From Patescibacteria group bacterium (lineage in GTDB: Bacteria > Patescibacteriota > Minisyncoccia > JAHIHE01 > JAGLIN01): a DNA stretch of 39,502 nucleotides. Positions 1 to 39,502 of the stretch are shown here, in pieces (within the stretch, counting starts at the first letter, position 1; each line of letters opens with the position of its first letter). The translations under genes were made by a program, and so were the position numbers. The DNA lies in contig JAYEHC010000045.1 in assembly GCA_034659355.1 (NCBI GenBank), positions 1 to 39,502 of the forward strand. Reading direction: 5' to 3'. The notes under the pieces are model-generated. The model ran no database searches. It was not told where the DNA came from and saw only the letters and a program-made list of their open reading frames with translations.

Positions 1-156
1 AAAAATTAAAAGAACATCGTAAAAGAAAATTAAATACAAAAAAACAACATCAAAATGTTGCAAAGAAGAAATAACTGTTATTTAATTTAAAAAATCAAGT
101 GTTCGGCTTGACCCTAGCGGGTAGCCTTTTCTGAATTTTTAACTCTATCATACTCT

Positions 157-1080
157 ATGAATCCTGTCAACCTCCCAATTAAAATCTCTGAAAAGCAAAT
201 CAAAATCAACGGCTTGAATATAAATTATAAAACAATCGGCGCTGGGAAAATTCCGATTGTTTTGTTGCATGGGTGGGGAGTGTCGGGTGACAAATATCTG
301 GAATTAATAAAAAAATTCACAATTCACAATTCACAATTCACAATACTAATCCCCGATCTTCCCGGTTTTGGCAAGAGCGATGAGCCAAATGAAAATTGGA
401 ACCTAGATGATTATGTTGAATTTGTAGATGAATTTGTAAAAAAGACAAGCAGAAAAGGCGGGTTTGAATTAGTCAAAAATATATTAGAGAAAATACAAAA
501 AGGCTCTACAGGGCTATCGCCACAATGGAGCCAACGAGTAAAGAACCAGCAATTTATTTTAATTGGACATTCGTTCGGTGGGCGGATTGCGATTAAATAC
601 GCGGCGAAATATCCGGAGAAAATTGAAAAGTTAATTTTAACCGGCGCGGCGGGAATTAAACACAAATTGACGATAAAGCAAAAAGCGTTTTTTGTTCTGG
701 CAAAAACAGGAAAAACAATTTTTTCTTTGCCGATAATCAATCATTTTCAAAAACCGGCATATAAAATATTTTCCAAAATAGCGCGAAGTAGAAAAAAGGA
801 TTATTATCAAGCCAGTCCAAGAATGAAGGAAATAATGAAAAATGTCTTGGCGGAAGATTTGACGAATTATTTAGAAAAAATAAAAACCCCAACCTTGCTG
901 GTTTGGGGAAGAGAAGATAAAACTACGCCTTTGACGGATGGGAAAATTATGAATGAGAAAATTGAGAATTCTAAGTTAGTTGTTATTGACAACGCTAATC
1001 ATGGCTTGCCTTATCAGAAACAGGAGGAGTTTGGGGAGATTGTTGCAGAGTTTATAAAAACAAATTCTACCCGGCTTTAG
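157..1080 (+). CDS. alpha/beta-fold serine hydrolase
   Basis: 307-aa ORF with an HGWG oxyanion-hole motif, a GHSFGG nucleophile elbow and a C-terminal NANHG His region. It carries an in-frame heptamer repeat and a hairpin-repeat insert. Confidence 0.8.
   Translation: MNPVNLPIKISEKQIKINGLNINYKTIGAGKIPIVLLHGWGVSGDKYLELIKKFTIHNSQFTILIPDLPGFGKSDEPNENWNLDDYVEFVDEFVKKTSRKGGFELVKNILEKIQKGSTGLSPQWSQRVKNQQFILIGHSFGGRIAIKYAAKYPEKIEKLILTGAAGIKHKLTIKQKAFFVLAKTGKTIFSLPIINHFQKPAYKIFSKIARSRKKDYYQASPRMKEIMKNVLAEDLTNYLEKIKTPTLLVWGREDKTTPLTDGKIMNEKIENSKLVVIDNANHGLPYQKQEEFGEIVAEFIKTNSTRL
314..344 (+). repeat. heptanucleotide tandem repeat (AATTCAC) x4.4 inside a CDS
   Basis: Read directly from the sequence. 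Encodes FTIHNSQFTI of the hydrolase. Confidence 0.9.
502..532. repeat. family F-type hairpin inside the hydrolase gene
   Basis: GGCTCTACAGGGCTATCGCCACAATGGAGCC is near-identical to 1826-1856. The following CAACGA matches the 27383 terminus. Confidence 0.75.
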
Positions 1081-1166
1081 CCGAGGGTTTATTAGGCTTT
1101 AGCCTAACGATTTTTAGAAAAACTTGAAGCTCAAAGCTTCAGAAACCCTCGGCTAAAGCCGAGTAG
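1068..1166. repeat. about 100-nt multi-hairpin palindromic element, possibly a bidirectional terminator
   Basis: CTACCCGGCTTTAGCCGAGGGTTT pairs with AAACCCTCGGCTAAAGCCGAGTAG, and there are two inner hairpins. It lies between convergent genes. The left arm encodes the last codons and the stop of the hydrolase. Confidence 0.55.
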
Positions 1167-1213
1167 AAATTTAATGGATAAAAAAAGAGACAATAATTTT
1201 TAATATTAACGCC

Positions 1214-1624
1214 TCATATAAACTTTAGAAATTTTAGGATTCTATTATTGACTCTGGATATGTAGATTCTAACTTTATAGTTATCATCAGACATTCCTTC
1301 AAAAAATAAATCCTTACCATATTTTCTTACTGAGTTTATGGAAACCTTCAATAATTTGTCTCCAACATCAAAACCAACTTCACAGCCACTGGCATTCAGA
1401 ATTGGTTTTCCAATTTTATAACCAGTAAGATGATTATGATCACCGGTAAAATTAGGTACCAAGATTCTAACCTCTATGGATTTTTCTTTCCCTGTTTCTA
1501 CCGCAGAAGATAGTGATCCGTAAAGATCAAGTAGTGTCAATGGCTCTACAATTTCATGTTTCCTATTATTGTTATTCATTATTCTCTCCTGTTCCATTTT
1601 GGAACTTTTACTAAAGTTTATCAC
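1214..1624 (-). CDS. hypothetical protein
   Basis: 136-aa ORF convergent with the hydrolase. No motif recognised, and the real start may be an internal Met. Confidence 0.35.
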   Translation of the reverse strand: MINFSKSSKMEQERIMNNNNRKHEIVEPLTLLDLYGSLSSAVETGKEKSIEVRILVPNFTGDHNHLTGYKIGKPILNASGCEVGFDVGDKLLKVSINSVRKYGKDLFFEGMSDDNYKVRIYISRVNNRILKFLKFI

Positions 1625-1629
1625 GCTTT

Positions 1630-3456
1630 ATGAATCTTATCAATACCCAAAACATTATTATAATAATATCAATTCTCGCTCTTATCAAAATCGCTCGCGA
1701 TAGTTTGTTTTATCTGTGGCTGTGGCAAATTAAGGAATATAGAACAGATCGGATGAGGGCTTATTTGAGAGACGAGAATGCTGGTTCCATAGTCCCGTTA
1801 GGGCTGTGGAACCAAAATGCAAAAAGGCTCCACAGGGCTATCGCCACTATGGAGCCAGCAGCAGTTTATTTTATCGCACTGATTTTAATTTTAGTTTTCT
1901 ATTTTAGCCAACGAATTCTTGTCTATCTAACGCTACTATTTTTCACTTTTACTTTCTATCAAATTTTAAAAGAGATAAAAAACAGAATTTTAAAACGACC
2001 GAAATTTACCTTTAGGATATTATTTTCACTTTTTGTGATTGCTGTTTTCTATTCGGTTGTTGCGTTTTCGTGGATTCCTCCCGAATTTACTTCGGGAGGA
2101 ATGACAAAAATAGGCGTAGTAAATATATGGACGATAGAAGTAAAAGCGGTAGAAATAATTTTACTTTTATTATTTTTCTATCTCGTCACTCCAATTTTAA
2201 TTACCGCGATTATTTTATTCACTAATCCGTTTTTCAATTTCCAGAAAAAGAGGATTATTAAAAGGGCGAGTTTAAAAATGAAGGGATTAAAAAAAATAAA
2301 AGTTATCGGAATAACGGGCAGTTACGGCAAGACAAGTACGAAAGAATTTCTGAATACTATTTTAAGCCAGAAATACAAAGTTGTTAAAACCGCGGGGAAT
2401 AATAACACGAATATCGGTGTGGCAAGGACAGTGCTGAATAAAGTGAATGATAATTATGATTATTTCATCTGTGAAATGGGCGCGTATAAAATCGGCGAGA
2501 TTGCCGAGATTTGTAATATCGTAAAACCCGAGATAGGAATCTTAACCGGCATTAACGAACAACACCTTGATTTATTCGGATCAATTGAGAATACGGTTAA
2601 AGCGAAATTTGAGTTGATTGAAGCGTTACCAGAAAATGGGTTGGCGATTATAAATTCAAGTATCAAGCAGAACTTACGCATTTGTCATTCCGACCGAAGT
2701 GAACGAGGTACGAGCGAACGGAGTGGAGGAATCTGTAAACACAAAATACTTGCTTTTGATAAAGATACTTTAAAGTACACATCTTATCTGCTCACAGATC
2801 CCTCGGCTCCTATCGTCGCTCGGGATGACAAAAGTTCTGTTAGAGTTGAGAATATAAAACATTTTTCTTTAGACAATGTAAGCGATATTAAAGTTCGTCA
2901 AGATTATGTAGAATTTATTTACAAAGACCAAAAGTTCAAAGCTGATTTTCTTGGCAGACATTATATAGAAAATTTATTAGCGGCTATTATCACAGCGGAA
3001 AATTTGGGAATGAGCTTGGAAGAGATCTCGGAAGCAATAAAAAAAATAGAACCGTCCAAATTTATGATGAGAAAACTGGACGGTTTAAATAATTCTATTT
3101 TTATTGATGACAGTTATAGCGCCAATCCTGACGGCGTAATTGCCGGATTAAATTATTTAGATGAAGCATATCAAGGCTATAGAAAAATAATTGTTTTTCC
3201 GGGAATTATAGAATTAGGAAATAAATCAGAAGAAGTACATCGTAAATTGTTTGGCGGAATAGACAAGATTTGCGATATTGCATATATAATGAGAATCAAA
3301 AATCAAAAATCAAAAATCAAAAATAACTGTAAGTTTATTTTTGAGGAAAGTTTTGATAAGGTAGTGGAGATGCTAAAAAATAATCTTAATAAAAAAACCG
3401 TTGTTCTTTTTGAAAGTCGTGGGGCGGGAGTGGTGATGGGAAAATTAAAAACATAG
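1630..3456 (+). CDS. murF: MurF-like Mur ligase (UDP-MurNAc-tripeptide--D-Ala-D-Ala ligase) with about 220-aa N-terminal membrane domain
   Basis: Mur ligase P-loop GITGSYGKTSTKE, then CEMGA...GILTGINEQHLD and DDSYSANPDG motifs. The N-terminus is hydrophobic and multi-helix. Three repeat-derived in-frame inserts are present. Confidence 0.85.
   Translation: MNLINTQNIIIIISILALIKIARDSLFYLWLWQIKEYRTDRMRAYLRDENAGSIVPLGLWNQNAKRLHRAIATMEPAAVYFIALILILVFYFSQRILVYLTLLFFTFTFYQILKEIKNRILKRPKFTFRILFSLFVIAVFYSVVAFSWIPPEFTSGGMTKIGVVNIWTIEVKAVEIILLLLFFYLVTPILITAIILFTNPFFNFQKKRIIKRASLKMKGLKKIKVIGITGSYGKTSTKEFLNTILSQKYKVVKTAGNNNTNIGVARTVLNKVNDNYDYFICEMGAYKIGEIAEICNIVKPEIGILTGINEQHLDLFGSIENTVKAKFELIEALPENGLAIINSSIKQNLRICHSDRSERGTSERSGGICKHKILAFDKDTLKYTSYLLTDPSAPIVARDDKSSVRVENIKHFSLDNVSDIKVRQDYVEFIYKDQKFKADFLGRHYIENLLAAIITAENLGMSLEEISEAIKKIEPSKFMMRKLDGLNNSIFIDDSYSANPDGVIAGLNYLDEAYQGYRKIIVFPGIIELGNKSEEVHRKLFGGIDKICDIAYIMRIKNQKSKIKNNCKFIFEESFDKVVEMLKNNLNKKTVVLFESRGAGVVMGKLKT
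1783..1856. repeat. two tandem 31-nt family F-type hairpins inside murF
   Basis: GGTTCCATAGTCCCGTTAGGGCTGTGGAACC followed by GGCTCCACAGGGCTATCGCCACTATGGAGCC, both translated in frame. Confidence 0.75.
2070..2105. repeat. 36-nt solo hairpin unit inside murF
   Basis: GTGGATTCCTCCCGAATTTACTTCGGGAGGAATGAC. Intergenic copies lie at 12837 and 34951. Confidence 0.8.
2684..2829. repeat. family B MITE copy inside the murF reading frame
   Basis: GTCATTCCGACCGAAGTGAACGAGG...GGAGGAATCTGT...CTCGGGATGAC. Translated as ICHSDRSERGTSERSGGICKH...PIVARDDK with no frame disruption. Confidence 0.8.
3294..3324 (+). repeat. heptanucleotide tandem repeat (AATCAAA) x4.4 inside a CDS
   Basis: Read directly from the sequence. 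Encodes IKNQKSKIKN of MurF. Confidence 0.9.
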
Positions 3457-3483
3457 ACGCTTTATTTGCCTTTCAATAATATA

Positions 3484-3621
3484 TAGGCTCTGCTGATTTC
3501 TCCAATTGTTCCCCCTTTGTAAAACCGGGCAGGATTAATTAAAACAAGCTAAATTATTTTTTTAAGACATATTTAAGCTTATCTTTTTTTATAAAAAATA
3601 GATGAAAATCAGCAGAGTCTA
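3484..3621. repeat. family D MITE (TAGGCTCTGCTGATTT termini)
   Basis: Inverted copy of 25865-26021. Shares the CCCCCTTTGTAAAA/TTTTACAAAGGGGG hairpin. Confidence 0.88.
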
Positions 3622-3628
3622 AATATTT

Positions 3629-3743
3629 GGAGTGTTGAATGCAGTAAAGTGTAGCGATAGCGAAACGAAACGGAGTTCAACCTGAAATATTACTTTAGTC
3701 CTGCTTTCAAGTAGAGCTCCGCTGTCGCTACACTCTACACTCC
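3629..3743. repeat. 115-nt long imperfect hairpin (unclassified palindromic element or structured RNA)
   Basis: GGAGTGT...AGTGTAGCGATAGCG pairs with CGCTGTCGCTACACT...ACACTCC. Confidence 0.5.
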
Positions 3744-3763
3744 ATATTAATAACCGATCTAAC

Positions 3764-3791
3764 TTGACAAAATATATATCTGTGCTAGTCT
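3764..3791 (+). promoter_or_regulatory. possible promoter for the 3831 ORF
   Basis: TTGACA, 16 nt spacer, TGcTAGTCT. Shares the TGTGCTAG motif with the 4268 promoter. Confidence 0.35.
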
Positions 3792-3830
3792 TCATAAGTA
3801 ATATGAATATTTGATTGTTTTATAAAAAAT

Positions 3831-4181
3831 ATGATGAAAAATAGTTTTGACGAAATTAAGAGATTAATGAAAATAATCGGAGGGAAAGTTGTTATTGTTG
3901 AAAATGGAAAGCCGACGATGGTTATCATAAATGTTGATGAATATATTGGGTTTGAAAAAAAAGATAATTTGAAAAATAGCGTAGAGAGTGATAGCTTGTC
4001 TGACAAAAAGCTTATTGAGAAAATAAACAAGAATATCAATATTTGGAGAAACAGGCAAGAAGAAAGAAAATTAAAACAGCTTGAAGAAGGCGATTACAAA
4101 AAAACGGAAGAAAGTTTTAAAAACTACAAAGAGAGAAAAAAGGACAACAATAACGAAGAGATTGTAATTGAAAAACTTTAG
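3831..4181 (+). CDS. small protein with Phd/YefM-antitoxin-like N-terminus and Lys/Glu-rich tail
   Basis: The segment GGKVVIVENGKPTMVIINVDEY resembles the YefM/Phd N-terminal fold. No adjacent toxin ORF. Confidence 0.4.
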   Translation: MMKNSFDEIKRLMKIIGGKVVIVENGKPTMVIINVDEYIGFEKKDNLKNSVESDSLSDKKLIEKINKNINIWRNRQEERKLKQLEEGDYKKTEESFKNYKERKKDNNNEEIVIEKL

Positions 4182-4192
4182 GCGCGAAAAAT

Positions 4193-4222
4193 TTGACAAA
4201 TATGCTGGTGGTGTATTATAAT
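4193..4222 (+). promoter_or_regulatory. near-consensus sigma70-type promoter
   Basis: TTGACA, 17-18 nt spacer, TATAAT. Confidence 0.5.
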
Positions 4223-4267
4223 AAAGCCACTTAGTTTTTCAAGCGTATTTGGTTTAAACGCAAACGC

Positions 4268-4296
4268 TTGCAAATATTTTATGTGTGTGCTAGAAT
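4268..4296 (+). promoter_or_regulatory. sigma70-type promoter with an extended -10 element, likely tuf promoter
   Basis: TTGCAA, 17 nt spacer, TGcTAGAAT, about 97 nt upstream of the tuf ATG. Confidence 0.5.
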
Positions 4297-4392
4297 AATC
4301 AAACAAGTTTAAAAACTTTATTAAAAAATTAATAATTATTAAAGTAGCAAATTAATTTTTTGTCACTTTAATTTAAAAGGAGAATAACAAAA

Positions 4393-5592
4393 ATGGCAGA
4401 AATATTTGACAGGTCAAAACCACATGTCAATATTGGAACAATTGGTCATGTTGACCATGGTAAAACAACTTTAACCGCGGCGATTTTGTCTTGCTTGTCC
4501 GCAATTGGAAAAAGCGCGTCGAAAAAGGGCGTGGATGAAATTGATAATGCCCCCGAAGAAAAAGAGCGAGGAATTACAATTGCTACTTCGCATCAAGAGT
4601 ACGAATCAGACAAAAAGCACTATGCTCATGTTGATTGCCCGGGACATGCTGACTATATAAAAAATATGATTACCGGAGCGGCGCAGATGGACGGCTCGAT
4701 TTTAGTTGTTGCCGCGACTGATGGTCCGATGCCTCAGACAAGAGAACATATTCTTTTGGCTCGTCAAGTTGGTGTGCCGGAAATTGTTGTCTTTATAAAT
4801 AAAACAGATCAAGTTGACGATCCTGAACTTATTGATCTTGTAGAAGAGGAAATTCGCGAACTGTTGACTAAATATGAATTTGATGGTGAAAACGCTACGA
4901 TTGTTAGAGGTTCCGCTTTGAAGGCGTTGGAGTGCGGATGCGGAAAAGAGGAATGCGTTAATTGTAAGCCAATTTTGGATTTAGTGAGAGCGCTTGACGA
5001 AAAAATTCCTGAACCAAAAAGAGATGTTGAAAAACCGTTCTTAATGCCGATTGAAGACATTTTTTCAATTGAGGGAAGAGGAACAGTTGTAACAGGGAGA
5101 ATTGAAAGAGGAGTTGTTAATTTAAATGACGAAGTGGAACTTGTTGGGATTAAAGATACCAGAAAAGTAATTATTACCGGAATTGAAATGTTTAACAAAC
5201 AGTTAGATAAAGGTCAAGCTGGAGATAATGCCGGAATTTTGTTAAGAGGAATTAAAAAAGAAGAAGTGGAAAGAGGACAGGTTTTGGCAGCTGGCGGATC
5301 AATTACTCCTCACTCGGAATTTGAAGGTGAAGTTTATATTTTGACCAAAGAAGAAGGCGGGCGACATTCAGCGTTTGTTAGCGGATATAAACCGCAGTTT
5401 TATATTAGAACTACAGATGTAACGGGAGAAGTGACTTTAGCGGGAAAAGAAGAAATGGTTATGCCTGGCGATACTGTAAATCTAAATATTAAATTGATTG
5501 TTCCTGTGGCGATGGAAGATGGAATGAGATTTGCGATTAGAGAAGGTGGCAGAACAGTCGGAGCGGGAGTTGTAACGAAGATTGTAAAATAA
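4393..5592 (+). CDS. tuf: elongation factor Tu
   Basis: GHVDHGKTT (G1), DCPGHADY (G3) and NKTD (G4) motifs with full-length domain II/III similarity. AAGGAG RBS about 10 nt upstream. Confidence 0.98.
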
Positions 5593-5648
5593 GGAGATTT
5601 ATCTTCTTATTTTTTTGTTTTGCGAAATATTCTATAAATACAAAAACT

Positions 5649-6014
5649 ATGAAAGAGGAAGTATTGTTGAATAATAATTCAGAAAGAAAAAGCCTTTTTG
5701 ACTGGTTAAAAGATTTTAAACAAGAAGTTAAAGAAATATTTGATGATGGCGAACTTACTGATGCTGTTGAAGCGAATATAAACGCAAACTTGCTTGATGA
5801 CAATATTCTAAATATGATAGCGGTAGTGATTGATGTAAAAGTTAAAAAAGGTGAAATAGAAAAGAGAAAAGCCATTGATGTTTTTGTGGCAATAAAAAAT
5901 AGGATTGATGAATATAATAGTTTGTACAGAAAAGAAGAAATAAATTACAATGAGTTGAATTTTGATTTCAGGTATTTATTAGGAAACAATGACGATTTAA
6001 ATAATAGTGTTTAG
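5649..6014 (+). CDS. hypothetical acidic protein
   Basis: 121-aa ORF between tuf and rpsJ. No motif recognised. Confidence 0.4.
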   Translation: MKEEVLLNNNSERKSLFDWLKDFKQEVKEIFDDGELTDAVEANINANLLDDNILNMIAVVIDVKVKKGEIEKRKAIDVFVAIKNRIDEYNSLYRKEEINYNELNFDFRYLLGNNDDLNNSV

Positions 6015-6048
6015 TTCTATTAAAAATTAATTTCAAATACAAATCTAA

Positions 6049-6393
6049 ATGACTGAAGCAACGAAACAGAAAGAGGAAGAAAACGAATCTCAGCCGAAGA
6101 TTCGAATAAAAATTAAAGCGTATGATCATAAGATCATTGACCAGTCTGCAAAGCAGATTATGGAAACGGCTTTGAGAAGTGGAGCATCTGTGAAAGGTCC
6201 CGTGCCTTTGCCGACTGAAATTAGCAGATACACGGTCAACAGATCAACTTTTGTTCACAAAGACGCGCGAGATCAATATGAAATGCGAGTGCATAAAAGG
6301 CTTATTGATATTATTGATCCAAACCCCAAAATAATTGACGCTTTAACAAATTTGAATTTGCCGGCGGGGGTATTTATAGAGATTAAGATGTAA
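6049..6393 (+). CDS. rpsJ: 30S ribosomal protein S10
   Basis: [15 protein letters not shown]...GPVPLPTE...HKRLIDI matches S10. Confidence 0.97.
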
Positions 6394-6417
6394 AAATTGC
6401 CGTTATGATATTATATT

Positions 6418-6529
6418 GTCATTCTCGTGAAGACGGGAATCCATTGCTACAATTTATTTTATTAAAAATCAAGTGATTAATGGTAAAAATAAAATTGTAA
6501 TAGTGGATTCTTGCCTTCGCAGGAATGAC
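6418..6529. repeat. family A MITE/REPIN-like doublet (about 112 bp)
   Basis: GTCATTCTCGTGAAGACGGGAATCCATTGCTACAAT ... ATTGTAATAGTGGATTCTTGCCTTCGCAGGAATGAC. Near-identical to the copy at 10638. Confidence 0.9.
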
Positions 6530-6748
6530 AAACCAGGTTATTAACAATTTTAAAAATGCTAGTTTAAGTGTTTATTACTGAGTTTCTTGAATGAAGGCGA
6601 ACAAACGTTTGTTTGCCTGCAAGAGAAAAGTTTCAGTAAAAGTGCTAATAAGCATACTGAATTAGCCAATTTATAAATCGGATAAAAACGGTTGTAATTG
6701 GTTGAATTATCTGATTTTTTATTTGTATAGAAATGAAAAATATTAATT

Positions 6749-6906
6749 GTCATTCCGACTGGAATGAAGCGAAGCGGAATGGAATGGAGGAATCTGTGAG
6801 CGAATAAAATGTGTTTCTAAAACTATTTTTAAAAGCAGGCATAATTGTGTTTACAGATTTCTCCATTTCGCTTGTTCGTGCCTCACTTCGCTCCAGTCGA
6901 AATGAC
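6749..6906. repeat. family B MITE (158 bp, GTCATTCCGAC termini)
   Basis: GTCATTCCGACTGGAATGAAGCGAAGCGG...CGCTCCAGTCGAAATGAC long imperfect hairpin between rpsJ and rplC. Confidence 0.85.
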
Positions 6907-6948
6907 AGAAAGTAAAAAGTTTTAACTCTGAAATAATTGTTAATTCAC

Positions 6949-7599
6949 ATGAAATTTATTCTCGGAAAAAAAATAGGAATGAGCCAAATTTTCAAAGACG
7001 ATGAAAATGGCAGAAAAGTTGTCCCGGTAACTTTGATTGAGGCGGGTCCTTGTGTTGTGTCTCAAATAAGAAATGAAGAAAAAGACGGTTATCAAGCGAT
7101 TCAAGTCGCATATTTGGAAAAGAAGAAAATTAATAAACCGCTGGCTGGACATTTGAAAGATTTGGGAAAATTCAGATATTTAAAAGAATTCAGATTAGAT
7201 AAAAATGGCGTAGGGAAAAATGCTGAAGAAAAAGAAAAGACGGAATATAAATTAGGCGACAAAATAGCCGTTTCCATTTTTGAGGCTGGCGATAAAATAA
7301 AAGTATCGGGAGTTTCAAAAGCAAAAGGATTTCAGGGAGTAATGAAAAGACACGGATTTAAATGCGGGCAAGCGTCTCATGGACAAAAACACAGCAACAG
7401 AAAACCGGGATCAATTGGCAGCGCTTTTCCGGAGCATGTCATTAAAGGCAAAAAAATGGCAGGGCGAATGGGCGGAGTTCAAAGCACTCAATTGGGATTG
7501 GAAGTCGTAGGGGTTGACAAAGAGAAAAATTTGTTGATAATAAAGGGAGCCGTGCCGGGAAATAATGGGGTTTTGGTAAATATAGTTGAAAGTTTATAA
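6949..7599 (+). CDS. rplC: 50S ribosomal protein L3
   Basis: MKFILGKKIGMSQIF start, typical of L3. ATG at 6949 is preferred over the TTG at 6937. Confidence 0.95.
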   Translation: MKFILGKKIGMSQIFKDDENGRKVVPVTLIEAGPCVVSQIRNEEKDGYQAIQVAYLEKKKINKPLAGHLKDLGKFRYLKEFRLDKNGVGKNAEEKEKTEYKLGDKIAVSIFEAGDKIKVSGVSKAKGFQGVMKRHGFKCGQASHGQKHSNRKPGSIGSAFPEHVIKGKKMAGRMGGVQSTQLGLEVVGVDKEKNLLIIKGAVPGNNGVLVNIVESL

Positions 7600-7620
7600 A
7601 GTTGAAAGTGAAAAACATTT

Positions 7621-7672
7621 TGGAGTTCAGATTTTAATCTGTAAAATTTACAGGTTGAAACCTGAGTTCTGG
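7621..7672. repeat. family E hairpin repeat (TGGAGTTCAG...)
   Basis: TGGAGTTCAGATTTTAATCTGTAAA/TTTACAGGTTGAAACCTGAG, downstream of rplC. Confidence 0.7.
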
Positions 7673-7898
7673 AAATAAAAATAGATTTGCGTAAAAGCAC
7701 ATTGAAAATATAAGTCTGTTTCTTGATTTTTGGAGATAGCGTTGAGTTTTTAAAATTATTTTAGTTTAAAAATTCCCCGCTGTTTCTAAGAGAGAGTGGA
7801 TAATATTTTACTCTTGATGAAATTAGAAATAGACAAAACAACAGGAAGTAGATAAAACGAGAACTAGAACAATTCTAGTTGGGCTACTGGCGTTAACA

Positions 7899-8456
7899 AT
7901 GCTGGTAGCAATAGCGGCAGTGCCGGCGGCAGCCTATACATACAATCGGCAAGCAGCGGCAGACTACGCGCTTAACAACGCGTACAAAAATGTGCCAGGA
8001 AGCTGGCATTTTAGAGACAATGGTGGTGATTGTACCAACTTTGTATCCCATTCTCTTAAAGCAGGAGGATGGAGGGAAATCGGAGGATGGAGTCATACAA
8101 GCGATGATGTATGGTTTTATGACTACCCGTATAGATATGGGTATAGCCATACATGGACACACGCCGATAAGTTCTATCATTTTATGAGTAGAACTTCAAG
8201 AGCTAATCCTGTTTCAGTAAAAAGAAACAGTTATCTGTTGCAAGTAGGCGATGTTGTCCAGATAGACTACAAGGATAGGTATGGAAATTATGGAAGCTGG
8301 GATCATACGATGATTGTTACCGCTAAAGCGGGCAACAAATTGTTTATGTCTTATCACACGAAAGACACGGGAAATAGAGCTCTTTCAGCTATAAGACAAG
8401 AGAGCCCGAATGCTCGCTTTATTGGCTGGCATATCCATAATAACTACAACTACTAA
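7899..8456 (+). CDS. putative cell-wall amidase (Amidase_6-like domain)
   Basis: The GGDCTNFVSHSLKAGGW motif is typical of the putative amidase domain family. The gene is locally much more GC-rich than its neighbours. A signal-anchor-like sequence is encoded in frame upstream of the ATG. Confidence 0.6.
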   Translation: MLVAIAAVPAAAYTYNRQAAADYALNNAYKNVPGSWHFRDNGGDCTNFVSHSLKAGGWREIGGWSHTSDDVWFYDYPYRYGYSHTWTHADKFYHFMSRTSRANPVSVKRNSYLLQVGDVVQIDYKDRYGNYGSWDHTMIVTAKAGNKLFMSYHTKDTGNRALSAIRQESPNARFIGWHIHNNYNY

Positions 8457-8573
8457 AATTGCTCAAAGACAATTTTAGTAATCCCTGAGCAGAGCAAGCG
8501 ATGACTTAGTGTCGTTTTGCCGTTAGCTTACTTTTCTTTTTTTTAAAATTAGACTTTATTCAATAATATAACA

Positions 8574-9293
8574 ATGAACTTTAATAAAAAATATATAATT
8601 ATTTCAACGGTGGTTTCTATGTTGTTTATAATTATGTTTCATGAAATATATTTCTTATTTGAATTTCTTGTACCTTATTCTAATATAGTAAATGTAGTTT
8701 TTGCTGTAATCCTTTTGTTCATTTTAAAATATTTTTACGACAAAAAGCGTTTAAATACTTTTATAGCAATTTCCATATTGTCAATGATATTTTTCATATT
8801 TTGTTTAGATGATATTCTTCCCTCTTTCATAGAAAAAGTCACTAATAAAACACCTGAGGAAAAAGTTGAAGTTTATGTGCGAGCGGTTGCCGAAAATGAT
8901 AAAGAGAAAGCGTTGAGTCTTTGGGAAATTCCTGATTCTTACAAACTCAATTTGGAATATCGCAATAAAATAAAAGATCGCGGAAAACAGATAACTGGAA
9001 AAATGATTGAAAAGGGGATAAAATCGGATTTTACCATTACGCATATTGAATGGTGGAGTACTTGTTGTATGCCAAGCGTAACTGAAAATTCTCGTGTAGC
9101 AGGAGAAGCTAAAGTCCATGTTCAGCTTATAGATTCTAATAATATTAAATCCGTTTATATTTTTGATGTTATTGTTCCAGGAGGTTATGAAGGAGGATTG
9201 ACAGAACATTCAATTCGGCATTGGGTCATATCTGATATTTACCCCGAAAACGAAGAATCGTTGTTTTGGACGAGGAAAAACGAAAATTTTTAA
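8574..9293 (+). CDS. hypothetical membrane protein
   Basis: 239-aa ORF with three N-terminal hydrophobic helices and a soluble C-terminal domain. No motif recognised. Confidence 0.5.
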   Translation: MNFNKKYIIISTVVSMLFIIMFHEIYFLFEFLVPYSNIVNVVFAVILLFILKYFYDKKRLNTFIAISILSMIFFIFCLDDILPSFIEKVTNKTPEEKVEVYVRAVAENDKEKALSLWEIPDSYKLNLEYRNKIKDRGKQITGKMIEKGIKSDFTITHIEWWSTCCMPSVTENSRVAGEAKVHVQLIDSNNIKSVYIFDVIVPGGYEGGLTEHSIRHWVISDIYPENEESLFWTRKNENF

Positions 9294-9405
9294 TTTAACA
9301 TCATGCTCTTCTGCGGGAATGGGTTTGCAACCCATTCCAAATATTTTGAAAATAAATAAAACTTGCTGGAAATAAAAATTGTGAAAATTTATATCTAAAT
9401 AGACT

Positions 9406-10041
9406 ATGCTAAAAACTAAACTATACAATCAAGAGGGGAAAGAAACGGGCGAGGTGGAATTGTCGGAGAGTGTTTTTGGCGTGGAATTGGTTGATGATTT
9501 GGTGCATCAGGCGGTGGTGGCGCAGATGGCGAACGCGAGGCAGGTTTTGGCGGATACGAAAGACAAAGGCGAAGTGAGGGGCGGAGGAAAAAAGCCTTGG
9601 AAGCAGAAAGGAACCGGGAGAGCGAGGCACGGATCAAGCAGATCTCCTATTTGGAAAGGCGGGGGAGTAACATTTGGACCGACAAGCAACCGAAATTTTA
9701 GCAAGATGATTAATAAAAAAATGAAGACAAAAGCGCTTCTTATGGTTTTATCGGGAAAGCTGAGAGATAATGAAATAGTAGTTGTGGAAAATATAAAATT
9801 GGAAAAAGCCTCTACAAAAAAAATGAAAGATATTTTAGGAAAATTGCCATTAAGCGGAAAAGTTTTAATTTCAATGAATAAAAAAGACGACAGCGTTTTC
9901 AATTCAGTCAAGAACATTCAAAATATCTCAATGCTTGCCAGTGATTCTTTGAATGTTGTTGACTTGTTGAAAAACAAGATGTTGGTTATTGACAAAAAAG
10001 GAGTTGAGAGGGTTGGAGAGATTTATAAATTGTGTCTTTAG
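9406..10041 (+). CDS. rplD: 50S ribosomal protein L4
   Basis: GGGKKPWKQKGTGRARHGSSRSPIWKGGGVTFGP matches L4. Confidence 0.97.
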   Translation: MLKTKLYNQEGKETGEVELSESVFGVELVDDLVHQAVVAQMANARQVLADTKDKGEVRGGGKKPWKQKGTGRARHGSSRSPIWKGGGVTFGPTSNRNFSKMINKKMKTKALLMVLSGKLRDNEIVVVENIKLEKASTKKMKDILGKLPLSGKVLISMNKKDDSVFNSVKNIQNISMLASDSLNVVDLLKNKMLVIDKKGVERVGEIYKLCL

Positions 10042-10072
10042 CTATTCCTGTGGAAGCATAGGCGGGAATGAC
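10041..10072. repeat. degenerate solo right end of a GGAATGAC-type repeat
   Basis: ATTCCTGTGGAAGCATAGGCGGGAATGAC between rplD and rplW. Confidence 0.55.
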
Positions 10073-10133
10073 AATACATAGGTGTGTAAATTTTACAGCA
10101 ATTGATTTTAACAGAAATTTAATTATTATATAT

Positions 10134-10631
10134 ATGAGTATTTTAGATAAAATTAGAAAAAAACCGAAAGATAAAGAGAAGGAAGACAAGAGTAAGGCTG
10201 TAGATAAAAATGAAGTAAAGAAACAGGAATTAAAGAAAAAAGTTGACAAAAAAACAGAAAAGAAAGAAGATAAAAAACAAGACAGTAAGAAAAAAGATAA
10301 GACAGTTTCAAAAGTGAAGAAAGTAGCGAAGGAAAAAATACCGATTCATCATTTTGAAATAATCAGAAAACCGCATATTTCAGAAAAGGCGTTTAATCTT
10401 GAAAGTGAAGGAAAATATGTTTTTGTGGTTTCACCGTCCGCGAATAAAGTGGAAATAAAAAAGGCGATTCAGAATTTATACGGAGTTGTGGTAAAAAGCG
10501 TAAATATCGTGAAGGTCCCATCAAAGCCAAAAAGATTTAGAGGTGTTCCCGGAACTAAAAGCGGATATAAAAAAGCAGTGGTTACTTTAGCGAAAGGGAG
10601 TAAGATTGATGTGATGAAAGAGGCGAAATAA
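10134..10631 (+). CDS. rplW: 50S ribosomal protein L23 with Lys-rich N-terminal extension
   Basis: L23 core: IIRKPHISEKAF...KVEIKKAIQNLYGVVVKSVNIV. ATG 10134 was chosen because the upstream part of the ORF lies in a repeat end. Confidence 0.9.
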   Translation: MSILDKIRKKPKDKEKEDKSKAVDKNEVKKQELKKKVDKKTEKKEDKKQDSKKKDKTVSKVKKVAKEKIPIHHFEIIRKPHISEKAFNLESEGKYVFVVSPSANKVEIKKAIQNLYGVVVKSVNIVKVPSKPKRFRGVPGTKSGYKKAVVTLAKGSKIDVMKEAK

Positions 10632-10637
10632 ATTATT

Positions 10638-10748
10638 GTCATTCCCGTGAAGACGAGAATCCATTGCTACAATTTATTTTATGAAAAGTCAAGTAATGAA
10701 TGGTAAAAATAAATTGTAATAGTGGATTCCTGCCTACGCAGGAATGAC
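10638..10748. repeat. family A MITE/REPIN-like doublet
   Basis: Roughly 90 percent identical by eye to 6418-6529. Lies between rplW and rplB. Confidence 0.9.
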
Positions 10749-10811
10749 AAAGAATAGTTTTAGAGTCATTGGAAAAAATATTTTAATTTTCAAATTTAGC
10801 AATTTAATTAT

Positions 10812-11660
10812 ATGCCAGTAAAGAAATACAAACCAACATCGCCGGGAAGAAGAGGAATGAGTGTAACTGATTTCTCGGGTCTTGATAGGAAAAAACCGGA
10901 AAAGAAATTACTGAAAGCGAAGACGAGCAAAATGGGAAGAGGGAGCGCTGGGAAAATTACAACAAGACATCGAGGTGGCGGAGTAAAAAGAAAATACAGA
11001 GTGATTGATTTTAAAATGAACAAGATTGATATTCCCGCGAAAGTTCAAGCGATTGAATATGATCCGAACAGAACGGCTTTTATTGCTCTTGTCGCTTACG
11101 CTGATGGAGAGAAAAGGTATATCATCGCGCAGGAAGGTTTGAAAAAAGGCGATCAAATTGTTGTTTCTGAGAAGGCTCCGATTAAAATTGGAAACAGACT
11201 GCCACTCAAGAAAATTCCAATAGGAACAAGTATTTGCAATCTTGAAATGATTCCGGGAAAAGGCGGACAGATGGCGAGATCTGCCGGTTCCTCAGTAAAA
11301 TTAATGGCAATAGAAAGCGGATTTGCGCATATTGGCTTGCCGTCCGGAAATGTTAGAATAATTATGGAAGATTCTTACGCGACAATAGGACAGATTAGCA
11401 ATATGGATCACAATAAAGTTGTGATTGGCAAGGCAGGAAGATCAAGATGGATGGGAAGACGACCGCAAGTTAGAGGAAGCGCGATGAATCCCGTGGATCA
11501 TCCGCATGGAGGCGGAGAAGGAAGACAGCCAATTGGATTGAAGCATCCGAAAACGCCGTGGGGCAAGCCAGCTCTGGGAGTAAAGACAAGAAAGAAAAAT
11601 AAACGGTTGAATATATATAAGAGGAGAAGAGAGGAGACAACAGTAGAGGTAAAAGAATAG
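10812..11660 (+). CDS. rplB: 50S ribosomal protein L2
   Basis: PTSPGRR..., [23 protein letters not shown] matches L2. Confidence 0.98.
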
Positions 11661-11691
11661 ATTTTTTAAAGTTATAAAATATACTAAAATT

Positions 11692-11892
11692 GTCATTCTG
11701 AACTTGGTTTAGAATCTACTTTCTTTTATATCTGACTAAATCTACAAATCACTGAACTTTTGAATAAATTGAAAATGCAACAATTATGTTAATAAAAGGA
11801 TGATTGAGTTTGTTCTGTAAATGAAAGTCTAGTGTAAATAGGATAAGTCAAAATCTAAGATACGAAAGATTCTGAAACAAGTTCAGAATGAC
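11692..11892. repeat. family C MITE (about 200 bp, GTCATTCTGAAC...GTTCAGAATGAC)
   Basis: The termini match 24702 and 34726. The interior is homologous in inverted orientation. Lies between rplB and rpsS. Confidence 0.88.
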
Positions 11893-11921
11893 AGTTGATA
11901 GCTTAAATATAAATAACCATT

Positions 11922-12212
11922 ATGTCAAGATCGCTAAAAAAAGGTCCTTATGTGGACGAAAAACTTCTTAAAAAAGTCAAAAATTTGAAAGTCGGTGATA
12001 AAACCGTAATTAAAACTTGGGCAAGAAATTCTACAATATCACCGGAAATGGTTGGGTTTGCTTTTGGAGTGCATAATGGAAAGACGCATATTGAAGTTTC
12101 TATTTCTGAAGATATGGTCGGACATAAACTTGGCGAGTTTTCTCCAACAAAAAAGTTTATCAGACACGGAGGTAAAATGCAGAAGGATATAGAGAATAAA
12201 GCGGGGAAGTAG
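11922..12212 (+). CDS. rpsS: 30S ribosomal protein S19
   Basis: [12 protein letters not shown]...VHNGK...[10 protein letters not shown] matches S19. Confidence 0.97.
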
Positions 12213-12273
12213 TATAAACATATTGAAATTCATAATTACTGAAAAATAATATTATATATTTAAATGAATAACT

Positions 12274-12819
12274 ATGGAAGTTAAAGCGCATCTGAATCGT
12301 TTGAGAATATCGCCAAGAAAAGTAAGATTGGTCGCTGGTTTAGTGAGGAAGATGGATGTTGATGAAGCGAGAAAACAACTTGAATTTTTAAATAAAAAGC
12401 CGACAGATTTGTTATTAAAATTAATAAATTCAGCGGTTGCCAATGCAAGGAACAATTTTGATTTAGATGGAGATAATTTATATATTTCAGAGATACTTAT
12501 TAATGAAGGTCAGACGATGAAAAGATGGAGACCGAGAGCGATGGGAAGAGCTGCGAGAATAAATAAAAGAACATGTTGCGTGACGGTTGTTTTAGATGAA
12601 ATGATAAAGAAAGCGGATAAAGCGAAAAATGAGAAAACAGAAAAGGTGGAAACTTCAGAAAATAAAAACGAAAAAGTTGACGATATTAAAATGACAGGTA
12701 ATACTGAGGATACTGAAGCAGAAAAAACTTTAGAAAAAGGTGAGGTAAAGGATAAAGTAAAAGAAAATAATAAAGAAGTTAAAAAGATGGAAGATAAGAA
12801 TAACAAAAGTGGTAAATAG
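12274..12819 (+). CDS. rplV: 50S ribosomal protein L22 with Lys/Glu-rich C-terminal extension
   Basis: ISPRKVRLVAGLVR...MKRWRPRAMGRAARINKRT matches L22. Confidence 0.95.
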   Translation: MEVKAHLNRLRISPRKVRLVAGLVRKMDVDEARKQLEFLNKKPTDLLLKLINSAVANARNNFDLDGDNLYISEILINEGQTMKRWRPRAMGRAARINKRTCCVTVVLDEMIKKADKAKNEKTEKVETSENKNEKVDDIKMTGNTEDTEAEKTLEKGEVKDKVKENNKEVKKMEDKNNKSGK

Positions 12820-12836
12820 CAAAGCAAGCGGCAATA

Positions 12837-12872
12837 GTGAATTCCTCCCGAATTTACTTTGGGGGGAATGAC
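12837..12872. repeat. 36-nt solo hairpin unit
   Basis: GTGAATTCCTCCCGAATTTACTTTGGGGGGAATGAC downstream of rplV. Confidence 0.8.
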
Positions 12873-12911
12873 AAATTGCAGTTGTGTGTAAATAAAATGT
12901 AAAATAATAAA

Positions 12912-12936
12912 GGTTCTGAAACAAGTTCAGAACGAC
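12912..12936. repeat. family C solo right end
   Basis: GGTTCTGAAACAAGTTCAGAACGAC just upstream of rpsC. Confidence 0.7.
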
Positions 12937-12963
12937 AAGAGTAAAATGTTAAAATGCAGCAAT

Positions 12964-13611
12964 ATGGGAAAAAAAATAAATCCATTTTTATATAGGCTAG
13001 GTATTATCAGAGATTGGAAGTCAAGGTGGTTTAGCGATAAAAGATACAGCGAATATTTAAGAAATGATATTGAATTGCGCGAGTTTTTAAAAGAAAAATT
13101 GAAGAAGGCGGCGGTTGAAGATATTATTATTGAAAGATCGTCAAACAATGTGACTGTCAATATTCATTCTGCCAGACCGGGAATTATAATTGGAAGAGGG
13201 GGAGCGGACGCGGAAGAATTAAGAAAAGAAATCGCAAAAAAGATAAAAGAAAAAATTGAAGTCAAGGTTAATATAATTGAAGTAAGAAATTTTGAAGCGA
13301 GCGCAAAATTAATCGCGCAATCAATAGCCGAACAGCTTGAAAGAAGAATTCCGTTTAGAAGAACTATAAAAAAAGCGATTGAAAGGACGATGCAAAATAA
13401 GCAAGTAGAGGGAATAAAAGTGGCTGTTGCCGGAAGACTGGACGGAGCTGAAATGGCAAGAACCGAATGGTTGAGCGATGGAAAAATTCCACTGCAAACC
13501 CTAAGAGCTGATATTGATTTTGCAAAGTTTAATGCTCACACCACTTACGGAGTCGTTGGAATAAAAGTTTGGATATATAAAGGAGAGGTGTTTGAGGAGA
13601 AGAGGTCGTAG
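12964..13611 (+). CDS. rpsC: 30S ribosomal protein S3
   Basis: MGKKINPFLYRLGI..W.SRWF plus the KH-domain GIIIGRGG motif. Start refined to the ATG at 12964. Confidence 0.95.
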   Translation: MGKKINPFLYRLGIIRDWKSRWFSDKRYSEYLRNDIELREFLKEKLKKAAVEDIIIERSSNNVTVNIHSARPGIIIGRGGADAEELRKEIAKKIKEKIEVKVNIIEVRNFEASAKLIAQSIAEQLERRIPFRRTIKKAIERTMQNKQVEGIKVAVAGRLDGAEMARTEWLSDGKIPLQTLRADIDFAKFNAHTTYGVVGIKVWIYKGEVFEEKRS

Positions 13612-13642
13612 TTTTAAACTTTATAAACTTTAAACTCAAATT

Positions 13643-14050
13643 ATGTTGATGCCCAAAAAGGTAAAACACAGGAAGATGATGAAAGGGAGAATGCGCGGAA
13701 AAGCGCAGAGAGGAAATGTTATCTCTTTTGGCTCTTTTGCTATGAAATCGTTGGAAACATCATGGGTGACAAGTCGTCAAATTGAAGCGGCAAGGCGGGC
13801 AATGACCAGATATGTGCAGAGAGGCGGGAAGATTTGGATTAGGATATTTCCAGACAAACCGATTACCAAGAAACCAGCCGAAGTTCCGATGGGAAGCGGA
13901 AAGGGAAGTCTAGATCATTTTTCAGCGGTGGTAAAACCAGGCAGAATAATTTTTGAGATGGACGGGATAGAAAAAGATATGGCGAAAGAAGCGATGCGAA
14001 GAGCCAGCCATAAACTTCCAGTAAAAGTAAAGTTTATTGTTAAAGAATAA
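13643..14050 (+). CDS. rplP: 50S ribosomal protein L16
   Basis: [11 protein letters not shown]...[13 protein letters not shown]...PMGSGKG matches L16. Confidence 0.97.
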
Positions 14051-14053
14051 TTA

Positions 14054-14128
14054 AAATCATATAAACATTTAAACTTGTGAATATAAGATATGATTATATG
14101 TTTAAATGCTTATATGCTTAAATGATTT
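14054..14128. repeat. AT-rich intergenic palindrome sharing the CATATAAACATTTAAAC module
   Basis: The same 17-mer recurs at about 17470. Its inverted partner GATTATATGTTTAAATGC is present. Confidence 0.6.
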
Positions 14129-14131
14129 ATT

Positions 14132-14332
14132 ATGAAAGCAAAAGAAATTAGACAACAATCCGATAAGCAGTTGCAGAATTTAATAAGAGAAAATAAAGAG
14201 AAACTGAAAAAGTTAAGATTTTCGCTTTCTAACAGGCAATTGAAAGATTATAGCGCGATAAATCAAACAAAGAAAATTATTGCCAGAGCAAAAACGATTT
14301 TAAAAGAAAGGATTTTGAAAGCAGATAACTAA
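14132..14332 (+). CDS. rpmC: 50S ribosomal protein L29
   Basis: 66-aa ORF in the conserved position between L16 and S17. KAKEIRQQSDKQL...LRF is L29-like. Confidence 0.9.
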   Translation: MKAKEIRQQSDKQLQNLIRENKEKLKKLRFSLSNRQLKDYSAINQTKKIIARAKTILKERILKADN

Positions 14333-14352
14333 TTTGAAAAGTAATTATATAT

Positions 14353-14622
14353 ATGAATAAAGAAAATAATAAAGAAACTAAAAGCGTGAAGAAAGGCAAA
14401 GTCGGGATTGTTGTGAGTGATAAAATGGATAAAACGGTTGTAGTGAAAATTGATCGGTTGAAAATGCACGCTAAATATAAGAAAAAATATAAAGTAAGCA
14501 AGAAATACAAAGCGCATGACGCGGGGAATGAATTTAAGATTGGAGATAAAGTTGAGATTATGGAAGTTAAGCCGATGAGCAAGGAGAAGAAGTGGGTGGC
14601 GAGGAGAGTTGAAAGTTTATAA
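14353..14622 (+). CDS. rpsQ: 30S ribosomal protein S17
   Basis: GIVVSDKMDKTVVVKIDR...HKKY...HD..N....GD.V.I.E..P.SK matches S17. Confidence 0.95.
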   Translation: MNKENNKETKSVKKGKVGIVVSDKMDKTVVVKIDRLKMHAKYKKKYKVSKKYKAHDAGNEFKIGDKVEIMEVKPMSKEKKWVARRVESL

Positions 14623-14672
14623 AAGAGAAGCAGAGAGTTTATAAAGTTGTAAAGTTGTAAAGAATGCTCTCT

Positions 14673-15113
14673 GTCATTCCCGCGTAGGCGGGAATCCATT
14701 GATACATTAAACTACATTTAAAAAAACAAAAGCAATAATTTTTTATGAAGCAATGTTATCTTTATATTTTAGCAAGTATAAAAAATGGCACTTTATATAT
14801 AGGAGTAACAAATAATTTACTAAGAAGAGTGCTTGAGCATAAAGATGATCTTGTTGACGGATTCACAAAAAAATACAAAGTTCATAAACTTGTTTGTTAT
14901 GAAGAAATTGATGATATTAAAGTTGCTATCCAAAGAGAAAAGCAAATTAAAAAATGGGAAAGGCAATGGAAGATAAATTTGATTGAAAAGAACAATCCCG
15001 AATGGAAAGATTTATATTACGATTTGCTTGACCAAAGTTAAATTTAGCAAAAGATTAGTGAAAATAATATAGTTGAGTGGTAATAATGGATTCCTGCCTA
15101 CGCGGGAATGACA
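14673..15113. mobile_element. 441-bp element with hairpin terminal inverted repeats carrying the GIY-YIG gene
   Basis: The left end is GTCATTCCCGCGTAGGCGGGAATCCATT. The reverse complement of the right end differs at 1 of 28 nt. The termini are the same as the family A MITEs. The subterminal AAAAGATTAG is shared with the MITE at 24317. Confidence 0.75.
14745..15041 (+). CDS. GIY-YIG nuclease family protein (short UPF0213/COG2827 type)
   Basis: YLYILAS..NGTLYIGVTNNLLRRVLEHK plus a downstream REKQIKKW motif. The 98 aa cover a catalytic domain only. Confidence 0.85.
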   Translation: MKQCYLYILASIKNGTLYIGVTNNLLRRVLEHKDDLVDGFTKKYKVHKLVCYEEIDDIKVAIQREKQIKKWERQWKINLIEKNNPEWKDLYYDLLDQS

Positions 15114-15226
15114 ATGCTGGAGGAAGATAAAAAGAGCAGTATGAAGAAATTAATAAGTACAATTATTGATATAGCAGTTAGACGATATATTTCTTATAAA
15201 AATAAGCAAAAGAATAATAAACAAAT

Positions 15227-15601
15227 ATGATTCAACAAGGAAGCAAACTTATCGTTGCGGACAATTCGGGGGCGAAATTGATTAAGTGCATTAAAGTTCT
15301 TGGCGGGACGAGAAGGCGCTATGCTTATGTTGGCGATGTGATTGTCGCGTCTGTGAAAGTGTCCGAGCCGAGAGGGCAGGTTAAGAAAAAAGAAGTTATT
15401 AAAGTTGTGATTGTCAGGCAGAAAAAAGCGTTAAGAAGAAAAGATGGATCATATATTCGTTTTGATGATAATGCTGCTGTGGTTGTTGACGACAAAGACA
15501 GGATAACACCGAGAGCGACTCGTGTTTTCGGACCGGTAGCGAGAGAATTGCGAGAAAAAGGTTTTATGAAAATAGTCTCATTGGCGCCGGAAGTATTATA
15601 G
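15227..15601 (+). CDS. rplN: 50S ribosomal protein L14
   Basis: [17 protein letters not shown]...RFDDNA matches L14. Confidence 0.98.
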
Positions 15602-15638
15602 TAAGTTAAAAGTTTATAAAGTAGAAAGTTATAGAATT

Positions 15639-15965
15639 ATGAAAATTAAAACTAATGATAAAGTAAAAGTAGTTGCCGGGAAAGACAGAGGAAAGAAAGG
15701 CAAAGTTATAAAAGTGATTTCTGAGAAAAACAGAGTTATTGTTGATGGTGTCAACTTTATGAAAAAGCATATTAAGGCGAGAAAAAGCGGAGAGAAAGGT
15801 CAAAAAATAACAGTTTCCGCGCCTATTAATATCTCTAATGTTGTTTTAATTTGTCCAAAATGCAACAAGCAAACAAGAATTGGACATCTTGTTTTGGAGA
15901 ATAAAGAAAAGCATAGAGTTTGCAGGAAATGCGGGGAAAATATTGACGCGCAGGTTGAAAAATAG
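15639..15965 (+). CDS. rplX: 50S ribosomal protein L24 (with CxxC...CxxC ribbon)
   Basis: KOW motif: DKVKVVAGKDRGKKGKV. Sits in the conserved L24 position. Confidence 0.93.
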   Translation: MKIKTNDKVKVVAGKDRGKKGKVIKVISEKNRVIVDGVNFMKKHIKARKSGEKGQKITVSAPINISNVVLICPKCNKQTRIGHLVLENKEKHRVCRKCGENIDAQVEK

Positions 15966-15995
15966 AATCATTTAAACAAGTTGTTTAACCAAATT

Positions 15996-16100
15996 GCTAG
16001 TTCCAAGTTGTACTTGAAGCCATAATACACTAACAACGGTAATGTTTTAAACTATTCTGTTAGTGCATCAAGATTCGGAGTACAACTCCGAACTAGCAAA
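15996..16100. repeat. about 105-nt long imperfect hairpin between rplX and rplE
   Basis: TTGCTAGTTCCAAGTTGTAC pairs with GTACAACTCCGAACTAGCAA. The inner arms TACACTAACAACGG and CTGTTAGTGCA also pair. Confidence 0.6.
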
Positions 16101-16184
16101 GCGCTTAATATAAAATGTGAGTTTAATAAATTTAAAAAATAGACAGAAAAATTTGTTAAAATATTAGTATCTTAAAATGTTAGT

Positions 16185-16730
16185 ATGATTAGATTAAAAG
16201 AAAAATATAGCAAAGAAATTATTCCCGAAATGAGGAAAGAGTTTGGTTATAAAAGCAATATGGCCGTTCCTAAGGTGTCAAAAATTGTTGTTAATATGGG
16301 TTTGGGAAAATTTTTAAGAGATGGCAGTAAAGATGATTTGGAAAAAATAATAAAAGATCTCACTAATATTACCGGTCAAAAACCAGTTATCACAAAAGCG
16401 AAGAAGGCTATTGCCGGTTTTAAAATAAGAGAAGGAATGCCAGTTGGTTTAATGGCGACTTTAAGAGGAGTAAGGATGTATGAATTTATGGACAGATTGG
16501 TTAGTGTTACTCTTCCGCAGATAAGAGATTTCAGGGGGCTCAGTAAAAAAGCGTTTGATAAAAATGGAAATTTTAGCATTGGGATAAAAGAACATATTAT
16601 TTTTTTTGAAGTGAATAAAGAAGATATAAAACATATTTTAGGAATGGAAATTAATATAGTAACTACGGCGAAAACAGATGAAGAAGCGTGTAAGCTTTTA
16701 AAAGGTTTGGGATTTCCCATTGTGGAATAA
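16185..16730 (+). CDS. rplE: 50S ribosomal protein L5
   Basis: LKEKY...NMAVPKVSKIVVNMG...KAIAGFKIREGMPVG matches L5. Confidence 0.97.
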   Translation: MIRLKEKYSKEIIPEMRKEFGYKSNMAVPKVSKIVVNMGLGKFLRDGSKDDLEKIIKDLTNITGQKPVITKAKKAIAGFKIREGMPVGLMATLRGVRMYEFMDRLVSVTLPQIRDFRGLSKKAFDKNGNFSIGIKEHIIFFEVNKEDIKHILGMEINIVTTAKTDEEACKLLKGLGFPIVE

Positions 16731-16791
16731 ATTTAAAAGATTTTCGCTGGTTCTAATCTGAACCGGCAGAATAAAATGTTAAAGCAATTTT

Positions 16792-16977
16792 ATGACAAGA
16801 ATAGCATTAGTAGCGAAAGCGCAAAAAAAACCAAAATTCTCAACTCGTATTATTAGAAGATGCTGGAAGTGTGGCAGAAAACACGGATATATGAGGCAGT
16901 TTGACTTGTGTCGGATTTGTTTTAGGGAATTAGCCGACAAAGGAGAGATACCCGGAATTAAAAGAGGAAGCTGGTAA
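16792..16977 (+). CDS. rpsN: 30S ribosomal protein S14 type Z (zinc-binding)
   Basis: 61 aa with the CWKCGRKHGYMRQFDLCRICFRE motif. Confidence 0.96.
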   Translation: MTRIALVAKAQKKPKFSTRIIRRCWKCGRKHGYMRQFDLCRICFRELADKGEIPGIKRGSW

Positions 16978-16989
16978 GCGCTAAGAAGA

Positions 16990-17075
16990 GTCGAAAGTTC
17001 ATAAAGTCAAAAGCAGAACTTTATAACTTTTAGCAGAACTTTCAACTTAATAACTTTATAAACTTTTAACTAACC
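16990..17075. repeat. inverted pair of the GTTGAAAGTTTATAAAG-type module
   Basis: GTCGAAAGTTCATAAAGT on the left; AACTTTCAAC and AACTTTATAAAC on the right. Confidence 0.55.
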
Positions 17076-17077
17076 TT

Positions 17078-17467
17078 ATGACTGATCCAATAGCAGATAT
17101 GTTAACAAGAATAAGAAACGCGCAAATGGCTAATCACGCAAGCGTGAAAATGCCGTCGTCTAAGTTTAAGATTGCGCTGGCAAAAGTCCTAAAAAAAGAG
17201 GGCTATCTTGATAAAATTATTCAGCATAAAAAAGGGGTAAAGATAATTCTGGAAATTGTTTTGAAAAAGGATAAAAACCGGTATGCGATATCTGGAATTA
17301 AAAAAATAAGCAAGCCAGGGCAAAGAGTTTATATTAAAAAAGACAAGGTCTCAAAAGTTTTGAATGGCTGTGGAATTTCTGTGATTTCAACCTCAAAAGG
17401 CGTTATGACGAACACAGAAGCAAAAAGAAACAATCTCGGCGGAGAGATTATTTGCGAGATCTGGTAA
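17078..17467 (+). CDS. rpsH: 30S ribosomal protein S8
   Basis: MTDPIADMLTRIRNA... matches S8. Confidence 0.97.
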   Translation: MTDPIADMLTRIRNAQMANHASVKMPSSKFKIALAKVLKKEGYLDKIIQHKKGVKIILEIVLKKDKNRYAISGIKKISKPGQRVYIKKDKVSKVLNGCGISVISTSKGVMTNTEAKRNNLGGEIICEIW

Positions 17468-17501
17468 ATAGCATATAAACATTTAAACATATAAACAAGT
17501 T

Positions 17502-17533
17502 GTTTAAATGTTTAAATGTTTAAATGTTTAAAT
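17502..17533 (+). repeat. octanucleotide tandem repeat (GTTTAAAT) x4
   Basis: Read directly in the rpsH-rplF spacer. Forms a palindrome with the upstream ATTTAAAC units. Confidence 0.85.
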
Positions 17534-17539
17534 TAGCTT

Positions 17540-18085
17540 ATGAGTAAGATAGGAAAAAAACCGATAGATATACCAGCTGGAATTACAGTTTCTGCTGATA
17601 ATAATAATCTTGTTGTTAAGGGGTCAAAAGGCGAGTTAGCTGTTGTTATTGATTCTATTATTAAGATTGATCTCAAAGATAATCAAGTGATTTTGTCTCC
17701 AAAAAAAGAAGTCAAAAAGGCAAACGCTCTTTGGGGTCTTTCAAGGAGTTTGGTTGCAAATATGATTTATGGCGTTGAAAAAGGATATGAAAAAGAGCTA
17801 GAATTGCAGGGTGTTGGCTATAAAGTGACGAAAAAAGGAAATGATTTGGAATTGAATTTGGGCTTTTCGCACCCAGTCAATTTTAAAGCACCGGAAGGAA
17901 TAGAATTTAAGGTTGAAAAAAACAAAATTGCTATTTTAGGAATAGACAAACAATTGGTCGGGCAAGTGACAGCGAATATAAGAAGTTTAAAAAAACCTGA
18001 GCCCTACAAAGGTAAAGGAATAAGATATGTTGGAGAACAAATAAGAAGAAAAGTTGGAAAGAAAGTGGCGGGAACCGGAGAATAA
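17540..18085 (+). CDS. rplF: 50S ribosomal protein L6
   Basis: MSKIGKKPIDIP.G..V...GVGYK...PEPYKGKGIRY matches L6. Confidence 0.97.
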   Translation: MSKIGKKPIDIPAGITVSADNNNLVVKGSKGELAVVIDSIIKIDLKDNQVILSPKKEVKKANALWGLSRSLVANMIYGVEKGYEKELELQGVGYKVTKKGNDLELNLGFSHPVNFKAPEGIEFKVEKNKIAILGIDKQLVGQVTANIRSLKKPEPYKGKGIRYVGEQIRRKVGKKVAGTGE

Positions 18086-18130
18086 AAACACATCCCTAAC
18101 TCTTTTCAAGAGGGGGAGTAATTATTGAAT

Positions 18131-18487
18131 ATGAAAAACATAGAAAAGAAAAAGAGAGAGAATAAAGTAAAAAGGCACAAAAAAATTCGCGCCAAAGTTT
18201 TTGGGAACGCGAAAATTCCACGGTTGAATTTATACAGAAGCAATAAAAGTTTGTTTATTCAGTTGATTGATGATGAAAAAGATGTTACTTTAGCGAGTGT
18301 TAACGGTAAAGAGGTTAAATCAGGAAAAACTAAGACAGAAAAAGCGAAAGAAGCCGGAAAGTTGATTGCCGAGAAAGCGAAAAAGGTGGGCATTAAAAAA
18401 GTTATTTTTGACCGTGGCGGTTTTCAATATCACGGACGCGTCAAAGCGGTCGCCGACGGGGCAAGAGAAGGCGGATTGGAGTTTTAA
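18131..18487 (+). CDS. rplR: 50S ribosomal protein L18
   Basis: [19 protein letters not shown]...[29 protein letters not shown] 18131 is preferred over the TTG at 18125. Confidence 0.95.
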
Positions 18488-18516
18488 AATAATTTTAAAT
18501 TACGAAATATCATCTT

Positions 18517-18593
18517 TGGAGTTCAGGATTTATCCTGTAAAACCGCAGAAAATAGAAATGCCTATTTTCTTACAGGTTAAAACCTGAACTCCA
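18517..18593. repeat. family E hairpin repeat (77 bp)
   Basis: TGGAGTTCAGGATTTATCCTGTAA...TTACAGGTTAAAACCTGAACTCCA, between rplR and rpsE. Confidence 0.8.
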
Positions 18594-18656
18594 GCAGATT
18601 TTTCAGCTTAAAAGTATTTTATTGAATGAATTTTACTTTAGTTATAATAATAAAAA

Positions 18657-19262
18657 ATGTCAAAACAAGAAAGACCAAAGAGAAATAATCGCAGATTTAA
18701 AAAAGAAAAACCTGAATTTGCTCAGAAGGTTATTGATATCGCGCGTGTCACGCGTGTTGTTAAAGGCGGGAAAAGATTTAGTTTTAGAACTGCTGTTGTG
18801 ATTGGCGATAAAAAAGGAAAAGTCGGTGTGGGAGTGGCAAAGGGTCCGGATATGAGAGTGGCGACTGAAAAGGCGTATGCTGACGCAAAGAAAAATATGA
18901 TTGTTATCAGTTTCAAAGGAAGTACAATTCCCTATTCTGTTTATCAAAAACTTGGCAGCGCGAAAGTTCTTCTAAAACCTGCCACAAAAGGACACGGAAT
19001 TGTTGCCGGAGGAGCGGTGAGAGTTGTAATGAGTTTTGCCGGAATTAGCGATGTTTCCAGTAAAATGCTTGGAGCTAAAAATAAATTAAACAACGCCCGC
19101 GCGACAATTTTAGCGTTGGAACAATTTAAGGTAAAGAAAACAAGAGAGAGGATCTTGGAAGAAAAGGAAGCGGAGAAAGTTAGGAAAGCGGAAGAGAATA
19201 AAGTTGAAGAGAAAGCGGAAGAGAAGAAAGTCAAGAAGACGAAAGATAAAGAACAGAATTAG
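18657..19262 (+). CDS. rpsE: 30S ribosomal protein S5 with Lys/Glu-rich C-terminal extension
   Basis: VTRVVKGGKRFSFRTAVVIGD.KGKVGVG.AK matches S5. Confidence 0.96.
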   Translation: MSKQERPKRNNRRFKKEKPEFAQKVIDIARVTRVVKGGKRFSFRTAVVIGDKKGKVGVGVAKGPDMRVATEKAYADAKKNMIVISFKGSTIPYSVYQKLGSAKVLLKPATKGHGIVAGGAVRVVMSFAGISDVSSKMLGAKNKLNNARATILALEQFKVKKTRERILEEKEAEKVRKAEENKVEEKAEEKKVKKTKDKEQN

Positions 19263-19303
19263 CATTTATTTAATTGCCAGTATAAAAATATTAAAATAAT
19301 TCT

Positions 19304-19735
19304 ATGCAATTACATCAGTTAAAACCAACGAAGAAAAAGAAAAAGAAGGTAGTCGGGCGTGGCGGGTGTCATGGGACTTATTCTACGCGCGGATTGAAAG
19401 GACAGAAATCAAGATCCGGGGGCGGAAAAGGTAGAAGTTTTACCGGAGACAAAACGCCTTTGTTTAGAAGAACTCCAAAACTGAGAGGGTTTAAAAGTTT
19501 ATACGCTAAAAATAATATAGTCAGCGTTTCCAGGCTGGAAAGCGGTTTTGAGGGCGGTGAAATTATCAATCCAAGAATGCTATTAAAAAAAGGTTTGATC
19601 AGTAAAATAAAACCAAGAGTTAAAATTCTTGGCAACGGAGAATTGACTAAGAAATTCATTATTGAAAATTGTCTGGTTTCCAAAAGTGCGGAAGAGAAGA
19701 TTAAGAAGGCGGGAGGGGAAATTATAATCAAATAA
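19304..19735 (+). CDS. rplO: 50S ribosomal protein L15
   Basis: MQLHQLKP....VGRG...G.T..RG.KGQK.RSG matches L15. It directly follows rpsE with no L30 gene between them. Confidence 0.95.
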   Translation: MQLHQLKPTKKKKKKVVGRGGCHGTYSTRGLKGQKSRSGGGKGRSFTGDKTPLFRRTPKLRGFKSLYAKNNIVSVSRLESGFEGGEIINPRMLLKKGLISKIKPRVKILGNGELTKKFIIENCLVSKSAEEKIKKAGGEIIIK

Positions 19736-19757
19736 TTAATTTTGTTAAACAAAAAAT

Positions 19758-20093
19758 ATGAAAGAAGTTCAATCAATAAATGAGAACCCTGCTGAGTTGT
19801 TTGTAGGAATAGATAATCTAAGAAAGTGTCATTTTAAAAATGAAGATCAAGAAAGAGCGGTTTTTTTGAACGCAATTAAAGAAAATACAGAAGTTGGTAG
19901 TCTTGTAGAAGATAGTTTTTTAATAGCTCCGCAAAATAATCCGGAGGAAGGTGCGTATTTTCTGCAGTATGGTCAAGAAAACGACGTTACATATAGTGTT
20001 GAAGAGATAGAAACATTGGCTGATTTTGGAAGCGCTAAAGGATTGTTTGAGAAATACAGAAAGGAAGTAGACGAAATATTAGAAAGAGAATAG
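19758..20093 (+). CDS. hypothetical acidic protein
   Basis: 111-aa ORF between rplO and secY. No motif recognised. Confidence 0.4.
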   Translation: MKEVQSINENPAELFVGIDNLRKCHFKNEDQERAVFLNAIKENTEVGSLVEDSFLIAPQNNPEEGAYFLQYGQENDVTYSVEEIETLADFGSAKGLFEKYRKEVDEILERE

Positions 20094-20170
20094 GAACATA
20101 ATAGAGCGGTTTTGTTTTAATTACTTCTTCAAATATCTATTGCGCATATATAATATAACAATTTAGTTCC

Positions 20171-21442
20171 ATGCTTAAAAAATTAATCCGTGTCTTTAAA
20201 GACAAGGAATTAAGAAATAAAATAATCTTTGTGGCGGCGTTGCTGGTTGTTTTTAGAATTGCGGCGCATATTCCGGTTCCGATCGTTGATTCCGAAAGAC
20301 TGAAAGATTTTTTTCAAGGCAATCAACTGCTGGGAATGTTAAGTATGTTCACGGGAGGAGGAATGGAAAAGTTTTCCATAGTTTTGCTGGGAATCGGTCC
20401 GTATATTACCGCTTCAATTATAATGCAATTGCTGACAATGATTTTTCCGAAAATCAAAGAAATGTATCAAGAGTCGGGAGAACAAGGCAGGCAGAAGTTT
20501 AATCAATATACGAGAATTGCCACAGTTCCGCTTGCCGTGTTGCAAAGTTTTGGAATGATCACTTTGCTTAAAAGTCAGGGGATTATTGTCACTGCCGATA
20601 AATTTGATTTGGCGGTTGCCATTTCCATAATCACGGCTGGAACGATATTTTTAATGTGGTTGGGAGAGCTTATGTCTGAAAAGAAAATAGGCAATGGAAT
20701 TTCGCTGATTATTTTCGCTGGAATTGTTGCCGGTTTACCGACGACGATACAACAAACTCTTTCAACGATGACCTCGGATAAAATTCCTTCTATTATTGGT
20801 TTGCTGATTATGTCTTTAGTCGTGGTTGTCGCGGTGGTTGTTATCACGGAAGCGCAGAGAAATATACCTGTTTCTTACGCAAGGCGGGTCAGAGGCGGCA
20901 AAACGACTGGTGGTGTTTCAACATTCTTACCTTTAAGAGTGAATTCTGCGGGAATGATACCGCTTATTTTTGCGATGTCTATTATGCTTTTTCCGGGAAT
21001 TGTGGCTTCGTTTCTTGTACAAAATCCAAACGAAACTATTGCCGGCGTCGCGACATTTATAAATAATCTTTTTCAAGACCAGTTATTTTATGGTATTTTG
21101 TATTTTATAACAGTGTTTTTGTTCACTTATTTTTATACCTCAATAGTGTTTGACCCGAAGAATGTCGCGGAAAACTTGCAGAAGCACGGTGGGTTTGTGC
21201 CCGGTATCAGACCGGGAACAAACACAGCTGAATTTCTGGGGAGGGTTTTAAACAGAATAACTTTTCTTGGCGCTACTTTTCTTGGCTTGATTGCTGTTCT
21301 TCCTTTTATCGGGCAAGCGATGACCAATGTAACCACAATGGCAATCGGCGGCGCGGCTGTTTTGATTGTTGTCGGAGTTGTTCTTGATGTCATCAGACAG
21401 ATTGATTCGCAATTGACAATGAGGGATTATGATGATATGTAA
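20171..21442 (+). CDS. secY: preprotein translocase subunit SecY
   Basis: 423 aa, polytopic, in the conserved position. Contains the LGIGPYITASII motif. Confidence 0.97.
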   Translation: MLKKLIRVFKDKELRNKIIFVAALLVVFRIAAHIPVPIVDSERLKDFFQGNQLLGMLSMFTGGGMEKFSIVLLGIGPYITASIIMQLLTMIFPKIKEMYQESGEQGRQKFNQYTRIATVPLAVLQSFGMITLLKSQGIIVTADKFDLAVAISIITAGTIFLMWLGELMSEKKIGNGISLIIFAGIVAGLPTTIQQTLSTMTSDKIPSIIGLLIMSLVVVVAVVVITEAQRNIPVSYARRVRGGKTTGGVSTFLPLRVNSAGMIPLIFAMSIMLFPGIVASFLVQNPNETIAGVATFINNLFQDQLFYGILYFITVFLFTYFYTSIVFDPKNVAENLQKHGGFVPGIRPGTNTAEFLGRVLNRITFLGATFLGLIAVLPFIGQAMTNVTTMAIGGAAVLIVVGVVLDVIRQIDSQLTMRDYDDM

Positions 21443-21479
21443 AAATTCTCCCTTTGGAAAAGGGGGTTAGGGGGATTTT

Positions 21480-21537
21480 TGGAGTTCAGGTTTTAACCTG
21501 TAAGATTCTATCAACAGCCTGAATTTATTTCAGGTTT
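21480..21537. repeat. family E hairpin repeat, degenerate
   Basis: TGGAGTTCAGGTTTTAACCTGTAAG... downstream of secY. Confidence 0.65.
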
Positions 21538-21559
21538 TGTTTTAAAAAGATGTCCTTTT

Positions 21560-21727
21560 GTCATTCCCGCGGAGGCGGGAATCCATATGAAGTTTCATCA
21601 ATCGTTATTTTTGAATAAACTTATTGCAAACAAATCAGCGATAGTATTAAGCGATATTTCAACCATTATAGCGATATTTTAAAAACTGAAGATATTGCGT
21701 CTGGATTCCTGCCTCTGCAGGAATGAC
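21560..21727. repeat. family A MITE-like unit (168 bp) at the left end of the larger element
   Basis: A left hairpin end plus a diverged right hairpin end. Confidence 0.7.
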
Positions 21728-21766
21728 AGAATAGAATAAACACATAAGTCCTAAATATAAAAAATT

Positions 21767-22699
21767 ATGCTGTATAAAATAAATAAAGAAAATCTAAACG
21801 CTATTAAAGAAAAAAGTATTTTAGAAAAAGACATTGAGAAACTTGTTGGGAGAAATCTTGATTGTCTGATGGGATTAAAATTTGTTTATTTTCAATTTCC
21901 AGTTGATAATAAATATATTGATATTCTTGCGTTTGATGAAGAAGTAAATGCTCCAGTTTTGATTGAACTTAAAAAAGAAAATGATAAAGGGCTTTTTGAT
22001 CAGGGAATGGAATATTTTAATCTTTTATCAACTAGAAAAGAATGCTTTCTTATTAAGCTCTGCGAGGTTTTAATAAAAATACCCGCAAAGCTTTCAGCTG
22101 TTGACTGGTCATCTTCGCGGGTTATTTTTATTGGCAAGAATTTTACAGAAAGACAAAGGAGAGCAGTTGATTTTCGCGGATTGCCTATTGAACTTTGGGA
22201 TTACGATTGGTACGAGGGTGATTATTTTAAATTAGAACAAATTGGCTTAGAAAAAAGAGCTAGTTTGGATATAAAAGAAATTAAGGGAAATTCTATTTCA
22301 AAAATTGAAAAAGAATTTAAAGAGCACACAGAAGATGAATATAAAAACAAAACGAGTGAAAAAGCTTGGGAAATTTTTAAAAATATTAAAGAAGAGCTTT
22401 TAAAGTGGAACAGAGTTAGAATGAATATGACAAACAATTATATTAGTTTTACTTATAGAAATTGTGCACTTTCTTATATTTATTTTAAAAAAGATAAATT
22501 AAAAATTCGTTTTGGAAAAGAAGAATACAAGTTAAACATAGCTGACAATTTGAAAGTAAAAAATGTTAGAATTAAAAATGAGCGTCCTAAATTCTCCGCG
22601 CATTATGAAATTACAGTGGAAGATTCTAATAATTTATTGGAGTTTATTTTTATTGTTAAGCAGATATATAAAAAGATTGACGAAGAATATTTAAAATAG
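21767..22699 (+). CDS. PD-(D/E)xK (NucS/DUF91-like) nuclease-fold protein with uncharacterised C-terminal domain
   Basis: N-terminal pattern YIDILAFDEE-x7-LIELKK fits a D...E-x-K restriction-endonuclease-like core. The rest is unassigned. Confidence 0.5.
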   Translation: MLYKINKENLNAIKEKSILEKDIEKLVGRNLDCLMGLKFVYFQFPVDNKYIDILAFDEEVNAPVLIELKKENDKGLFDQGMEYFNLLSTRKECFLIKLCEVLIKIPAKLSAVDWSSSRVIFIGKNFTERQRRAVDFRGLPIELWDYDWYEGDYFKLEQIGLEKRASLDIKEIKGNSISKIEKEFKEHTEDEYKNKTSEKAWEIFKNIKEELLKWNRVRMNMTNNYISFTYRNCALSYIYFKKDKLKIRFGKEEYKLNIADNLKVKNVRIKNERPKFSAHYEITVEDSNNLLEFIFIVKQIYKKIDEEYLK

Positions 22700-22817
22700 T
22701 CATAACAAGATTTTTTATTTTTTCTAAAACAATTATTTTTTAAATAGAGTTTTACCTGATTTAATGGATTCCCGCCTCCGCGGGAATGACAACGATATTA
22801 CTTTTTCATAAACAAAA

Positions 22818-23393
22818 ATGAAATCCAAAAACAAACTATTCATAATCTCCGGACCGTCGGGGGCGGGAGAAGATAGCATTATTGAGGGACTGAAAAAGTT
22901 TCTTCCGATTGAGAGAGTGATAACGACAACGACGAGAAAAAAGCGTTCGGATGTTTTTTTGGAAGATCCTTATTATTTTATTTCCCAAGAAGAGTTTGAA
23001 AAAGGAATTACTGAGAATAGATTTCTTGAATACGCGCAGGAATATAATAATCAGTTTTATGGCGTTACTGAAAAAGAAATCCGGAGAGTTATTAAAAGCG
23101 GTAGAATAGGAATTTGGAAAATTGAATATAAGGGTGTGATAACGATGAAAAAATTAATGCCGGAAGTTGTCGCAATTTTTATTACCGTTTCCTCATTGAA
23201 AATTTTAAAGCAAAGGTTATTGCAACGCGGCGCGAGCGAGGAGTTTATCAAGGAGAGAATGGAATATACGAGAGAGTGGTTGAAGCATAAAGATATTTAC
23301 GATTATGAGGTTATAAATCACGAAGGAAAATTGGATGAGGCGATAGATAAGGTTAGAGGGATTATTTTAAAAGAAACGAACGAAAATTTATAG
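22818..23393 (+). CDS. gmk: guanylate kinase-like protein with non-canonical P-loop
   Basis: Guanylate kinase layout: ISGPSGAGEDSI, TTTTR, FLEYA..YNNQFYGV. The Walker A Lys-Ser is replaced by Glu-Asp. Confidence 0.75.
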   Translation: MKSKNKLFIISGPSGAGEDSIIEGLKKFLPIERVITTTTRKKRSDVFLEDPYYFISQEEFEKGITENRFLEYAQEYNNQFYGVTEKEIRRVIKSGRIGIWKIEYKGVITMKKLMPEVVAIFITVSSLKILKQRLLQRGASEEFIKERMEYTREWLKHKDIYDYEVINHEGKLDEAIDKVRGIILKETNENL

Positions 23394-23440
23394 AAACGCA
23401 TAGAAATTTATTGTTATGATACTTCGTGTATTTATACACT

Positions 23441-23609
23441 GTCATTCCCGCGGAGGCAGAAATCCATTATTACAATAAACTCAAACTATTTTCACAAATC
23501 TTAATCTTGAAATTAACTTCAACTAACCCGTGCGTGGATCCCAGATATTTTTTATATTGTAGGAAACAGGCAATGCCTGTTCTCTACAATAGAAAAAATT
23601 CTGGGATGA
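23441..23609. repeat. family A-related MITE with a nested palindrome in its right hairpin
   Basis: Left end GTCATTCCCGCGGAGGCAGAAATCCATT. The right end GGATCCCAGA[...]TTCTGGGATGAC is split by the ATTGTAGGAAACAGGCAATGCCTGTTCTCTACAAT palindrome. Confidence 0.75.
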
Positions 23610-23643
23610 CAAATTAAAAAATAAAAAAATAAAAAAATAAAAA

Positions 23644-24300
23644 ATGAAAAATATCAATATAATAATTATGGGACCGCAAGGTTCCGGGAAAGGGACGCAG
23701 GCGAGGATGTTGACGGAGAAATTTAATTTGCAGATTTTTGAAACGGGGAATATTTTGAGAAATTTAGCTAAGCAAGACACGGAAATTGGCAGAAAGATAA
23801 ACGAAATTATAAATATCAAAGGAGACATTGTTCCTTGGGATTTTATGAAAAAAGAAATACTGGGGCAGAAATTAGACGAGCTTGATAAAAATAAAGGAAT
23901 AATATTTGACGGTACTCCGCGGATAATGGAAGAAGCAGAATTTTGGGATGAAAAATTAAAAGAAACCGGAAGAAAAATTGATTATGCTTTTTATGTTGAT
24001 ATTTCAAAAGAGGAATCAATCAAGCGAATTTCCAGCAGAAAATTATGCAGAGAAAATGGACATCCCTTAATTGTCGGAAAAGATATTACTGAAGAAGATG
24101 AAAAGTGTCCGATTTGCGGAAGTGAAGTTTATAGAAGAGAAGATGATGTTCCGGAAAAAGTTTTAAATCGTTTGGAATGGAGCGAGAAATTATTAAGTCC
24201 CGTCATTGAATATTATGAAAATAAAAATATGTTAGTAAAAATAAATGGCGAACAAAGCGTAGAAGAAGTTTTTGGGGAGATTATGGGTTATGTGAAATAG
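23644..24300 (+). CDS. adk: adenylate kinase (zinc-lid type)
   Basis: IIIMGPQGSGKGTQA P-loop and a lid with C..NGH...CPICG. Confidence 0.95.
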   Translation: MKNINIIIMGPQGSGKGTQARMLTEKFNLQIFETGNILRNLAKQDTEIGRKINEIINIKGDIVPWDFMKKEILGQKLDELDKNKGIIFDGTPRIMEEAEFWDEKLKETGRKIDYAFYVDISKEESIKRISSRKLCRENGHPLIVGKDITEEDEKCPICGSEVYRREDDVPEKVLNRLEWSEKLLSPVIEYYENKNMLVKINGEQSVEEVFGEIMGYVK

Positions 24301-24316
24301 AATGCATAGACATATT

Positions 24317-24428
24317 GTCATTCCCGCGTAGGCGGGAATCCAATAAGTCAGAAAAATGTTATTCAAAAGATTAGCTTGTATAGAAATAGTAAATCGTAGT
24401 AGTGGATTCCCGCCTCCGCAGGAATGAC
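24317..24428. repeat. family A MITE/REPIN-like doublet (112 bp)
   Basis: The left end is identical to the left end of the GIY-YIG element over GTCATTCCCGCGTAGGCGGGAATCCA. The right end is GTGGATTCCCGCCTCCGCAGGAATGAC. Confidence 0.9.
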
Positions 24429-24606
24429 AGTAAAAAATATATGAATCCTCCGCGGGAACTGATTTGTAACCAGTTTCCAATATTTCTCAAGCAAATAAAA
24501 CTTGTAAGTCTTAAAAACAAAGGAAACGGGTTACAAACCCGTTCCCGCATTGCAAAGAAGAAACAAATGGTTCAAGTCAGAGACATTGAACCAACGATAG
24601 GAGTTT

Positions 24607-24691
24607 AGCTTGTTTTAACTAATCCTGCCCGGAAATCCCCCTAGCCCCCTTTTACAAAGGGGGAACAATTGGAGAAAATCAGCAGAGCTTA
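24607..24691. repeat. family D MITE, right half only
   Basis: AGCTTGTTTTAACTAATCCTGCCCGG...AAAATCAGCAGAGCTTA aligns with 25935-26021. Confidence 0.8.
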
Positions 24692-24701
24692 AATAAAATT
24701 T

Positions 24702-24950
24702 GTCATTCTGATCCGCCAGCTGGCGGATTCAGAATCTTCGTTATATTAGGTTTTAACTTATACTATTTTCATCATACTTTCGTCTACGACGCAAACACAA
24801 TTATCTTTCTATAATAATACAATTATTGCATTTTCAGCTTATTCAAAGGTTTAGTGATTTATAGGTTCGGTTAAATGTAAAAGAGAGTAGATTCTGAAAC
24901 AAGTTCAGAATGACAGGTTAGTTCAGAATAACAGGTTAGTTCAGAATGAC
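24702..24950. repeat. family C MITE with an altered left hairpin and a tandemly triplicated right end
   Basis: The left hairpin is GTCATTCTGATCCGCCAGCTGGCGGATTCAGAATC. The right end is GTTCAGAATGACAGGTTA in 2.7 copies (24903-24950). Confidence 0.85.
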
Positions 24951-25052
24951 AAGCTTTTTAGATAGATTAGAGTAGGAAGTTCTAAGATTTTGGGATGACA
25001 ATAGTGACAAGAAACAATAGTGTTTTTAATTTAAAGTTCTAACTACAAAACA

Positions 25053-25823
25053 ATGAGAAAAAAAATAAATCTAAAATCCAAATCAGAAATAAAGACGATG
25101 AGAGAAAGCGGAAAGATTCTCGCGCATATCTTAGAACTGCTGGCTTCAAAAGTTGAGCCGGGAATTTCAGGAGACGAGCTGGAGAAAATAGCGGAAAAAG
25201 AAGTTAAAAAATATGAAGTAATCCCGTCCTTTAAAAATTATGTAATAAGCAGGGATATAACGCCGTTTCCGTCTATAATTTGTCTTTCCATAAACGATGA
25301 AATTGTTCATGGTTTTCCGTTTGGAAAAATAATAAAAGAAGGAGATATTGTTAGCATTGACTCTGGCGTAAAATATGAAGGGTTCCATTCCGATAGCGCT
25401 ATTACGGTGGGAGCGGGAAAAATAAGCGAGAAAGCGCAGAAACTTCTTGAGGTAACAAAAGAATCTTTATTAAAAGGAATAGGAGAAGTAAAAGCGGGAA
25501 ACAGAATCGGCGATATTGGATTTGCTGTTCAAGAATATGCGGAGAAAAATGGATTTTCCGTTGTCAGGGATTTAGTTGGTCACGGAGTGGGCAGAGCGGT
25601 TCACGAATCTCCTGATATTCCAAATTATGGAAATAAAAACAGCGGGTTGAAATTATGTCAAGGAATGACTTTTGCGATAGAGCCGATGGTAAACGAAGGA
25701 GTGTATGATATTAAATGTTGCGATGACAATTGGACAATCAAAACCGCTGACGGAAAATTATCAGCGCACTTTGAACACACAGTGGCGGTAACAGAAAATG
25801 GGTGCGAGATTTTAACAAGGTAA
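25053..25823 (+). CDS. map: type I methionine aminopeptidase
   Basis: Metal-ligand motifs: D..V.G.HSDSA, HGVGRAVHE, FAIEPM, HFEHTV. Confidence 0.96.
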   Translation: MRKKINLKSKSEIKTMRESGKILAHILELLASKVEPGISGDELEKIAEKEVKKYEVIPSFKNYVISRDITPFPSIICLSINDEIVHGFPFGKIIKEGDIVSIDSGVKYEGFHSDSAITVGAGKISEKAQKLLEVTKESLLKGIGEVKAGNRIGDIGFAVQEYAEKNGFSVVRDLVGHGVGRAVHESPDIPNYGNKNSGLKLCQGMTFAIEPMVNEGVYDIKCCDDNWTIKTADGKLSAHFEHTVAVTENGCEILTR

Positions 25824-25864
25824 AAGTTAAAGTCTGAACTTCAGTGGATTTGAAGATTGCTATT

Positions 25865-26021
25865 TAGGCTCTGCTGATTTTCATCTATTTTTTATAAAAA
25901 GAGATAAACTTAAATATGCCTTAAAAAAATAATTCAGCTTGTTTTAACTAATCCTATCCGGAACTCCTCCCTAACTCCCTTTTACAAAGGGGGAACAATT
26001 AGAGAAAATCAGCAGAGCCTA
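25865..26021. repeat. family D MITE (157 bp)
   Basis: TAGGCTCTGCTGATTTTCATC...GAGAAAATCAGCAGAGCCTA, between map and the LCP gene. Confidence 0.88.
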
Positions 26022-26082
26022 TTTACACAACGCCTAAAAAATGTAAAAATAGAGTGTGAGAAATTAAACCAGTTTATAATCT

Positions 26083-27225
26083 ATGACATATTATCCTCCC
26101 AAAAAACAATTTGATTTAGAGAGAATAATGAGAGAAGATATTGATTCTTCTAATTCTAGATATACAAAAAAGGAACGCAAGAAAAAATTGCCATTAAGGA
26201 AAATGACAGCTGTTTTGGGAGTGTTTATTTTAGCGGTAATTATTTCAGGGGGGTATTTTGCGTATAAGACAAGCTCAACATTTGATAAAGTAACTGGGGA
26301 GCAAAATTCTTTTGTAAAAAGCATTATAATGATGCTGCCGCTTAGCGATAAATTTTTTCAAATACTTCCCGTTGAGGGAGATGAAGGCTCTGTGATGGAT
26401 CGGTTAAAAAATAATAAATTAGAAAGACTAAATATTCTCTTGCTTGGGATTAGAGGCGTTAACGATCCGAATGGCGGACTTTTAACAGACACGCTAATGA
26501 TTATGAGCGTTAAACCGCAAACGGGCGAGGTCGCGTTGATTTCAATTCCGAGAGATCTTTTCGTGGAGATGCTGTATTCTGATCACAAAAATAAAATAAA
26601 TGAAGCGTACGCGCTTGGAATAAAAAATGATCAGCATTGGAAAGGCGGTTTAAAATATAGCAAAGAAGCAATCGCGGATGTCACAGGGCTTGATATTCAC
26701 TATGTTGCCAGTATTGATTTTGAAGCGTTTAAGGAAATAATAAATACGTTAGGCGGAATCACAATAACTTTAAACAAACCGTTTTTAGAGACAGATCAAT
26801 TTGCGGAAGGGGTGATTGAACTTCCCGCCGGCAGGCAAGTTATAGACGGAGACACGGCGTTGCTTTTTGTCCGAGCAAGATTTAGTTCCAGCGATTTTGA
26901 TAGAGCAAGACGGCAACAGCAGGTTCTTTTGGCGGTTAAAGAAAAAGCGTTTAGCTTGGGGGTTGTGTCCAATCCAATCAAAATAATATCAATTTTAAAT
27001 TCTATCGGAAATCATGTCCGGACCGATATGGAACTTTGGGAGATTCAAGAAATTGCCTTGATGTCAAATAGAATAGATACTTCAAATATGAAAAGAAAAG
27101 TTTTTAGCACCGGAAAAGACGGATTGCTCTATGCTTCGCGAGACAGTAAAGGTTCATATATTCTTTTGCCGGAAGGAGGAAGTTTTGATAAAATTCGGGA
27201 AGTTTGTCAGGGGATTTTTGATTGA
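26083..27225 (+). CDS. LytR-CpsA-Psr (LCP) family protein
   Basis: N-terminal TM helix, then NILLLGIRG...TDTLMIMSV...ISIPRDL and FDRARRQQQVL motifs. Confidence 0.88.
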   Translation: MTYYPPKKQFDLERIMREDIDSSNSRYTKKERKKKLPLRKMTAVLGVFILAVIISGGYFAYKTSSTFDKVTGEQNSFVKSIIMMLPLSDKFFQILPVEGDEGSVMDRLKNNKLERLNILLLGIRGVNDPNGGLLTDTLMIMSVKPQTGEVALISIPRDLFVEMLYSDHKNKINEAYALGIKNDQHWKGGLKYSKEAIADVTGLDIHYVASIDFEAFKEIINTLGGITITLNKPFLETDQFAEGVIELPAGRQVIDGDTALLFVRARFSSSDFDRARRQQQVLLAVKEKAFSLGVVSNPIKIISILNSIGNHVRTDMELWEIQEIALMSNRIDTSNMKRKVFSTGKDGLLYASRDSKGSYILLPEGGSFDKIREVCQGIFD

Positions 27226-27237
27226 TGTTTTATTATT

Positions 27238-27392
27238 AGACTTTCGTTGGCTCCAGTCTCCTGACTGGAGCCCCTTGTGCAAACAATAAACCGTATCTAT
27301 GCCTGTGTAGAATAAAGATTGTTGTTAATAGGATTGTCTAATGAAATGAATAACAGGCTCCAGTCAGGAGACTGGAGCCAACGAATCAGTCT
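27238..27392. repeat. family F MITE (GGCTCC hairpin termini)
   Basis: AGACTTTCGTTGGCTCCAGTCTCCTGACTGGAGCC ... GGCTCCAGTCAGGAGACTGGAGCCAACGAATCAGTCT, between the LCP gene and ctpA. Confidence 0.85.
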
Positions 27393-27435
27393 TTTGACCG
27401 AAGCCAACAAATAAAAAATATAAATTTCACATTTT

Positions 27436-28629
27436 ATGAAAAAATTTATTTCAATATTTCTAATCTTAATAAGTTTCAGCATCGGTTTTGCTGTGAGCGA
27501 TTTTTTTAATTCCCTAAACAACAAGGAAAACATAACCGGGCTGGTAAATTTAGATAGCGATGAGAATAATGCAATTGAAGACAAAGCGGACTTTAGCCTT
27601 TTTTGGGATGCTTGGAAAATGATAGAAGACGACTATACGATTGAACAGTTGGATTATCAAAAAATGGTTCACGGCGCGATTTCGGGGATGGTTGATTCGT
27701 TGGACGATCCTTATACTGTATTTTTAACTCCGGAAGAAAATAAAATGTTCAATCAGGATATGAGCGGAAAATTTGGCGGGATTGGCGCGGAAATTGGATT
27801 TAGAGACGGACTTTTAACAATTATTGCTCCTTTGAAGAACAGCCCTGCCGAGAGAGCTGGCTTGTTGCCGGGAGATATAGTATTAGAAGTTGATGGAGAA
27901 GAAATTATCGGAGCGAATATAGATAAAGCAGTTTATTTTATCAGAGGAGAGAAGGGGACCAAAGTTATTCTAACAATAAGCCGTGAAGGACTGGACGAAT
28001 TAAAAGAAATTGAAATTACAAGAGATATTATAACGGTGGAAACTGTAGAATGGGAAATGCTGGAAAATAATATCGCCTATATTAATATCAGCCAGTTTAA
28101 TGAAGATACGGCTTTTGAGTTTGATAATTATATTAATGATATCCTTATTGAAAATCCCAAAGGCATAATTCTTGATTTGAGAAATAATTCTGGAGGTTAT
28201 CTTACCGTTGCCAATAAGATAACAAGCAGGTTTGTTGATCGCGACGAGGTCATAGTTATTGAAAGTTATAAAGACAAAGAAGAAATTCACAAATCAGAAG
28301 GAGGGCGGAGGTTTAGCGGAATTCCAATTGCGGTTTTGATTAACGAAGGAAGCGCCAGCGCGTCTGAAATTTTGGCTGGGGCATTAAAAGATAACGGCAA
28401 AGCGAAATTGGTTGGCGAAAAAACATTTGGAAAAGGACTGGTTCAAATAATGGAAGATTTAAAAGACGGTTCGGCGATCAAAATTTCTATTTCCAGATGG
28501 CTGACGCCGAATAGAATTGACATAAACGAGAATGGCATTGAACCGGACTTTGAAGTAGAATTGACTTTGGAAGATTATCTGAATGAAAGAGATCCGCAGT
28601 TGGAAAAAGCGTTGGAAATATTGAAGTAG
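27436..28629 (+). CDS. ctpA: S41 family carboxy-terminal processing peptidase
   Basis: PDZ segment (GGIGAEI...SPAERAGLLPGDIVLEVDG), LDLRNNSGG, and GSASASEILAGALKD...GEKTFGKG. Confidence 0.92.
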   Translation: MKKFISIFLILISFSIGFAVSDFFNSLNNKENITGLVNLDSDENNAIEDKADFSLFWDAWKMIEDDYTIEQLDYQKMVHGAISGMVDSLDDPYTVFLTPEENKMFNQDMSGKFGGIGAEIGFRDGLLTIIAPLKNSPAERAGLLPGDIVLEVDGEEIIGANIDKAVYFIRGEKGTKVILTISREGLDELKEIEITRDIITVETVEWEMLENNIAYINISQFNEDTAFEFDNYINDILIENPKGIILDLRNNSGGYLTVANKITSRFVDRDEVIVIESYKDKEEIHKSEGGRRFSGIPIAVLINEGSASASEILAGALKDNGKAKLVGEKTFGKGLVQIMEDLKDGSAIKISISRWLTPNRIDINENGIEPDFEVELTLEDYLNERDPQLEKALEILK

Positions 28630-28976
28630 ATATAAAGGGATAGGTTTTAATTCTCCGGAAATCAACTTATCCCTTGACATAGTTTTGCGGGCGTGATAAG
28701 TTTATTAGAGGAATCGTGACTTTTTATATTTTAGACTTTTTGTTTAGTAATTCTTTGTTAAGCGAAGATAAACTTTTTAACCCTAAGAAACGGTGAATTT
28801 AGAACATAAAGTTTGAGGGAAAGAAAAAGATTAGAGTTATATCAAATAATCCAGACTTATTAAGAAACTGCTCAAAAGATGCAGGTGTTGTTTGTGATAA
28901 AAAGAGAAAAGAGATAACAAAGAAAGTTTTTTACGGATTAACCTCATTTCTTAAAAAAAATATTACCGTTTTTGCG

Positions 28977-30083
28977 GTGGTTTTTTTATTGAGTTGCGTT
29001 TCAGCGGCAAATAATTCTTTCAGTTATAATTTTCAAGTGGGGAGTATTTTATTTATGCATCTTGATGGAAAAGGGGACAATGAAAGCGAAAAAGAAAGTA
29101 TCATTGTAAGGGATACTGAGATTAGAAGCGCTGGTGAGAGTTATATTCCCATTGTAAAAATTGCCAGCGCCAATTCAAATTTTGCGGGATATATAAAAGT
29201 AAATCAAGATGAAGATGATAATTTGAGTACTAACAACAGTGAATTAGATAACTTGCTTGTTGACTATAATACTATTTCTCCTGTTCTTGTTCAAACAAAT
29301 TCGTTTATAGCGCCGTCGGTTTATTATGATGATTCACTGGAAAATTTTAAATATGGAATAACAAAATATAAAGTTGAACCGGGCGATTCTCCAGGATCAA
29401 TTGCGGCATCGTTTGGAATTTCAACCTATACTCTCCTGTGGGCGAATAATTTAAAAGTTGGAGATATTATAAAACCCGAACAGGAGCTTGAGGTGTTGCC
29501 AATTTCAGGAGTGAAGCATATTGTTAAAAAGTCGGATACGATTGAGAGTATCGCTGTTAAATATAAAGCTGATCAAGATGAAATTACAATGTATAACAAA
29601 TTGCCTGCGTTGGAAGACGAAGCTTTGGTTGAAGGAAAAGTGTTGATAGTTCCAAATGGAGAAAAAGCGGCTCCTGTTAAACCAAAACCACAAATAAGGA
29701 GCGCGGGAAGCAAAGTTATTTCATCATCCAAATATGCTTATAATACTTCTGGTAACACCAGCGCCAGCAAAAGTCGCAGATTTCCTTATGGATATTGCAC
29801 TTACTATGTGGCGAGCAGAACTTATGTTCCTTGGAATGGACACGCAAAATCGTGGTTGACAAATTCAAGAGCGTATGGATTTAGAACCGGAAGCGTTCCC
29901 GTTGCCGGATCAATAGTTGTCACAACAGAAAATAGATGGTATGGGCATGTGGCTTTCGTTGAAGCAGTTCACAGTAATACAATTACTGTCTCGGAAATGA
30001 ATTATGTCGGATGGGGAAGAAAAAGCGTCAGGACCATACCAATAAATAGCTATAAAATAAAAGGATATGTCTATGCAAAATAA
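28977..30083 (+). CDS. LysM-repeat / CHAP-domain peptidoglycan hydrolase
   Basis: Two LysM repeats (YKVEPGDSPGSIAASFGIS; HIVKKSDTIESIAVKY). C-terminal CHAP domain with YGYCTYYV (Cys) and WYGHVAFVE (His). The GTG start is uncertain. Confidence 0.85.
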   Translation: MVFLLSCVSAANNSFSYNFQVGSILFMHLDGKGDNESEKESIIVRDTEIRSAGESYIPIVKIASANSNFAGYIKVNQDEDDNLSTNNSELDNLLVDYNTISPVLVQTNSFIAPSVYYDDSLENFKYGITKYKVEPGDSPGSIAASFGISTYTLLWANNLKVGDIIKPEQELEVLPISGVKHIVKKSDTIESIAVKYKADQDEITMYNKLPALEDEALVEGKVLIVPNGEKAAPVKPKPQIRSAGSKVISSSKYAYNTSGNTSASKSRRFPYGYCTYYVASRTYVPWNGHAKSWLTNSRAYGFRTGSVPVAGSIVVTTENRWYGHVAFVEAVHSNTITVSEMNYVGWGRKSVRTIPINSYKIKGYVYAK

Positions 30084-30180
30084 TATATTTTAACTTGTTT
30101 ATAAAAAATGCTGTTTTGGTAGATAGCGTTTTTTATTTTGCTTATTTGAAAAATTTCCAACAGTGTGCTATTCTAAACTT

Positions 30181-32001
30181 ATGTTAAACAAAGAGATCAA
30201 AAGGATTATTAATAGAGCGGCGGGAGATTTGTATCAGGATATGGAAATCCCTGGTTTTGTTGTGGAATATCCGCAGGATAAGAAATTTGGCGATTACGCT
30301 TCTAATATCGCAATGGTTTTGGCAGGAAAACTAAACAAAAATCCGCTGGAAGTTGCTGAAGAAATTAAGGATAAAATTAGAGCAATTTGCAAAAATGGCG
30401 AGAGTTCGCTACGATCCTCTGCTGAGAGGCTGCAACGGGGCAATGGAACGAGCGACAAAAGCAATGAACCCGAGAATTTGTTTGCTGAAATAACAATTGC
30501 CAAACCGGGATTTATTAATTTTAGAATTTCCGACAAGTATCTTAGAAAAAACCTGTGTAAAATTTTAAAGGGGAAATGTAAATTTGGATCTTCTGATTTA
30601 GGAAAAGATAAAACTGTTTTGATTGATTATTCCGCTCCGAATATTGCCAAGCCAATGCATATTGGACATTTGCGATCAACAATAATCGGACAGTCGCTTT
30701 ACAATATCTATGAGTTTTTAGGATACAAAGTAATTAGCGATAATCATCTTGGCGACTGGGGAACGCAGTTTGGAAAATTAATTTATGCTTACAAAAATTG
30801 GGGCGACAAGAAAAAAATTAGTAAAAATCCAATTGAAGAAATGACCAAGCTTTATGTGCAGTTTCACAAAGAAGCGAAAAGCAGAAAAAGTTTAGAAGAG
30901 TTTGCCAGAGAAGAAACAAAGCGTTTACAAAATAAAAATAGCGAAAATATAAAAATCTGGAAATTTCTAGTTAAGAAAAGCTTGAAAGATTTCAAGAAAA
31001 TATACAAAACACTGAATATTAAGTTTGATTATACTTTAGGCGAAAGTTTTTATGATAATTTATTGGCGGGAATAGTAAAAGAAGGCTTGGATAAAAAAAT
31101 CGCCTTTCAGAGCGAAGGCGCGATTGTTGTTAATCTTGATCAATATAACTTAACCCCGCTTTTAATTAAAAAAAGTGATGGCGCTTATTTATACGCGACT
31201 ACCGATTTGGCGGCGATAAAATATAGAAAAGAAAAATTCAATCCAAACGAAATTTTATATATTGTTGCTAATGAGCAGGAGTTTTATCTTCAACAACTGT
31301 TTGCGTCTGCTGAGCTGTTTGGGTTAAACGGGGAAATTGAAATGAAACATATTAAATTCGGAATGGTTTTGGGAGAAACTGGCAAGAAATTTTCTACGAG
31401 AAAAGGAGAGACAGTGAAACTTAAAGAGGTTATCAGTAAATCAATTAAGTTTTCTCAAGAGATAATTGAAGAAAAAAATCCAAAACTAAGCAAGAAAGAA
31501 AAAAAGAAAATAGCCAAAGTTGTCGGTCTTGGCGCGATTAAATACAACGACTTGTCTCAAAATAGATTAACCGATATTGTTTTCAACTGGGATAAAATGC
31601 TTTCTTTTGACGGTAATAGCGCGCCTTATTTACAATATACTTGCGCGAGAATAAAATCTCTGAAAAGAAAATATAACAAACTTTATAAACTTGACCGAGT
31701 AAATATCTTTGACAATCCGAATTTTAAATTACTGGAAAAAGGGATAGAAAAAGATATTATGCGACAGCTGATTAAATTTCCGGAAATGGTTGAAAACGCC
31801 GCTCGAGAAAATTCCCCGCACCTAATCGCTTCCTATATTTATGAGATTGCTTCTCTTTACAACAATTTTTACAATTCCGCGCCAATTTTGAAGACAGATA
31901 AAAAATTGGCGAAAGCGAGAATCTATTTATCCAAGTCAGTAATGATTACAATTGGGAATGGATTAAGTTTGCTGGGAATTGAAACATTGGAAAGAATGTA
32001 A
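30181..32001 (+). CDS. argS: arginine--tRNA ligase
   Basis: SAPNIAKPMHIGHLRSTIIG (HIGH motif), FSTRKG (KMSKS-like) and a DALR-type C-terminus. Start refined to the ATG at 30181. Confidence 0.95.
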   Translation: MLNKEIKRIINRAAGDLYQDMEIPGFVVEYPQDKKFGDYASNIAMVLAGKLNKNPLEVAEEIKDKIRAICKNGESSLRSSAERLQRGNGTSDKSNEPENLFAEITIAKPGFINFRISDKYLRKNLCKILKGKCKFGSSDLGKDKTVLIDYSAPNIAKPMHIGHLRSTIIGQSLYNIYEFLGYKVISDNHLGDWGTQFGKLIYAYKNWGDKKKISKNPIEEMTKLYVQFHKEAKSRKSLEEFAREETKRLQNKNSENIKIWKFLVKKSLKDFKKIYKTLNIKFDYTLGESFYDNLLAGIVKEGLDKKIAFQSEGAIVVNLDQYNLTPLLIKKSDGAYLYATTDLAAIKYRKEKFNPNEILYIVANEQEFYLQQLFASAELFGLNGEIEMKHIKFGMVLGETGKKFSTRKGETVKLKEVISKSIKFSQEIIEEKNPKLSKKEKKKIAKVVGLGAIKYNDLSQNRLTDIVFNWDKMLSFDGNSAPYLQYTCARIKSLKRKYNKLYKLDRVNIFDNPNFKLLEKGIEKDIMRQLIKFPEMVENAARENSPHLIASYIYEIASLYNNFYNSAPILKTDKKLAKARIYLSKSVMITIGNGLSLLGIETLERM

Positions 32002-32060
32002 TAGAGATGAGATAGCGTTTTATCTTTAAACTCGCGTCTTCTTAACTACTAAAAACTAGA

Positions 32061-32750
32061 ATGAATTTTAACCCCAACCCGGATAAAAATTTAATTATCA
32101 AAACGAAATATGGAGAATTTTATAGATATCCGATTAAAACGTGTTTGATAGAACCGGAAGATAATTTATTAGAACTAATTAAAAAATACGCGTTGCCCCA
32201 TCTTGAAAAAGACGATTTGCTTTTTATCAGCGAGAAAATTGTTGCGGTTGTACAAAACAGATCATATAAAATTTCAGAAATTAAACCGTCTAAGCTAGCT
32301 GTTTTCCTAAGCAAATTTGTTTATAAAAATCCTAGCGGGATTGGTTTGGCGATGCCAGAAACTATGCAGTTGGCAATTGAAGAAGCGGGAGCTCTGAGAA
32401 TTTTGCTAGCGTCATTTTGCGCCGTGATTACCAAACCGTTGAAAATCAAAGGAGTTTTTTATATGGTAGCTGGCGATGGAGCGCGGACAATAGACGGTCC
32501 GGTGTCTTACGCAATTCCTCCCTATAATGAATATGCCAGCAAAGGACCAAAAAATCCGCAAAAAGTTACGGACAAGATTGAAAAAGAAATTGGATTTAAA
32601 ACGGCGATTATTGACGCCAATGATTTGGGAATAAATATTCTAGGACATAGCAAGGGAATTAAAAAGAAAATGTTGATTGAAGCATTAAAAGATAATCCTC
32701 TTGGGCAATCAGACGAATCAACGCCACTGGGGATACTAAGAAAAAAATAA
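32061..32750 (+). CDS. CofE-like (F420-0:gamma-glutamyl ligase family) protein
   Basis: DDLLFISEKIVAVVQNR... resembles the CofE/COG1478 N-terminal region. Assignment made from memory of the family only. Confidence 0.4.
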   Translation: MNFNPNPDKNLIIKTKYGEFYRYPIKTCLIEPEDNLLELIKKYALPHLEKDDLLFISEKIVAVVQNRSYKISEIKPSKLAVFLSKFVYKNPSGIGLAMPETMQLAIEEAGALRILLASFCAVITKPLKIKGVFYMVAGDGARTIDGPVSYAIPPYNEYASKGPKNPQKVTDKIEKEIGFKTAIIDANDLGINILGHSKGIKKKMLIEALKDNPLGQSDESTPLGILRKK

Positions 32751-32797
32751 ACAGGAACAGTTGGAGAAAATTAGGAGTTCCTAAATAATTAAAAAAA

Positions 32798-33967
32798 ATG
32801 AAAAAAATATATCTTGATTACGCGGCAACTACGCCAGTGGACAAAAAAGTATTAAATGAAATGATGCCTTATTTTAGCGAAAAGTTTGGCAATCCTTCCA
32901 GTATTCACAGTTTTGGCGGGGAAGCGTTGGAAGCGGTTGAAAAAGCGAGACAGCAAGTCTCCGATTTTTTAAATTGCGCTTCTTCGGAAATATTTTTTAC
33001 GAGTGGCGCGACAGAAAGTAATAATTGGATAGTGAGCGGGATTATCAATAAAGCTAAAAGCCATATTATCACTTCATCTATTGAGCATCATTGCGTTTTA
33101 AATTCTTTTAAAACAGCGGAAAAAAACGGCGTTGAAGCAAGCTATTTAAAGGTGGACAAAGATGGGTTTGTTAATTTGGAAGATGTCAGAAAAGCGATTA
33201 AAGAAAATACGATTTTAATTTCTATTATGTACGCTAATAATGAAATTGGAACGATAGAGCCGATTGCTGAAATAGGAAAATTACTGAAGGAAATAAATTT
33301 AAAAAGAGAAGAGAGTAATCTACCAAGAATATATTTTCACACTGACGCGGTGCAGGCGGCGAATTATCTTGATTGCGATGTTGAAAAACTGGGAGTTGAT
33401 TTGCTTTCTTTGTCCAGCCATAAAATATACGGACCGAAGGGAGTTGGCGCGCTTTATATTAAGCGAGGAACAAAAATCAAAGCGGTTCAGCAGGGCGGTG
33501 GACAGGAAAATAATTTTCGTTCCGGTACGCACAACGCGCCGGGAATTGTCGGTTTTGGAAAAGCGATTTCTTTAATTCCTGAGAATAGAAAAAAGATGGA
33601 GGAAATAAAAAAACTGCGTGATTATTTAGTAGCTGAAATTTTGAAAAATATCCCGGAGTCATATCTTAACGGATCAAAAGAATTTCGTTTGCCGCATAAC
33701 GCCAATGTTAGTTTTGGCGGTGTTGAAGGAGAAAGCTTGTTAATGCTTCTTGATCAAGAAGGAATAGCCATCTCAACCGGTTCCGCTTGTTCATCGGCTT
33801 CTCTTCAGCTCTCCCATGTTTTAAGCGCGATAGGAGTTTCTCCGGAATTGTCTCATTCCAGTATCAGATTTACCTTAGGAAAGGAAACAACAAAAGAAGA
33901 AATAGATTATACGCTGAAAGTTTTGGCTGAGAAAATAGAAAAATTGAGAAAAATTTCAGGGATGTGA
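32798..33967 (+). CDS. iscS: cysteine desulfurase (NifS/IscS class V aminotransferase)
   Basis: IYLDYAATTP, the PLP-lysine motif SSHKIYGPKG, and the active-site loop GSACSS. Confidence 0.93.
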   Translation: MKKIYLDYAATTPVDKKVLNEMMPYFSEKFGNPSSIHSFGGEALEAVEKARQQVSDFLNCASSEIFFTSGATESNNWIVSGIINKAKSHIITSSIEHHCVLNSFKTAEKNGVEASYLKVDKDGFVNLEDVRKAIKENTILISIMYANNEIGTIEPIAEIGKLLKEINLKREESNLPRIYFHTDAVQAANYLDCDVEKLGVDLLSLSSHKIYGPKGVGALYIKRGTKIKAVQQGGGQENNFRSGTHNAPGIVGFGKAISLIPENRKKMEEIKKLRDYLVAEILKNIPESYLNGSKEFRLPHNANVSFGGVEGESLLMLLDQEGIAISTGSACSSASLQLSHVLSAIGVSPELSHSSIRFTLGKETTKEEIDYTLKVLAEKIEKLRKISGM

Positions 33968-33997
33968 AAATGTTTTAATATGCGATAGCCACTATTT

Positions 33998-34705
33998 ATG
34001 AAATTAATTTTTGACATTGAAACAATCGGGGAAGATTTTGACGCTCTTGATGAAATAACACAAGATGTTTTAACGCATTGGATTAGAAAAGATTCGTCAA
34101 ATGAAAAAGAATATCAAGCGGCGCTGGAAGATTTGAAAGACGGGTTGGGATTTTCTCCTTTGACGGGCGAGATAGTCGCGATTGGAGTTTTGGATGGCGA
34201 TGAAAACAAAGGAGCTGTTTATTTTCAATCACCGGACAAAGAAGAAAAAGAACTTGAGAAAGAGGGGATTAAATTCAAAGCGATGACAGAAAAAGAAATG
34301 CTGGAAAGTTTTTGGAAGATTGCCGAGAAGTATCAGGATTTTGTCAGTTTCAACGGTCGCGCGTTTGATGTTCCTTTTATGATAATCAGATCGGCTATTC
34401 ACGGAATCAAGCCAAGCAAAAATTTAATGTCAAACAGATATTTGAACAGCCAGATATTTAATGCCAAGCATATTGACTTGCTTGATCAGTTGACTTTTTA
34501 CGGCGCGGTCTACAGAAGAAAAGGCGGGCTGCATCTTTGGTGTCGGGCGTTCGGGATAAAAAGTCCGAAAGCGGATGGAGTTACCGGAGATGATGTCGGG
34601 AAATTATTTAAAGAGAAAAAGTTTTTTGATATTGCCAAATATAATGTCGGGGATTTGCGGGCAACAAAGGAGCTTTATAAATATTGGGAGAAGTATGTGA
34701 GATAG
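33998..34705 (+). CDS. RNase H-fold 3'-5' exonuclease (PolB-exonuclease-like, COG3298 type)
   Basis: ExoI FDIETIG, ExoII SFNGRAFDVPF and ExoIII YNVGDLRAT motifs. Confidence 0.65.
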   Translation: MKLIFDIETIGEDFDALDEITQDVLTHWIRKDSSNEKEYQAALEDLKDGLGFSPLTGEIVAIGVLDGDENKGAVYFQSPDKEEKELEKEGIKFKAMTEKEMLESFWKIAEKYQDFVSFNGRAFDVPFMIIRSAIHGIKPSKNLMSNRYLNSQIFNAKHIDLLDQLTFYGAVYRRKGGLHLWCRAFGIKSPKADGVTGDDVGKLFKEKKFFDIAKYNVGDLRATKELYKYWEKYVR

Positions 34706-34725
34706 ATTGTAATTTGTCATTCTGA

Positions 34726-35052
34726 ACTTGTTTCAGAATCTTCGTTATTTTAGGTTTTGACTTATATTATTTACATCATGCTTTTGCCTACGACACAAAT
34801 ACAATTATCTTTCTGTTTAACACAATCACTGCATTCCCAGTTTATTCAAATACCCAGTGATTTGTAGGTTTAATTAAGTATAGTGGTAATACCTTAAAAT
34901 TACTTTTTTTATTTCAATGTCTGATGCAGGATTTATCATTTATTGTAGCAGTGGATTCCTCCCGAAAGTTCTCGGGAGGAATGACAAATAGCTATTTTTA
35001 AAATAATACCACTATATAAAAAAAGTAGATTCCAAACCAAGTTCAGAATGAC
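34726..35052. repeat. family C MITE with a nested 35-nt hairpin unit
   Basis: The left 130 bp aligns with 24730-24860. The nested unit GTGGATTCCTCCCGAAAGTTCTCGGGAGGAATGAC lies at 34951-34985. Confidence 0.85.
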
Positions 35053-35075
35053 ATTAGATTTTTAACAATAAAAAT

Positions 35076-35390
35076 ATGATCATCACAACAACAGATGAAG
35101 TTCCAGGCAAGAATATTATCCGGACACTTGGACTTGTCAAAGGAAACACTGCCAGAGCGAGAAATGTCGGCAGAGATATTTTTGCTTTTGCTAAAAATAT
35201 TGTCGGAGGCGAAGTTATGGAGTATACAAAACTTATTGCGGAATCAAGAGAACAAGCAATAGACAGAATGAAAAAAGATGCGGAAAAAATGGGCGCGAAC
35301 GCGATTGTTTGTCTCAGGTTTTCCAGTACAACTATCAGCGGTGGGATTTCAGAAGTTTTGGTATACGGAACAGCGGTAAAAATTGAATAA
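35076..35390 (+). CDS. ybjQ: YbjQ/UPF0145 family protein
   Basis: 104 aa: MIITTTDEVPGK.I...GLV.G......N.GRD.......I.GGE...Y......R..A..RM...A...GANAIV..R. Confidence 0.88.
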   Translation: MIITTTDEVPGKNIIRTLGLVKGNTARARNVGRDIFAFAKNIVGGEVMEYTKLIAESREQAIDRMKKDAEKMGANAIVCLRFSSTTISGGISEVLVYGTAVKIE

Positions 35391-35438
35391 ATAAAAGAAA
35401 TGCCGGTAAAATTGCCGTTTAATGAGTGGTTCTTCTAG

Positions 35439-35467
35439 TTGACAAAGAAAAAATAGCTTGATATACT
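35439..35467 (+). promoter_or_regulatory. sigma70-type promoter for the abiEi-abiEii operon
   Basis: TTGACA, 17 nt spacer, TATACT, ending about 20 nt before the abiEi ATG. Confidence 0.5.
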
Positions 35468-35486
35468 GATTGGGTAAACTACAAAT

Positions 35487-36119
35487 ATGTTGTCATTATC
35501 TAAACAGAAAATTCAACCTTTAGCGGTCGCGGATGTTCTGCAGGAAAAGGGGATAGCGGTTTTTACTCCGCAGGAATTTAGCCGCTTCTTTAATACTTCT
35601 CCGCGACAGACACGCTATTTTTTAGAGGCGTACACCAAACGGTCATTTTTAGTGCGTCTGAAAAAGAATTTATACGCGCTCAAAACAAAATTGCCGAGCG
35701 AGGAGATCATTGCTAACGCGCTTTATAAACCGTCATACTTGTCGCTGGAATATGTTTTGTCGCGCCATGGCATTATTCCGGAATCAACATATAGCATTAC
35801 CTCAATTACCACAAGAGCCACGGCTGATTTTTCTGTGTTAGGAAAAGAGTTTTTATATAGAAAAATAAAAAAGGCGGCCTACATTGGATATGTGCCGGAA
35901 AAAATTGACGGAAAAACAATTTTTATCGCCGAACCGGAAAAAGCTCTGACTGATTATTTATATTTTGTATCTCTGGGGCGAAAAACTTTGAACAATCGCA
36001 TTGATGTTCGCCGGCTTAATAAAAAAAAGGCGCTGGTATATGCTAAACTATACCAGCGGAAAAATTTAAAAGAGCTTATTGAGCAGGTATGGGCGATGGC
36101 GCCGACCGTAATTAAATAA
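35487..36119 (+). CDS. abiEi: AbiEi-family antitoxin/transcriptional regulator (type IV TA)
   Basis: 210-aa protein immediately upstream of an AbiEii gene, at a 12-nt gap. The size and the N-terminal wHTH-like segment fit AbiEi. Confidence 0.7.
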   Translation: MLSLSKQKIQPLAVADVLQEKGIAVFTPQEFSRFFNTSPRQTRYFLEAYTKRSFLVRLKKNLYALKTKLPSEEIIANALYKPSYLSLEYVLSRHGIIPESTYSITSITTRATADFSVLGKEFLYRKIKKAAYIGYVPEKIDGKTIFIAEPEKALTDYLYFVSLGRKTLNNRIDVRRLNKKKALVYAKLYQRKNLKELIEQVWAMAPTVIK

Positions 36120-36131
36120 TTTTTTTACTGT

Positions 36132-36854
36132 ATGCTTACCAATGAAACAATTATAAAATTAGCCGCAAAAATGCAGACTTCGGAACAAAATGTTCGGCGT
36201 GAATATTTTCAACATTTATTTTTGTCTTTGTTCTACAAGCAAGACGGAGCGGACAAAGTGTTTTTCAAAGGCGGTACCGCCTTGCGCCTTATTTATAACA
36301 GCCCGCGCTTTTCCGAAGATCTGGATTTTAATTCGCCTTTAGCCGATGTCCATAGCATTGAAAATGCTATCGTTAACACCCTTGTTGAAGTACAAAAGGG
36401 CGGGGTAGAAACGGAACTTGACGAGGCAAAAAAAACAAGCGGCGGTTATCTTTCAACGATGCGATTTATTGGTATGGGTCGCGCCGTTCCTATCCGGATA
36501 GAAATATCATTCCGCGATCGCAAGAAAAAAGGCGAGGCGGTTTTTATCGCCAGCGATATGTTTCCGGATTATACAATTGTACAGTTAGTCAGCGAGCAGC
36601 TTATACAGGGTAAGGTTGACGCTTTGCTTGACCGCAAGAAACCGCGCGATTTTTACGACTTTTATTTTCTGATGCGCCGCAACCTGCTTCCGGAAAAAGA
36701 TAAAGGCGATGTCTTACGGCAAGTTTTTGAAGCCTTGAAGAAAACTGATATTAATTTTGACAGTGAGTTAAAAGAATTTCTTCCTAAAAGCCATCACATG
36801 ATCGTGAAAGATTTTAAGACAACTTTAAAAAGAGAGATAGAGAGGTTTATATAA
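36132..36854 (+). CDS. abiEii: AbiEii/AbiGii-family nucleotidyltransferase toxin (DUF1814)
   Basis: Hallmark FFKGGTALRLIYNSPRFSEDLDF motif, plus the downstream KPRDFYD motif. Confidence 0.85.
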   Translation: MLTNETIIKLAAKMQTSEQNVRREYFQHLFLSLFYKQDGADKVFFKGGTALRLIYNSPRFSEDLDFNSPLADVHSIENAIVNTLVEVQKGGVETELDEAKKTSGGYLSTMRFIGMGRAVPIRIEISFRDRKKKGEAVFIASDMFPDYTIVQLVSEQLIQGKVDALLDRKKPRDFYDFYFLMRRNLLPEKDKGDVLRQVFEALKKTDINFDSELKEFLPKSHHMIVKDFKTTLKREIERFI

Positions 36855-36901
36855 TGGAAGCGTGCAAATTTACATACTTGCGCTAAGAATATCAAAAAAA
36901 T

Positions 36902-38308
36902 ATGCCAAAATTAAAAGACATTCCAAAAGTAGACAGACCAAGGGAAAGGTTTTTGAAAAAAGGTTCAGATGCGCTTTCTAAAAGCGAGCTTTTGGCTGTT
37001 CTTATCAGCAGCGGCATCAGGGGTAAAAATGTCAAAAAAATTTCTGAGCAGATCATCAGAAAATTTGGTGATAAATTTTTGGATTTGACTGTTGAGGATT
37101 TGCTTGGAGTTTCCGGAATAGGGGAGGCAAAGGCGCTTCAAATTGTTTCAGCTATCGCTCTGACGAAAAGATTTTATGATGAAAAAAATCCGAAAGAAAA
37201 TCTCGTCTTATCAGCGAAAGACGCTATTTTTTTAAATTCCGATTTAAAAGAAAAGAAAAAAGAATATTTGGTCTGCTTGTATCTAAACGCCAGGAATGTT
37301 TTATTGAAAAAAGAAATTGTTTCAATCGGAACTCTTGACAAAGGGATAGTCCACCCGAGAGAAATTTTCGCGCCAGCTTTAGAATTGAGATCGGCTGGCA
37401 TCATTCTGGTGCATAATCACCCATCAGGCGATCCGTCTCCGAGCGAACAAGATAGGGAAGTTTTTGACAGAATTATTGAAGCGGGCAAGATAATAGGAGT
37501 CAATGTCATTGATTTTATTATTATCGCCGGCAATGAGAATTACAGTTTTTTGGGAAGTTTGCAGGGAGAAGATAAAAACGATCTTTATATTTCAAATGGC
37601 ATCCAGCCCTCGCTTTTTGATCTTTTGATGGACAAGAAAGCGGAATATGAACCTGAGCAGCAAAAAACAAAAAATATAAGGATTATAGATTTATTCGCAG
37701 GAATCGGCGGGATAAAAATCGGCTTTGAAAACGCCGGATTTGAATGTGTTTTTTCTAATGATTTTGACAAGAACTGCAAAGTTACATACGATTTTAATTT
37801 TGCGAGAAAGCAGAAATCGCTGATCTGCGCCGACATTGCCGAGGTTTCGTTAGATTTAATTCCGGACTTTGAAGTGCTCACAGGAGGATTCCCGTGCCAG
37901 CCGTTTTCAATAGCGGGATACCGCAAAGGATTTTCAGACGAGGGCAGGGGAGACTTATTTTTTGAAATTATAAGAATATTAAAAGACAAAAAGCCGGCAG
38001 CTTTTCTGCTTGAAAATGTAAAAAATCTTAAAACTCACGACAATGGAAAAACACTGCGGATTATTTATAAAGAGCTTCAAAAATTAGGATACCATATCGG
38101 TAGCAAGGTGCTTAACACTATGGAGCATGGAAACATCCCCCAGAACAGAGAGCGCATTTACATTGTCGGATTTTTAGACCAAGAAGCGTTTAATAGTTTT
38201 TCATTTCCGGAAAAAATCAAGCTGACAAAAACTATTCATGACTGCCTGGAGCCGGATGCCGATGAAAAATATTATTATAAACGGCAAGCCTCTTTATGGA
38301 AAATTTAA
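36902..38308 (+). CDS. RadC-like JAB/MPN domain fused to the N-terminal half (motifs I-VIII) of a C5-cytosine DNA methyltransferase
   Basis: RadC part: PRERFLKKG, HhH GIGEAKA, and JAMM HNHPSGDPSPSEQD. MTase part: DLFAGIGG (I), GGFPCQPFS (IV), LLENVKNL (VI), QNRERIYIVGF (VIII). The ORF ends at an in-frame TAA. Confidence 0.8.
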   Translation: MPKLKDIPKVDRPRERFLKKGSDALSKSELLAVLISSGIRGKNVKKISEQIIRKFGDKFLDLTVEDLLGVSGIGEAKALQIVSAIALTKRFYDEKNPKENLVLSAKDAIFLNSDLKEKKKEYLVCLYLNARNVLLKKEIVSIGTLDKGIVHPREIFAPALELRSAGIILVHNHPSGDPSPSEQDREVFDRIIEAGKIIGVNVIDFIIIAGNENYSFLGSLQGEDKNDLYISNGIQPSLFDLLMDKKAEYEPEQQKTKNIRIIDLFAGIGGIKIGFENAGFECVFSNDFDKNCKVTYDFNFARKQKSLICADIAEVSLDLIPDFEVLTGGFPCQPFSIAGYRKGFSDEGRGDLFFEIIRILKDKKPAAFLLENVKNLKTHDNGKTLRIIYKELQKLGYHIGSKVLNTMEHGNIPQNRERIYIVGFLDQEAFNSFSFPEKIKLTKTIHDCLEPDADEKYYYKRQASLWKI

Positions 38309-38407
38309 AAAAGAAATCACTAAAAAAATACGGTTTACCAATGGAGAAGAAAATATGTAAGAGAAAATAAGAATGGTGTTTGCCTTACTTTAACAGCAAC
38401 TTATTAA
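38309..38407 (+). pseudogene. remnant of the m5C methyltransferase variable-region entry segment, same frame, cut by TAA codons
   Basis: The ORF frame continues as KRNH*KNTVYQWRRKYVRENKNGVCLTLTATY*. The QWRR...TLTA block is typical of Dcm-type enzymes. Motifs IX and X are absent downstream. Confidence 0.7.
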
Positions 38408-38413
38408 ATTACT

Positions 38414-39181
38414 ATGGAAGGAAATAAGCATAAAAATTATGAAATATTAAACTTGATAGGCTATGGTCTCTCAAAATTTAATGATGATTTTATAAGAGAA
38501 TTTGGATTTTCAACAAAAACAGCTTTTTATAATTTTTGTGTTGAAAATAAAATTGCAGAAACAGTCGGCACTGTAAAAAATAGAATGGATTTATTCGATC
38601 ATTTTTTTCCAGAAAACGGAAGGAAGGGTTGGTGGCAAAAAGGAGATGCCTATATTCATAGAAAGATATTGATTGATAGTTTATTTGGTGATGAAAATGC
38701 AAAGAGCTATGCAAATATAGTGAAATTACATATGAAAGAAGAATTTCATGTGAAAAGCATTGAATATCAAGCAAAACCAATTATTAAAACTAGATTTAAA
38801 AAACTACAAGAAACAGGATTAGAAGCAGAATTATTTTTTATGAATAATTACAACTCAATAGATATTTTTCAAAATGGATTACTGGAAGATGCCAGATTGT
38901 ATGGAGATGGGTACGATTTTCAAATAAGTGTAAATGAACAATCTTATCTAGCAGAAATAAAAGGAATAAGAGCAAAAAAAGGAAAATTTAGACTTACTGA
39001 AAATGAATATCAAAAAGCATTAGAATATAAAAATGACTATATTATAACTTTAATTTTAAATCTAAATGAAATTCCTAGAATTCTTACAATTGAAGATCCT
39101 ATTAAAAATCTAAAATTTGAAGAGAGATTTATAAAATCCAAAACTACAAAAGAATATCATTTAACCAAAGCAATATGTTAA
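38414..39181 (+). CDS. DUF3883-like PD-(D/E)xK restriction-endonuclease-fold protein
   Basis: The C-terminal GDGYDFQI...YLAEIKGIR...FRLTENEYQKA pattern fits D...E-x-K with the DUF3883 layout. Very AT-rich compared with the upstream genes. Confidence 0.55.
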   Translation: MEGNKHKNYEILNLIGYGLSKFNDDFIREFGFSTKTAFYNFCVENKIAETVGTVKNRMDLFDHFFPENGRKGWWQKGDAYIHRKILIDSLFGDENAKSYANIVKLHMKEEFHVKSIEYQAKPIIKTRFKKLQETGLEAELFFMNNYNSIDIFQNGLLEDARLYGDGYDFQISVNEQSYLAEIKGIRAKKGKFRLTENEYQKALEYKNDYIITLILNLNEIPRILTIEDPIKNLKFEERFIKSKTTKEYHLTKAIC

Positions 39182-39502
39182 ATTCAAAAGAGAAAATAAA
39201 AAAATTTACTTCAATTTTAAATAAAGAAGAGGCTTCTTATGCTGATAGTTTTAATTCTCATATTAATATAGCTGGAGGAAATTGTGATTATAAATTTTTA
39301 AAAAAATTAAATTCTGAAAAAGATATTGAATATTGGGTTGATAAATTAAAAAGCAGAATTGTTATGCATGAAGATGACGATATGAGGATCTCCCGGACGT
39401 TGTGGGTATCCCCGAGCAGCGTAATAGATATCATCAGAAAGTTATCGATTTTATTGATGGTTTGCAGCGTAAAAACCATGACAATGAAGGGGATGACGCT
39501 GG
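39175..39502 (+). CDS. hypothetical protein, 3' partial (runs off the window)
   Basis: The ATG overlaps the stop of the previous gene (ATGTTAA). The frame stays open to the window end and is absent from the ORF track because it has no stop. Composition changes abruptly at about 39380. Confidence 0.35.
   Translation, partial: MLNSKEKIKKFTSILNKEEASYADSFNSHINIAGGNCDYKFLKKLNSEKDIEYWVDKLKSRIVMHEDDDMRISRTLWVSPSSVIDIIRKLSILLMVCSVKTMTMKGMTL

Follow-up and report, generated by a model that had tools for sequence, protein, structure and literature searches.

How does a Mur ligase gene in a Patescibacteria genome come to contain segments that look like dispersed palindromic repeats, and is the enzyme still functional with these segments in place? 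The question is raised by a 39,502-nt stretch of DNA (hereafter the window), in which a gene of the MurF type, at positions 1630..3456 of the forward strand, carries three such inserts. The host appears to be a Paceibacteria-like member of the Patescibacteria, the genome of which would have been heavily colonised by small palindromic repeats. We consider it quite probable that the gene encodes a functional, membrane-anchored MurF, and that the palindromic repeats of this genome survive only in permissive loops, where they are kept in frame and translated.

The gene is one whole open reading frame of 608 aa. The N-terminal ~215 aa form a helical membrane domain (residues 1-215 have no Pfam match), after which come the central (aa 228-455; Mur_ligase_M, 128 bits) and the C-terminal (aa 488-594; Mur_ligase_C, 33.7 bits) domains of the Mur ligases. 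The canonical N-terminal substrate-binding domain of MurF was not found in the 608-aa ORF by Pfam or in the model, and the top NCBIfam match, TIGR01143 (murF), scored 222.9 bits, below its cut-off of 288.6. In the PDB, MurF is the top match both by sequence and by fold (1gg4, 3zl8, 4qf5). The motif GSYGKTST is unchanged across the MurF alignment, which has 130 invariant columns including the GKT P-loop, and in the N-terminal region W30, Q33, K35-R38, D40, and R41 are invariant. The gene order SerRS-hydrolase-MurF-EF-Tu-S10 is kept in relatives, and the membrane-anchored architecture is standard across many Patescibacteria orders. By its central and C-terminal domains, its P-loop, and its closest relatives in sequence and fold, the ORF is assigned as a membrane-anchored MurF typical of Patescibacteria; the original prediction had likewise named it MurF. 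A start at an internal ATG at 2278, which would leave the first two inserts outside the gene, was rejected, since the N-terminal domain is conserved as far as residues 1-10 in many orders and contains the invariant residues just named.

Insert 1 (1783..1856, forward strand) is a composite element of 74 nt, in which two 31-nt hairpins, A2 (1783-1813) and A1 (1826-1856), are separated by the 12-nt spacer AAAATGCAAAAA; a pair of tandem 31-nt hairpins had been predicted at exactly these positions. It is read as GSIVPLGLWNQNAKRLHRAIATME in the loop between membrane helices 1 and 2. As RNA, the element folds with -42.3 kcal/mol (z = -8.5), and 0 of 200 shuffles folded as well. This double hairpin belongs to a second repeat family, as yet unclassified (family A). 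A copy of its unit, consisting of the spacer and the A1 hairpin, lies at 490..533 (forward strand) in the adjoining alpha/beta hydrolase gene, where 44 nt with 93% identity to insert 1 are read in frame as KIQKGSTGLSPQWSQ. Among the hydrolase orthologues, this unit is present in L004 and absent from L001 and L002. The MurF gene of L004 carries a 72-nt copy of insert 1, 98.6% identical, in reverse orientation and at another site; it encodes the hydrophobic segment GSIVAIALWILFAFWF, which is positioned where other orthologues have membrane helix 2. In ~171 kb of related DNA, insert 1 had no non-coding copy, a result not expected of a simple selfish repeat, and a scan of IMG/VR for the family-A hairpin returned nothing.

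Insert 2 (2071..2106, reverse strand) is a TGTC-tagged hairpin of the REP/SRM type, 36 nt long with z = -5.5, and had been predicted at 2070-2105. Its antisense strand shows a TGTCAT head, a stem of 12 bp, a loop of 5 nt, and an ATCCA tail; the sense reading is WIPPEFTSGGMT. Two further members of the same hairpin subfamily, described in the original prediction as near-identical and non-coding, are indeed both intergenic. The description is fair for the copy between rplV and rpsC at 12837..12875 (forward strand; 92% ungapped identity; blastn 94% over 35 nt, E = 2.8e-9) and generous for the more diverged one at 34951..34989 (forward strand; 64% ungapped; 90% over 39 nt with one gap).

Insert 3 (2683..2830, forward strand) is a MITE-like element of 148 nt that runs from TGTCAT to ATGACA, and both of its ends carry the head TGTCAT...ATC (TGTCATTCCGAC... 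and ...CTCGGGATGACA). Its sister at 6748..6907 (reverse strand; 160 nt) is inverted relative to the MurF copy and lies in the rpsJ-rplC (S10-L3) spacer, with 75% identity over 145 aligned bases. A MITE of about 146 bp at 2684-2829 with an intergenic sister at 6749-6906 had been proposed; both elements are small, have long inverted arms, and fold end to end, as MITEs do. Insert 3 is read as CHSDRSERGTSERSGGICKHKILAFDKDTLKYTSYLLTDPSAPIVARDD directly after the conserved central-domain strand GLAIIN, and MurF gains 51 aa by it compared with orthologue P0004; the original prediction had given about 50 aa for the inserts. Only one of the six frames of insert 3 is open, and it is the one that MurF uses, whereas the intergenic sister has stops in all six. 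Further copies of this MITE were found in P0122 and P0123, the former an unrelated 521-aa Wzy_C (O-antigen-ligase-like) protein in which the element is read in the same frame. The search of representative proteins with the insert-3 peptide gave 3 matches, a number that says little about frequency, as the library was clustered at 50% identity and clustering hides close insert-bearing variants. One of them, P0121, a protein with FN3 repeats, is a chance match, another is the real in-frame copy in the Wzy_C protein, and the third is a 107-aa ORF that is probably spurious. A scan of IMG/VR for the insert-3 arm found nothing. Two 114-nt units elsewhere in the window (6417-6530 and 10637-10749) share 93% identity in the first 80 nt.

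The inserts differ in their distribution among orthologues. Insert 1 is missing in P0002-P0006 and occurs at the same site in P0007, P0008, P0010, P0013, P0024, P0043, P0044, L085, L087, and L088. Insert 3 is missing in L001/P0004-6; L085, L004, and L002 have it, and these in-gene copies differ in length by 0, 27, and 21 nt. Both are patchy on the core tree. Since inserts 1 and 3 are absent in the close syntenic orthologues P0004-P0006 and present in others, they are insertions and not ancestral MurF sequence, and their presence in independent assemblies (L085, L004, L002/L003/L005) means that they are not chimeras of one assembly. Of the 120 closest homologues, 38 have a hairpin at the site of insert 2 and in its frame. 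Among orthologues for which DNA was available, 10 have such a hairpin, mostly in a 26-nt dRS3-type form, TGGATTCCCGCCTTCGCGGGAATGAC; it is missing in L085, L087, and P0053. Insert 2, shared by many orthologues with compensatory changes in the stem, is old, neither private nor recent. The expectation that the inserts are not ancestral was borne out for inserts 1 and 3. No clean empty-site junction could be defined; the flanks of inserts 1 and 3 are rearranged or hold heptamer arrays. No consistent target-site duplication was seen in the flanks of the 28 repeat termini of the window or of four orthologous insert-3 copies; one 8-nt direct repeat, AGTGTGTA, occurs at insert 3 in L085 only.

The frame of the gene has been kept through these changes. 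In 26 relatives with a complete gene, collected by DNA-level searches and three gene-call look-ups, the frame was re-derived stop-to-stop from the DNA, and one open frame was obtained in 26 of 26. Read-through of all inserts without a stop, as originally claimed, therefore holds for the ORF at 1630-3456 and for its relatives, and this conservation of frame suggests that the inserts are translated. Predicted tryptic peptides across the insert junctions include LHRAIATMEPAAVYF, ICHSDR, and DDKSSVR.

AlphaFold gives pLDDT values below 50 at aa 34-78, 155-165, and 347-404. These segments coincide with or abut the three inserts and lie between secondary-structure elements, so that the inserts appear to fall in low-confidence loops, although low pLDDT is partly expected there because the inserts are missing from most alignment rows. 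In an alignment with E. coli MurF the inserts fall in gaps, and the alignment breaks exactly at insert 3, after IMNAD. In other orthologues, the insert-bearing loops of MurF are occupied by repeats of different classes. A fourth repeat-derived segment, the perfect heptamer array AATCAAA x4.4, which was absent from the earlier list of repeats, lies at 3294..3324 (forward strand) in a hypervariable C-terminal loop and is read in frame as RIKNQKSKIKNN; in orthologues, the same loop holds arrays of GAAACTGG, ATATTGG, TGGAAAC, or ACTGGAA, or family-A hairpins (AKRLHSPNGTMEP). TRF gives heptamers both for this array and for another at 314-344.

Repeats are unevenly distributed in the window. Self-BLAST repeats cover 2159 of 9052 non-coding bases (24%) but 290 of 30450 coding bases (0.95%), a depletion of about 25-fold in coding DNA within the window. 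MurF accounts for 205 of the 290 repeat-covered coding bases and the hydrolase for 44. Termini of the form TGTCATTC/GAATGACA occur 28 times in the window; three of these are in coding DNA, all of them in MurF. The distribution of the repeats and the copies in MurF are more than chance. At gathering thresholds, no Rfam family was found in the window; on the sense strand no terminator-like site coincides with the inserts, and no transposase was seen among the subset of window ORFs scanned.

The termini allow a class to be named. CGTC-tagged REPs have a CGTC head at one end, with TGTC and CCTC accepted as variants, an 8-9-bp stem that starts with A-T and then T-A, a 4-5-nt loop, and a CCA tail (PMC3733652). 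All 28 termini of the window read TGTCAT[TC]C or its complement, including insert 2 (antisense) and both ends of insert 3. The patterns used were ATTCCC[N8]GGGAAT for dRS3, CGTCATTCCCGCGMAVGCGGGAATCYRG for NTS, and HGTCWYN(0-2)YYVSBRHN(0-5)WNVSBRGN(0-2)RNCYNB for SRM (definitions from PMC3733652 and PMC11893778). Among intergenic copies, the dRS3 pattern was matched exactly by 4 and with at most one mismatch by 8, against 0.09 expected, and the form most often seen at the insert-2 site of orthologues is an exact dRS3. The NTS pattern was matched by 4 copies at 3 mismatches (0 expected). The strict SRM expression was matched by 3 copies (0.04 expected), and most copies, those in genes included, fail it at loop positions. 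The insert-2 copy of the window, with its 12-bp stem and 5-nt loop, is a variant that fails the strict dRS3 and SRM patterns. On these sequence characters, insert 2 and the ends of insert 3 are classed as CGTC/TGTC-tagged REPs (dRS3/NTS, "Ssn-related motifs").

A candidate partner enzyme is encoded in the same window. An IS-like unit at 14672..15113 (forward strand), between rpsQ and rplN, consists of a TGTC-tagged hairpin (14672-14699), a gene for a single-domain GIY-YIG nuclease of 98 aa (14745-15041, forward strand), and an inverted hairpin (15087-15113), the hairpins lying 46 nt upstream and 46 nt downstream of the gene. The ORF was located by tblastn with a consensus sequence and then matched to Pfam GIY-YIG with 62.6 bits (E = 4.4e-17). 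In the repeat families D1 and D2, the ends of this unit are grouped with those of the MITE, and the layout of hairpin, nuclease, and hairpin also occurs in CPR loci L009, L098, and L103 and in IMG/VR loci. Insert 2 and the MITE ends come from this hairpin family, for which the gene is likely to encode the partner, a putative nuclease of the Ssn type.

These elements can be combined in a simple model. The Ssn-type nuclease would spread or maintain hairpins and MITEs in trans via single-stranded DNA intermediates, a route that would fit the absence of target-site duplications. Such a link between nuclease and mobility would go beyond the published work on Ssn, in which cleavage of single-stranded DNA and an effect on transformation were shown, not transposition (PMC11893778). 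Some repeat copies would land in permissive loops of MurF, where the frame stays open and the copies are translated as extra, probably disordered, loop peptides. Purifying selection would remove the copies that break genes and leave those that are in frame and free of stops. In line with this model, the left arm of insert 3 and the stem of insert 2 appear to be constrained still at the DNA level. The insert peptides may then be tolerated passengers rather than functional modules.

An alternative is that the hairpins within the gene have been exapted and are kept for a role of the nucleic acid or of the peptide, for example as an Ssn target that limits recombination at murF, as an mRNA structure that paces translation or membrane insertion, or as new loop or membrane segments. 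Several observations are in line with it. The insert-2 hairpin is kept in the homologues noted above and uses GC-rich codons in a genome of 35% GC; its stem is paired in 100% of cells across 8 orthologues, with 2 compensatory pairs. In its in-gene copies, the GTC head and the C that follows the palindrome are preserved, both reported to be critical for cleavage and binding by Ssn (PMC11893778). Genomes whose MurF cores are 82-83% identical, and whose third codon positions in the gene are 65-67% identical, share 98-100% identity in the 57-nt left arm of insert 3. The reversed copy of insert 1 in L004 supplies a hydrophobic segment that appears to take the place of membrane helix 2. Against an exapted role, inserts 1 and 3 are lacking in many close orthologues and insert 2 in some, and the protein sequence encoded by the middle of insert 3 evolves freely. 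The arm may equally be conserved because it was inserted recently or because other copies in the genome have converted it. The covariation in insert 2 is weak, as 29 of 500 shuffles reach the observed value and there are only 7 distinct sequences. We therefore regard exaptation in general as unlikely, and would give as little weight to the specific proposal that the TGTC hairpin in murF is a dual-coding element under selection, long kept as an Ssn target or mRNA structure. If it were true, this hairpin would shape recombination, transformation, or expression, and its translation would supply loop or membrane segments; the family-A hairpins, which were encountered here exclusively within genes, would represent a class of repeats adapted to coding DNA.

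The inserts could also be absent from the mature protein, through removal from the mRNA, ribosome bypass as in T4 gene 60 and the mitochondrial "byp" elements, or protein splicing. CPR genomes are known for intervening sequences in rRNA genes, and each insert forms a strong hairpin. However, removal would make an in-frame, stop-free state needless, yet the in-gene copies in the 26 relatives are open and their indels come in multiples of three. Inteins are larger than these inserts, which also show no intein features, and no Rfam family matches the window. Removal of the inserts is accordingly very improbable.

That the gene is a decaying or redundant paralogue, or that the inserts are assembly artefacts caused by repeats, has an equally slight chance: the score below the TIGR01143 cut-off, the missing canonical domain, the possible mis-joining of metagenome assemblies at repeats, and the single window of the genome at hand would agree with it, but the architecture is standard in many orders, the 130 columns are invariant, the ORF is intact in all complete relatives, synteny is conserved, and independent assemblies, taken from NCBI, JGI, and ENA, carry these inserts at matching positions.

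A functional MurF with translated repeat inserts in its loops, the reading that we prefer, would extend two published phenomena to Patescibacteria/CPR, namely the protein-coding palindromes of the Rickettsia type and the hairpin-nuclease pair of dRS3/NTS and Ssn. Extra loops in conserved CPR proteins are usually called lineage-specific "insertions" of unknown origin, and repeats would be a concrete source for some of them. For annotators, this means that length variation of CPR proteins can be derived from repeats. The locus may also serve as a compact natural system for the spread of Ssn-type hairpins, as it combines a nuclease gene, hairpins, derived MITEs, and filled and empty sites in a gene of an essential pathway, and it bears on the amount of foreign peptide that a Mur ligase tolerates.

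Intragenic CGTC REPs are already known from other phyla, and, in agreement with the original prediction, no paper describing in-frame repeat inserts in CPR was found. The window hairpin TGTC-ATTCCCGC-GNAG-GCGGGAAT-CCA fits the published CGTC-1 REPs in its TGTC head, 8-bp stem (A-T first, then T-A), 4-nt loop, and CCA tail; it matches dRS3 exactly and agrees with NTS at 25 of 28 positions. The 98-aa GIY-YIG gene between inverted hairpin copies resembles the NTS-ssnA-NTS arrangement of Neisseria. In contrast, the published class has not been described from CPR, the NTS copies of Neisseria are intergenic mosaics, and the in-gene copy of the window has a longer stem of 12 bp.

The REP/REPIN-RAYT systems and MITEs, such as ERIC, Correia, the Coxiella QMITE, and the small dispersed repeats of cyanobacteria, are likewise non-autonomous, mostly intergenic hairpins. 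They also share with the window elements the inverted pairs that form MITE-like units, a single-copy nuclease or transposase gene flanked by the repeat, and occasional in-frame intragenic copies. The head of the window elements is TGTC, not the GTAG of REP/REPIN-RAYT, and a GIY-YIG protein takes the place of the HUH tyrosine transposase as their partner. A target-site duplication is typical of classical MITEs, whereas none was seen for the window elements.

The parallel with the palindromic elements of Rickettsia, which had been drawn in the original prediction, is closer than was supposed. RPE-4 and RPE-6 of R. conorii are filed, together with the dRS3 of Neisseria, as CGTC-tagged REPs (PMC3733652), the class of insert 2 and of the MITE ends, and the likeness rests on this shared membership. 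As with RPE-1 to RPE-10, which lie in frame in known, often housekeeping, proteins (Ogata et al., summarised in PMC10969869 and PMC3733652), dispersed palindromes occur in the MurF ORF with the frame and the downstream domains intact, orthologues free of the inserts exist, and the host has a reduced genome. The present host belongs to the Patescibacteria and not to the Alphaproteobacteria, and most copies in the window are intergenic, whereas nearly half of the RPEs in R. conorii are reported in ORFs. Also unlike the situation with the RPEs, several repeat classes are stacked in the one gene, murF, namely two hairpin families, the 148-nt MITE, and heptamer arrays, and they recur at the same loops of its orthologues.

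The MurF gene of the window (1630-3456, plus strand, 608 aa) contains three segments of dispersed hairpin and MITE repeats, each found where the original prediction had placed it. Insert 1 is a pair of 31-nt hairpins, 1783-1813 and 1826-1856, with AAAATGCAAAAA between them; insert 2 is a single hairpin of 36 nt (2071-2106), and insert 3 is a 148-nt element (2683-2830) with the ends TGTCAT and ATGACA. They fold much better than shuffled controls (z = -8.5, -5.5, and -3.6, respectively), and none of 200 shuffles was as good. The dispersed copies are real. Insert 2 has two intergenic copies (12837-12875 and 34951-34989), insert 3 has an inverted, 75% identical copy in the S10-L3 spacer (6748-6907), and insert 1 has a copy within the neighbouring hydrolase ORF (490-533). 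A heptamer array (AATCAAA, 4.4 units, 3294-3324) is a fourth repeat-derived segment in MurF.

Pfam matches cover aa 228-455 (Mur ligase central domain, 128 bits) and aa 488-594 (C-terminal domain). Among NCBIfam models, murF (TIGR01143) scores highest, with 222.9 bits (cut-off, 288.6), and the nearest solved structures are MurF both by sequence (1gg4, 3zl8) and by predicted fold (4qf5, 3zl8, 1gg4). In the position of the canonical N-terminal domain, the first ~215 residues form a helical membrane domain, for which a Pfam search returned no match. This architecture is not peculiar to the window: near-full-length tblastn matches were obtained in MAGs labelled as many Patescibacteria groups. An alignment of 30 MurF sequences has 130 invariant columns, including an LWQxKEYRxDR motif and the GKT P-loop. 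The multi-helix domain (aa 1-215; 1630-2275) is conserved in this lineage and across many Patescibacteria orders with the motif LWLWQIKEYRxDR, and a literature search found no paper on it. The gene order SerRS - hydrolase - MurF - EF-Tu - S10 is common to the window and its relatives, so the MurF comparisons are among true orthologues. A 116-aa ORF 3' of MurF (3831-4181) resembles Phd/YefM antitoxins weakly in its best match (20.5 bits, under the cut-off); its position is kept in relatives, where it is a 114-aa gene.

Filled and empty sites were compared on both protein and DNA alignments of MurF orthologues. The original prediction treated all three segments as insertions. Inserts 1 and 3 are missing from the close orthologues P0004-P0006 and are insertions rather than ancestral MurF sequence. 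Insert 2 differs from these two and is old: hairpins occupy its position, in the same frame, in 38 of the 120 closest homologues and in 10 orthologues with DNA. The window insert 2 has a different stem variant from its orthologues, matching the intergenic copies at 12837 and 34951, which suggests that another member of the family replaced or converted it. In one orthologue (P0002, locus L004), a second hairpin is nested in the loop of the insert-2 hairpin and adds 24 nt. Insert 3 is also present at locus L085, in P0002 (L004), and in P0003 (L002/L003/L005), and insert 1 in P0007/8/10/13/24/43/44 and at loci L085, L087, and L088. Both are spread patchily on a tree built from the conserved MurF core, which implies that they were gained repeatedly at the same loops, lost precisely, or exchanged.

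The best indication of mobility is a reversed and relocated element. The 72-nt double hairpin of insert 1 recurs, 98.6% identical, in the L004 MurF gene (3157-3230) in the opposite orientation and at a different position. There it translates as GSIVAIALWILFAFWF, a hydrophobic peptide at the site of membrane helix 2 in other orthologues, which suggests that a repeat-encoded stretch has replaced a transmembrane segment. The family-B MITE of insert 3 is likewise found in an unrelated membrane protein (P0122, 521 aa, Wzy_C, O-antigen-ligase-like) in the reading frame used by MurF (CHSDRS...PIVARDDK). It lies at residues ~270-345 of that protein; its left arm holds a nested insertion, and short tandem repeats adjoin it.

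Between genomes with 82-83% identity in the MurF core and 65-67% at its third codon positions, the left arm of insert 3 (57 nt) reaches 98-100% identity, against only 56-78% for the middle of the element. At the insert-2 site, eight orthologous hairpins have 100% of cells paired, with two compensatory C-G to U-A changes that exceed the shuffle control modestly (29 of 500 shuffles reach the observed value). Recent insertion, conversion from other copies, and selection on the hairpin would fit this conservation of arm and stem equally well.

The reading frame is maintained throughout. Relatives were mostly collected by DNA-level searches and MurF was re-derived from stop to stop; it reads as one open frame (515-629 aa) in all 26 complete, non-redundant close relatives. 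Where insert 3 lies in a gene, its copies vary in length by 0, 27, and 21 nt. Insert 3 is open in a single frame out of six, the one used by MurF; its intergenic sister (6748-6907) has stops in all six. The expectation that the inserts are stop-free and in frame was borne out. Self-BLAST repeats make up 24% of non-coding but 0.95% of coding DNA in the window, and almost all of the coding share is in MurF and the hydrolase. Among 28 TGTCATTC/GAATGACA termini, three are in coding DNA, all in MurF. This pattern is what would be left by purifying selection on a translated gene, and we infer that the inserts are translated. If they were spliced out or bypassed, such frame-keeping and coding depletion would be needless.

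In an AlphaFold2 model of MurF (mean pLDDT 71.5), all three inserts map to low-confidence predicted loops. Segments with pLDDT <50 (aa 34-78, 155-165, and 347-404, among others) contain or abut inserts 1, 2, and 3 and are located between secondary-structure elements. The alignment with E. coli MurF ends at LPENGIAIMNAD (window LPENGLAIINSS), directly before insert 3, and restarts ~90 residues on. These loops are hot spots for other repeats in orthologues. Another repeat class, read VPPLKKGARGI, is found at the insert-3 site, MITEs read CHPELVSGS...ILKQVQNDK at a third site, and AKRLHSPNGTMEP hairpins and short heptamer or octamer arrays in a C-terminal loop; the window array at 3294-3324 is of this kind. 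Near-perfect heptamer/octamer tandem arrays (~4.3-4.6 units, ~30-33 nt) are a separate repeat class, seen in the window (314-344, 3294-3324) and at loci L001, L004, L085, L087, L091, L093, L095, and L009. The window arrays are in frame (AATTCAC in the hydrolase, AATCAAA in MurF), orthologous MurF genes have arrays of differing units at the same two loops, and the "empty" insert-3 site of L001 is filled by one such array.

The hairpins of insert 1 are of another family (family A), which is unclassified. In ~171 kb of related DNA from loci sampled around MurF, 14 strict copies were detected (window, L004, L006, L008, L085, L087-L089, L094, L095), all in or upstream of MurF. The upstream copies are in the hydrolase ORF wherever ORF context was checked, and no intergenic copy was detected in this DNA. 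This distribution is opposite to that of the TGTC-tagged family. The alpha/beta hydrolase (157-1080) has a family-A hairpin (490-533) and a heptamer array (314-344) in frame, and its C-terminal tail (~1060-1080) extends into a palindrome. Its orthologues at L002 and L004 have an extra insert of another repeat family, read PPLSGGL...PPDKGGLG.

The most frequent window hairpin is TGTCATTCCCGCG(T/G)AGGCGGGAATCCA. It agrees with the 28-nt Neisseria repeat NTS at 25 of 28 positions, and comparison with the definition of the Neisseria repeat dRS3 (ATTCCC[N8]GGGAAT) gave four exact matches and eight with at most one mismatch (expected, 0.09). It also agrees with CGTC-tagged REP family 1 as described: a CGTC or TGTC head, an 8-bp stem opening A-T then T-A, a loop of 4 nt, and a CCA tail (PMC3733652). 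That family has been equated with dRS3 and with R. conorii RPE-6, with intragenic copies in several species (PMC3733652), and the parallel drawn with Rickettsia palindromic elements is upheld through it. Three window copies match the published degenerate "Ssn-related motif". Ssn-type motifs are cut by small GIY-YIG nucleases that act on single-strand DNA and whose genes typically have the motif on both sides, and a GTC head and a C after the palindrome are critical (2025 study, PMC11893778). Both features are retained by insert 2 (antisense strand) and by both ends of insert 3. At least 120 IMG/VR viral contigs (loci L165-L284), with a GC content of 0.3 to 0.7, carry a 26-nt motif (TGTCATTCCCGC-N4-GCGGGAATCC). 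Among the matches listed, CCAG or CCAT almost always comes next, the motif is often just 5' of a ribosome-binding site and ATG, and a few contigs have a GIY-YIG gene between copies.

The window itself has exactly the unit of the Ssn layout (PMC11893778). An IS-like hairpin - nuclease - hairpin unit (14672-15113) is inserted between rpsQ (S17) and rplN (L14) in the ribosomal protein operon, with an Ssn-like, single-domain GIY-YIG ORF (14745-15041, 98 aa, Pfam 62.6 bits) between inverted TGTC-tagged hairpins (14672-14699 and 15087-15113). By sub-terminal sequence it clusters with the 114-nt MITEs (window repeat families D1 and D2). Units laid out in this way, each with a stem variant of its own, also occur at CPR loci L009, L098, and L103 and in IMG/VR contigs. 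Homologues of the nuclease number more than 7000; the best 120 are 67-100% identical, and the few named taxa among them include Proteobacteria and Campylobacterota. Unusually long spacers, dense with MITEs and hairpins, occur in and around this operon (6393-6937, 7599-9406, 10631-10812, 11660-12274, 14050-14353, 24300-25053, 34705-35076). An Amidase_6 gene (7899-8456) and a 239-aa ORF of unknown function are present between rplC and rplD. The listed L23 ORF (10066-10631, 187 aa) has a 96-aa N-terminal extension that begins at an ATG within the end of a MITE (GAATGACA) and includes A-rich tandem repeats (10232-10300); the true start is probably downstream.

The GIY-YIG gene looks cognate to the hairpins. 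An Ssn-type nuclease may generate or move them via single-stranded intermediates; selection would purge every gene-breaking copy, and the copies that remain would be translated into loop peptides that the protein tolerates. A search for target-site duplications at the elements found none, which is compatible with this route of movement and is not proof of it.

A literature search found no account of such in-frame insertions in CPR/Patescibacteria, and the Ssn paper makes no mention of these bacteria (PMC11893778). In-frame palindromic insertion, the hairpin class, and its nuclease are already described; established cases of such insertion include RPEs, intragenic GTAG and CGTC REPs, ERIC, and QMITE (PMC10969869, PMC3733652). 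What this case usefully adds is that several repeat classes pile up in a single conserved enzyme and recur at the same loops, with the nuclease gene also lying in the window.

Follow-up and report, generated by a model that had tools for sequence, protein, structure and literature searches.

A 440-bp unit located between the ribosomal protein genes rpsQ and rplN of a Patescibacteria bacterium carries a small gene for a predicted GIY-YIG nuclease, enclosed by two inverted hairpins. By its size, domain, catalytic residue spacing and flanking hairpins, the locus is an example of the published Ssn/SRM system. We put the probability at about 75% that the element is an Ssn/SRM member, in which (C/T)GTC-tagged REP hairpins, the motif that the enzyme itself recognises, face inward on both sides of the Ssn gene. 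This kind of element is not new, as it was described in 2025 and a catalogue of its repeats appeared in 2013. The original prediction, which was made from the sequence alone, had taken the system to be undescribed; this has to be withdrawn, since the Ssn family, the hairpins and the analogy with insertion sequences and REPs are already found in Chenal et al. 2025 (PMC11893778). What is added here is comparative evidence, which points to a domesticated and vertically inherited gene unit and to gene-less doublets that behave as mobile DNA. Additionally, the Ssn/SRM member occurs in a new phylum-level host and in an unusual position within the ribosomal operon.

The ssn gene and its product

The window, i.e. 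the whole stretch of DNA that was analysed, is 39.5 kb long, AT-rich (35% G+C) and carries the S10-spc ribosomal protein operon. Judged by its nearest L14 homologues, the bacterium is Parcubacteria/Paceibacteria-like. The 98-aa GIY-YIG-only gene that had been predicted between rpsQ and rplN is present (Table 1), and PF01541 (GIY-YIG) is the sole significant Pfam match of its product (E=4.4e-17, residues 4-78). Ssn proteins are 94-aa single-domain GIY-YIG proteins (CDD cd10448) whose genes are flanked by hairpins (SRMs) across phyla (PMC11893778). They are recognised either by homology to N. meningitidis SsnA CAX49033.1 (E<1e-10, strictly with >=60% identity) or by cd10448 (PMC11893778). The catalytic residues that were mutated in N. 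meningitidis SsnA are Y6, Y17, and E64 (PMC11893778). When the translation of the present gene was read against these named residues, Y7, Y18, and E65 were found at identical spacing (11 and 47 residues). The protein has 7152 homologues, the best ones being 60-91% identical.

A sequence search of the PDB returned weak UPF0213/Slx1 matches (1zg2, 1ywl, and 7wme, E=0.06-0.4) and no Ssn structure. This weak similarity fits Ssn as a separate GIY-YIG family. In the NCBIfam search of the 98-aa protein no model scored above its cut-off, and the group I intron endonuclease model reached 19.8 bits against a cut-off of 56. An I-TevI-type homing endonuclease was rejected as a candidate on account of this score, the lack of an added DNA-binding domain and the absence of phage copies. 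Among 2.9 million viral contigs, one weak match to Ssn was obtained and no real homologue, and phage carriage of ssn is not supported. Furthermore, the window holds no second GIY-YIG gene (phmmer on six-frame ORFs) and no transposase domain, Y1 included.

Table 1. Coordinates of the ssn unit, its neighbours and the tagged repeats in the 39.5-kb window
Feature	Position	Strand	Remarks
S17 (rpsQ)	14353-14622		neighbour of the ssn ORF
Complete SRM-ssn-SRM unit, 440 bp	14673-15112	+	boundaries GTC...GAC
Left hairpin end (SRM / TGTC-tagged REP)	14673-14700	+	GTC-ATTCCCGC-GTAG-GCGGGAAT-CCATT
Left subterminal non-coding segment	14701-14744	+	up to the ssn start codon; aligns with subterminal parts of doublets
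ssn gene	14745-15041	+	98-aa single-domain GIY-YIG nuclease (predicted)
Right subterminal non-coding segment	15042-15084	+	AAAAGATTAG at 15049
Right hairpin end	15085-15112	-	inverted copy of the left end, one stem-breaking mismatch
L14 (rplN)	15227-15601		neighbour of the ssn ORF
Type-C hairpin, in-frame in Mur ligase ORF	2073-2105	-	encodes WIPPEFTSGGMT
Long-stem doublet, in-frame in Mur ligase ORF	2684-2829	+	
Type-A gene-less doublet	6418-6529		S10-L3 spacer
Long-stem doublet, intergenic	6749-6906		inverted repeats; related to the intragenic 2684 copy
Type-A doublet	10638-10748		L23-L2 spacer
Type-B doublet, 201 bp	11692-11892		L2-S19 spacer
Type-A doublet, 168 bp	21560-21727		downstream of SecY
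Solo ssn-unit left end	22736-22791	-	unit 1-54 matched, 84% over 56 nt
Solo ssn-unit right end	23440-23520	+	BLAST 86% over 64 nt; local alignment spans 79 unit positions
Type-A doublet	24317-24428		Adk-Map spacer; right part homologous to the ssn-unit right end
Type-B doublet	24702-24914		also among the long-stem forms
Type-B doublet with nested type-C hairpin	34716-35052		nested hairpin at 34952-34985
Type A stem			ATTCCCGC..GCGGGAAT
Type B stem			ATTCTGAA..TTCAGAAT; type-B ends GTC-ATTCTGAAC..GTTCAGAAT-C
Type C stem			ATTCCTCCCGA..TCGGGAGGAAT
Long-stem forms	2684, 6749, 24702		

Hairpin ends and the repeat family

The two ends of the unit are alike at 27 of 28 nt, as had been predicted. The 28-mer GTCATTCCCGCGTAGGCGGGAATCCATT occurs with no mismatch at the left end and with one mismatch on the opposite strand at the right end, and at up to three mismatches it has 8 matches in the window against 0.00 expected. 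The hairpins face inward, 72 nt 5' of the ssn start codon and 71 nt 3' of the stop codon. Both ends are themselves hairpins. The left end folds into an 8-bp stem with a 4-nt loop (-8.9 kcal/mol, z=-3.1, DNA parameters), and the fold of the right end is weaker (-3.4 kcal/mol) because of a single stem-breaking substitution. In all four orthologous units of relatives (L082, L088, L091, and L093), the stem of the right hairpin is perfect.

The hairpin agrees closely with two published descriptions. The Neisseria NTS, CGTCATTCCCGCGMAVGCGGGAATCYRG, contains the dRS3 core (Chenal et al., Nat Commun 2025; PMC11893778), and the window hairpin differs from this consensus at 3 of 28 positions. The published SRM regular expression matches the left end exactly and the right end with one mismatch. 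Across the window it has three exact sites, the left end included, against 0.02 expected; when one mismatch is allowed there are eight sites, seven of which are tagged hairpins, against 1.1 expected. Di Nocera et al. 2013 described CGTC-tagged REPs, in which the tag is often TGTC and which include dRS3 as well as RPE-4 and RPE-6 of Rickettsia (PMC3733652). Their stems measure 8-9 bp and begin with AT, their loops measure 4-5 nt, and a CCA-like tail follows; the CGTC-1 REPs among them have an 8-bp stem and a 4-nt loop (PMC3733652). The hairpin of the window has the same build, with a T-GTC tag, an 8-bp stem starting from AT, a 4-nt loop and a CCA tail. A likeness to dRS3 had been noticed in the original prediction and called a possible coincidence, but dRS3/NTS belongs to the identical repeat family, the CGTC-1 REPs (PMC3733652).

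The repeat family is abundant in the window. The string TGTCATTC occurs at 25 sites in 39.5 kb against 1.4 expected, and a T precedes GTC at all 25. The flanking T described in the original prediction is indeed constant, but it belongs to the motif and does not lie outside it. All copies share the frame T-GTC-stem-loop-stem'-C, in which the stems vary, and at least four stem types are present alongside a single ssn gene. Both arms of the stem vary together, whereas the unpaired tag and the final C never change. This pattern suggests that a single strand is recognised in its folded form, along with a few fixed positions.

Most copies are arranged in pairs. At least eight doublets, mostly inverted dimers, are found in the window, among them the three gene-less ones of about 112 bp that had been predicted (at 6418, 10638, and 24317). 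The doublet at 6418 has 92% identity with the one at 10638 and 88% identity with one that the relative L081 carries in a non-orthologous spacer. Doublets can fold as a single long hairpin, with z=-6.7 (the 6418 doublet) and z=-8.9. The local repeat density implies hundreds of dispersed copies.

The ends of the unit and the ends of the doublets can be aligned for 45-70 nt past the hairpin. For instance, the subterminal string AAAAGATTAG, which had been predicted to recur in the 24317 doublet, is found there at 24365; its three matches in the window against 0.69 expected are weak on their own, and a BLAST alignment of unit positions 377-442 to 24364-24429 (78% over 68 nt) supports the relationship. 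Moreover, two solo ends of the unit flank the guanylate kinase gene, and the one at 23440 extends to the region beside the ssn stop codon. Judged from these alignments, the solo ends are remnants of further ssn units.

The hairpins might also be RNA-level elements of the ribosomal operon, such as terminators, attenuators or mRNA stabilisers, to which the adjacent GIY-YIG gene would be incidental. Most copies lie in the spacers of a co-directional operon, and an action at the RNA level has been proposed for REPs (PMC3733652). Such a role is nevertheless very improbable as the explanation. A promoter and terminator scan of 14300-15300 revealed neither a T-tract nor any site resembling a terminator, and promoter-like sites were not in excess; an Rfam scan of the whole window gave no family at threshold, so that no known structured RNA explains the hairpins. 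In addition, copies occur in both orientations and within coding sequence, the unpaired GTC tag and the final C do not vary, which is the pattern of a DNA motif read by a protein, and the association with the gene holds across phyla.

Association of Ssn genes with hairpins across phyla

The association was examined in 80 loci returned from species-representative genomes, with homologues of 56-73% identity. They come from Proteobacteria, Planctomycetota, Bacteroidota, Omnitrophota, Caldisericota, Spirochaetes, many Patescibacteria and others. Hairpins were located by a structural detector (GTC, a stem of >=7 bp, a loop, the second stem arm, and C). It was adopted because the exact SRM regular expression is strict on stem bases and finds just three copies; a looser first detector was dropped due to many AT-rich false positives.

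Co-occurrence of the GIY-YIG gene and the hairpin, which the original prediction had proposed as a check, is strong. At 61 of the 80 loci the gene has an inward-facing hairpin within 400 nt on each side, and at 76 on at least one side. The median distances are 44 nt 5' of the start codon and 38 nt 3' of the stop codon, and the median unit is 377 bp. Near the gene there are 3.4 hairpins per kb, against 0.24 in the remainder of the loci (14x), and at many of the loci bracketed on both sides no other hairpin occurs within 10 kb. Hairpins that match the NTS consensus without difference bracket homologues (60-73% identical) from Proteobacteria and other phyla. Protein similarity showed no signal with stem type in a permutation test (p=0.50) on 52 loci, of which 46 were type-A and only 6 type-B.

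Inheritance of the unit and turnover of the doublets

The history of the unit was followed by comparing the window with the four orthologous loci named above. At all five loci the unit has the same boundaries and a length of 438-442 bp. Identity between the window and the others is 81-99% inside the unit and 18-55% just outside, collapsing exactly at GTC...GAC; among the orthologous units, identity reaches 89-99% for the left end (72 nt) and 81-92% for the right. From the constant length and the sharp boundaries, the gene with its pair of hairpins is a single discrete unit. In a window as rich in repeats as this one (25 TGTCATTC sites), two independent MITE insertions could by chance have come to lie around an unrelated small gene. 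The probability of this is negligible, as it is refuted by the identical boundaries at the five loci as well as by the 61 bracketed loci of other phyla, many with just two hairpins in 10 kb. The flanks are thus not two unrelated insertions, a point on which the original prediction had staked itself.

The closest Ssn homologues retrieved (84-91% identity) are, every one, located between S17 and L14. The dN/dS of ssn is 0.07-0.18, which is the range of S17, L24, and L14. With purifying selection and a constant site, the gene is functional and vertically inherited here, like RAYT genes. The ssn gene itself is without sign of recent movement in this lineage. A clean empty site between rpsQ and rplN was not found among the relatives, as those without the unit carry a different gene. 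In L081, the closest relative (L14 97% identical), an unrelated gene of 123-147 aa replaces the unit, and likewise in L085-87; L081 has no unit at the locus yet bears a doublet. A decayed left hairpin, its 5' arm deleted, persists in L085-87 at the edge of the replacement, and the hairpin therefore marks a gene-replacement boundary. On the 3' side of the unit, a gene for a small membrane protein is present in relatives; the window retains a 40-codon remnant of it (15108-15230).

Mobility of the doublets was assessed by comparing orthologous spacers, filled or empty, across the ribosomal operons of relatives. The L2-S19 spacer holds the 201-bp type-B doublet in the window, whereas it is just 16-36 nt long in L081, L091, L093, and L094. 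A type-A doublet is present in the S19-L22 spacer of L081 and absent from that of the window. Type-B doublets occupy the S3-L16 and L24-L5 spacers of L093, which measure 19-47 nt in the window or other relatives. The Adk-Map spacer extends over 752 nt with two doublets in the window against 146 nt in L082 and L085. For the L23-L2 spacer, the strict detector found no tagged hairpin in L082, L085, L088, L091, and L094; these spacers are 152-226 nt long against 180 nt in the window and contain other repeat or palindromic DNA, with tag-like GTC strings in L094. Within the Mur ligase gene the in-frame copies are polymorphic among relatives, and in relatives that lack the 2684 doublet the Mur ligase shows a gap of about 50 aa at its place.

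The inserted doublets start and stop at TGTC...GACA tags, and type-A doublets from non-orthologous sites share 88-93% identity along their full length. The type-C hairpin nested in a type-B doublet and the solo unit ends speak for mobility as well. No target-site duplication is visible in the filled and empty spacers, which, being AT-rich, align poorly; this agrees with what had been predicted from the window. As presence and absence differ between close relatives, the doublets are, or recently were, mobile, in the manner of REPIN-like non-autonomous elements. Together with the shared 45-70 nt, this polymorphism makes the earlier description of a REP/RAYT-like arrangement with a different enzyme a fair one.

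The gene could be imagined as a homing-type selfish element, in which case the doublets came first, ssn inserted into the middle of one, and the hairpins are its target and not its ends. GIY-YIG domains are typical of homing endonucleases, the unit has the look of a doublet interrupted by a gene, and homologues 60-73% identical across unrelated phyla suggest horizontal spread. We regard this origin as improbable. Published Ssn enzymes cleave neither dsDNA nor RNA (PMC11893778), the gene stays at one site in this lineage while many gene-less doublets are unoccupied, and no intermediate states were seen.

Proposed mechanism and significance

Four Ssn proteins have been found to bind the hairpin solely as ssDNA and to cut one strand a few nucleotides upstream (PMC11893778). 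By analogy, the Ssn of this lineage would bind the hairpin only in single-stranded DNA, e.g. at replication forks or during DNA uptake, and would then hydrolyse the hairpin strand on the 5' side of the GTC tag, a few nucleotides away. Such cleavage might drive the copying or the loss of doublets, with Ssn acting as a resident, RAYT-like 'domesticated' enzyme. No dedicated transposase was found for the CGTC REPs, which are mostly inverted dimers and partly intragenic (PMC3733652). It is tentatively proposed, at less than even odds, that Ssn is the missing dedicated enzyme that spreads the CGTC/TGTC-tagged REP doublets, in a way that resembles REPIN/RAYT but is hydrolytic and probably dependent on repair or replication.

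This proposal meets several difficulties, namely the lack of strand joining, the presence of at least four stem types with one ssn gene, and the result of the small stem-type test (p=0.50). Also counting against it are the stem-breaking mutation in the right hairpin, the lack of recent movement of ssn in this lineage, and the doublet of L081, whose rpsQ-rplN site has no unit. RAYT (TnpA-REP) enzymes form covalent DNA intermediates. GIY-YIG nucleases hydrolyse DNA, form no covalent intermediate and cannot alone join strands. Spread by a GIY-YIG hydrolase would therefore need host repair or replication instead of classical strand transfer. Moreover, as the hairpins of a doublet are inverted, the published strand specificity would result in one cut per strand, and excision of a single-stranded copy is not explained.

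A second account of the unit is a host system of ssDNA restriction and transformation control, in which Ssn cuts incoming or exposed ssDNA and shapes recombination. Ssn would then not be a mobiliser, and the repeats would have spread and been kept for a host function. Taken as a replacement for Ssn-driven spread, this is somewhat unlikely. It is the sole function demonstrated in vivo for the Ssn family, in Neisseria (PMC11893778). The vertical inheritance of ssn under purifying selection is that of a host gene, and the alternative cargo between S17 and L14, with one boundary inside a hairpin (L085-87), points to hairpins as recombination break points. On the other hand, host restriction leaves unexplained how doublets of 112-200 bp with a conserved interior appear at new sites, nor does it account for the close bracketing of the gene at 61 of 80 loci. 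The two are not exclusive; ssDNA restriction is compatible with the main explanation and stands as a serious alternative, or as a further function beside it.

Returning to Ssn-driven turnover, the question is now sharpened to whether a hydrolytic GIY-YIG nuclease can drive the spread of a repeat, and defined filled and empty sites are available for it. If the proposal is true, this would be a transposition-like mechanism of a new chemical type, with a GIY-YIG nuclease in place of an HUH transposase. The Patescibacteria lineage would offer a natural test bed, with a tiny genome, one resident ssn unit and a turnover of doublets that includes in-frame copies.

Comparison with known systems

With the Ssn/SRM system, the locus shares a single GIY-YIG domain of about 94-98 aa, the spacing of the catalytic residues, inverted hairpins on both sides and the near-identical hairpin GTCATTCCCGCG-loop-GCGGGAATC. 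It differs in its Patescibacteria (CPR) host, in the fixation of the unit inside the S10-spc operon, in the TGTC tag instead of CGTC and in the coexistence of several stem types. No later paper on Ssn and the hairpins was found in a literature search. The repeats correspond to CGTC REPs in their (C/T)GTC tag, stem, loop and tail, and in the occurrence of inverted dimers and intragenic copies. However, the 2013 paper found no dedicated enzyme, whereas a GIY-YIG gene accompanies the repeats here and in Chenal et al. 2025, and the long-stem variants of the window exceed the published stem and loop lengths.

UPF0213/YhbQ and Slx1 have in common with Ssn the small GIY-YIG (URI) fold and represent the nearest solved structures, but they have no known link to hairpin repeats. 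NTS-ssnA-NTS was likened by Chenal et al. to an insertion sequence, to IS200/IS605 and to REP/RAYT (PMC11893778). IS200/IS605 elements resemble the present unit in their subterminal hairpins read as ssDNA, the lack of target duplication and a short T-rich insertion context. Their ends are distinct hairpins in direct orientation on the same strand, served by a Y1 transposase, whereas those of the present unit are inverted copies of one hairpin and no Y1 domain is encoded; membership in this group was rejected for these reasons. REPIN/RAYT systems likewise comprise a single vertically inherited gene between inverted hairpins, together with long-hairpin doublets that turn over. Membership was rejected here as well, since RAYT is an HUH/Y1 protein (PF01797) with a GTAG tag on its REPs, whereas the protein of this locus is a GIY-YIG nuclease by domain, the tag is GTC and no Y1 transposase is found in the window.

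Gene turnover in the ribosomal operon

The ssn unit, a 98-aa GIY-YIG nuclease gene bounded by inward-facing GTC-tagged hairpins, is situated between rpsQ (S17) and rplN (L14), and its right hairpin carries a single substitution (GCAGGAAT in place of GCGGGAAT) that breaks one stem pair and weakens the predicted fold, which drops from -8.9 to -3.4 kcal/mol. The stem is perfect in the right hairpin of all four orthologous units (4/4).

The S17-L14 spacer holds alternative cargo in some close relatives, where the ssn unit is replaced by a gene for an acidic protein of 123-147 aa and unknown family; the L081 copy has no Pfam match, and a hairpin with a deleted 5' arm precedes the gene in L085-87. 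Downstream of the ssn units of other relatives lies a membrane-protein gene (76-84 aa), which is represented in the window by a 40-codon remnant. Additionally, the S10-spc operon of the window includes non-ribosomal genes among the ribosomal ones: one for an Amidase_6 protein, one for a DUF5655 protein, and three whose products are of unknown family. Relatives carry different genes at these positions, an HD-domain protein and an asparaginase fragment being two examples of what they encode, which makes the spacers of this operon places where genes turn over in general.

Other repeats and genes of the contig

In the window and in relatives alike, several ribosomal-gene spacers are occupied by 8-nt units (TGTTTAAA or ATGCTTAT and their complements, e.g., CATATAAA) repeated in short tandem arrays, which are frequently arranged as inverted blocks. 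Another repeat family comprises 101-nt inverted copies with 92% identity as well as direct copies, the latter holding a CCCCCTTTTACAAAGGGGG hairpin, and is unrelated to the GTC-tagged hairpins. A type-C hairpin within a type-B doublet (a gene-less inverted pair of hairpins of that stem class) is a nested insertion. The right end of the contig harbors genes of defence or mobile type, whose products are an AbiEii toxin, a fusion of a RadC-JAB domain with a C-5 cytosine methylase, and a NOV_C protein.

Coordinates of the features discussed (window unless a contig or locus is named)
Feature	Position	Remark
GGCTCTACAGGGCTATCGCCACAATGGAGCC palindromic repeat	490-533; 1814-1857	also L099, L100, L104
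Mur ligase gene	1630-3456	
Type-C hairpin, in-frame	2073-2105	encodes WIPPEFTSGGMT
Long-stem doublet, ~145 bp	2684-2829	in Mur_ligase_M domain; ~50 aa extra
Other repeat family, inverted	3525-3625 / 25861-25961	
Other repeat family, direct	24604-24691 / 25933-26021	
Non-ribosomal S10-spc genes	5649-6014; 7899-8456; 8574-9293; 19758-20093; 21767-22699	
8-nt tandem arrays	14083-14131; 17493-17533	also spacers of L082, L091
Right hairpin, ssn unit	15089-15112	
Membrane-protein gene remnant	15108-15230	
Alternative S17-L14 cargo	L081 2951-3394; L085 9593-9964; L087 2813-3220	
Type-B doublet	34716-35052	
Nested type-C hairpin	34952-34985	
Defence- or mobile-type genes	36132-39181	

Repeats within coding sequences

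In five loci with type-B-flanked ssn genes (L044, L050, L053, L060, and L069), the ORF continues into the downstream hairpin, and the C-terminal tail, e.g., DPETSSG or DSESSSE, is encoded by the repeat. A second palindromic repeat, GGCTCTACAGGGCTATCGCCACAATGGAGCC, which is unrelated to the GTC-tagged hairpins, likewise lies in-frame in genes and encodes the peptide 'NAKRLH...TMEP'; its presence varies among the Mur ligase relatives.

The Mur ligase gene of the window also holds in-frame hairpin insertions, which were compared with loci L097-L112. At the position of its type-C hairpin, L098 has a type-A hairpin, and no hairpin is found there in L097, L099, or L100. The long-stem doublet is shared with L097 and L098 and missing in more distant relatives, and a type-B insertion occupies another place in the gene of L102. 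These in-frame Mur ligase insertions in a Patescibacteria lineage behave like the Rickettsia palindromic elements (RPE).

Follow-up and report, generated by a model that had tools for sequence, protein, structure and literature searches.

Locus organization

Does the gene that separates secY from gmk in this genome belong to a discrete mobile unit and, if so, where does the unit end, what does it carry and what moves it? The sequence analysed here (the window) is a 39.5-kb stretch from a member of the Patescibacteria (Paceibacteria; tiny-celled), and all comparison sequences (L001, L004 and so on) are metagenome contigs. Between secY (20171-21442) and gmk (22818-23393), an intact ORF of 310 aa (ORF310) is enclosed by a perfect inverted pair of the 27-mer GTCATTCCCGCGGAGGCGGGAATCCAT (21560-21586 on the plus strand and 22764-22790 on the minus strand, 0 mismatches), as the initial annotation had reported; the right-type end that it had noticed inside this pair lies at 21701-21728 and indeed differs from the 27-mer at 4 of 27 positions. 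We read the feature as a passenger gene cassette that carries a PDC-S18-family gene and is bounded by hairpins resembling NTS/SRM, the sites recognised by SsnA, a small GIY-YIG nuclease of ssDNA (Chenal et al., Nat Commun 2025, PMC11893778), and give this reading a probability of about 0.6. The features are:

14672..15113, plus strand: SRM-ssnA-SRM unit, a GIY-YIG gene between L and R hairpins
21516..21545, plus strand: terminator-like hairpin with T-run (intrinsic type) 3' of secY, outside the element and kept in relatives
21559..21586, plus strand: outer left SRM/NTS-type hairpin TGTCATTCCCGCGGAGGCGGGAATCCAT, L end of the 170-bp MITE (3/28 mismatches to the NTS consensus)
21559..21728, plus strand: SRM-bounded MITE of 170 bp, a separate repeat family (end-to-end alignment with two L143 copies)
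21701..21728, minus strand: inner SRM hairpin TGTCATTCCTGCAGAGGCAGGAATCCAG with a T-A compensated stem and AGAG loop, R end of the MITE
21729..21766, plus strand: cassette leader in shortened form, aataaacacata...taaata; other copies have homologous leaders
21767..22699, plus strand: ORF310, a PADLOC PDC-S18 homologue and putative cargo gene, with a predicted NucS-like PD-(D/E)xK domain N-terminal and DUF5655 C-terminal
22700..22763, plus strand: cassette trailer, 64 nt, conserved across copies
22764..22791, minus strand: right SRM/NTS-type hairpin, R end of the cassette (3/28 mismatches to the NTS consensus)
23440..23467, plus strand: solo SRM hairpin in the gmk-adk gap (repeat search)
24316..24429, plus strand: SRM-bounded MITE of 114 bp in the adk-map gap (repeat search)

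Just outside the element, a motif 3' of secY (cctgaatttatttcRgg) is also found at this place in L004, L014, L015 and L018.

The hairpins as NTS/SRM repeats

Neisseria NTS repeats have the consensus CGTCATTCCCGCGMAVGCGGGAATCYRG, ~28 nt long with a palindromic core ATTCCC-N8-GGGAAT (PMC11893778), and the two outer ends of the feature (21559-21586 and 22764-22791) each depart from it at three positions. The window holds 12 copies of CGTCATTCCCGCGMAVGCGGGAATCYRG with at most 5 mismatches and seven copies of the 27-mer with at most 3, the latter against an expectation of 0.00 from dinucleotide shuffles. As ssDNA, each end is predicted to fold into an 8-bp stem with a 4-nt loop (dG −8.9 to −9.2 kcal/mol, z −3.4 to −4.4), and stem pair 9-18 shows covariation (C-G 14, T-A 13, unpaired 4). 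The orientation of an SRM is set by an upstream GTC and a C right after the palindrome, both needed by SsnA (PMC11893778); a search anchored on GTCATT...AATC, which itself fixes these flanks, found the hairpin core between them in 31 of 32 matches, the remaining one (L001) being spurious. An Rfam search returned only sub-threshold chance matches (FtrB, WsnRNA46, miRNAs). Judged by sequence, the window hairpins are already-described NTS/SRM repeats, with no new terminus family.

The 27/27 identity of the outer ends is weak evidence that these two copies are partners, because the family has this 27-mer as its master form: whole, or over its first 24-26 nt, it is common in relatives (L014, three times; L143; L144, twice), and we therefore rejected this identity as proof of pairing. 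Hairpin flanking alone proves nothing either, since housekeeping genes are also bracketed by L...R hairpins by chance, namely adk (window 23441-24428, between the solo hairpin at 23440 and the 114-bp MITE at 24316; also L018) and rplR (L014).

An independent MITE at the left end

The initial annotation had taken the whole 1.23-kb span (21560-22790) as the unit, and this part of its proposal had to be given up. Positions 21559-21728 align over their full length with two independent L143 copies (GCA_018896765.1; 72-74% identity) and are a complete member of an independent MITE family, fused to the cassette, so that the suspicion that the outer ends might stem from separate MITEs is borne out for the left end. 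The inner hairpin (21701-21728) occupies the place of the L hairpin in other cassettes, but inverted; the window cassette appears to have lost its own left hairpin, the 170-bp MITE being fused in its place (junction sequence GGAATGACAGAATAGAATAAACAC), and the outer end of the MITE happens to restore a perfect inverted pair with the R hairpin of the cassette. This outer hairpin is identical to the L end of L144, the closest cassette relative. Among the sequences searched, the exact 1.23-kb composite had no second copy, and the span is not the canonical unit.

Recurrence of the cassette in relatives

The canonical cassette is ~1.1 kb long and comprises an L hairpin, a leader of 46-100 nt, a gene of 307-310 aa, a trailer of 64 nt and an R hairpin in inverted orientation. 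Related Paceibacteria have the ORF together with its leader, its trailer and the two hairpins at four unrelated sites, each internal to an operon: between secY and gmk, between ABC ATPase and permease genes, between genes for a SEC-C protein and a NYN protein, and between hydB and hydA. The initial annotation had suggested a search for other copies of the ORF with the same termini, and a discrete hairpin-bounded unit is supported. Homology between copies ends at the hairpin tips: that between L007 and the window stops directly after ...AATGACA, and the whole of L144, a contig of 1094 bp, extends exactly from the L to the R hairpin. The trailer and R hairpin (22700-22790) are 74-89% identical to seven other copies, unrelated loci included, and their conservation exceeds that of synonymous positions in the ORF. 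Two of the ~9 cassette copies are pseudogenes with intact ends (L014 with an in-frame stop, L017 split). Pattern scans for further ORF copies gave one locus in genomes and three in metagenomes.

An alternative is that there is no unit, the ORF being a vertically inherited resident of the secY-gmk slot and the hairpins independent SRM or MITE insertions, as in every intergenic gap of the operon. The order secY-ORF-gmk, common to five genomes, would fit such a resident, but L018, the closest relative by secY with a filled slot (secY 93% identical), has an unrelated 277-aa gene there. That the left 170 bp are a separate MITE, that the 27-mer is a common master sequence and that adk and rplR are bracketed in the same manner would all be expected of independent insertions; these would not account for three further, unrelated loci that have the complete arrangement of hairpins, leader, ORF and trailer and whose boundaries fall at the tips, for a trailer conserved across loci, or for the exact hairpin-to-hairpin extent of L144. 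The slot itself is variable. L001 carries the ORF there without hairpins, a case that the initial annotation had named as refuting and that speaks for the resident.

Divergence also bears on the question. The dS of the ORF is 0.60 (L004) and 0.81 (L001), whereas secY, gmk and adk give ~1.2-1.45 and ~1.9-2.1 for the same genome pairs (values above 1 being saturated), and this lower dS of the ORF implies that the cassette moved horizontally. Vertical inheritance with secondary loss of the hairpins in L001 is weakened accordingly, since the dS of the ORF lies far below that of its flanks. The alternative without a unit is thus largely contradicted, and we regard it as improbable. The copies show a cassette that is younger than the divergence of its hosts and moves horizontally as a unit.

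The ATPase-permease locus offers a filled and an empty state. In L143, the two genes lie 55 nt apart, compared with a 1.2-kb insertion in L007, where the native sequence continues directly beyond the R hairpin. The L143 site is not clean, as it holds degenerate B-type hairpin remnants, and we rejected it as a clean empty site; in L141, a radical SAM gene occupies this slot. In L007, L015 and L017, the same B-type hairpin and a spacer of ~50 nt precede the cassette, so the moving unit may exceed the type-A pair.

The cargo

ORF310 matches the PADLOC family PDC-S18 (PDLC04945, E 7.3e-61) over its full length (residues 2-301 against profile positions 3-301 of 302) and Pfam DUF5655 (3e-5). The motif IDILAFD...LIELKK is present, and the predicted catalytic residues are D52, E67-x-K69 and Q79xxxY83; E67, K69, Q79 and Y83 do not vary among 24 homologues, of which at least 90% keep D52. 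The best Foldseek structures are NucS/EndoMS (2vld and 5gke; probability 1.0, E 1.3e-3). Motif and fold together predict a NucS-like PD-(D/E)xK nuclease as the N-terminal domain, and the structural comparison supports what the initial annotation had proposed for this part of the protein. A Pfam scan with E up to 0.1 gave just DUF5655 and a sub-threshold SduA_C, with no match to the NucS family HMM, and the NucS order of an N-terminal DNA-binding and a C-terminal nuclease domain is not that of ORF310, in which the nuclease is N-terminal. Membership in Shedu found no support, SduA_C/DUF4263 scoring 15.8 bits against a cut-off of 27 and none of the PADLOC Shedu models matching. PDB sequence searches, with the single sequence and with a profile, gave nothing meaningful, NCBIfam and PHROGs gave no match, and we found next to no literature on PDC-S18 or DUF5655.

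PDC-S18 is a candidate anti-phage family defined by its position in or beside BREX, DISARM or type I RM (PADLOC). The window gene sits between secY and gmk, outside any defence island. Distant homologues on Acinetobacter plasmids lie within type I RM operons with no SRM nearby, and a homologue in L012 (54%) is likewise without hairpins. With a dN/dS of 0.1-0.2, ORF310 is under purifying selection, and its family counts 858 clusters at 50% identity. ORF310 is best described as a candidate defence nuclease, probably cargo and not the mobility enzyme.

The initial annotation had favoured a nuclease-driven selfish element, in which the PD-(D/E)xK protein would recognise or cut the hairpins or the empty target and spread in the manner of a homing endonuclease. 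NucS-type enzymes act on branched or mismatched DNA, and an intact nuclease fold under purifying selection would suit this role, but a nuclease of another fold, SsnA, has been demonstrated as the enzyme cognate to the hairpins, and it is encoded in the window. Within the clade the gene always goes with hairpins; MITEs with the same ends nevertheless lack such a gene, two of the ~9 copies have decayed to pseudogenes with their ends intact, and the family occurs without SRMs in L012 and in the type I RM operons of Acinetobacter. A selfish nuclease is therefore very improbable in our view, and because its family occurs without SRMs we regard the PD-(D/E)xK gene as a passenger.

An SsnA homologue in the window and the movement of the cassette

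About 7 kb upstream of the cassette, a GIY-YIG gene (14745-15041, 98 aa; Pfam GIY-YIG match 4e-17) is flanked by hairpins at 14672 and 15113, and its product shares 52% identity with the N. gonorrhoeae SsnA orthologue (E 1e-26). Two nuclease folds, GIY-YIG and PD-(D/E)xK, are thus linked to one repeat family, as first noticed in the initial annotation. The hairpin-GIY-YIG-hairpin architecture is also found in L014, L023, L061, L114 and Aeromonas, on contigs that span 33-68% GC. GIY-YIG enzymes act by hydrolysis, without strand transfer. SsnA-type proteins are cd10448-type single-domain GIY-YIG proteins of ~94-100 aa, typically SRM-flanked; SsnA itself is a hydrolytic ssDNA nuclease for which strand transfer is not known, its reported cut lies ~3 nt outside each GTCAT tip, and in Neisseria it lowers the integration of NTS-containing DNA (PMC11893778). 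Presumably, the window homologue serves in trans as the partner of every type-A hairpin of the window. Because the termini are SsnA sites, we take the GIY-YIG gene to be cognate to the repeats and the PD-(D/E)xK gene to be their passenger.

The units have the classical marks of MITE and IS elements, namely terminal inverted repeats, several loci and constant boundaries. No target-site duplication was seen at nine complete L...R spans or at the L007/L143 filled/empty pair, and no transposase or recombinase gene in the 39.5-kb window (ORF list by eye, some ORFs Pfam-scanned) or at the cassette-bearing loci; the sole enzyme associated with the ends is SsnA, a hydrolytic ssDNA nuclease. Under the reading as an SRM-bounded passenger cassette, movement would pass through ssDNA, arising by uptake or replication, in which SsnA would cut ~3 nt outside each GTCAT tip and free pieces; these could integrate at resident SRMs or MITEs via short-homology or one-sided homology-facilitated recombination, which would leave no target-site duplication.

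Transposition or site-specific recombination by an unseen enzyme, with no role for SsnA, would be another route, for instance of the IS110/Piv type used by a Neisseria filamentous phage to enter dRS3. The ends are inverted repeats starting TGT...ACA, the lack of a target-site duplication recalls IS110 or Y1 elements, and dRS3 is a known integration site of a phage recombinase, but neither the 39.5-kb window nor the cassette-bearing loci hold a transposase or recombinase gene, and the strong cross-phylum link joins the hairpin to the GIY-YIG gene. L and R hairpins are identical within units and differ between them, hinting at an end-copying mechanism. The only Y1 (RAYT-like) gene found (L007 1735-2316, in the pheS-pheT gap) is flanked by a different repeat, CTACCCGGCTTyAGCCGAGGG, and none is present in the window, so that a RAYT/REPIN driver was rejected. 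We consider an unseen enzyme rather unlikely.

We had also entertained a GIY-YIG-driven element as an undescribed kind and dropped it, as the Ssn paper already covers repeats and nuclease. A broader proposal, which we offer tentatively as a possibility, is that SRM and SsnA would constitute a previously unrecognised class of mobile elements driven by a GIY-YIG ssDNA nuclease and not by a transposase, with autonomous SRM-ssnA-SRM units, non-autonomous MITEs, and cargo derivatives that may shuttle defence-type genes between loci and Patescibacteria lineages, inserting even into the ribosomal-protein/secY cluster.

Comparison with known systems

The PD-(D/E)xK fold and the D...ExK...QxxxY residues are shared with NucS/EndoMS, from which ORF310 differs in lacking the NucS N-terminal DNA-binding domain and a Pfam NucS match, its nuclease domain coming first and DUF5655 second. 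The PDC-S18/DUF5655 proteins of type I RM operons are closer, with a full-length HMM match, the same two-domain architecture and ~300 aa, but the window gene lies in a hairpin-bounded cassette inside a ribosomal-protein/secY operon. Unlike integron cassettes, this one has inverted hairpins and not direct attC sites, and the window showed no recognisable integrase ORF (ORF list by eye, some Pfam-scanned). REP/REPIN-RAYT systems and MITEs share the short hairpins in inverted pairs, the 112-170-bp non-autonomous derivatives and a cognate nuclease gene that is single-copy and lies between copies of its own repeat; here, however, the cognate enzyme would be a hydrolytic GIY-YIG protein and not an HUH Y1 transposase, no target-site duplication was seen at SRM units, and the RAYT-like gene of L007 goes with another repeat.

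The Ssn system (PMC11893778) has the same hairpin core and GTC/C flanks in multicopy, intergenic repeats, the SsnA homologue itself lies between inverted hairpins, and NTS-gene-NTS arrangements around non-ssn genes occur in both. The window differs in its host, a member of the Patescibacteria (Paceibacteria), a group not mentioned in PMC11893778, and in that an SRM-bounded non-ssn gene forms one discrete unit at several unrelated loci, alongside SRM-bounded MITEs. An IS-like origin was raised there as a hypothesis only, restriction of transformation being shown and not mobility (PMC11893778); that work did not settle what makes the repeats multiply or whether the IS-like SRM-ssnA-SRM arrangement means mobility. 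The locus and its relatives provide natural evidence on this point: an SRM hairpin pair can apparently delimit a ~1.1-kb passenger cassette that relocates between unrelated operons and diverged genomes, so that mobility is now directly testable, and this may be a way for candidate defence genes to spread in small, streamlined Patescibacteria genomes.

Finally, the window hairpins fit the 20-bp dRS3 consensus of the Neisseria dRS3/NIME arrays (Bentley et al. 2007, PMC1797815) and, as there, bracket variable segments in nested mosaics, with raised divergence or exchange in neighbouring genes; in contrast to NIMEs, what the hairpins enclose here is an entire gene cassette whose leader and trailer are conserved. 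NIMEs were stated as not seen outside Neisseria (PMC1797815), and the present locus would extend NIME-like mosaic repeats well beyond that genus.

Hairpin ends at the secY-gmk locus

The initial annotation described a nuclease-carrying element of 1.23 kb between secY and gmk, and its identical 27-nt inverted termini were confirmed: GTCATTCCCGCGGAGGCGGGAATCCAT lies at 21560-21586 (+), and its exact reverse complement at 22764-22790. Within the window, this 27-mer occurs in seven copies at up to three mismatches (0.00 expected from shuffles), and each end around the ORF is predicted to fold as ssDNA into an 8-bp stem with a 4-nt loop (dG ~-9 kcal/mol, z -3.4 to -4.4). An inner right-type copy (21701-21728) differs from the 27-mer at 4 of 27 positions.

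20171-21442: secY
21767-22699: ORF of 310 aa with IDILAFD...LIELKK, between the two 27-mers
22818-23393: gmk

Overall, the 39.5-kb window holds 12 ends of this main form (type A), along with two more hairpin types, B (TGTCATTCTGAACTTGKTTYAGAATC) and C (GGATTCCTCCCGAA...), which have the tips TGTCATTC...GAATGACA in common but different inner stems; the element at 34711-35053 is a type-B pair with a type-C end nested inside.

6417-6530, 10637-10749, 24316-24429: inverted type-A pairs of 112-114 bp (MITEs)
21559-21728: inverted type-A pair of 170 bp
14672-15113: inverted type-A pair of 442 bp enclosing a 98-aa GIY-YIG gene
22764, 23440: solo type-A copies
11690-11893, 12894-12938, 24728-24915, 34711-35053: type B
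2070-2108, 12837-12875, 34951-34989: type C

Repeat identity and GIY-YIG partner

The type-A core, ATTCCC-N8-GGGAAT, is the Neisseria dRS3 consensus, and the association of this hairpin with a GIY-YIG protein is already published (Chenal et al. 2025, PMC11893778). That study defines the NTS as CGTCATTCCCGCGMAVGCGGGAATCYRG, along with degenerate SRMs, and SsnA as a 94-aa GIY-YIG protein which binds the hairpin only as ssDNA, cleaves a few nt (~3 nt) upstream of the NTS in an orientation-specific manner, and reduces transformation by NTS-carrying DNA. In its survey, 42% of ssnA homologues were SRM-flanked on both sides, and the authors likened NTS-ssnA-NTS to an insertion sequence (PMC11893778).

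The window termini differ from the NTS consensus at 3 of 28 positions, and the alignment of the window GIY-YIG protein with the gonococcal orthologue takes in the GIY, YIG and REKQ motifs. Scanning IMG/VR with GTCATTCCYGCNNNNGCRGGAATCC gave >120 contigs (32-72% GC) among the matches listed, in which every homologue of the window protein (on contigs L023, L061 and L114; ~50% identity) sat between an L (left-type) and an R (right-type) hairpin. Homologues in Aeromonas and Azospirillum are likewise adjoined by repeats, with the same hairpin on both sides, those in S. meliloti and Planktothrix by variant hairpins, and that in Photobacterium by a repeat downstream only, while the N. gonorrhoeae gene is located within a dRS3 array. 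Because the Planktothrix homologue is flanked by type-B-like repeats, types B and C may be variants of the SRM, with an Ssn specificity of their own. Positions 9 and 18 of the stem form C-G in 14 Patescibacteria copies and T-A in 13, and are unpaired in 4, so stem pairing is under selection.

A candidate defence nuclease

PADLOC assigned the ORF to PDC-S18 over its full length (E 7.3e-61), which places it, as judged from its sequence, in a known family of defence candidates; PDCs are candidates of putative activity, defined by embedding in BREX, DISARM or type I RM systems. In Pfam, the C-terminal half matched DUF5655 (3e-5), and the N-terminal half matched a Shedu nuclease below threshold. 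E67-x-K69 and Q79xxxY83 do not vary across 24 homologues, at least 90% of which also keep D52; the AlphaFold model (pLDDT 82.5) best matches NucS/EndoMS in the PDB (2vld, 5gke; probability 1.0), followed by other PD-(D/E)xK nucleases. The PD-(D/E)xK-like call of the initial annotation is thus borne out by the invariant motif and these top matches. The C-terminal domain resembles YjbR/DUF1801-like folds. Membership in NucS or Shedu was rejected.

The family comprises 858 clusters at 50% identity, mostly ~300 aa and matched full-length, and dN/dS among close copies is 0.1-0.2. It is independent of the hairpins: Acinetobacter plasmid homologues (29-30% identity, 97% coverage) lie inside hsdM-hsdS-X-hsdR operons, with no SRM seen near them.

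A mobile cassette at several loci

Close homologues, at 77-88% aa identity, were located on metagenome contigs. The closest is on L144, a contig of 1094 bp with an L 27-mer at its start and an R 27-mer at its end, both identical to the outer hairpins of the window. Further copies were found as follows.

L004, L014, L015: unit of L hairpin, leader, ORF, 64-nt trailer, R hairpin, in the secY-gmk slot
L007: the same unit, separating an ABC ATPase gene from that of its permease
L016: the same unit between genes for a SEC-C-motif protein and NYN
L017: the same unit between hydB-like and hydA genes

Bracketing by L and R ends alone is no evidence of a unit, since housekeeping genes are likewise bracketed (adk in the window and L018, rplR in L014). 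When cassettes from different loci are aligned, however, homology ends at the outer hairpin edge, with trailer and R hairpin 74-89% identical. In L143, a relative of L007, the ATPase-permease gap is only 55 nt, and by this comparison native sequence in L007 restarts directly after the R hairpin; in L141 the same slot holds a radical SAM gene. No target-site duplication was seen at the L...R spans examined or in the filled/empty pair L007 and L143.

At synonymous sites, the ORF has diverged clearly less than its neighbours within each genome pair compared (window-L004, 0.60 vs. 1.2-1.45 for secY, gmk and adk; window-L001, 0.81 vs. 1.9-2.1 for secY and adk, gmk not being computable), so the cassette postdates the host split. 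In L018, secY is 93% identical to that of the window, yet the secY-gmk slot is filled by an unrelated 277-aa gene (L018/L020, 3184-4017) with no match in Pfam or PADLOC. Taken together, the copies at multiple loci, the hairpin-edge homology, the L143 and L141 slots, the low ORF divergence and the L018 slot demonstrate a discrete, horizontally mobile cassette of ~1.1 kb.

The gmk beside the 277-aa ORF is unusually diverged (83% identical vs. 89-93% for secY, adk and map), which suggests a recombination tract around this slot. Hairpin sequence varies between cassettes, and in L004, L014, L017 and L144 the L and R hairpins match within a cassette (both C-G or both T-A at pair 9-18), unlike MITE ends, which are usually unmatched; one idea is that gene conversion in a fold-back intermediate produced the matched ends.

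The window copy as a composite

The 21559-21728 pair matches two independent MITE copies of L143 over its full length (72-74% identity, same internal sequence). Other cassettes have a distal leader homologous to the 38 nt from the inner hairpin to the ATG, and this hairpin occupies the place of their L hairpin, but inverted. By these alignments, the L hairpin proper to the window cassette is gone, along with ~12 nt, and what is left lies directly against a separate MITE. The outer L end is the family master sequence, also present in L014, L143 and L144, so that the 27/27 match alone is no proof of a functional 1.23-kb unit, and no second copy of the MITE-cassette composite was found. What stands of the annotated unit is a discrete mobile ORF cassette, its supposed left end belonging to a MITE; L001 carries the ORF in this slot, after a NUDIX gene, with hairpins absent, which goes against the hairpin-bounded reading.

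Other repeats and inserted genes

A different inverted repeat pair (CTACCCGGCTTTAGCCGAGGGTT..., window 1051-1182) forms a REPIN-like doublet, and in L007 this repeat (1660-1720, 2320-2370) flanks a 193-aa Y1_Tnp gene (RAYT-like, HYH motif) between pheS and pheT; these genomes therefore have a classical REP/RAYT system alongside SRM/Ssn. One non-SRM family is ~100 nt long with hairpin CCCTTTTACAAAGGGGG; another is TTTTGGAGTTCAGRTTTTAAYCTGTAA, with one copy directly past the secY stop codon, upstream of a terminator and the MITE. Both rpmC and rplF are closely preceded by a short tandem array of an 8-nt unit (TGTTTAAA / TGCTTAAA / TGCTTATA). The S10/spc ribosomal-protein cluster is interrupted by extra genes, none with a PADLOC match, and gene insertion inside operons seems common in the lineage (compare the radical SAM gene of L141). 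A defence-like cluster spans 35487-39181.

3525-3625, 24604-24696, 25861-26026, 32754-32788; also 7618-7648, 18514-18544, 21445-21510: non-SRM repeat families
14083-14131, 17493-17533: tandem arrays
5649-6014: 121-aa ORF between tuf and rpsJ
7899-8456, 8574-9293: Amidase_6 protein and 239-aa membrane-like ORF, between rplC and rplD
19758-20093: 111-aa ORF between rplO and secY
36132-36854: AbiEii nucleotidyltransferase toxin, with likely AbiEi partner at 35487-36119
36902-38308: RadC-JAB domain fused to a C5 DNA methyltransferase
38414-39181: NOV_C/PD-(D/E)xK-like protein, weakly matching the TmtA C-terminus

Possible mechanism and relation to known systems

Sequence comparisons demonstrate SRM ends, a putative cognate SsnA gene in the window, and movement of the cassette between loci and genomes. 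Cassette boundaries coincide with SRM tips, the reported place of SsnA cutting (~3 nt upstream of the NTS). The route inferred is that the cassette travels as ssDNA, which SsnA would trim right beyond both tips by a single cut on each strand, and that integration would occur at resident SRMs or MITEs through recombination that is either short-homology or one-sided homology-facilitated. A positive role for SsnA is opposed by the Neisseria results, in which NTS-containing DNA integrates less when SsnA is present (PMC11893778). Movement by an unseen recombinase is possible. Integration of ssDNA at SRMs fits the absent target-site duplication, the B-type contexts (the same B-type hairpin and spacer precede the cassette in L007, L015 and L017, and the empty site of L143 has B-type remnants) and the small insertions inside SRM loops of L015 (~1191-1250) and L143 (~2900-2951). 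These insertions, from two different genomes, are ~23-26 nt, lie exactly in the loop and in one case carry a mini-hairpin, which may mark the SRM loop as a hotspot of breakage or insertion.

Neither the hairpin family nor its GIY-YIG partner is new; novel here are the host group (Patescibacteria), the SRM-bounded MITEs, and comparative evidence of an SRM pair delimiting a mobile passenger cassette.

Follow-up and report, generated by a model that had tools for sequence, protein, structure and literature searches.

A truncated RadC-cytosine methyltransferase fusion and the nuclease cassette at its broken end in a Patescibacteria contig

Near the end of a 39,502-nucleotide stretch of Patescibacteria DNA (the window), one ORF joins a complete RadC protein to the first part of a cytosine-5 methyltransferase (m5C MTase) and then stops, in a frame that carries three TAA codons (38306-08, 38321-23 and 38405-07, with KNTVYQWRRKYVRENKNGVCLTLTATY between the second and the third). 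How did this methylase come to end here, and is anything more made of it? A sequence-only reading of the DNA had offered three answers: a decaying restriction-modification (R-M) methylase fused to RadC, a split or alpha-subunit-type methylase, or a locus at which stop codons are suppressed. The comparisons described below favor the first, which proved to be the right one of the three. The region is very probably a wrecked portable defence module, in which everything from the 3' end of the methylase onward has been replaced by a two-gene nuclease cassette; the cassette would in turn be a recurrent mobile element. The features are collected in Table 1.

Table 1. Features of the RadC-methyltransferase region and the adjoining cassette (positions in the window)
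Feature	Positions	Strand	Description
Left edge of shared module	35439..35486	+	Conserved abiEi promoter-like region (TTGACA ... TATACT); blastn homology to L001 begins at 35439
abiEi, intact	35487..36119	+	Antitoxin/regulator of AbiE abortive-infection pair; PADLOC AbiEi E 1e-38; dN/dS 0.066 vs L001
abiEii, intact	36132..36854	+	Nucleotidyltransferase toxin; Pfam AbiEii E 9e-27; dN/dS 0.046 vs L001
radC::dcm' ORF	36902..38308	+	468 aa, ATG to TAA; full RadC and N-terminal two-thirds of m5C MTase, premature end
RadC part	36914..37549	+	UPF0758_N/HhH and JAB (Pfam); JAMM motif HNHPSGDPSPSEQD
Fusion linker	37550..37675	+	aa 217-258; conserved Y(I/V)xDGxQxSLFDLL motif in 24-fusion alignment
MTase motifs I-VIII	37676..38278	+	Ancestral frame kept; Pfam profile positions 1-207 of 324
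+1 frameshift	38279..38281	+	AAA in window vs AA in L001 and L002 (DNA alignment)
First TAA, ORF end	38306..38308	+	Inside out-of-frame segment
Second TAA	38321..38323	+	Inside out-of-frame segment; overlaps start of A-run
-1 frameshift	38322..38328	+	A7 in window vs A8 in L001 and L002; original frame restored
Last MTase remnant stretch	38329..38400	+	YQWRRKYVRENKNGVCLTLTA; mosaic, nearer cassette-bearing donor type L095 than L001
Cassette leader	38401..38413	+	Contains third TAA (38405-07); directly 5' of NOV_C ATG
NOV_C/DUF3883 PD-(D/E)xK nuclease gene	38414..39181	+	255 aa, helical N-domain; Pfam NOV_C E 4e-15
Small partner ORF	39175..39381	+	Start overlaps NOV_C stop (ATGTTAA); 49% identity to L083 82-aa ORF over 70 aa
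Unrelated tail, higher G+C	39382..39502		To contig end; all cassette homologies stop at 39380-81

The fusion and its intact relatives

Pfam confirmed that RadC and MTase motifs I-VIII are joined in one ORF, as had been read from the letters. In the product, aa 5-78 match UPF0758_N/HhH (E 1e-20), aa 110-216 the JAB domain of RadC (E 2e-35), and aa 259-462 DNA_methylase PF00145 (E 2.5e-69); MTase motifs I (FAGIGG), IV (GFPCQPFS), VI (ENV), and VIII (QNRER) are readable in it. The JAMM residues (E...HxH(x7)S(xx)D) are invariant in 24 aligned fusions, and the ORF classes as RadC/JAB; in the intact homologue P0002, the RadC half scores above the NCBIfam RadC equivalog cut-off.

A search for intact RadC-Dcm as one polypeptide was amply rewarded, since RadC and DNA_methylase share a single chain in 120 of 120 homologues listed (the window's own protein included). 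Most of these (114) are 552-597 aa long; the remaining six, the window's protein among them, are 331-515 aa. Because all of the listed homologues are single polypeptides, the fusion is not a local joining of radC and dcm genes that stand apart elsewhere, the finding that would have pointed the other way. Intact RadC::Dcm forms at least 114 protein clusters, mostly from CPR bacteria/Patescibacteria, and a search of 50%-identity representatives gave a handful of full-length fusion representatives and little beyond the homologues listed. In place of the Met of MDKKAEYEP, suggested earlier as the ancestral MTase start, other fusions have I, V, T or E; because this residue lies inside the SLFDLLxD linker motif, which is common even to fusions with a different MTase type, it is no relic of such a start.

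The closest intact loci, L001 and L002, encode P0002 (571 aa; 93% aa and 88% nt identity to the window) in the order AbiEi-AbiEii-RadC::Dcm-RE_NgoFVII_C(372 aa)-Vsr. The window has the same abiEi-abiEii order, and upstream of 35439, on the YbjQ side, it is unrelated to L001 in the alignment. Other RadC::Dcm fusions are partnered by RE_HpaII and Vsr. In intact loci the M and R genes abut or overlap, all ten Dcm motifs are present in the MTase half, and the endonuclease is recognized by a PADLOC type II REase model (E 3e-103) and by Pfam RE_NgoFVII_C or RE_HpaII, but by no NCBIfam family. Judged from these alignments and gene orders, RadC::Dcm is a genuine, widespread protein and the modification (M) subunit of type II R-M operons in intact relatives; it is the standard M subunit in two or more families of type II R-M-Vsr operons, mostly in CPR/Patescibacteria. 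The intact relatives share with other type II m5C R-M systems that carry Vsr, the very-short-patch repair endonuclease, the M-R-Vsr order and abutting M and R genes, but differ from them in having a full N-terminal RadC (HhH + JAB) on M, while the window differs by a truncated M and by having neither R nor Vsr.

RadC/YicR proteins (JAB/JAMM with an N-terminal HhH) are described, in the parts of two surveys consulted here, as fused to ArdC, to DnaG-type primase, and to DinG/Rad3 helicase (Iyer et al. 2011, PMC3239186; Iyer et al. 2017, PMC5512222). The present family has the same two-domain RadC, likewise a DNA-processing enzyme as partner, and likewise a place in mobile or defence DNA. However, its partner is an m5C methyltransferase, the M subunit of an R-M-Vsr operon, and this combination was not found in those parts of PMC3239186 and PMC5512222; the literature searched held nothing specific on a RadC-Dcm fusion.

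Stop codons and frameshifts

Alignment with L001 and L002 reveals two single-A differences, one on either side of the first two TAAs (Table 1). Between ~38280 and 38328 the ancestral frame is the +1 frame, and there it reads the conserved NGKPLYGKFKKEITKK. Because the double frameshift exposes them, the first two TAAs are out-of-frame triplets. The third belongs to the DNA that follows: a TAA lies within ~20 nt 5' of the NOV_C ATG, or overlaps the ATG, in 67 of 78 cassette loci. On this alignment the three TAAs are two homopolymer frameshifts plus a deletion/insertion junction, not three nonsense mutations. Of the claim that three in-frame TAAs cut the methylase, the positions and their common frame stand, but the first two lie outside the ancestral frame and the third outside the methylase remnant. 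Similarly, the next ORF does begin in the same frame, but it is no meaningful continuation; because it is an unrelated NOV_C nuclease gene, the common frame is a coincidence.

Three like stops in one frame might nonetheless suggest recoding, in which the TAAs are read through or reassigned to give a longer protein. However, read-through would give KRQASLWKI-x-KRNH-x, which does not follow the ancestral frame (the conserved peptide is read in the +1 frame), and no motif IX or X lies downstream in the window. Furthermore, TAA is the commonest stop in the window and ends 23 of its 43 long ORFs, including those of EF-Tu, SecY, and ArgRS. Together with the place of the third TAA in the cassette leader, these observations speak against stop suppression, the probability of which is considered next to nil.

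It might also be argued that the frameshifts are homopolymer sequencing errors and that the MTase/NOV_C junction is a chimeric assembly, since both indels are in A-runs and the contig stops 121 nt past an unexplained sequence switch at 39381. However, when both indels are undone on paper, the ORF reaches only the TAA at 38405, without TRD remainder or motifs IX and X, and the methylase is not restored. In addition, the order truncated MTase, NOV_C, small ORF recurs in separate, independent assemblies, which come from different phyla and samples, and the junctions of the window and of a second truncated locus, L086, are near-identical. An artefact is consequently thought quite improbable.

The broken 3' end and the cassette

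Homology between the window and L001 runs from 35439 to ~38400 only. Within it, MTase homology stops at ~38398-38400, and the match to P0002 ends at residue 499 of its 571. The remainder of the target-recognition region (TRD) and motifs IX (RE..R.QGFP) and X (GNSV), already reported as missing, were found nowhere in the window by tblastn with the intact homologue. A resemblance of the NOV_C N-terminus to motif IX or to 'NMGTGGH', seen in MAFFT and tblastn extensions, was judged to be chance. The 468-aa product, with its intact RadC and motifs I-VIII, lacks motifs IX and X as well as most of the TRD and should therefore be unable to methylate DNA, a prediction that rests on the established structure of m5C MTases. 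The cognate endonuclease likewise gave no tblastn match in the window (query, the L001 RE), up to the contig end at 39502. Because the contig ends 121 nt past the cassette homology, the loss of R and vsr is deduced from the junction and from homologous loci.

M.AquI is split within the variable region that separates motifs VIII and IX. The window is broken in the same region with motifs I-VIII intact, as expected if the 468-aa protein were the alpha subunit of a split methylase whose TRD/IX/X subunit is separately encoded. However, no TRD/IX/X ORF, and thus no beta-subunit gene, follows in the window or in four homologous truncated loci (L083, L086, and L088 among them). The break point varies by locus, the segment before it has been frameshifted twice, and what lies at the break is foreign DNA that has replaced the rest of the gene. 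Furthermore, the partner endonuclease is truncated or absent at the same loci, and intact relatives are single-chain. The window search covers one contig, so that a C-terminal MTase fragment could lie elsewhere in the genome; even so, a split enzyme is very improbable.

The end of the remnant is itself mosaic. At sites where L001 and L095 differ, the window agrees with L001 at 11 and with L095 at 1 in 38289-38328, while in 38329-38400 it agrees with L001 at 7 and with L095 at 11, a small sample. This switch from L001-like to donor-like sequence in the last 72 nt is read as an imported recombination tract.

The tract bears on whether the truncated protein has been kept as a working one, RadC with a catalytically dead MTase N-domain acting as a SAM/DNA-binding scaffold after destruction of the R-M system. 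In favor of this, the ORF is open through ~200 MTase codons at four independent truncated loci (the window, L083, L086, and L088), dN/dS against L001 is 0.059 for the MTase part and 0.044 for RadC, and amino acid changes in the MTase part are window-specific at 6 positions and L001-specific at 8, with no window excess. Beyond the first frameshift, 119 nt hold 13 substitutions unique to the window versus 3 unique to L001. This excess was at one point taken as a neutral-decay clock that would speak for selection on the MTase part, a use that was dropped; because the excess is better explained by the imported donor tract, the argument for a retained MTase has no molecular clock. The low dN/dS upstream of the frameshift fits a recent event and also continued use of the truncated domain. 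On the other side, RadC and most of the MTase are gone from L089, L096, and L098, L097 retains only RadC aa 1-161, and an N-terminal gene will keep its downstream frame open for a while after any recent truncation. Retention of a working protein is thus regarded as unlikely.

Decay after replacement by the cassette remains the preferred account, and the cassette itself can be described in some detail. NOV_C has more than 2000 homologues, of which the 119 listed besides the window's own are 74-89% identical. In a fold search with an AF2 model (pLDDT 80), the C-domain matches the Hjc, D212, and SPARDA nucleases; neither a relative nor a fold match was detected for the helical N-domain of 135 aa. 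Pfam finds NOV_C as the sole domain, with no modified-base sensor (PUA, SRA, DUF3427), and PADLOC gives only matches to the TmtA C-terminus. Most cassette loci have an ORF starting ML that overlaps the NOV_C stop. This small partner is of two unrelated types, an acidic one of ~80-90 aa and a 4-Cys zinc ribbon of 68-73 aa; in the window, only the first 70 of ~82 codons are homologous. Neither NOV_C nor the small ORF belongs to an NCBIfam family, and the literature searched held nothing specific on the cassette. Because the unrelated tail occupies the rest of the contig, the cassette's right junction is not interpretable; the tail (39382-39502) has no match to the fetched loci or to E. coli genomes or plasmids.

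The same cassette recurs elsewhere. The three other truncated fusions looked up (P0039/L083, P0005/L086, and P0041/L088) are all followed by a 255-266-aa NOV_C gene and an 82-aa ORF, and 3' of these lie C-terminal RE remnants (L083, L088) or a Vsr remnant (L086). Cassette identity is 66-89% aa across loci and phyla. Remnants of M, R or Vsr stand beside it at 29 of 51 loci informative on both sides, in several phyla (20 with both flanks). Because the other 22 of the 51 have no R-M remnant, the cassette is not strictly tied to an R-M target. When GTDB representative genomes were scanned with the fusion alignment, generic Dcm motifs dominated the matches and only two fusions were recovered; the scan was reused as an MTase-anchored control sample, in which the cassette is present in 2 of 10 loci with an adjacent NgoFVII-type RE and in 0 of the 70 others. 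In IMG/VR the cassette is essentially absent (one weak partial match, 34% identity over residues 10-76), and plasmids hold only distant relatives.

In the cassette loci where decay is least advanced, the M frame runs as far as motif X; the R frame stays open over 355-397 codons but lacks its start codon and first ~17-27 codons. The cassette-bearing MTase remnants are 84-93% identical in aa overall to the nearest intact alleles (window-P0003 89%, L086-P0004 93%, L127-L015 93%, L088-P0042 87%), a presence/absence polymorphism at a homologous site. The nuclease and its flanks disagree in their relationships: L127 and L134 share 94% in NOV but 72% in RE, L127 and L114 81% but 92%, and L142 and L146 92% but 37%. 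Because its phylogeny disagrees with that of the flanks, albeit in small samples, the cassette appears to be mobile, repeatedly disrupting the NgoFVII-type R-M family. From its occurrence at the M/R junction in distant bacteria, it is no chance neighbour, and its movement is independent of the flanks.

Taken together, these results suggest the following history. The ancestral module would have been abiEi-abiEii-radC::dcm-R(NgoFVII-type)-vsr. The cassette would then have replaced the DNA from the middle of the target-recognition region onward, most likely by recombination through flanking M and R homology. With that DNA, the remaining TRD, motifs IX and X and the endonuclease would have been lost, together with vsr to judge from the contig. 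After or along with the replacement, the two single-A indels would have shifted the frame of the remnant, so that the ORF now ends at an out-of-frame TAA (38306), with a second of the same kind behind it and the third supplied by the cassette leader.

Related systems and significance

Free-standing homing endonuclease genes, such as seg and mob of T-even phages, move by 'intronless homing'. Like them, the cassette carries a small nuclease gene that is polymorphic for presence between two conserved genes, and it has a flank-discordant phylogeny and a short co-converted flank tract. However, its nuclease is of the PD-(D/E)xK/NOV_C class with an obligatory small partner ORF, it destroys both of its neighbours, the R-M system, its junctions are ragged rather than precise, and it is cellular, not phage-borne. 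Its layout resembles that of type II toxin-antitoxin pairs: two short genes of fitting size with a stop/start overlap (ATGTTAA), the nuclease strongly conserved and the small partner variable. However, the only match to a TA family is a weak one of the L083 small ORF to the PADLOC AbiEii model (E 0.005). The NOV_C/DUF3883 PD-(D/E)xK catalytic domain is common to the modification-dependent restriction enzymes YenY4I and McaZI (PMC6765204) and to the TmtA C-terminus of the Tiamat defence system; the cassette nuclease differs from these in lacking both an ATPase and a sensor of the PUA or DUF3427 kind. That it depends on m5C is only a hypothesis.

A broader proposal, tentative and held with somewhat less than even confidence, is that NOV_C and the small ORF form a selfish, target-family-specific mobile cassette, which spreads across phyla by replacing the M/R junction of NgoFVII-type m5C R-M systems and so inactivates methylase and endonuclease at a single stroke. 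The driver might be nuclease-driven (homing-like) gene conversion, or the cassette might encode an m5C-dependent nuclease that establishes itself only where the cognate methylase has been destroyed. Held just as tentatively, and separately, is the idea that RadC, a long-unexplained protein, is tied to the DNA transactions of cytosine methylation and deamination by its fusion to M subunits in m5C R-M-Vsr operons.

The puzzle of the TAA codons thus reduces to an ordinary event, the pseudogenisation of a methylase, for which no exotic translation is needed. For annotation, calls of 'RadC' or 'DNA methyltransferase' of ~470-515 aa that are followed by a DUF3883 gene mark broken R-M loci. What RadC does biochemically has reportedly been a matter of dispute for decades ('RadC, a misleading name?'), and a stable RadC-m5C methylase fusion, in an operon with a T:G mismatch endonuclease, offers a concrete and testable context for it. 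Finally, an element that specifically overwrites R-M systems would, if true, bring a new factor into defence-island turnover, and the cassette may represent a novel type of homing or addiction module.

The truncated fusion and its stop codons

The window is chromosomal (EF-Tu, a ribosomal-protein cluster, SecY, and ArgRS are present), and the listed genes of 157..39181 are all on the + strand. Across 1-39181, GC skew is above 0 in every 1-kb bin but one and the + strand holds nearly all of the long ORFs, a pattern that fits a single leading-strand replichore segment. The sequence-only reading had described an ORF with RadC and methylase halves and three TAA codons; this description is accurate, and Pfam confirms the domains (see table). 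Of the 324 positions of the DNA_methylase profile, only 1-207 are matched, i.e., motifs I-VIII. TAA codons at 38306, 38321, and 38405 all lie in the frame of the ORF, with KNTVYQWRRKYVRENKNGVCLTLTATY being the peptide between the last two.

Features of the radC::dcm' locus and the adjoining cassette
Feature	Location	Strand	Remarks
AbiEi/AbiEii pair	35487-36854		Precedes the broken R-M
radC::dcm' ORF	36902..38308	+	468 aa
UPF0758_N/HhH	aa 5-78 of the 468-aa ORF		Pfam
RadC JAB domain	aa 110-216 of the 468-aa ORF		Pfam
DNA_methylase PF00145	aa 259-462 of the 468-aa ORF		Pfam
NOV_C/DUF3883 gene	38414..39181	+	255 aa; domain C-terminal (Pfam)
Small partner ORF	start 39175	+	Begins inside the NOV_C stop (ATGTTAA)

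Nucleotide homology with L001, one of the two closest intact loci, begins at 35439 (the abiEi promoter) and ends at ~38400, with 88% identity, and its final 130 nt contain two indels, a +1 at 38279-81 (AAA in the window, AA in L001) and a -1 at 38322-28 (A7 in the window, A8 in L001). It is the +1 frame that encodes the conserved protein sequence NGKPLYGKFKKEITKK between these indels. The first two TAAs (38306, 38321) are therefore ordinary out-of-frame triplets, turned into stops by the first frameshift, rather than nonsense substitutions. The MTase sequence ends after ...ACAGCA (~38398), beyond which L001 has AATATGGGAACAGGCGGGCAT (NMGTGGH) and the window has CTTATTAAATTACT, then the ATG of the next gene. 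The third TAA (38405-07) is part of a short leader ahead of that gene; of 78 related loci, 67 have a TAA that overlaps the NOV_C ATG or is no more than ~20 nt 5' of it. There is no case for stop-codon reassignment, since TAA is the commonest stop in the window, ending 23 of 43 long ORFs, including those of EF-Tu, SecY, and ArgRS. With the first two TAAs out of frame and TAA so frequent, the proposal of stop suppression or recoding finds no support, and neither does that of a split enzyme. The sequence-only interpretation is thus partly right: of its three readings, the one that holds is that of an R-M methylase, fused to RadC, in decay. As first stated, the finding is an ordinary pseudogene of an annotated, apparently undescribed fusion family.

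Intact RadC::Dcm fusions and their operons

A search of 5.8 billion proteins gave 7965 matches to the fusion. Whether RadC and Dcm exist as one polypeptide elsewhere was thereby answered: all 120 of the matches listed carry UPF0758_N, RadC, and DNA_methylase on one chain (552-597 aa in 114 of the 120), and the fusion is both genuine and common. The named sources among those listed are mostly CPR (Pacebacteria, Gribaldobacteria, Parcubacteria, Moranbacteria), and database labels read "DNA repair protein RadC" or "DNA (cytosine-5)-methyltransferase 1". A literature search found no description of a RadC::Dcm fusion; Aravind-group surveys give ArdC, DnaG, and DinG/Rad3 as RadC fusion partners (PMC3239186, PMC5512222).

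The closest match among those listed, P0002 (571 aa, 93% identity), lies in a gene block of the order AbiEi-AbiEii-RadC::Dcm-RE_NgoFVII_C(372 aa)-Vsr. The element that carries this block in L001 also encodes ParA, an integrase, a relaxase-like protein, and a coupling protein of the TrwB type. A second MTase type occurs on the same RadC and linker, with RE_HpaII and Vsr as partners, in Moranbacteria, Paceibacterota, and Saccharibacteria. RadC::Dcm is therefore the modification (M) subunit of genuine type II R-M-Vsr operons, whose endonucleases belong to two families or more (NgoFVII-type, HpaII-type). In an alignment of the fusions, both MTase types share the linker motif Y(I/V)xDGxQxSLFDLL; the Met suggested as the ancestral MTase start is not conserved.

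The abiE-radC::dcm block is a travelling unit: the L001 copy is part of an ICE-like element, and that of the window is chromosomal, beside ybjQ. In L001, from a Pacebacteria MAG, the region 3' of the intact R-M-Vsr (11714-15578) is dense defence/ICE cargo: an HTH/M78 peptidase pair, a PycTM-like protein, ThsB-TIR, a caspase-like peptidase, and an integrase. Two HpaII-type loci, in which RadC::Dcm, RE_HpaII, and Vsr are followed by a CD-NTase + Cap15-like CBASS pair (L084, 6001-10702) or a HerA-like ATPase (L003, 5001-10491), form small defence islands in CPR genomes.

The NOV_C cassette and its distribution

The AlphaFold model of the 255-aa protein (mean pLDDT 80) predicts a PD-(D/E)xK core as well as a helical N-domain, and the nuclease part resembles SPARDA nuclease domains, Hjc resolvases, and the D212 nuclease. 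A recognised PD-(D/E)xK family (PMC3424549), DUF3883 provides the catalytic domain in YenY4I and McaZI, which are m5C/5hmC-dependent enzymes (PMC6765204). NOV_C homologues number more than 2000. Identity is 74-89% for the 119 that are listed in addition to the window's own protein; their lengths span 242-327 aa (252-260 aa in most), and named sources include Thioploca, Sulfurovum, and Cloacibacterium.

The small partner, which overlaps the NOV_C stop in most loci, has two unrelated forms, an acidic one of ~80-90 aa and a 4-Cys zinc ribbon of 68-73 aa. The latter, with two CxxC pairs, is seen in L146, L147, L150, L153, L154, L159, L169, and L132, most of which retain the ATGTTAA-type overlap. 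Such partner swapping resembles TA or immunity modules. The cassettes of L173 and L174, the two such loci with the most complete MTase, lack the usual small partner; unrelated ORFs of 123-126 aa follow NOV_C (L174 4826-8177, L173 4783-5163), and L174 additionally has ORFs of 293 and 678 aa and, farther on, a Vsr remnant. In the window, small-ORF homology ends at 39381, codon 70 of ~82. The final 121 nt (39382-39502), which cut off the last ~12 codons, are higher in G+C, with EDLPDVVGIPEQRNRYHQKVIDFIDGLQRKNHDNEGDDA readable in one frame, and have no match in the fetched loci, E. coli genomes, or plasmids; they reflect a genuine rearrangement or else a chimera at the end of the contig.

Three other truncated fusions were looked up, and all three have the identical layout of NOV_C and an 82-aa ORF, followed by an RE remnant (residues 261-368) for P0039 (509 aa; L083, 808-kb contig), a Vsr remnant (residues 58-135) for P0005 (513 aa; L086, 5-kb contig), and an RE remnant (residues 269-368) for P0041 (515 aa; L088). 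The neighbours in L088 are Proteobacteria-type (Rho, GlnD, LptF/G). In a census of 80 metagenomic cassette loci, with flanks screened by M (methylase), R (endonuclease), Vsr, and RadC queries, 51 were informative on both sides; remnants of this R-M family flank the cassette in 29 of these, on both sides in 20, and 22 have no R-M remnant. As a control, an MTase-anchored sample of GTDB representatives contained 10 loci with the close MTase subfamily and an adjacent NgoFVII-type RE. The cassette lies between M and R in two (Flavobacteriales L013, Edaphocola L018) and is absent from the other eight and from all 70 remaining loci of the sample. It is essentially absent from the IMG/VR viral contigs searched, and plasmids hold only distant relatives. 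A divergent RE lineage also adjoins the cassette: in L146 (5000-6226) and L162 (1165-2442), the RE is only 30-38% identical to the usual NgoFVII-type RE, the L146 cassette being 92% identical to that of L142.

Insertion, probable spread, and the surviving gene

M abuts or overlaps R in the intact loci L011, L014, and L015. In those cassette loci that have decayed least, M can be read as far as motif X and stops against the cassette (...LYKQSGN, ...KQLNN, ...LYMQAS-stop), while R remains open for 355-397 codons with no stops, lacks its first ~17-27 codons, and in most cases has no start codon near its 5' end. The primary event therefore takes ~23 codons from the end of M and ~20 from the start of R and disables both genes simultaneously. 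Elsewhere M ends are graded (FQGF, ANFQ, PRECA, IRKL, HNVPIV, NMGM, LTAN), and at least some look like microhomology deletions; the window/L086 junction (LTAN, then F-stop) is derivable from an L100-type end (RECANFQ-stop) via GCAAAT/GCTAAT.

Three observations point to movement of the cassette between alleles. First, cassette-adjacent MTase remnants are usually nearest to intact alleles, not to one another: the window remnant is 89% identical to intact P0003 and 80% to its nearest cassette-bearing remnant, L086, and other remnant-intact pairs are L086-P0004 (93%), L127-L015 (93%), L168-L011 (89%), L088-P0042 (87%), and L083-P0043 (84%). Second, cassette and flank similarities are discordant (L127-L134, NOV 94% and RE 72%; L127-L114, 81% and 92%; L142-L146, 92% and 37%). 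Third, the window was scored at sites where L001 and the cassette-bearing L095 differ; it follows L001 at 11 and L095 at 1 in 38289-38328, and L001 at 7 and L095 at 11 in 38329-38400, the switch being located at the A-run bearing the -1 frameshift. The segment 38329-38400 thus looks like a short donor arm brought in with the cassette. Taken together, these data indicate that the cassette has been transferred repeatedly into resident alleles of this R-M family by recombination through M and R arms. Its spread could be triggered by the NOV_C nuclease (homing-like) or be passive, and it may be retained because the gene pair is addictive or defensive.

The mosaic signal also bears on whether the RadC-plus-dead-MTase protein is still in use. 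Against L001, at 12% nucleotide divergence, dN/dS is 0.066 for AbiEi and 0.046 for AbiEii, which are intact and under strong purifying selection (0.05-0.07 for the pair), 0.044 for RadC, and 0.059 for MTase codons 259-459. Amino acid changes in the MTase part, 6 window-specific and 8 L001-specific, show no window excess. These values fit either a truncation that is recent relative to that divergence or continued use of the protein. However, RadC and most of M have been deleted in other lineages (L089, L096, L097, L098). In the last 119 nt of the remnant, substitutions unique to the window outnumber those unique to L001 (13 versus 3). This excess might have served as a decay clock favouring continued use, but the mosaic signal undermines it, and continued use is therefore left as unlikely.

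The non-ordinary part of the finding is the agent of damage, a conserved cassette of NOV_C nuclease and a small ORF by which the M/R junction of a single R-M family is overwritten time and again across phyla.

Follow-up and report, generated by a model that had tools for sequence, protein, structure and literature searches.

The window analysed here is the whole stretch of 39,502 nucleotides of a contig from a Patescibacteria group bacterium. Near its end, a nuclease gene lies directly downstream of AbiEi, AbiEii and a RadC-Dcm ORF, where the first-pass annotation had placed it, and its 3' end overlaps a small ORF (Table 1). Together, the nuclease gene and the overlapping small ORF form an AT-rich two-gene cassette of about 1.1 kb, which is present in at least 340 species belonging to many phyla. 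Cultured carriers include Flavobacterium restrictum, Pedobacter fastidiosus, Epilithonimonas hominis and Acinetobacter sedimenti.

Table 1. Features of the cassette and its borders in the window.
Feature	Position	Strand	Basis or remark
dcm pseudogene (left operon stump)	37568..38407	+	retains motifs I-VIII and a portion of the target-recognition domain; joined to RadC on its upstream side (ORF 36902-38308)
Left border of the cassette	38398..38413	+	DNA homology with copies from other phyla starts 16 nt before the ATG
Two-domain nuclease gene	38414..39181	+	ATG start, 255 aa; NOV_C/DUF3883 match
All-helical N-terminal domain	38414..38770 (aa 1 to ~118)	+	AF2 helices; conserved motif
Authentic part of the small partner ORF, codons 1-69	39175..39382	+	comparison with relatives
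Divergent contig end	39383..39502		120 nt, 42-44% G+C; replaces the last ~13 codons of the partner ORF

The nuclease matched the Pfam family PF13020 NOV_C (formerly DUF3883) over residues 139-226 (E = 3.7e-15), covering profile positions 2-91 of 91 with a score of 56.2 bits, for a curated cutoff of 22.1 bits. The DUF3883 domain has been placed in the PD-(D/E)xK superfamily (Steczkiewicz et al., 2012). In the AF2 model of the protein (pLDDT 76), the C-terminal domain has an alpha-beta-beta-beta-alpha-beta core, and its best Foldseek matches in the PDB were Hjc resolvases and the SPARDA nuclease domain (probability 0.9-1.0, with E values of only 0.02-0.03). Sequence searches, with the single sequence or with a 33-sequence profile, found no relative of solved structure. 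The residues E139, D168, E181 and K183 of the E-D-ExK catalytic site are invariant in close and distant relatives, and the active site is kept in 86 of 87 copies of the nuclease. By its profile, its active site and its modelled restriction-endonuclease-like fold, the 255-aa protein fits the PD-(D/E)xK nucleases, and it is predicted to cleave DNA. The first-pass annotation had described a protein with an unassigned N-terminal domain, a DUF3883-like PD-(D/E)xK C-terminus and an apparently intact active site; each of these points held, also in the Foldseek comparison that it had suggested.

The helices of the N-terminal domain span residues 7-111 of the AF2 model, with a pLDDT of 85-92 over most of the domain, and its motif (I/V)KNR.D.FD...R.GWWQ is retained down to 25% identity. 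The N-terminal ~120 residues had no match in Pfam, NCBIfam, PHROGs or the PDB sequences, and none of the top Foldseek matches was separate from the nuclease fold. The nuclease, which has a pI of 7.7, is 69-89% identical across phyla, and its dN/dS of 0.13 at a dS of ~1.4 (81 copies) indicates strong purifying selection. The copy of locus L169 is itself truncated. These selection data already contradict the idea of a functionless, decaying relic, which we find scarcely credible: the cassette is surrounded by pseudogenised genes, the L169 copy is truncated and the partner ORF of the window copy is disrupted, but neither the low dN/dS, nor the identity maintained across phyla, nor the invariance of the catalytic residues would be expected of a relic.

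The stop codon of the nuclease (TAA, 39179-39181) overlaps the ATG of the small partner ORF in the 7-nt sequence ATGTTAA. As the same 7-nt overlap recurs in ~70 of 87 related loci, it is not due to chance, in line with the co-translation that had been proposed from the window. In relatives, the partner ORF encodes an acidic, helical protein of 78-92 aa (~82 aa at full length), with a median pI of 4.5 and a net charge of -8.5, which evolves faster than the nuclease (dN/dS of 0.43 vs. 0.13). The small protein belonged to no Pfam, PADLOC or PHROGs family and had no fold match in the PDB (best E = 5). In relatives, what comes next is the stump of a restriction endonuclease (as in L002 and L011) or housekeeping genes, so that the multi-gene system once suspected to continue beyond the window was not found. 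Three unrelated small partners occupy this same position downstream of the nuclease; acidic, zinc-ribbon and 85-aa partners occur. In 8 loci with ample downstream sequence the partner ORF is absent, and there the nuclease is full-length and has all its catalytic residues. A remnant of the N-terminus of a GHKL ATPase was considered as the origin of the small partner and rejected, as there is no homology between the two.

Not all of the downstream ORF seen in the window is genuine. In an independent assembly (L001), 1020 nt agree fully with the window, divergence sets in at 39383 and the sequence then continues into the canonical end of the small protein; thus, only codons 1-69 of the ORF in the window are authentic. 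Homology with the window is lost at 39382-39385 in both L001 and a second locus (L002). The downstream ORF of the first-pass annotation stands as a small protein in relatives, and its last codons in the window do not. The divergent 120 nt stem either from a rearrangement peculiar to this strain or from a chimeric assembly. They had no match in E. coli genomes (megablast), in plasmids (blastn, tblastn), in phages (tblastn), in all the loci collected (tblastn, blastn) or elsewhere in the window, nor in metagenome contigs searched for exact 36-mers.

The base composition of the cassette differs from that of its surroundings. Its G+C content in the window is 24.9%, below both the 37.0% of the dcm part and the 35.1% of the remainder of the window, and across loci it is 25.6%, vs. 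34.9% for the flanks. Together with the occurrence of the cassette in many phyla, this agrees with the separate acquisition that had been put forward for the AT-rich gene. In several pairs of loci the cassettes resemble each other more than the flanks do, e.g., 98% vs. ~72% for L016-L050, and the divergence of the nuclease correlates weakly with that of the flanks (r = 0.30). In L052-L054 the nucleases are near-identical, yet the partners and the restriction endonuclease (REase) paralogues differ. We found neither a recombinase nor terminal repeats or a target duplication at the cassette, and a search of the loci revealed no recurrent integrase, transposase or defence neighbours. Where remnants of a restriction-modification (R-M) operon are missing, the flanks are housekeeping genes. 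The cassette was absent from 2.9 million viral contigs (IMG/VR), and a promoter and terminator scan around it performed no better than on shuffled sequence. That the cassette would typically sit in defence islands is not borne out by these flanks and by the viral contigs, and PADLOC matched no system at the locus.

These observations bear on whether the two genes constitute a toxin-antitoxin or abortive-infection pair, in which a nuclease toxin would be held in check by a small acidic, perhaps DNA-mimic-like, inhibitor, and its release on infection would kill the cell. The conserved translational coupling, the contrast between the small, helical, acidic partner and a nuclease of pI 7.7, the faster evolution of the partner and the adjoining AbiE of the window copy are all features that such a pair could present. 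Nevertheless, an antitoxin should always be present, and the 8 loci mentioned above keep an intact nuclease without the small ORF. Near-identical nucleases also carry unrelated partners, either acidic or zinc-ribbon proteins, the Pfam, PADLOC, PHROGs and PDB fold searches returned no toxin or antitoxin family, and the flanks are housekeeping genes instead of defence islands. We therefore regard a toxin-antitoxin function as unlikely.

The methylase upstream of the cassette was reported as degraded, and it is. Its homology can be followed in a single frame as far as nt 38398, which corresponds to residue 336 of a 406-aa intact relative; it is interrupted by in-frame stops at 38306-38308 and 38321-38323, and motifs IX and X are missing. 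The stump shares the motif VYQWRRxYVRENKxxVCxTLTA of the target-recognition domain of NgoFVII-like methylases. NgoFVII-like type II R-M systems consist of an m5C methylase and an REase that carries a B3-like DNA-binding domain (PADLOC REase_II, PDLC03479). Elsewhere, the operon is intact: the gene of a 406-aa Dcm overlaps by 4 nt that of a downstream REase of 375-385 aa, which matches Pfam RE_NgoFVII_C and, at 4e-190, PADLOC REase_II. The intact 406-aa Dcm was followed once by no REase and otherwise by an RE_NgoFVII_C REase. The degraded methylase of the window is thus the left stump of a disrupted R-M operon and not the partner of the nuclease.

The same arrangement recurs widely. In 51 of 87 loci, the cassette lies in the M-R junction of this one NgoFVII-like type II family, between a 3'-truncated dcm and a 5'-truncated REase. 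Stumps of dcm were found upstream of the cassette in 40 of 82 loci and REase stumps downstream in 31 of 78, while 35 of the 87 loci have no R-M remnant. Among the loci examined, motif X at the least is missing from every one of ~40 adjacent dcm copies, and the adjoining REase is always without its start. In locus L026, homology to the intact operon ends at the "LYMQA" of dcm, the cassette interrupts it, and homology resumes in the 3' part of the REase. A truncated Dcm of 387 aa was accompanied by the cassette in 3 of the 3 loci examined (L026, L169, L170). Intact operons free of the insert occur in genera that also contain the cassette, e.g., in Tenacibaculum, where one locus carries the cassette (L029) and another is the intact operon (L172); locus L088 likewise has an intact M/R junction. 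No syntenic pair of loci with one intact and one invaded allele was present in the data analysed. The truncated methylase is therefore not the incidental neighbour for which it had been taken: the NgoFVII-like operon whose M-R junction harbours the cassette has a different endonuclease of its own.

This position also decides against a classical type II REase cognate to the adjacent Dcm, with a methylase that decayed recently. The order of methylase and nuclease would suit such a pair, as would the distant homologues of the nuclease that adjoin an intact Dcm (see below). However, where this Dcm family is intact, its partner is another REase, and all of the ~40 adjacent dcm copies have lost motif X while 86 of 87 nucleases keep their active site. 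In a classical pair, an active nuclease beside a dead dcm would be lethal. The data already contradict this possibility, to which we attach hardly any probability, and they uphold the earlier remark that an intact nuclease beside a truncated methylase makes no viable classical type II pair. A split methylase, in which motif X of Dcm would be supplied by the N-terminus of the nuclease or by another piece, was rejected on inspection of the sequences.

The pN/pS of the stumps themselves, 0.05-0.3 at high dS, indicates purifying selection as strong as in intact genes, even when loci share both junctions. For this reason, we rejected the derivation of all junctions from one neutral ancestral insertion. 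The selection on the stumps fits repeated recent invasion and equally fits stumps that are still functional. In the latter case, the nuclease and the small protein would act in a three-part system with the B3-like domain of the REase, and perhaps with the truncated Dcm, the flanks being components. Besides the pN/pS, this is suggested by a right junction that recurs in loci of several phyla at the domain boundary of the REase (aa 246-250), by loci L008, L011 and L026, in which an ATG overlapping the end of the small ORF opens a 140-aa ORF corresponding to the B3-like DNA-binding domain, and by loci L026 and L029, in which the stop codon of Dcm adjoins or overlaps the ATG of the nuclease. But truncation points are spread over residues 58 to 387 of Dcm and REase stumps begin at residues 13 to 330, most REase stumps have no start codon, the B3-like ORF of L002 is broken by an in-frame stop, and 35 loci have no stump at all. 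We thus consider such a three-part system improbable.

Distant homologues give information on the origin of the nuclease. They are full-length, with 25-33% identity and E values from 1e-12 to 1e-19, and in these sister loci an intact Dcm with motif X overlaps the nuclease by 11 nt, which in turn overlaps a GHKL ATPase (MzaB-like in PADLOC) by 8 nt. An operon type made of Dcm, a novel RE-fold nuclease and a paraMORC (GHKL ATPase) was predicted by Iyer, Abhiman and Aravind 2008 (PMC2292703). The cassette nuclease shares with it the two-domain layout, the N-domain motif IKNxRDEFDP...RxGWxQ and the E-D-ExK site, and likewise its gene directly follows dcm and is overlapped by the start of the next gene. 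In contrast, the cassette has an ~80-aa protein or nothing in place of the GHKL ATPase, its upstream dcm belongs to another R-M family and is always truncated, with no intact overlapping Dcm, and its subfamily is far more conserved. As judged from these homologues, the ancestor of the cassette nuclease was the nuclease subunit of Dcm-nuclease-GHKL ATPase (paraMORC/MzaB-like) restriction systems, and both the ATPase and a working methylase have been lost.

The catalytic domain family NOV_C/DUF3883 is also common to NO VEIN, Tiamat TmtA, YenY4I and McaZI. The PADLOC models of TmtA match the nuclease through the C-terminal domain only (e.g., positions 1167-1289 of 1302). TmtA exceeds 1000 aa and combines an N-terminal ATPase with a C-terminal DUF3883, whereas our protein has only 255 aa and no counterpart of the sacsin/GHKL ATPase present in TmtA and NOV; it does not belong to Tiamat. 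Nor is it a component of the NgoFVII-like system, as the cassette resides in that operon and its nuclease is unrelated to the REase of the system.

In the modification-dependent enzymes YenY4I and McaZI, DUF3883 serves as the catalytic domain (PMC6765204). The cassette could accordingly encode a type IV-like nuclease whose N-domain reads a modified base, the resident dcm being destroyed because its methylation would be the target. An enzyme that is tolerated without any methylase, next to dcm copies that are all inactivated, might be understood in this way. However, the PUA/SRA or DUF3427 sensors of YenY4I and McaZI are absent from the nuclease (Pfam), and neither SRA, PUA, DUF3427 nor any other known reader resembled its N-domain in Pfam and Foldseek. 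Moreover, homologues with the same motif overlap an intact Dcm in the sister operons, which is hard to square with m5C-dependence, and insertion into dcm would not remove methylation already in place. We consider modification-dependence unlikely.

The explanation that we favour, with slightly better than even confidence, is that of a target-restricted endonuclease cassette which spreads among NgoFVII-like R-M operons and displaces them, by a mechanism that we infer as follows. The nuclease would be an active DNA endonuclease. Its cutting would be intrinsically restricted, as host cells live with it although the methylase and, in some loci, also the small partner are missing; this restriction could come from a long or rare target, from a modified or structured substrate, or from a need for activation. 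The methylation-dependent or otherwise regulated nuclease proposed in the first-pass annotation may still apply in this sense. Target recognition would probably be supplied by the N-domain, and the small protein would probably be a dispensable, co-translated modulator. The cassette would spread by recombination between homologous R-M loci, displacing the resident R-M system, in a selfish or competitive behaviour that breaks made by the nuclease might help. We counted the following observations against this explanation: the failure to find a recombinase, terminal repeats, a target duplication or a syntenic pair of intact and invaded alleles; the purifying selection on the stumps, together with the 140-aa ORF in L008, L011 and L026; the 35 loci without R-M remnant, where the association is either not universal or has been erased; and the three unrelated partners found in one position, which leave several roles possible for the partner.

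Free-standing homing endonuclease genes, such as seg and mob of T-even phages, offer a parallel, and homing enzymes of the PD-(D/E)xK type exist (e.g., I-Ssp6803I). Like them, the cassette comprises a small nuclease gene without recombinase at one specific inter-genic site of a conserved locus, and it is present in some loci and absent from others, with mosaic recombination in its surroundings and a host-foreign base composition. Unlike them, it removes coding sequence of both neighbours, with variable junctions, and it is chromosomal in bacteria, absent from viral contigs and provided with a small partner gene. By analogy, the cassette might be a homing-endonuclease-like selfish parasite of one type II R-M family, which would destroy both genes at the M/R junction and spread across phyla, in effect a gene drive directed at a defence system; in a variant of this proposal, it would capture the B3-like domain of the REase as a specificity subunit. 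We advance this bolder version tentatively, as a possibility that is more doubtful than not.

In the literature, we found no paper that describes this nuclease subfamily or NgoFVII-type operons with an insert. For a large family whose annotation goes no further than "DUF3883 domain-containing protein", a genomic setting and an evolutionary origin can now be given. The cassette accounts for the broken methylase in the window, and annotators should not call such methylase-nuclease neighbours an R-M pair. The usual view of R-M systems is that of selfish elements which are not easily shed. In the present case, a conserved and widespread nuclease cassette occurs time and again exactly where both genes of an R-M operon are disabled. 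Should the cassette be the cause of this disruption, it would represent a new way for mobile genes to compete with or dismantle defence systems, and it would also offer a compact nuclease whose DNA-recognition domain is new.

The first-pass annotation had ascribed a nuclease fold to the 255-aa protein, and several searches bear this out. Pfam assigned aa 139-226 to NOV_C (PF13020, formerly DUF3883) with a score of 56.2 bits (cutoff 22.1). The AlphaFold2 model (pLDDT 76) presented an all-helical N-domain, with helices spanning residues 7 to 111, and an alpha/beta C-domain. In the fold search, the latter had its top PDB matches in Hjc resolvases of archaea and in the nuclease domain of SPARDA (Foldseek probability 0.9-1.0, with E of only ~0.02-0.03). 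The PD-(D/E)xK residues E139, D168, E181 and K183 were invariant in the alignments of relatives. NCBIfam contained no model for this protein, sequence searches of PHROGs and the PDB gave no match, and the PADLOC matches were only the C-terminal ends of Tiamat TmtA models of >1000 aa. As previously noticed, the gene is AT-rich (24.9% G+C vs. 35% in the remainder of the window) and its TAA stop (39179-39181) is overlapped by an ATG at 39175, an arrangement, ATATG(T/C)T(A/G)A, present in ~70 of the 87 loci. At the level of sequence, these data establish a conserved RE-fold nuclease gene with a small, translationally coupled partner.

Genes and motifs of the window and of related loci
Feature	Location or occurrence	Remarks	Source
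AbiEi	window 35487-36119	upstream of nuclease	Pfam/PADLOC/NCBIfam
AbiEii	window 36132-36854	upstream of nuclease	Pfam/PADLOC/NCBIfam
RadC-Dcm ORF	window 36902-38308	upstream of nuclease	Pfam/PADLOC/NCBIfam
Nuclease ORF, 255 aa	window 38414-39181	+ strand	ORF call
Flavo-1 RNA	L025 2373-2454; L042 6701-6782; L054 2481-2558; ~12 other Bacteroidota loci		
140-aa ORF, endonuclease B3-like domain only	L008 984-1409; L011 1687-2109; L026 6991-7416	ATG inside 3' end of small ORF	
Acidic helical partner, 78-92 aa	58 loci	median pI 4.5, net charge -8.5, dN/dS 0.43; window's type	
Cys4 zinc-ribbon partner, 61-69 aa	10 loci		
Unrelated 85-aa partner	2 loci		
Partner absent	rest of 87 loci		
Sister operon gene 1, intact Dcm		motif X present; 11-nt overlap with nuclease start	
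Sister operon gene 2, nuclease, ~259 aa			
Sister operon gene 3, GHKL ATPase, ~494 aa		8-nt overlap	HATPase_c_3; PADLOC MzaB 4.7e-108

The database relatives numbered 2059, and the best 120 of these were all ~255 aa long, with 74-89% identity. In one-genome-per-species data, the nuclease occurred in at least 340 species, and its carriers include Bacteroidota, Campylobacterota, Gammaproteobacteria, Patescibacteria (Paceibacteria, Moraniibacteriota), Zixibacteria, Cloacimonadota and Victivallales; no copy was present among 2.9 million viral contigs. Source annotations name the relatives only as DUF3883 proteins, and our survey of the literature gave no description of this nuclease subfamily, nor of any insert in NgoFVII-type operons. 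A functionless relic is contradicted by the dN/dS of 0.13 (dS ~1.4) and by the retention of all four catalytic residues in 86 of 87 copies. In locus L169 (4838-5287), the nuclease is degraded, with only a 149-aa product called behind a 387-aa truncated Dcm; thus, the cassette (nuclease gene and small ORF) can itself decay.

The genomic habit of this cassette is unusual and consistent. A dcm fragment lies directly 5' of the nuclease in ~40 loci, always 3'-truncated and at many points: after motif I, PCQ, ENVK or QNRER, in the target-recognition domain, or after motif IX, the longest fragments stopping just short of motif X ('...LYMQAS*'). The intact form of this methylase has 406 aa and is adjoined, with a 4-nt overlap, by an endonuclease of 375-385 aa. 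Pfam recognised the B3-like DNA-binding domain of this endonuclease as RE_NgoFVII_C, and the match to PADLOC REase_II extended over the full length (4e-190). Aligned at the DNA level with the intact operon, locus L026 showed homology through dcm to 'LYMQA', then ~1.1 kb comprising the nuclease and small ORF, and then the 3' part of the endonuclease. In 31 of 78 loci, an endonuclease stump directly follows the small ORF; these stumps are either nearly complete and start-less, from residue 13-30, or reduced to the C-terminal B3-like domain, from ~residue 246. All three loci examined with a 387-aa truncated methylase (L026, L169, L170) contained the cassette. Four loci with the intact 406-aa form were examined; three had the endonuclease instead, and one had no endonuclease. 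A stump was present on at least one side in 51 of 87 loci; in the other 35, the cassette was located among housekeeping genes, and no integrase, transposase or defence gene recurred near it. On the evidence of these alignments, the cassette is lodged in the junction between methylase and endonuclease (M-R junction) of one R-M family, with both R-M genes disabled. In Polaribacter (L087 6218-6550), a different 110-aa ORF separates methylase and endonuclease in an otherwise intact operon; small genes may land in the M-R junction more generally.

In the window, the dcm frame runs through in-frame stops at 38306-38308 and 38321-38323, up to nt 38398, and ends at residue 336 of the 406-aa intact relative, so that motifs IX and X are missing, in agreement with its initial description as degraded. 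The target-recognition motif VYQWRRxYVRENKxxVCxTLTA is common to this and other dcm fragments. Given the family context, with truncated dcm and a cassette in the M-R junction, this methylase is the left-hand remnant of an R-M operon of the NgoFVII-like family. A classical R-M pair of the nuclease with the adjacent Dcm, already judged not viable from the window, is contradicted, as the ~40 adjacent fragments are all truncated and intact Dcm pairs with the other endonuclease.

In the window, a complete RadC (UPF0758_N and RadC JAB domain, aa 1-216) precedes the dcm stump as an in-frame fusion, and in the closest relative (L011 92-265) the first 58 RadC residues lie just 5' of the dcm stump, hence this linkage is common to the lineage and no one-off. 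The AbiEi/AbiEii pair, two genes upstream of the nuclease, is apparently intact (PADLOC E = 1e-38 and 8e-26). AbiE was not seen next to the cassette in the other loci with neighbour genes examined, and its adjacency therefore looks coincidental. GC skew was positive in nearly every 1-kb bin of window 1-39000, the cumulative skew climbing almost monotonically, and the + strand carries all long ORFs at 29 to 39 kb; the window is probably contained in a single replichore.

The partner ORF of the window is authentic only to codon 69, because homology with two other loci stops at 39383: L001, an independent Logan assembly, is identical over 1020 nt and diverges from there, and the Moraniibacteriota locus L002 ends its homology at the same point. 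Beyond it, L001 remains AT-rich and continues with ...MHEDDDKVEEIIND, the canonical small-protein sequence. The small ORF is disrupted by the last 120 nt of the window (39383-39502, 42-44% G+C), which had no match in E. coli genomes, plasmids, phages, metagenome contigs, the window itself or the fetched loci; three of their reading frames are open (two forward, one reverse), one encoding DLPDVVGIPEQRNRYHQKVIDFIDGLQRKNHDNEGDDA. Either the assembly is chimeric here, or the junction is specific to the strain. Intact partners stop after ~82 aa, and the window ORF does not begin a long gene; the earlier suggestion of a multi-gene system continuing past the window is not supported. The first-pass observations were confirmed, and their interpretation only in part.

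The acidic partner was modelled as a helical bundle (pLDDT 77), for which the fold search found no PDB analogue. A toxin-antitoxin pair formed by nuclease and partner is weakened by eight loci with >2 kb of downstream sequence in which the partner is lost and the nuclease intact, and by the swapping of partners between loci. The partner would be a dispensable modulator.

The cassette is AT-rich throughout (median G+C 25.6% vs. 34.9% in distant flanks), and pairwise identity profiles between loci are mosaic. Between L016 and L050, identity is 98% in the 3' two-thirds of the nuclease gene as well as in the small ORF and the element adjoining it, vs. ~72% in the stumps; the nucleases of L052 and L054 are 95-100% identical, but their partners and endonuclease paralogues differ. 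Nuclease and stump divergence correlated weakly (r = 0.30). In Bacteroidota loci, the right border of the cassette, between small ORF and endonuclease stump, is a Flavo-1 RNA motif (Rfam RF01705, 73-78 bits), apparently deleted in L059 between CGGGAAATAG repeats.

Purifying selection on the stumps (L025, L030, L042, L054, L058, L065, L016, L050 and others) is as strong as on intact genes, also between loci sharing both junctions; pN/pS ranged from 0.05 to 0.17 in truncated dcm and from 0.05 to 0.30 in endonuclease stumps, the same values as in the intact pair. Neutrality was rejected for truncated dcm (P = 1e-6 to 1e-38; weakest 3e-4, for one short N-terminal segment) and for the endonuclease comparisons (~1e-7 to 1e-29), except L012-L078, with only eight substitutions. 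These stumps contain no stop over 350 codons, yet endonuclease ORFs of this length lack a start codon. Such conservation would reflect either repeated recent invasion of the loci (or their refreshing by recombination with intact alleles) or else continued use of stump parts, and a composite system re-using the stumps may exist. The 140-aa ORF encoding only the B3-like domain is a possible third, overlapping gene; in L002 its ATG is present, but followed by an in-frame stop.

An exhaustive homologue search yielded 396 clusters, many of them full-length relatives (25-52% identity) that share the two-domain layout and the N-domain motif IKNxRDEFDP...RxGWxQ. In one sister branch, 80 loci contained a conserved operon of Dcm, nuclease and GHKL ATPase. 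A variant order (L109, L119, L134, L147, L149) comprises an HNH endonuclease (351 aa), a NOV_C-like nuclease (249 aa) and Dcm (512 aa), without GHKL ATPase. Iyer et al. (2008; PMC2292703) had predicted the sister-branch operons as DCM/novel RE-fold nuclease/paraMORC restriction systems. Their nuclease shares both domains and the N-domain motif with the window subfamily, whereas the latter has neither GHKL ATPase nor working methylase. Relatedness to the Dcm/paraMORC nuclease subunit is thus established, and the window subfamily is a derived branch. The nuclease may also be a type IV modification-dependent enzyme, as DUF3883 serves in YenY4I and McaZI (PMC6765204); however, the reader domain is absent from the window nuclease, and the sister enzymes coexist with intact Dcm.

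What is new here is a subfamily within a known kind of nuclease, the RE-fold enzymes that belong to restriction systems linked to a methylase. As it persists without methylase, and sometimes without partner, we propose that this nuclease is active but self-limited. The cassette would move by recombination between homologous R-M loci, displacing them; an attractive candidate mechanism is that the empty junction is cleaved in a homing-like manner.
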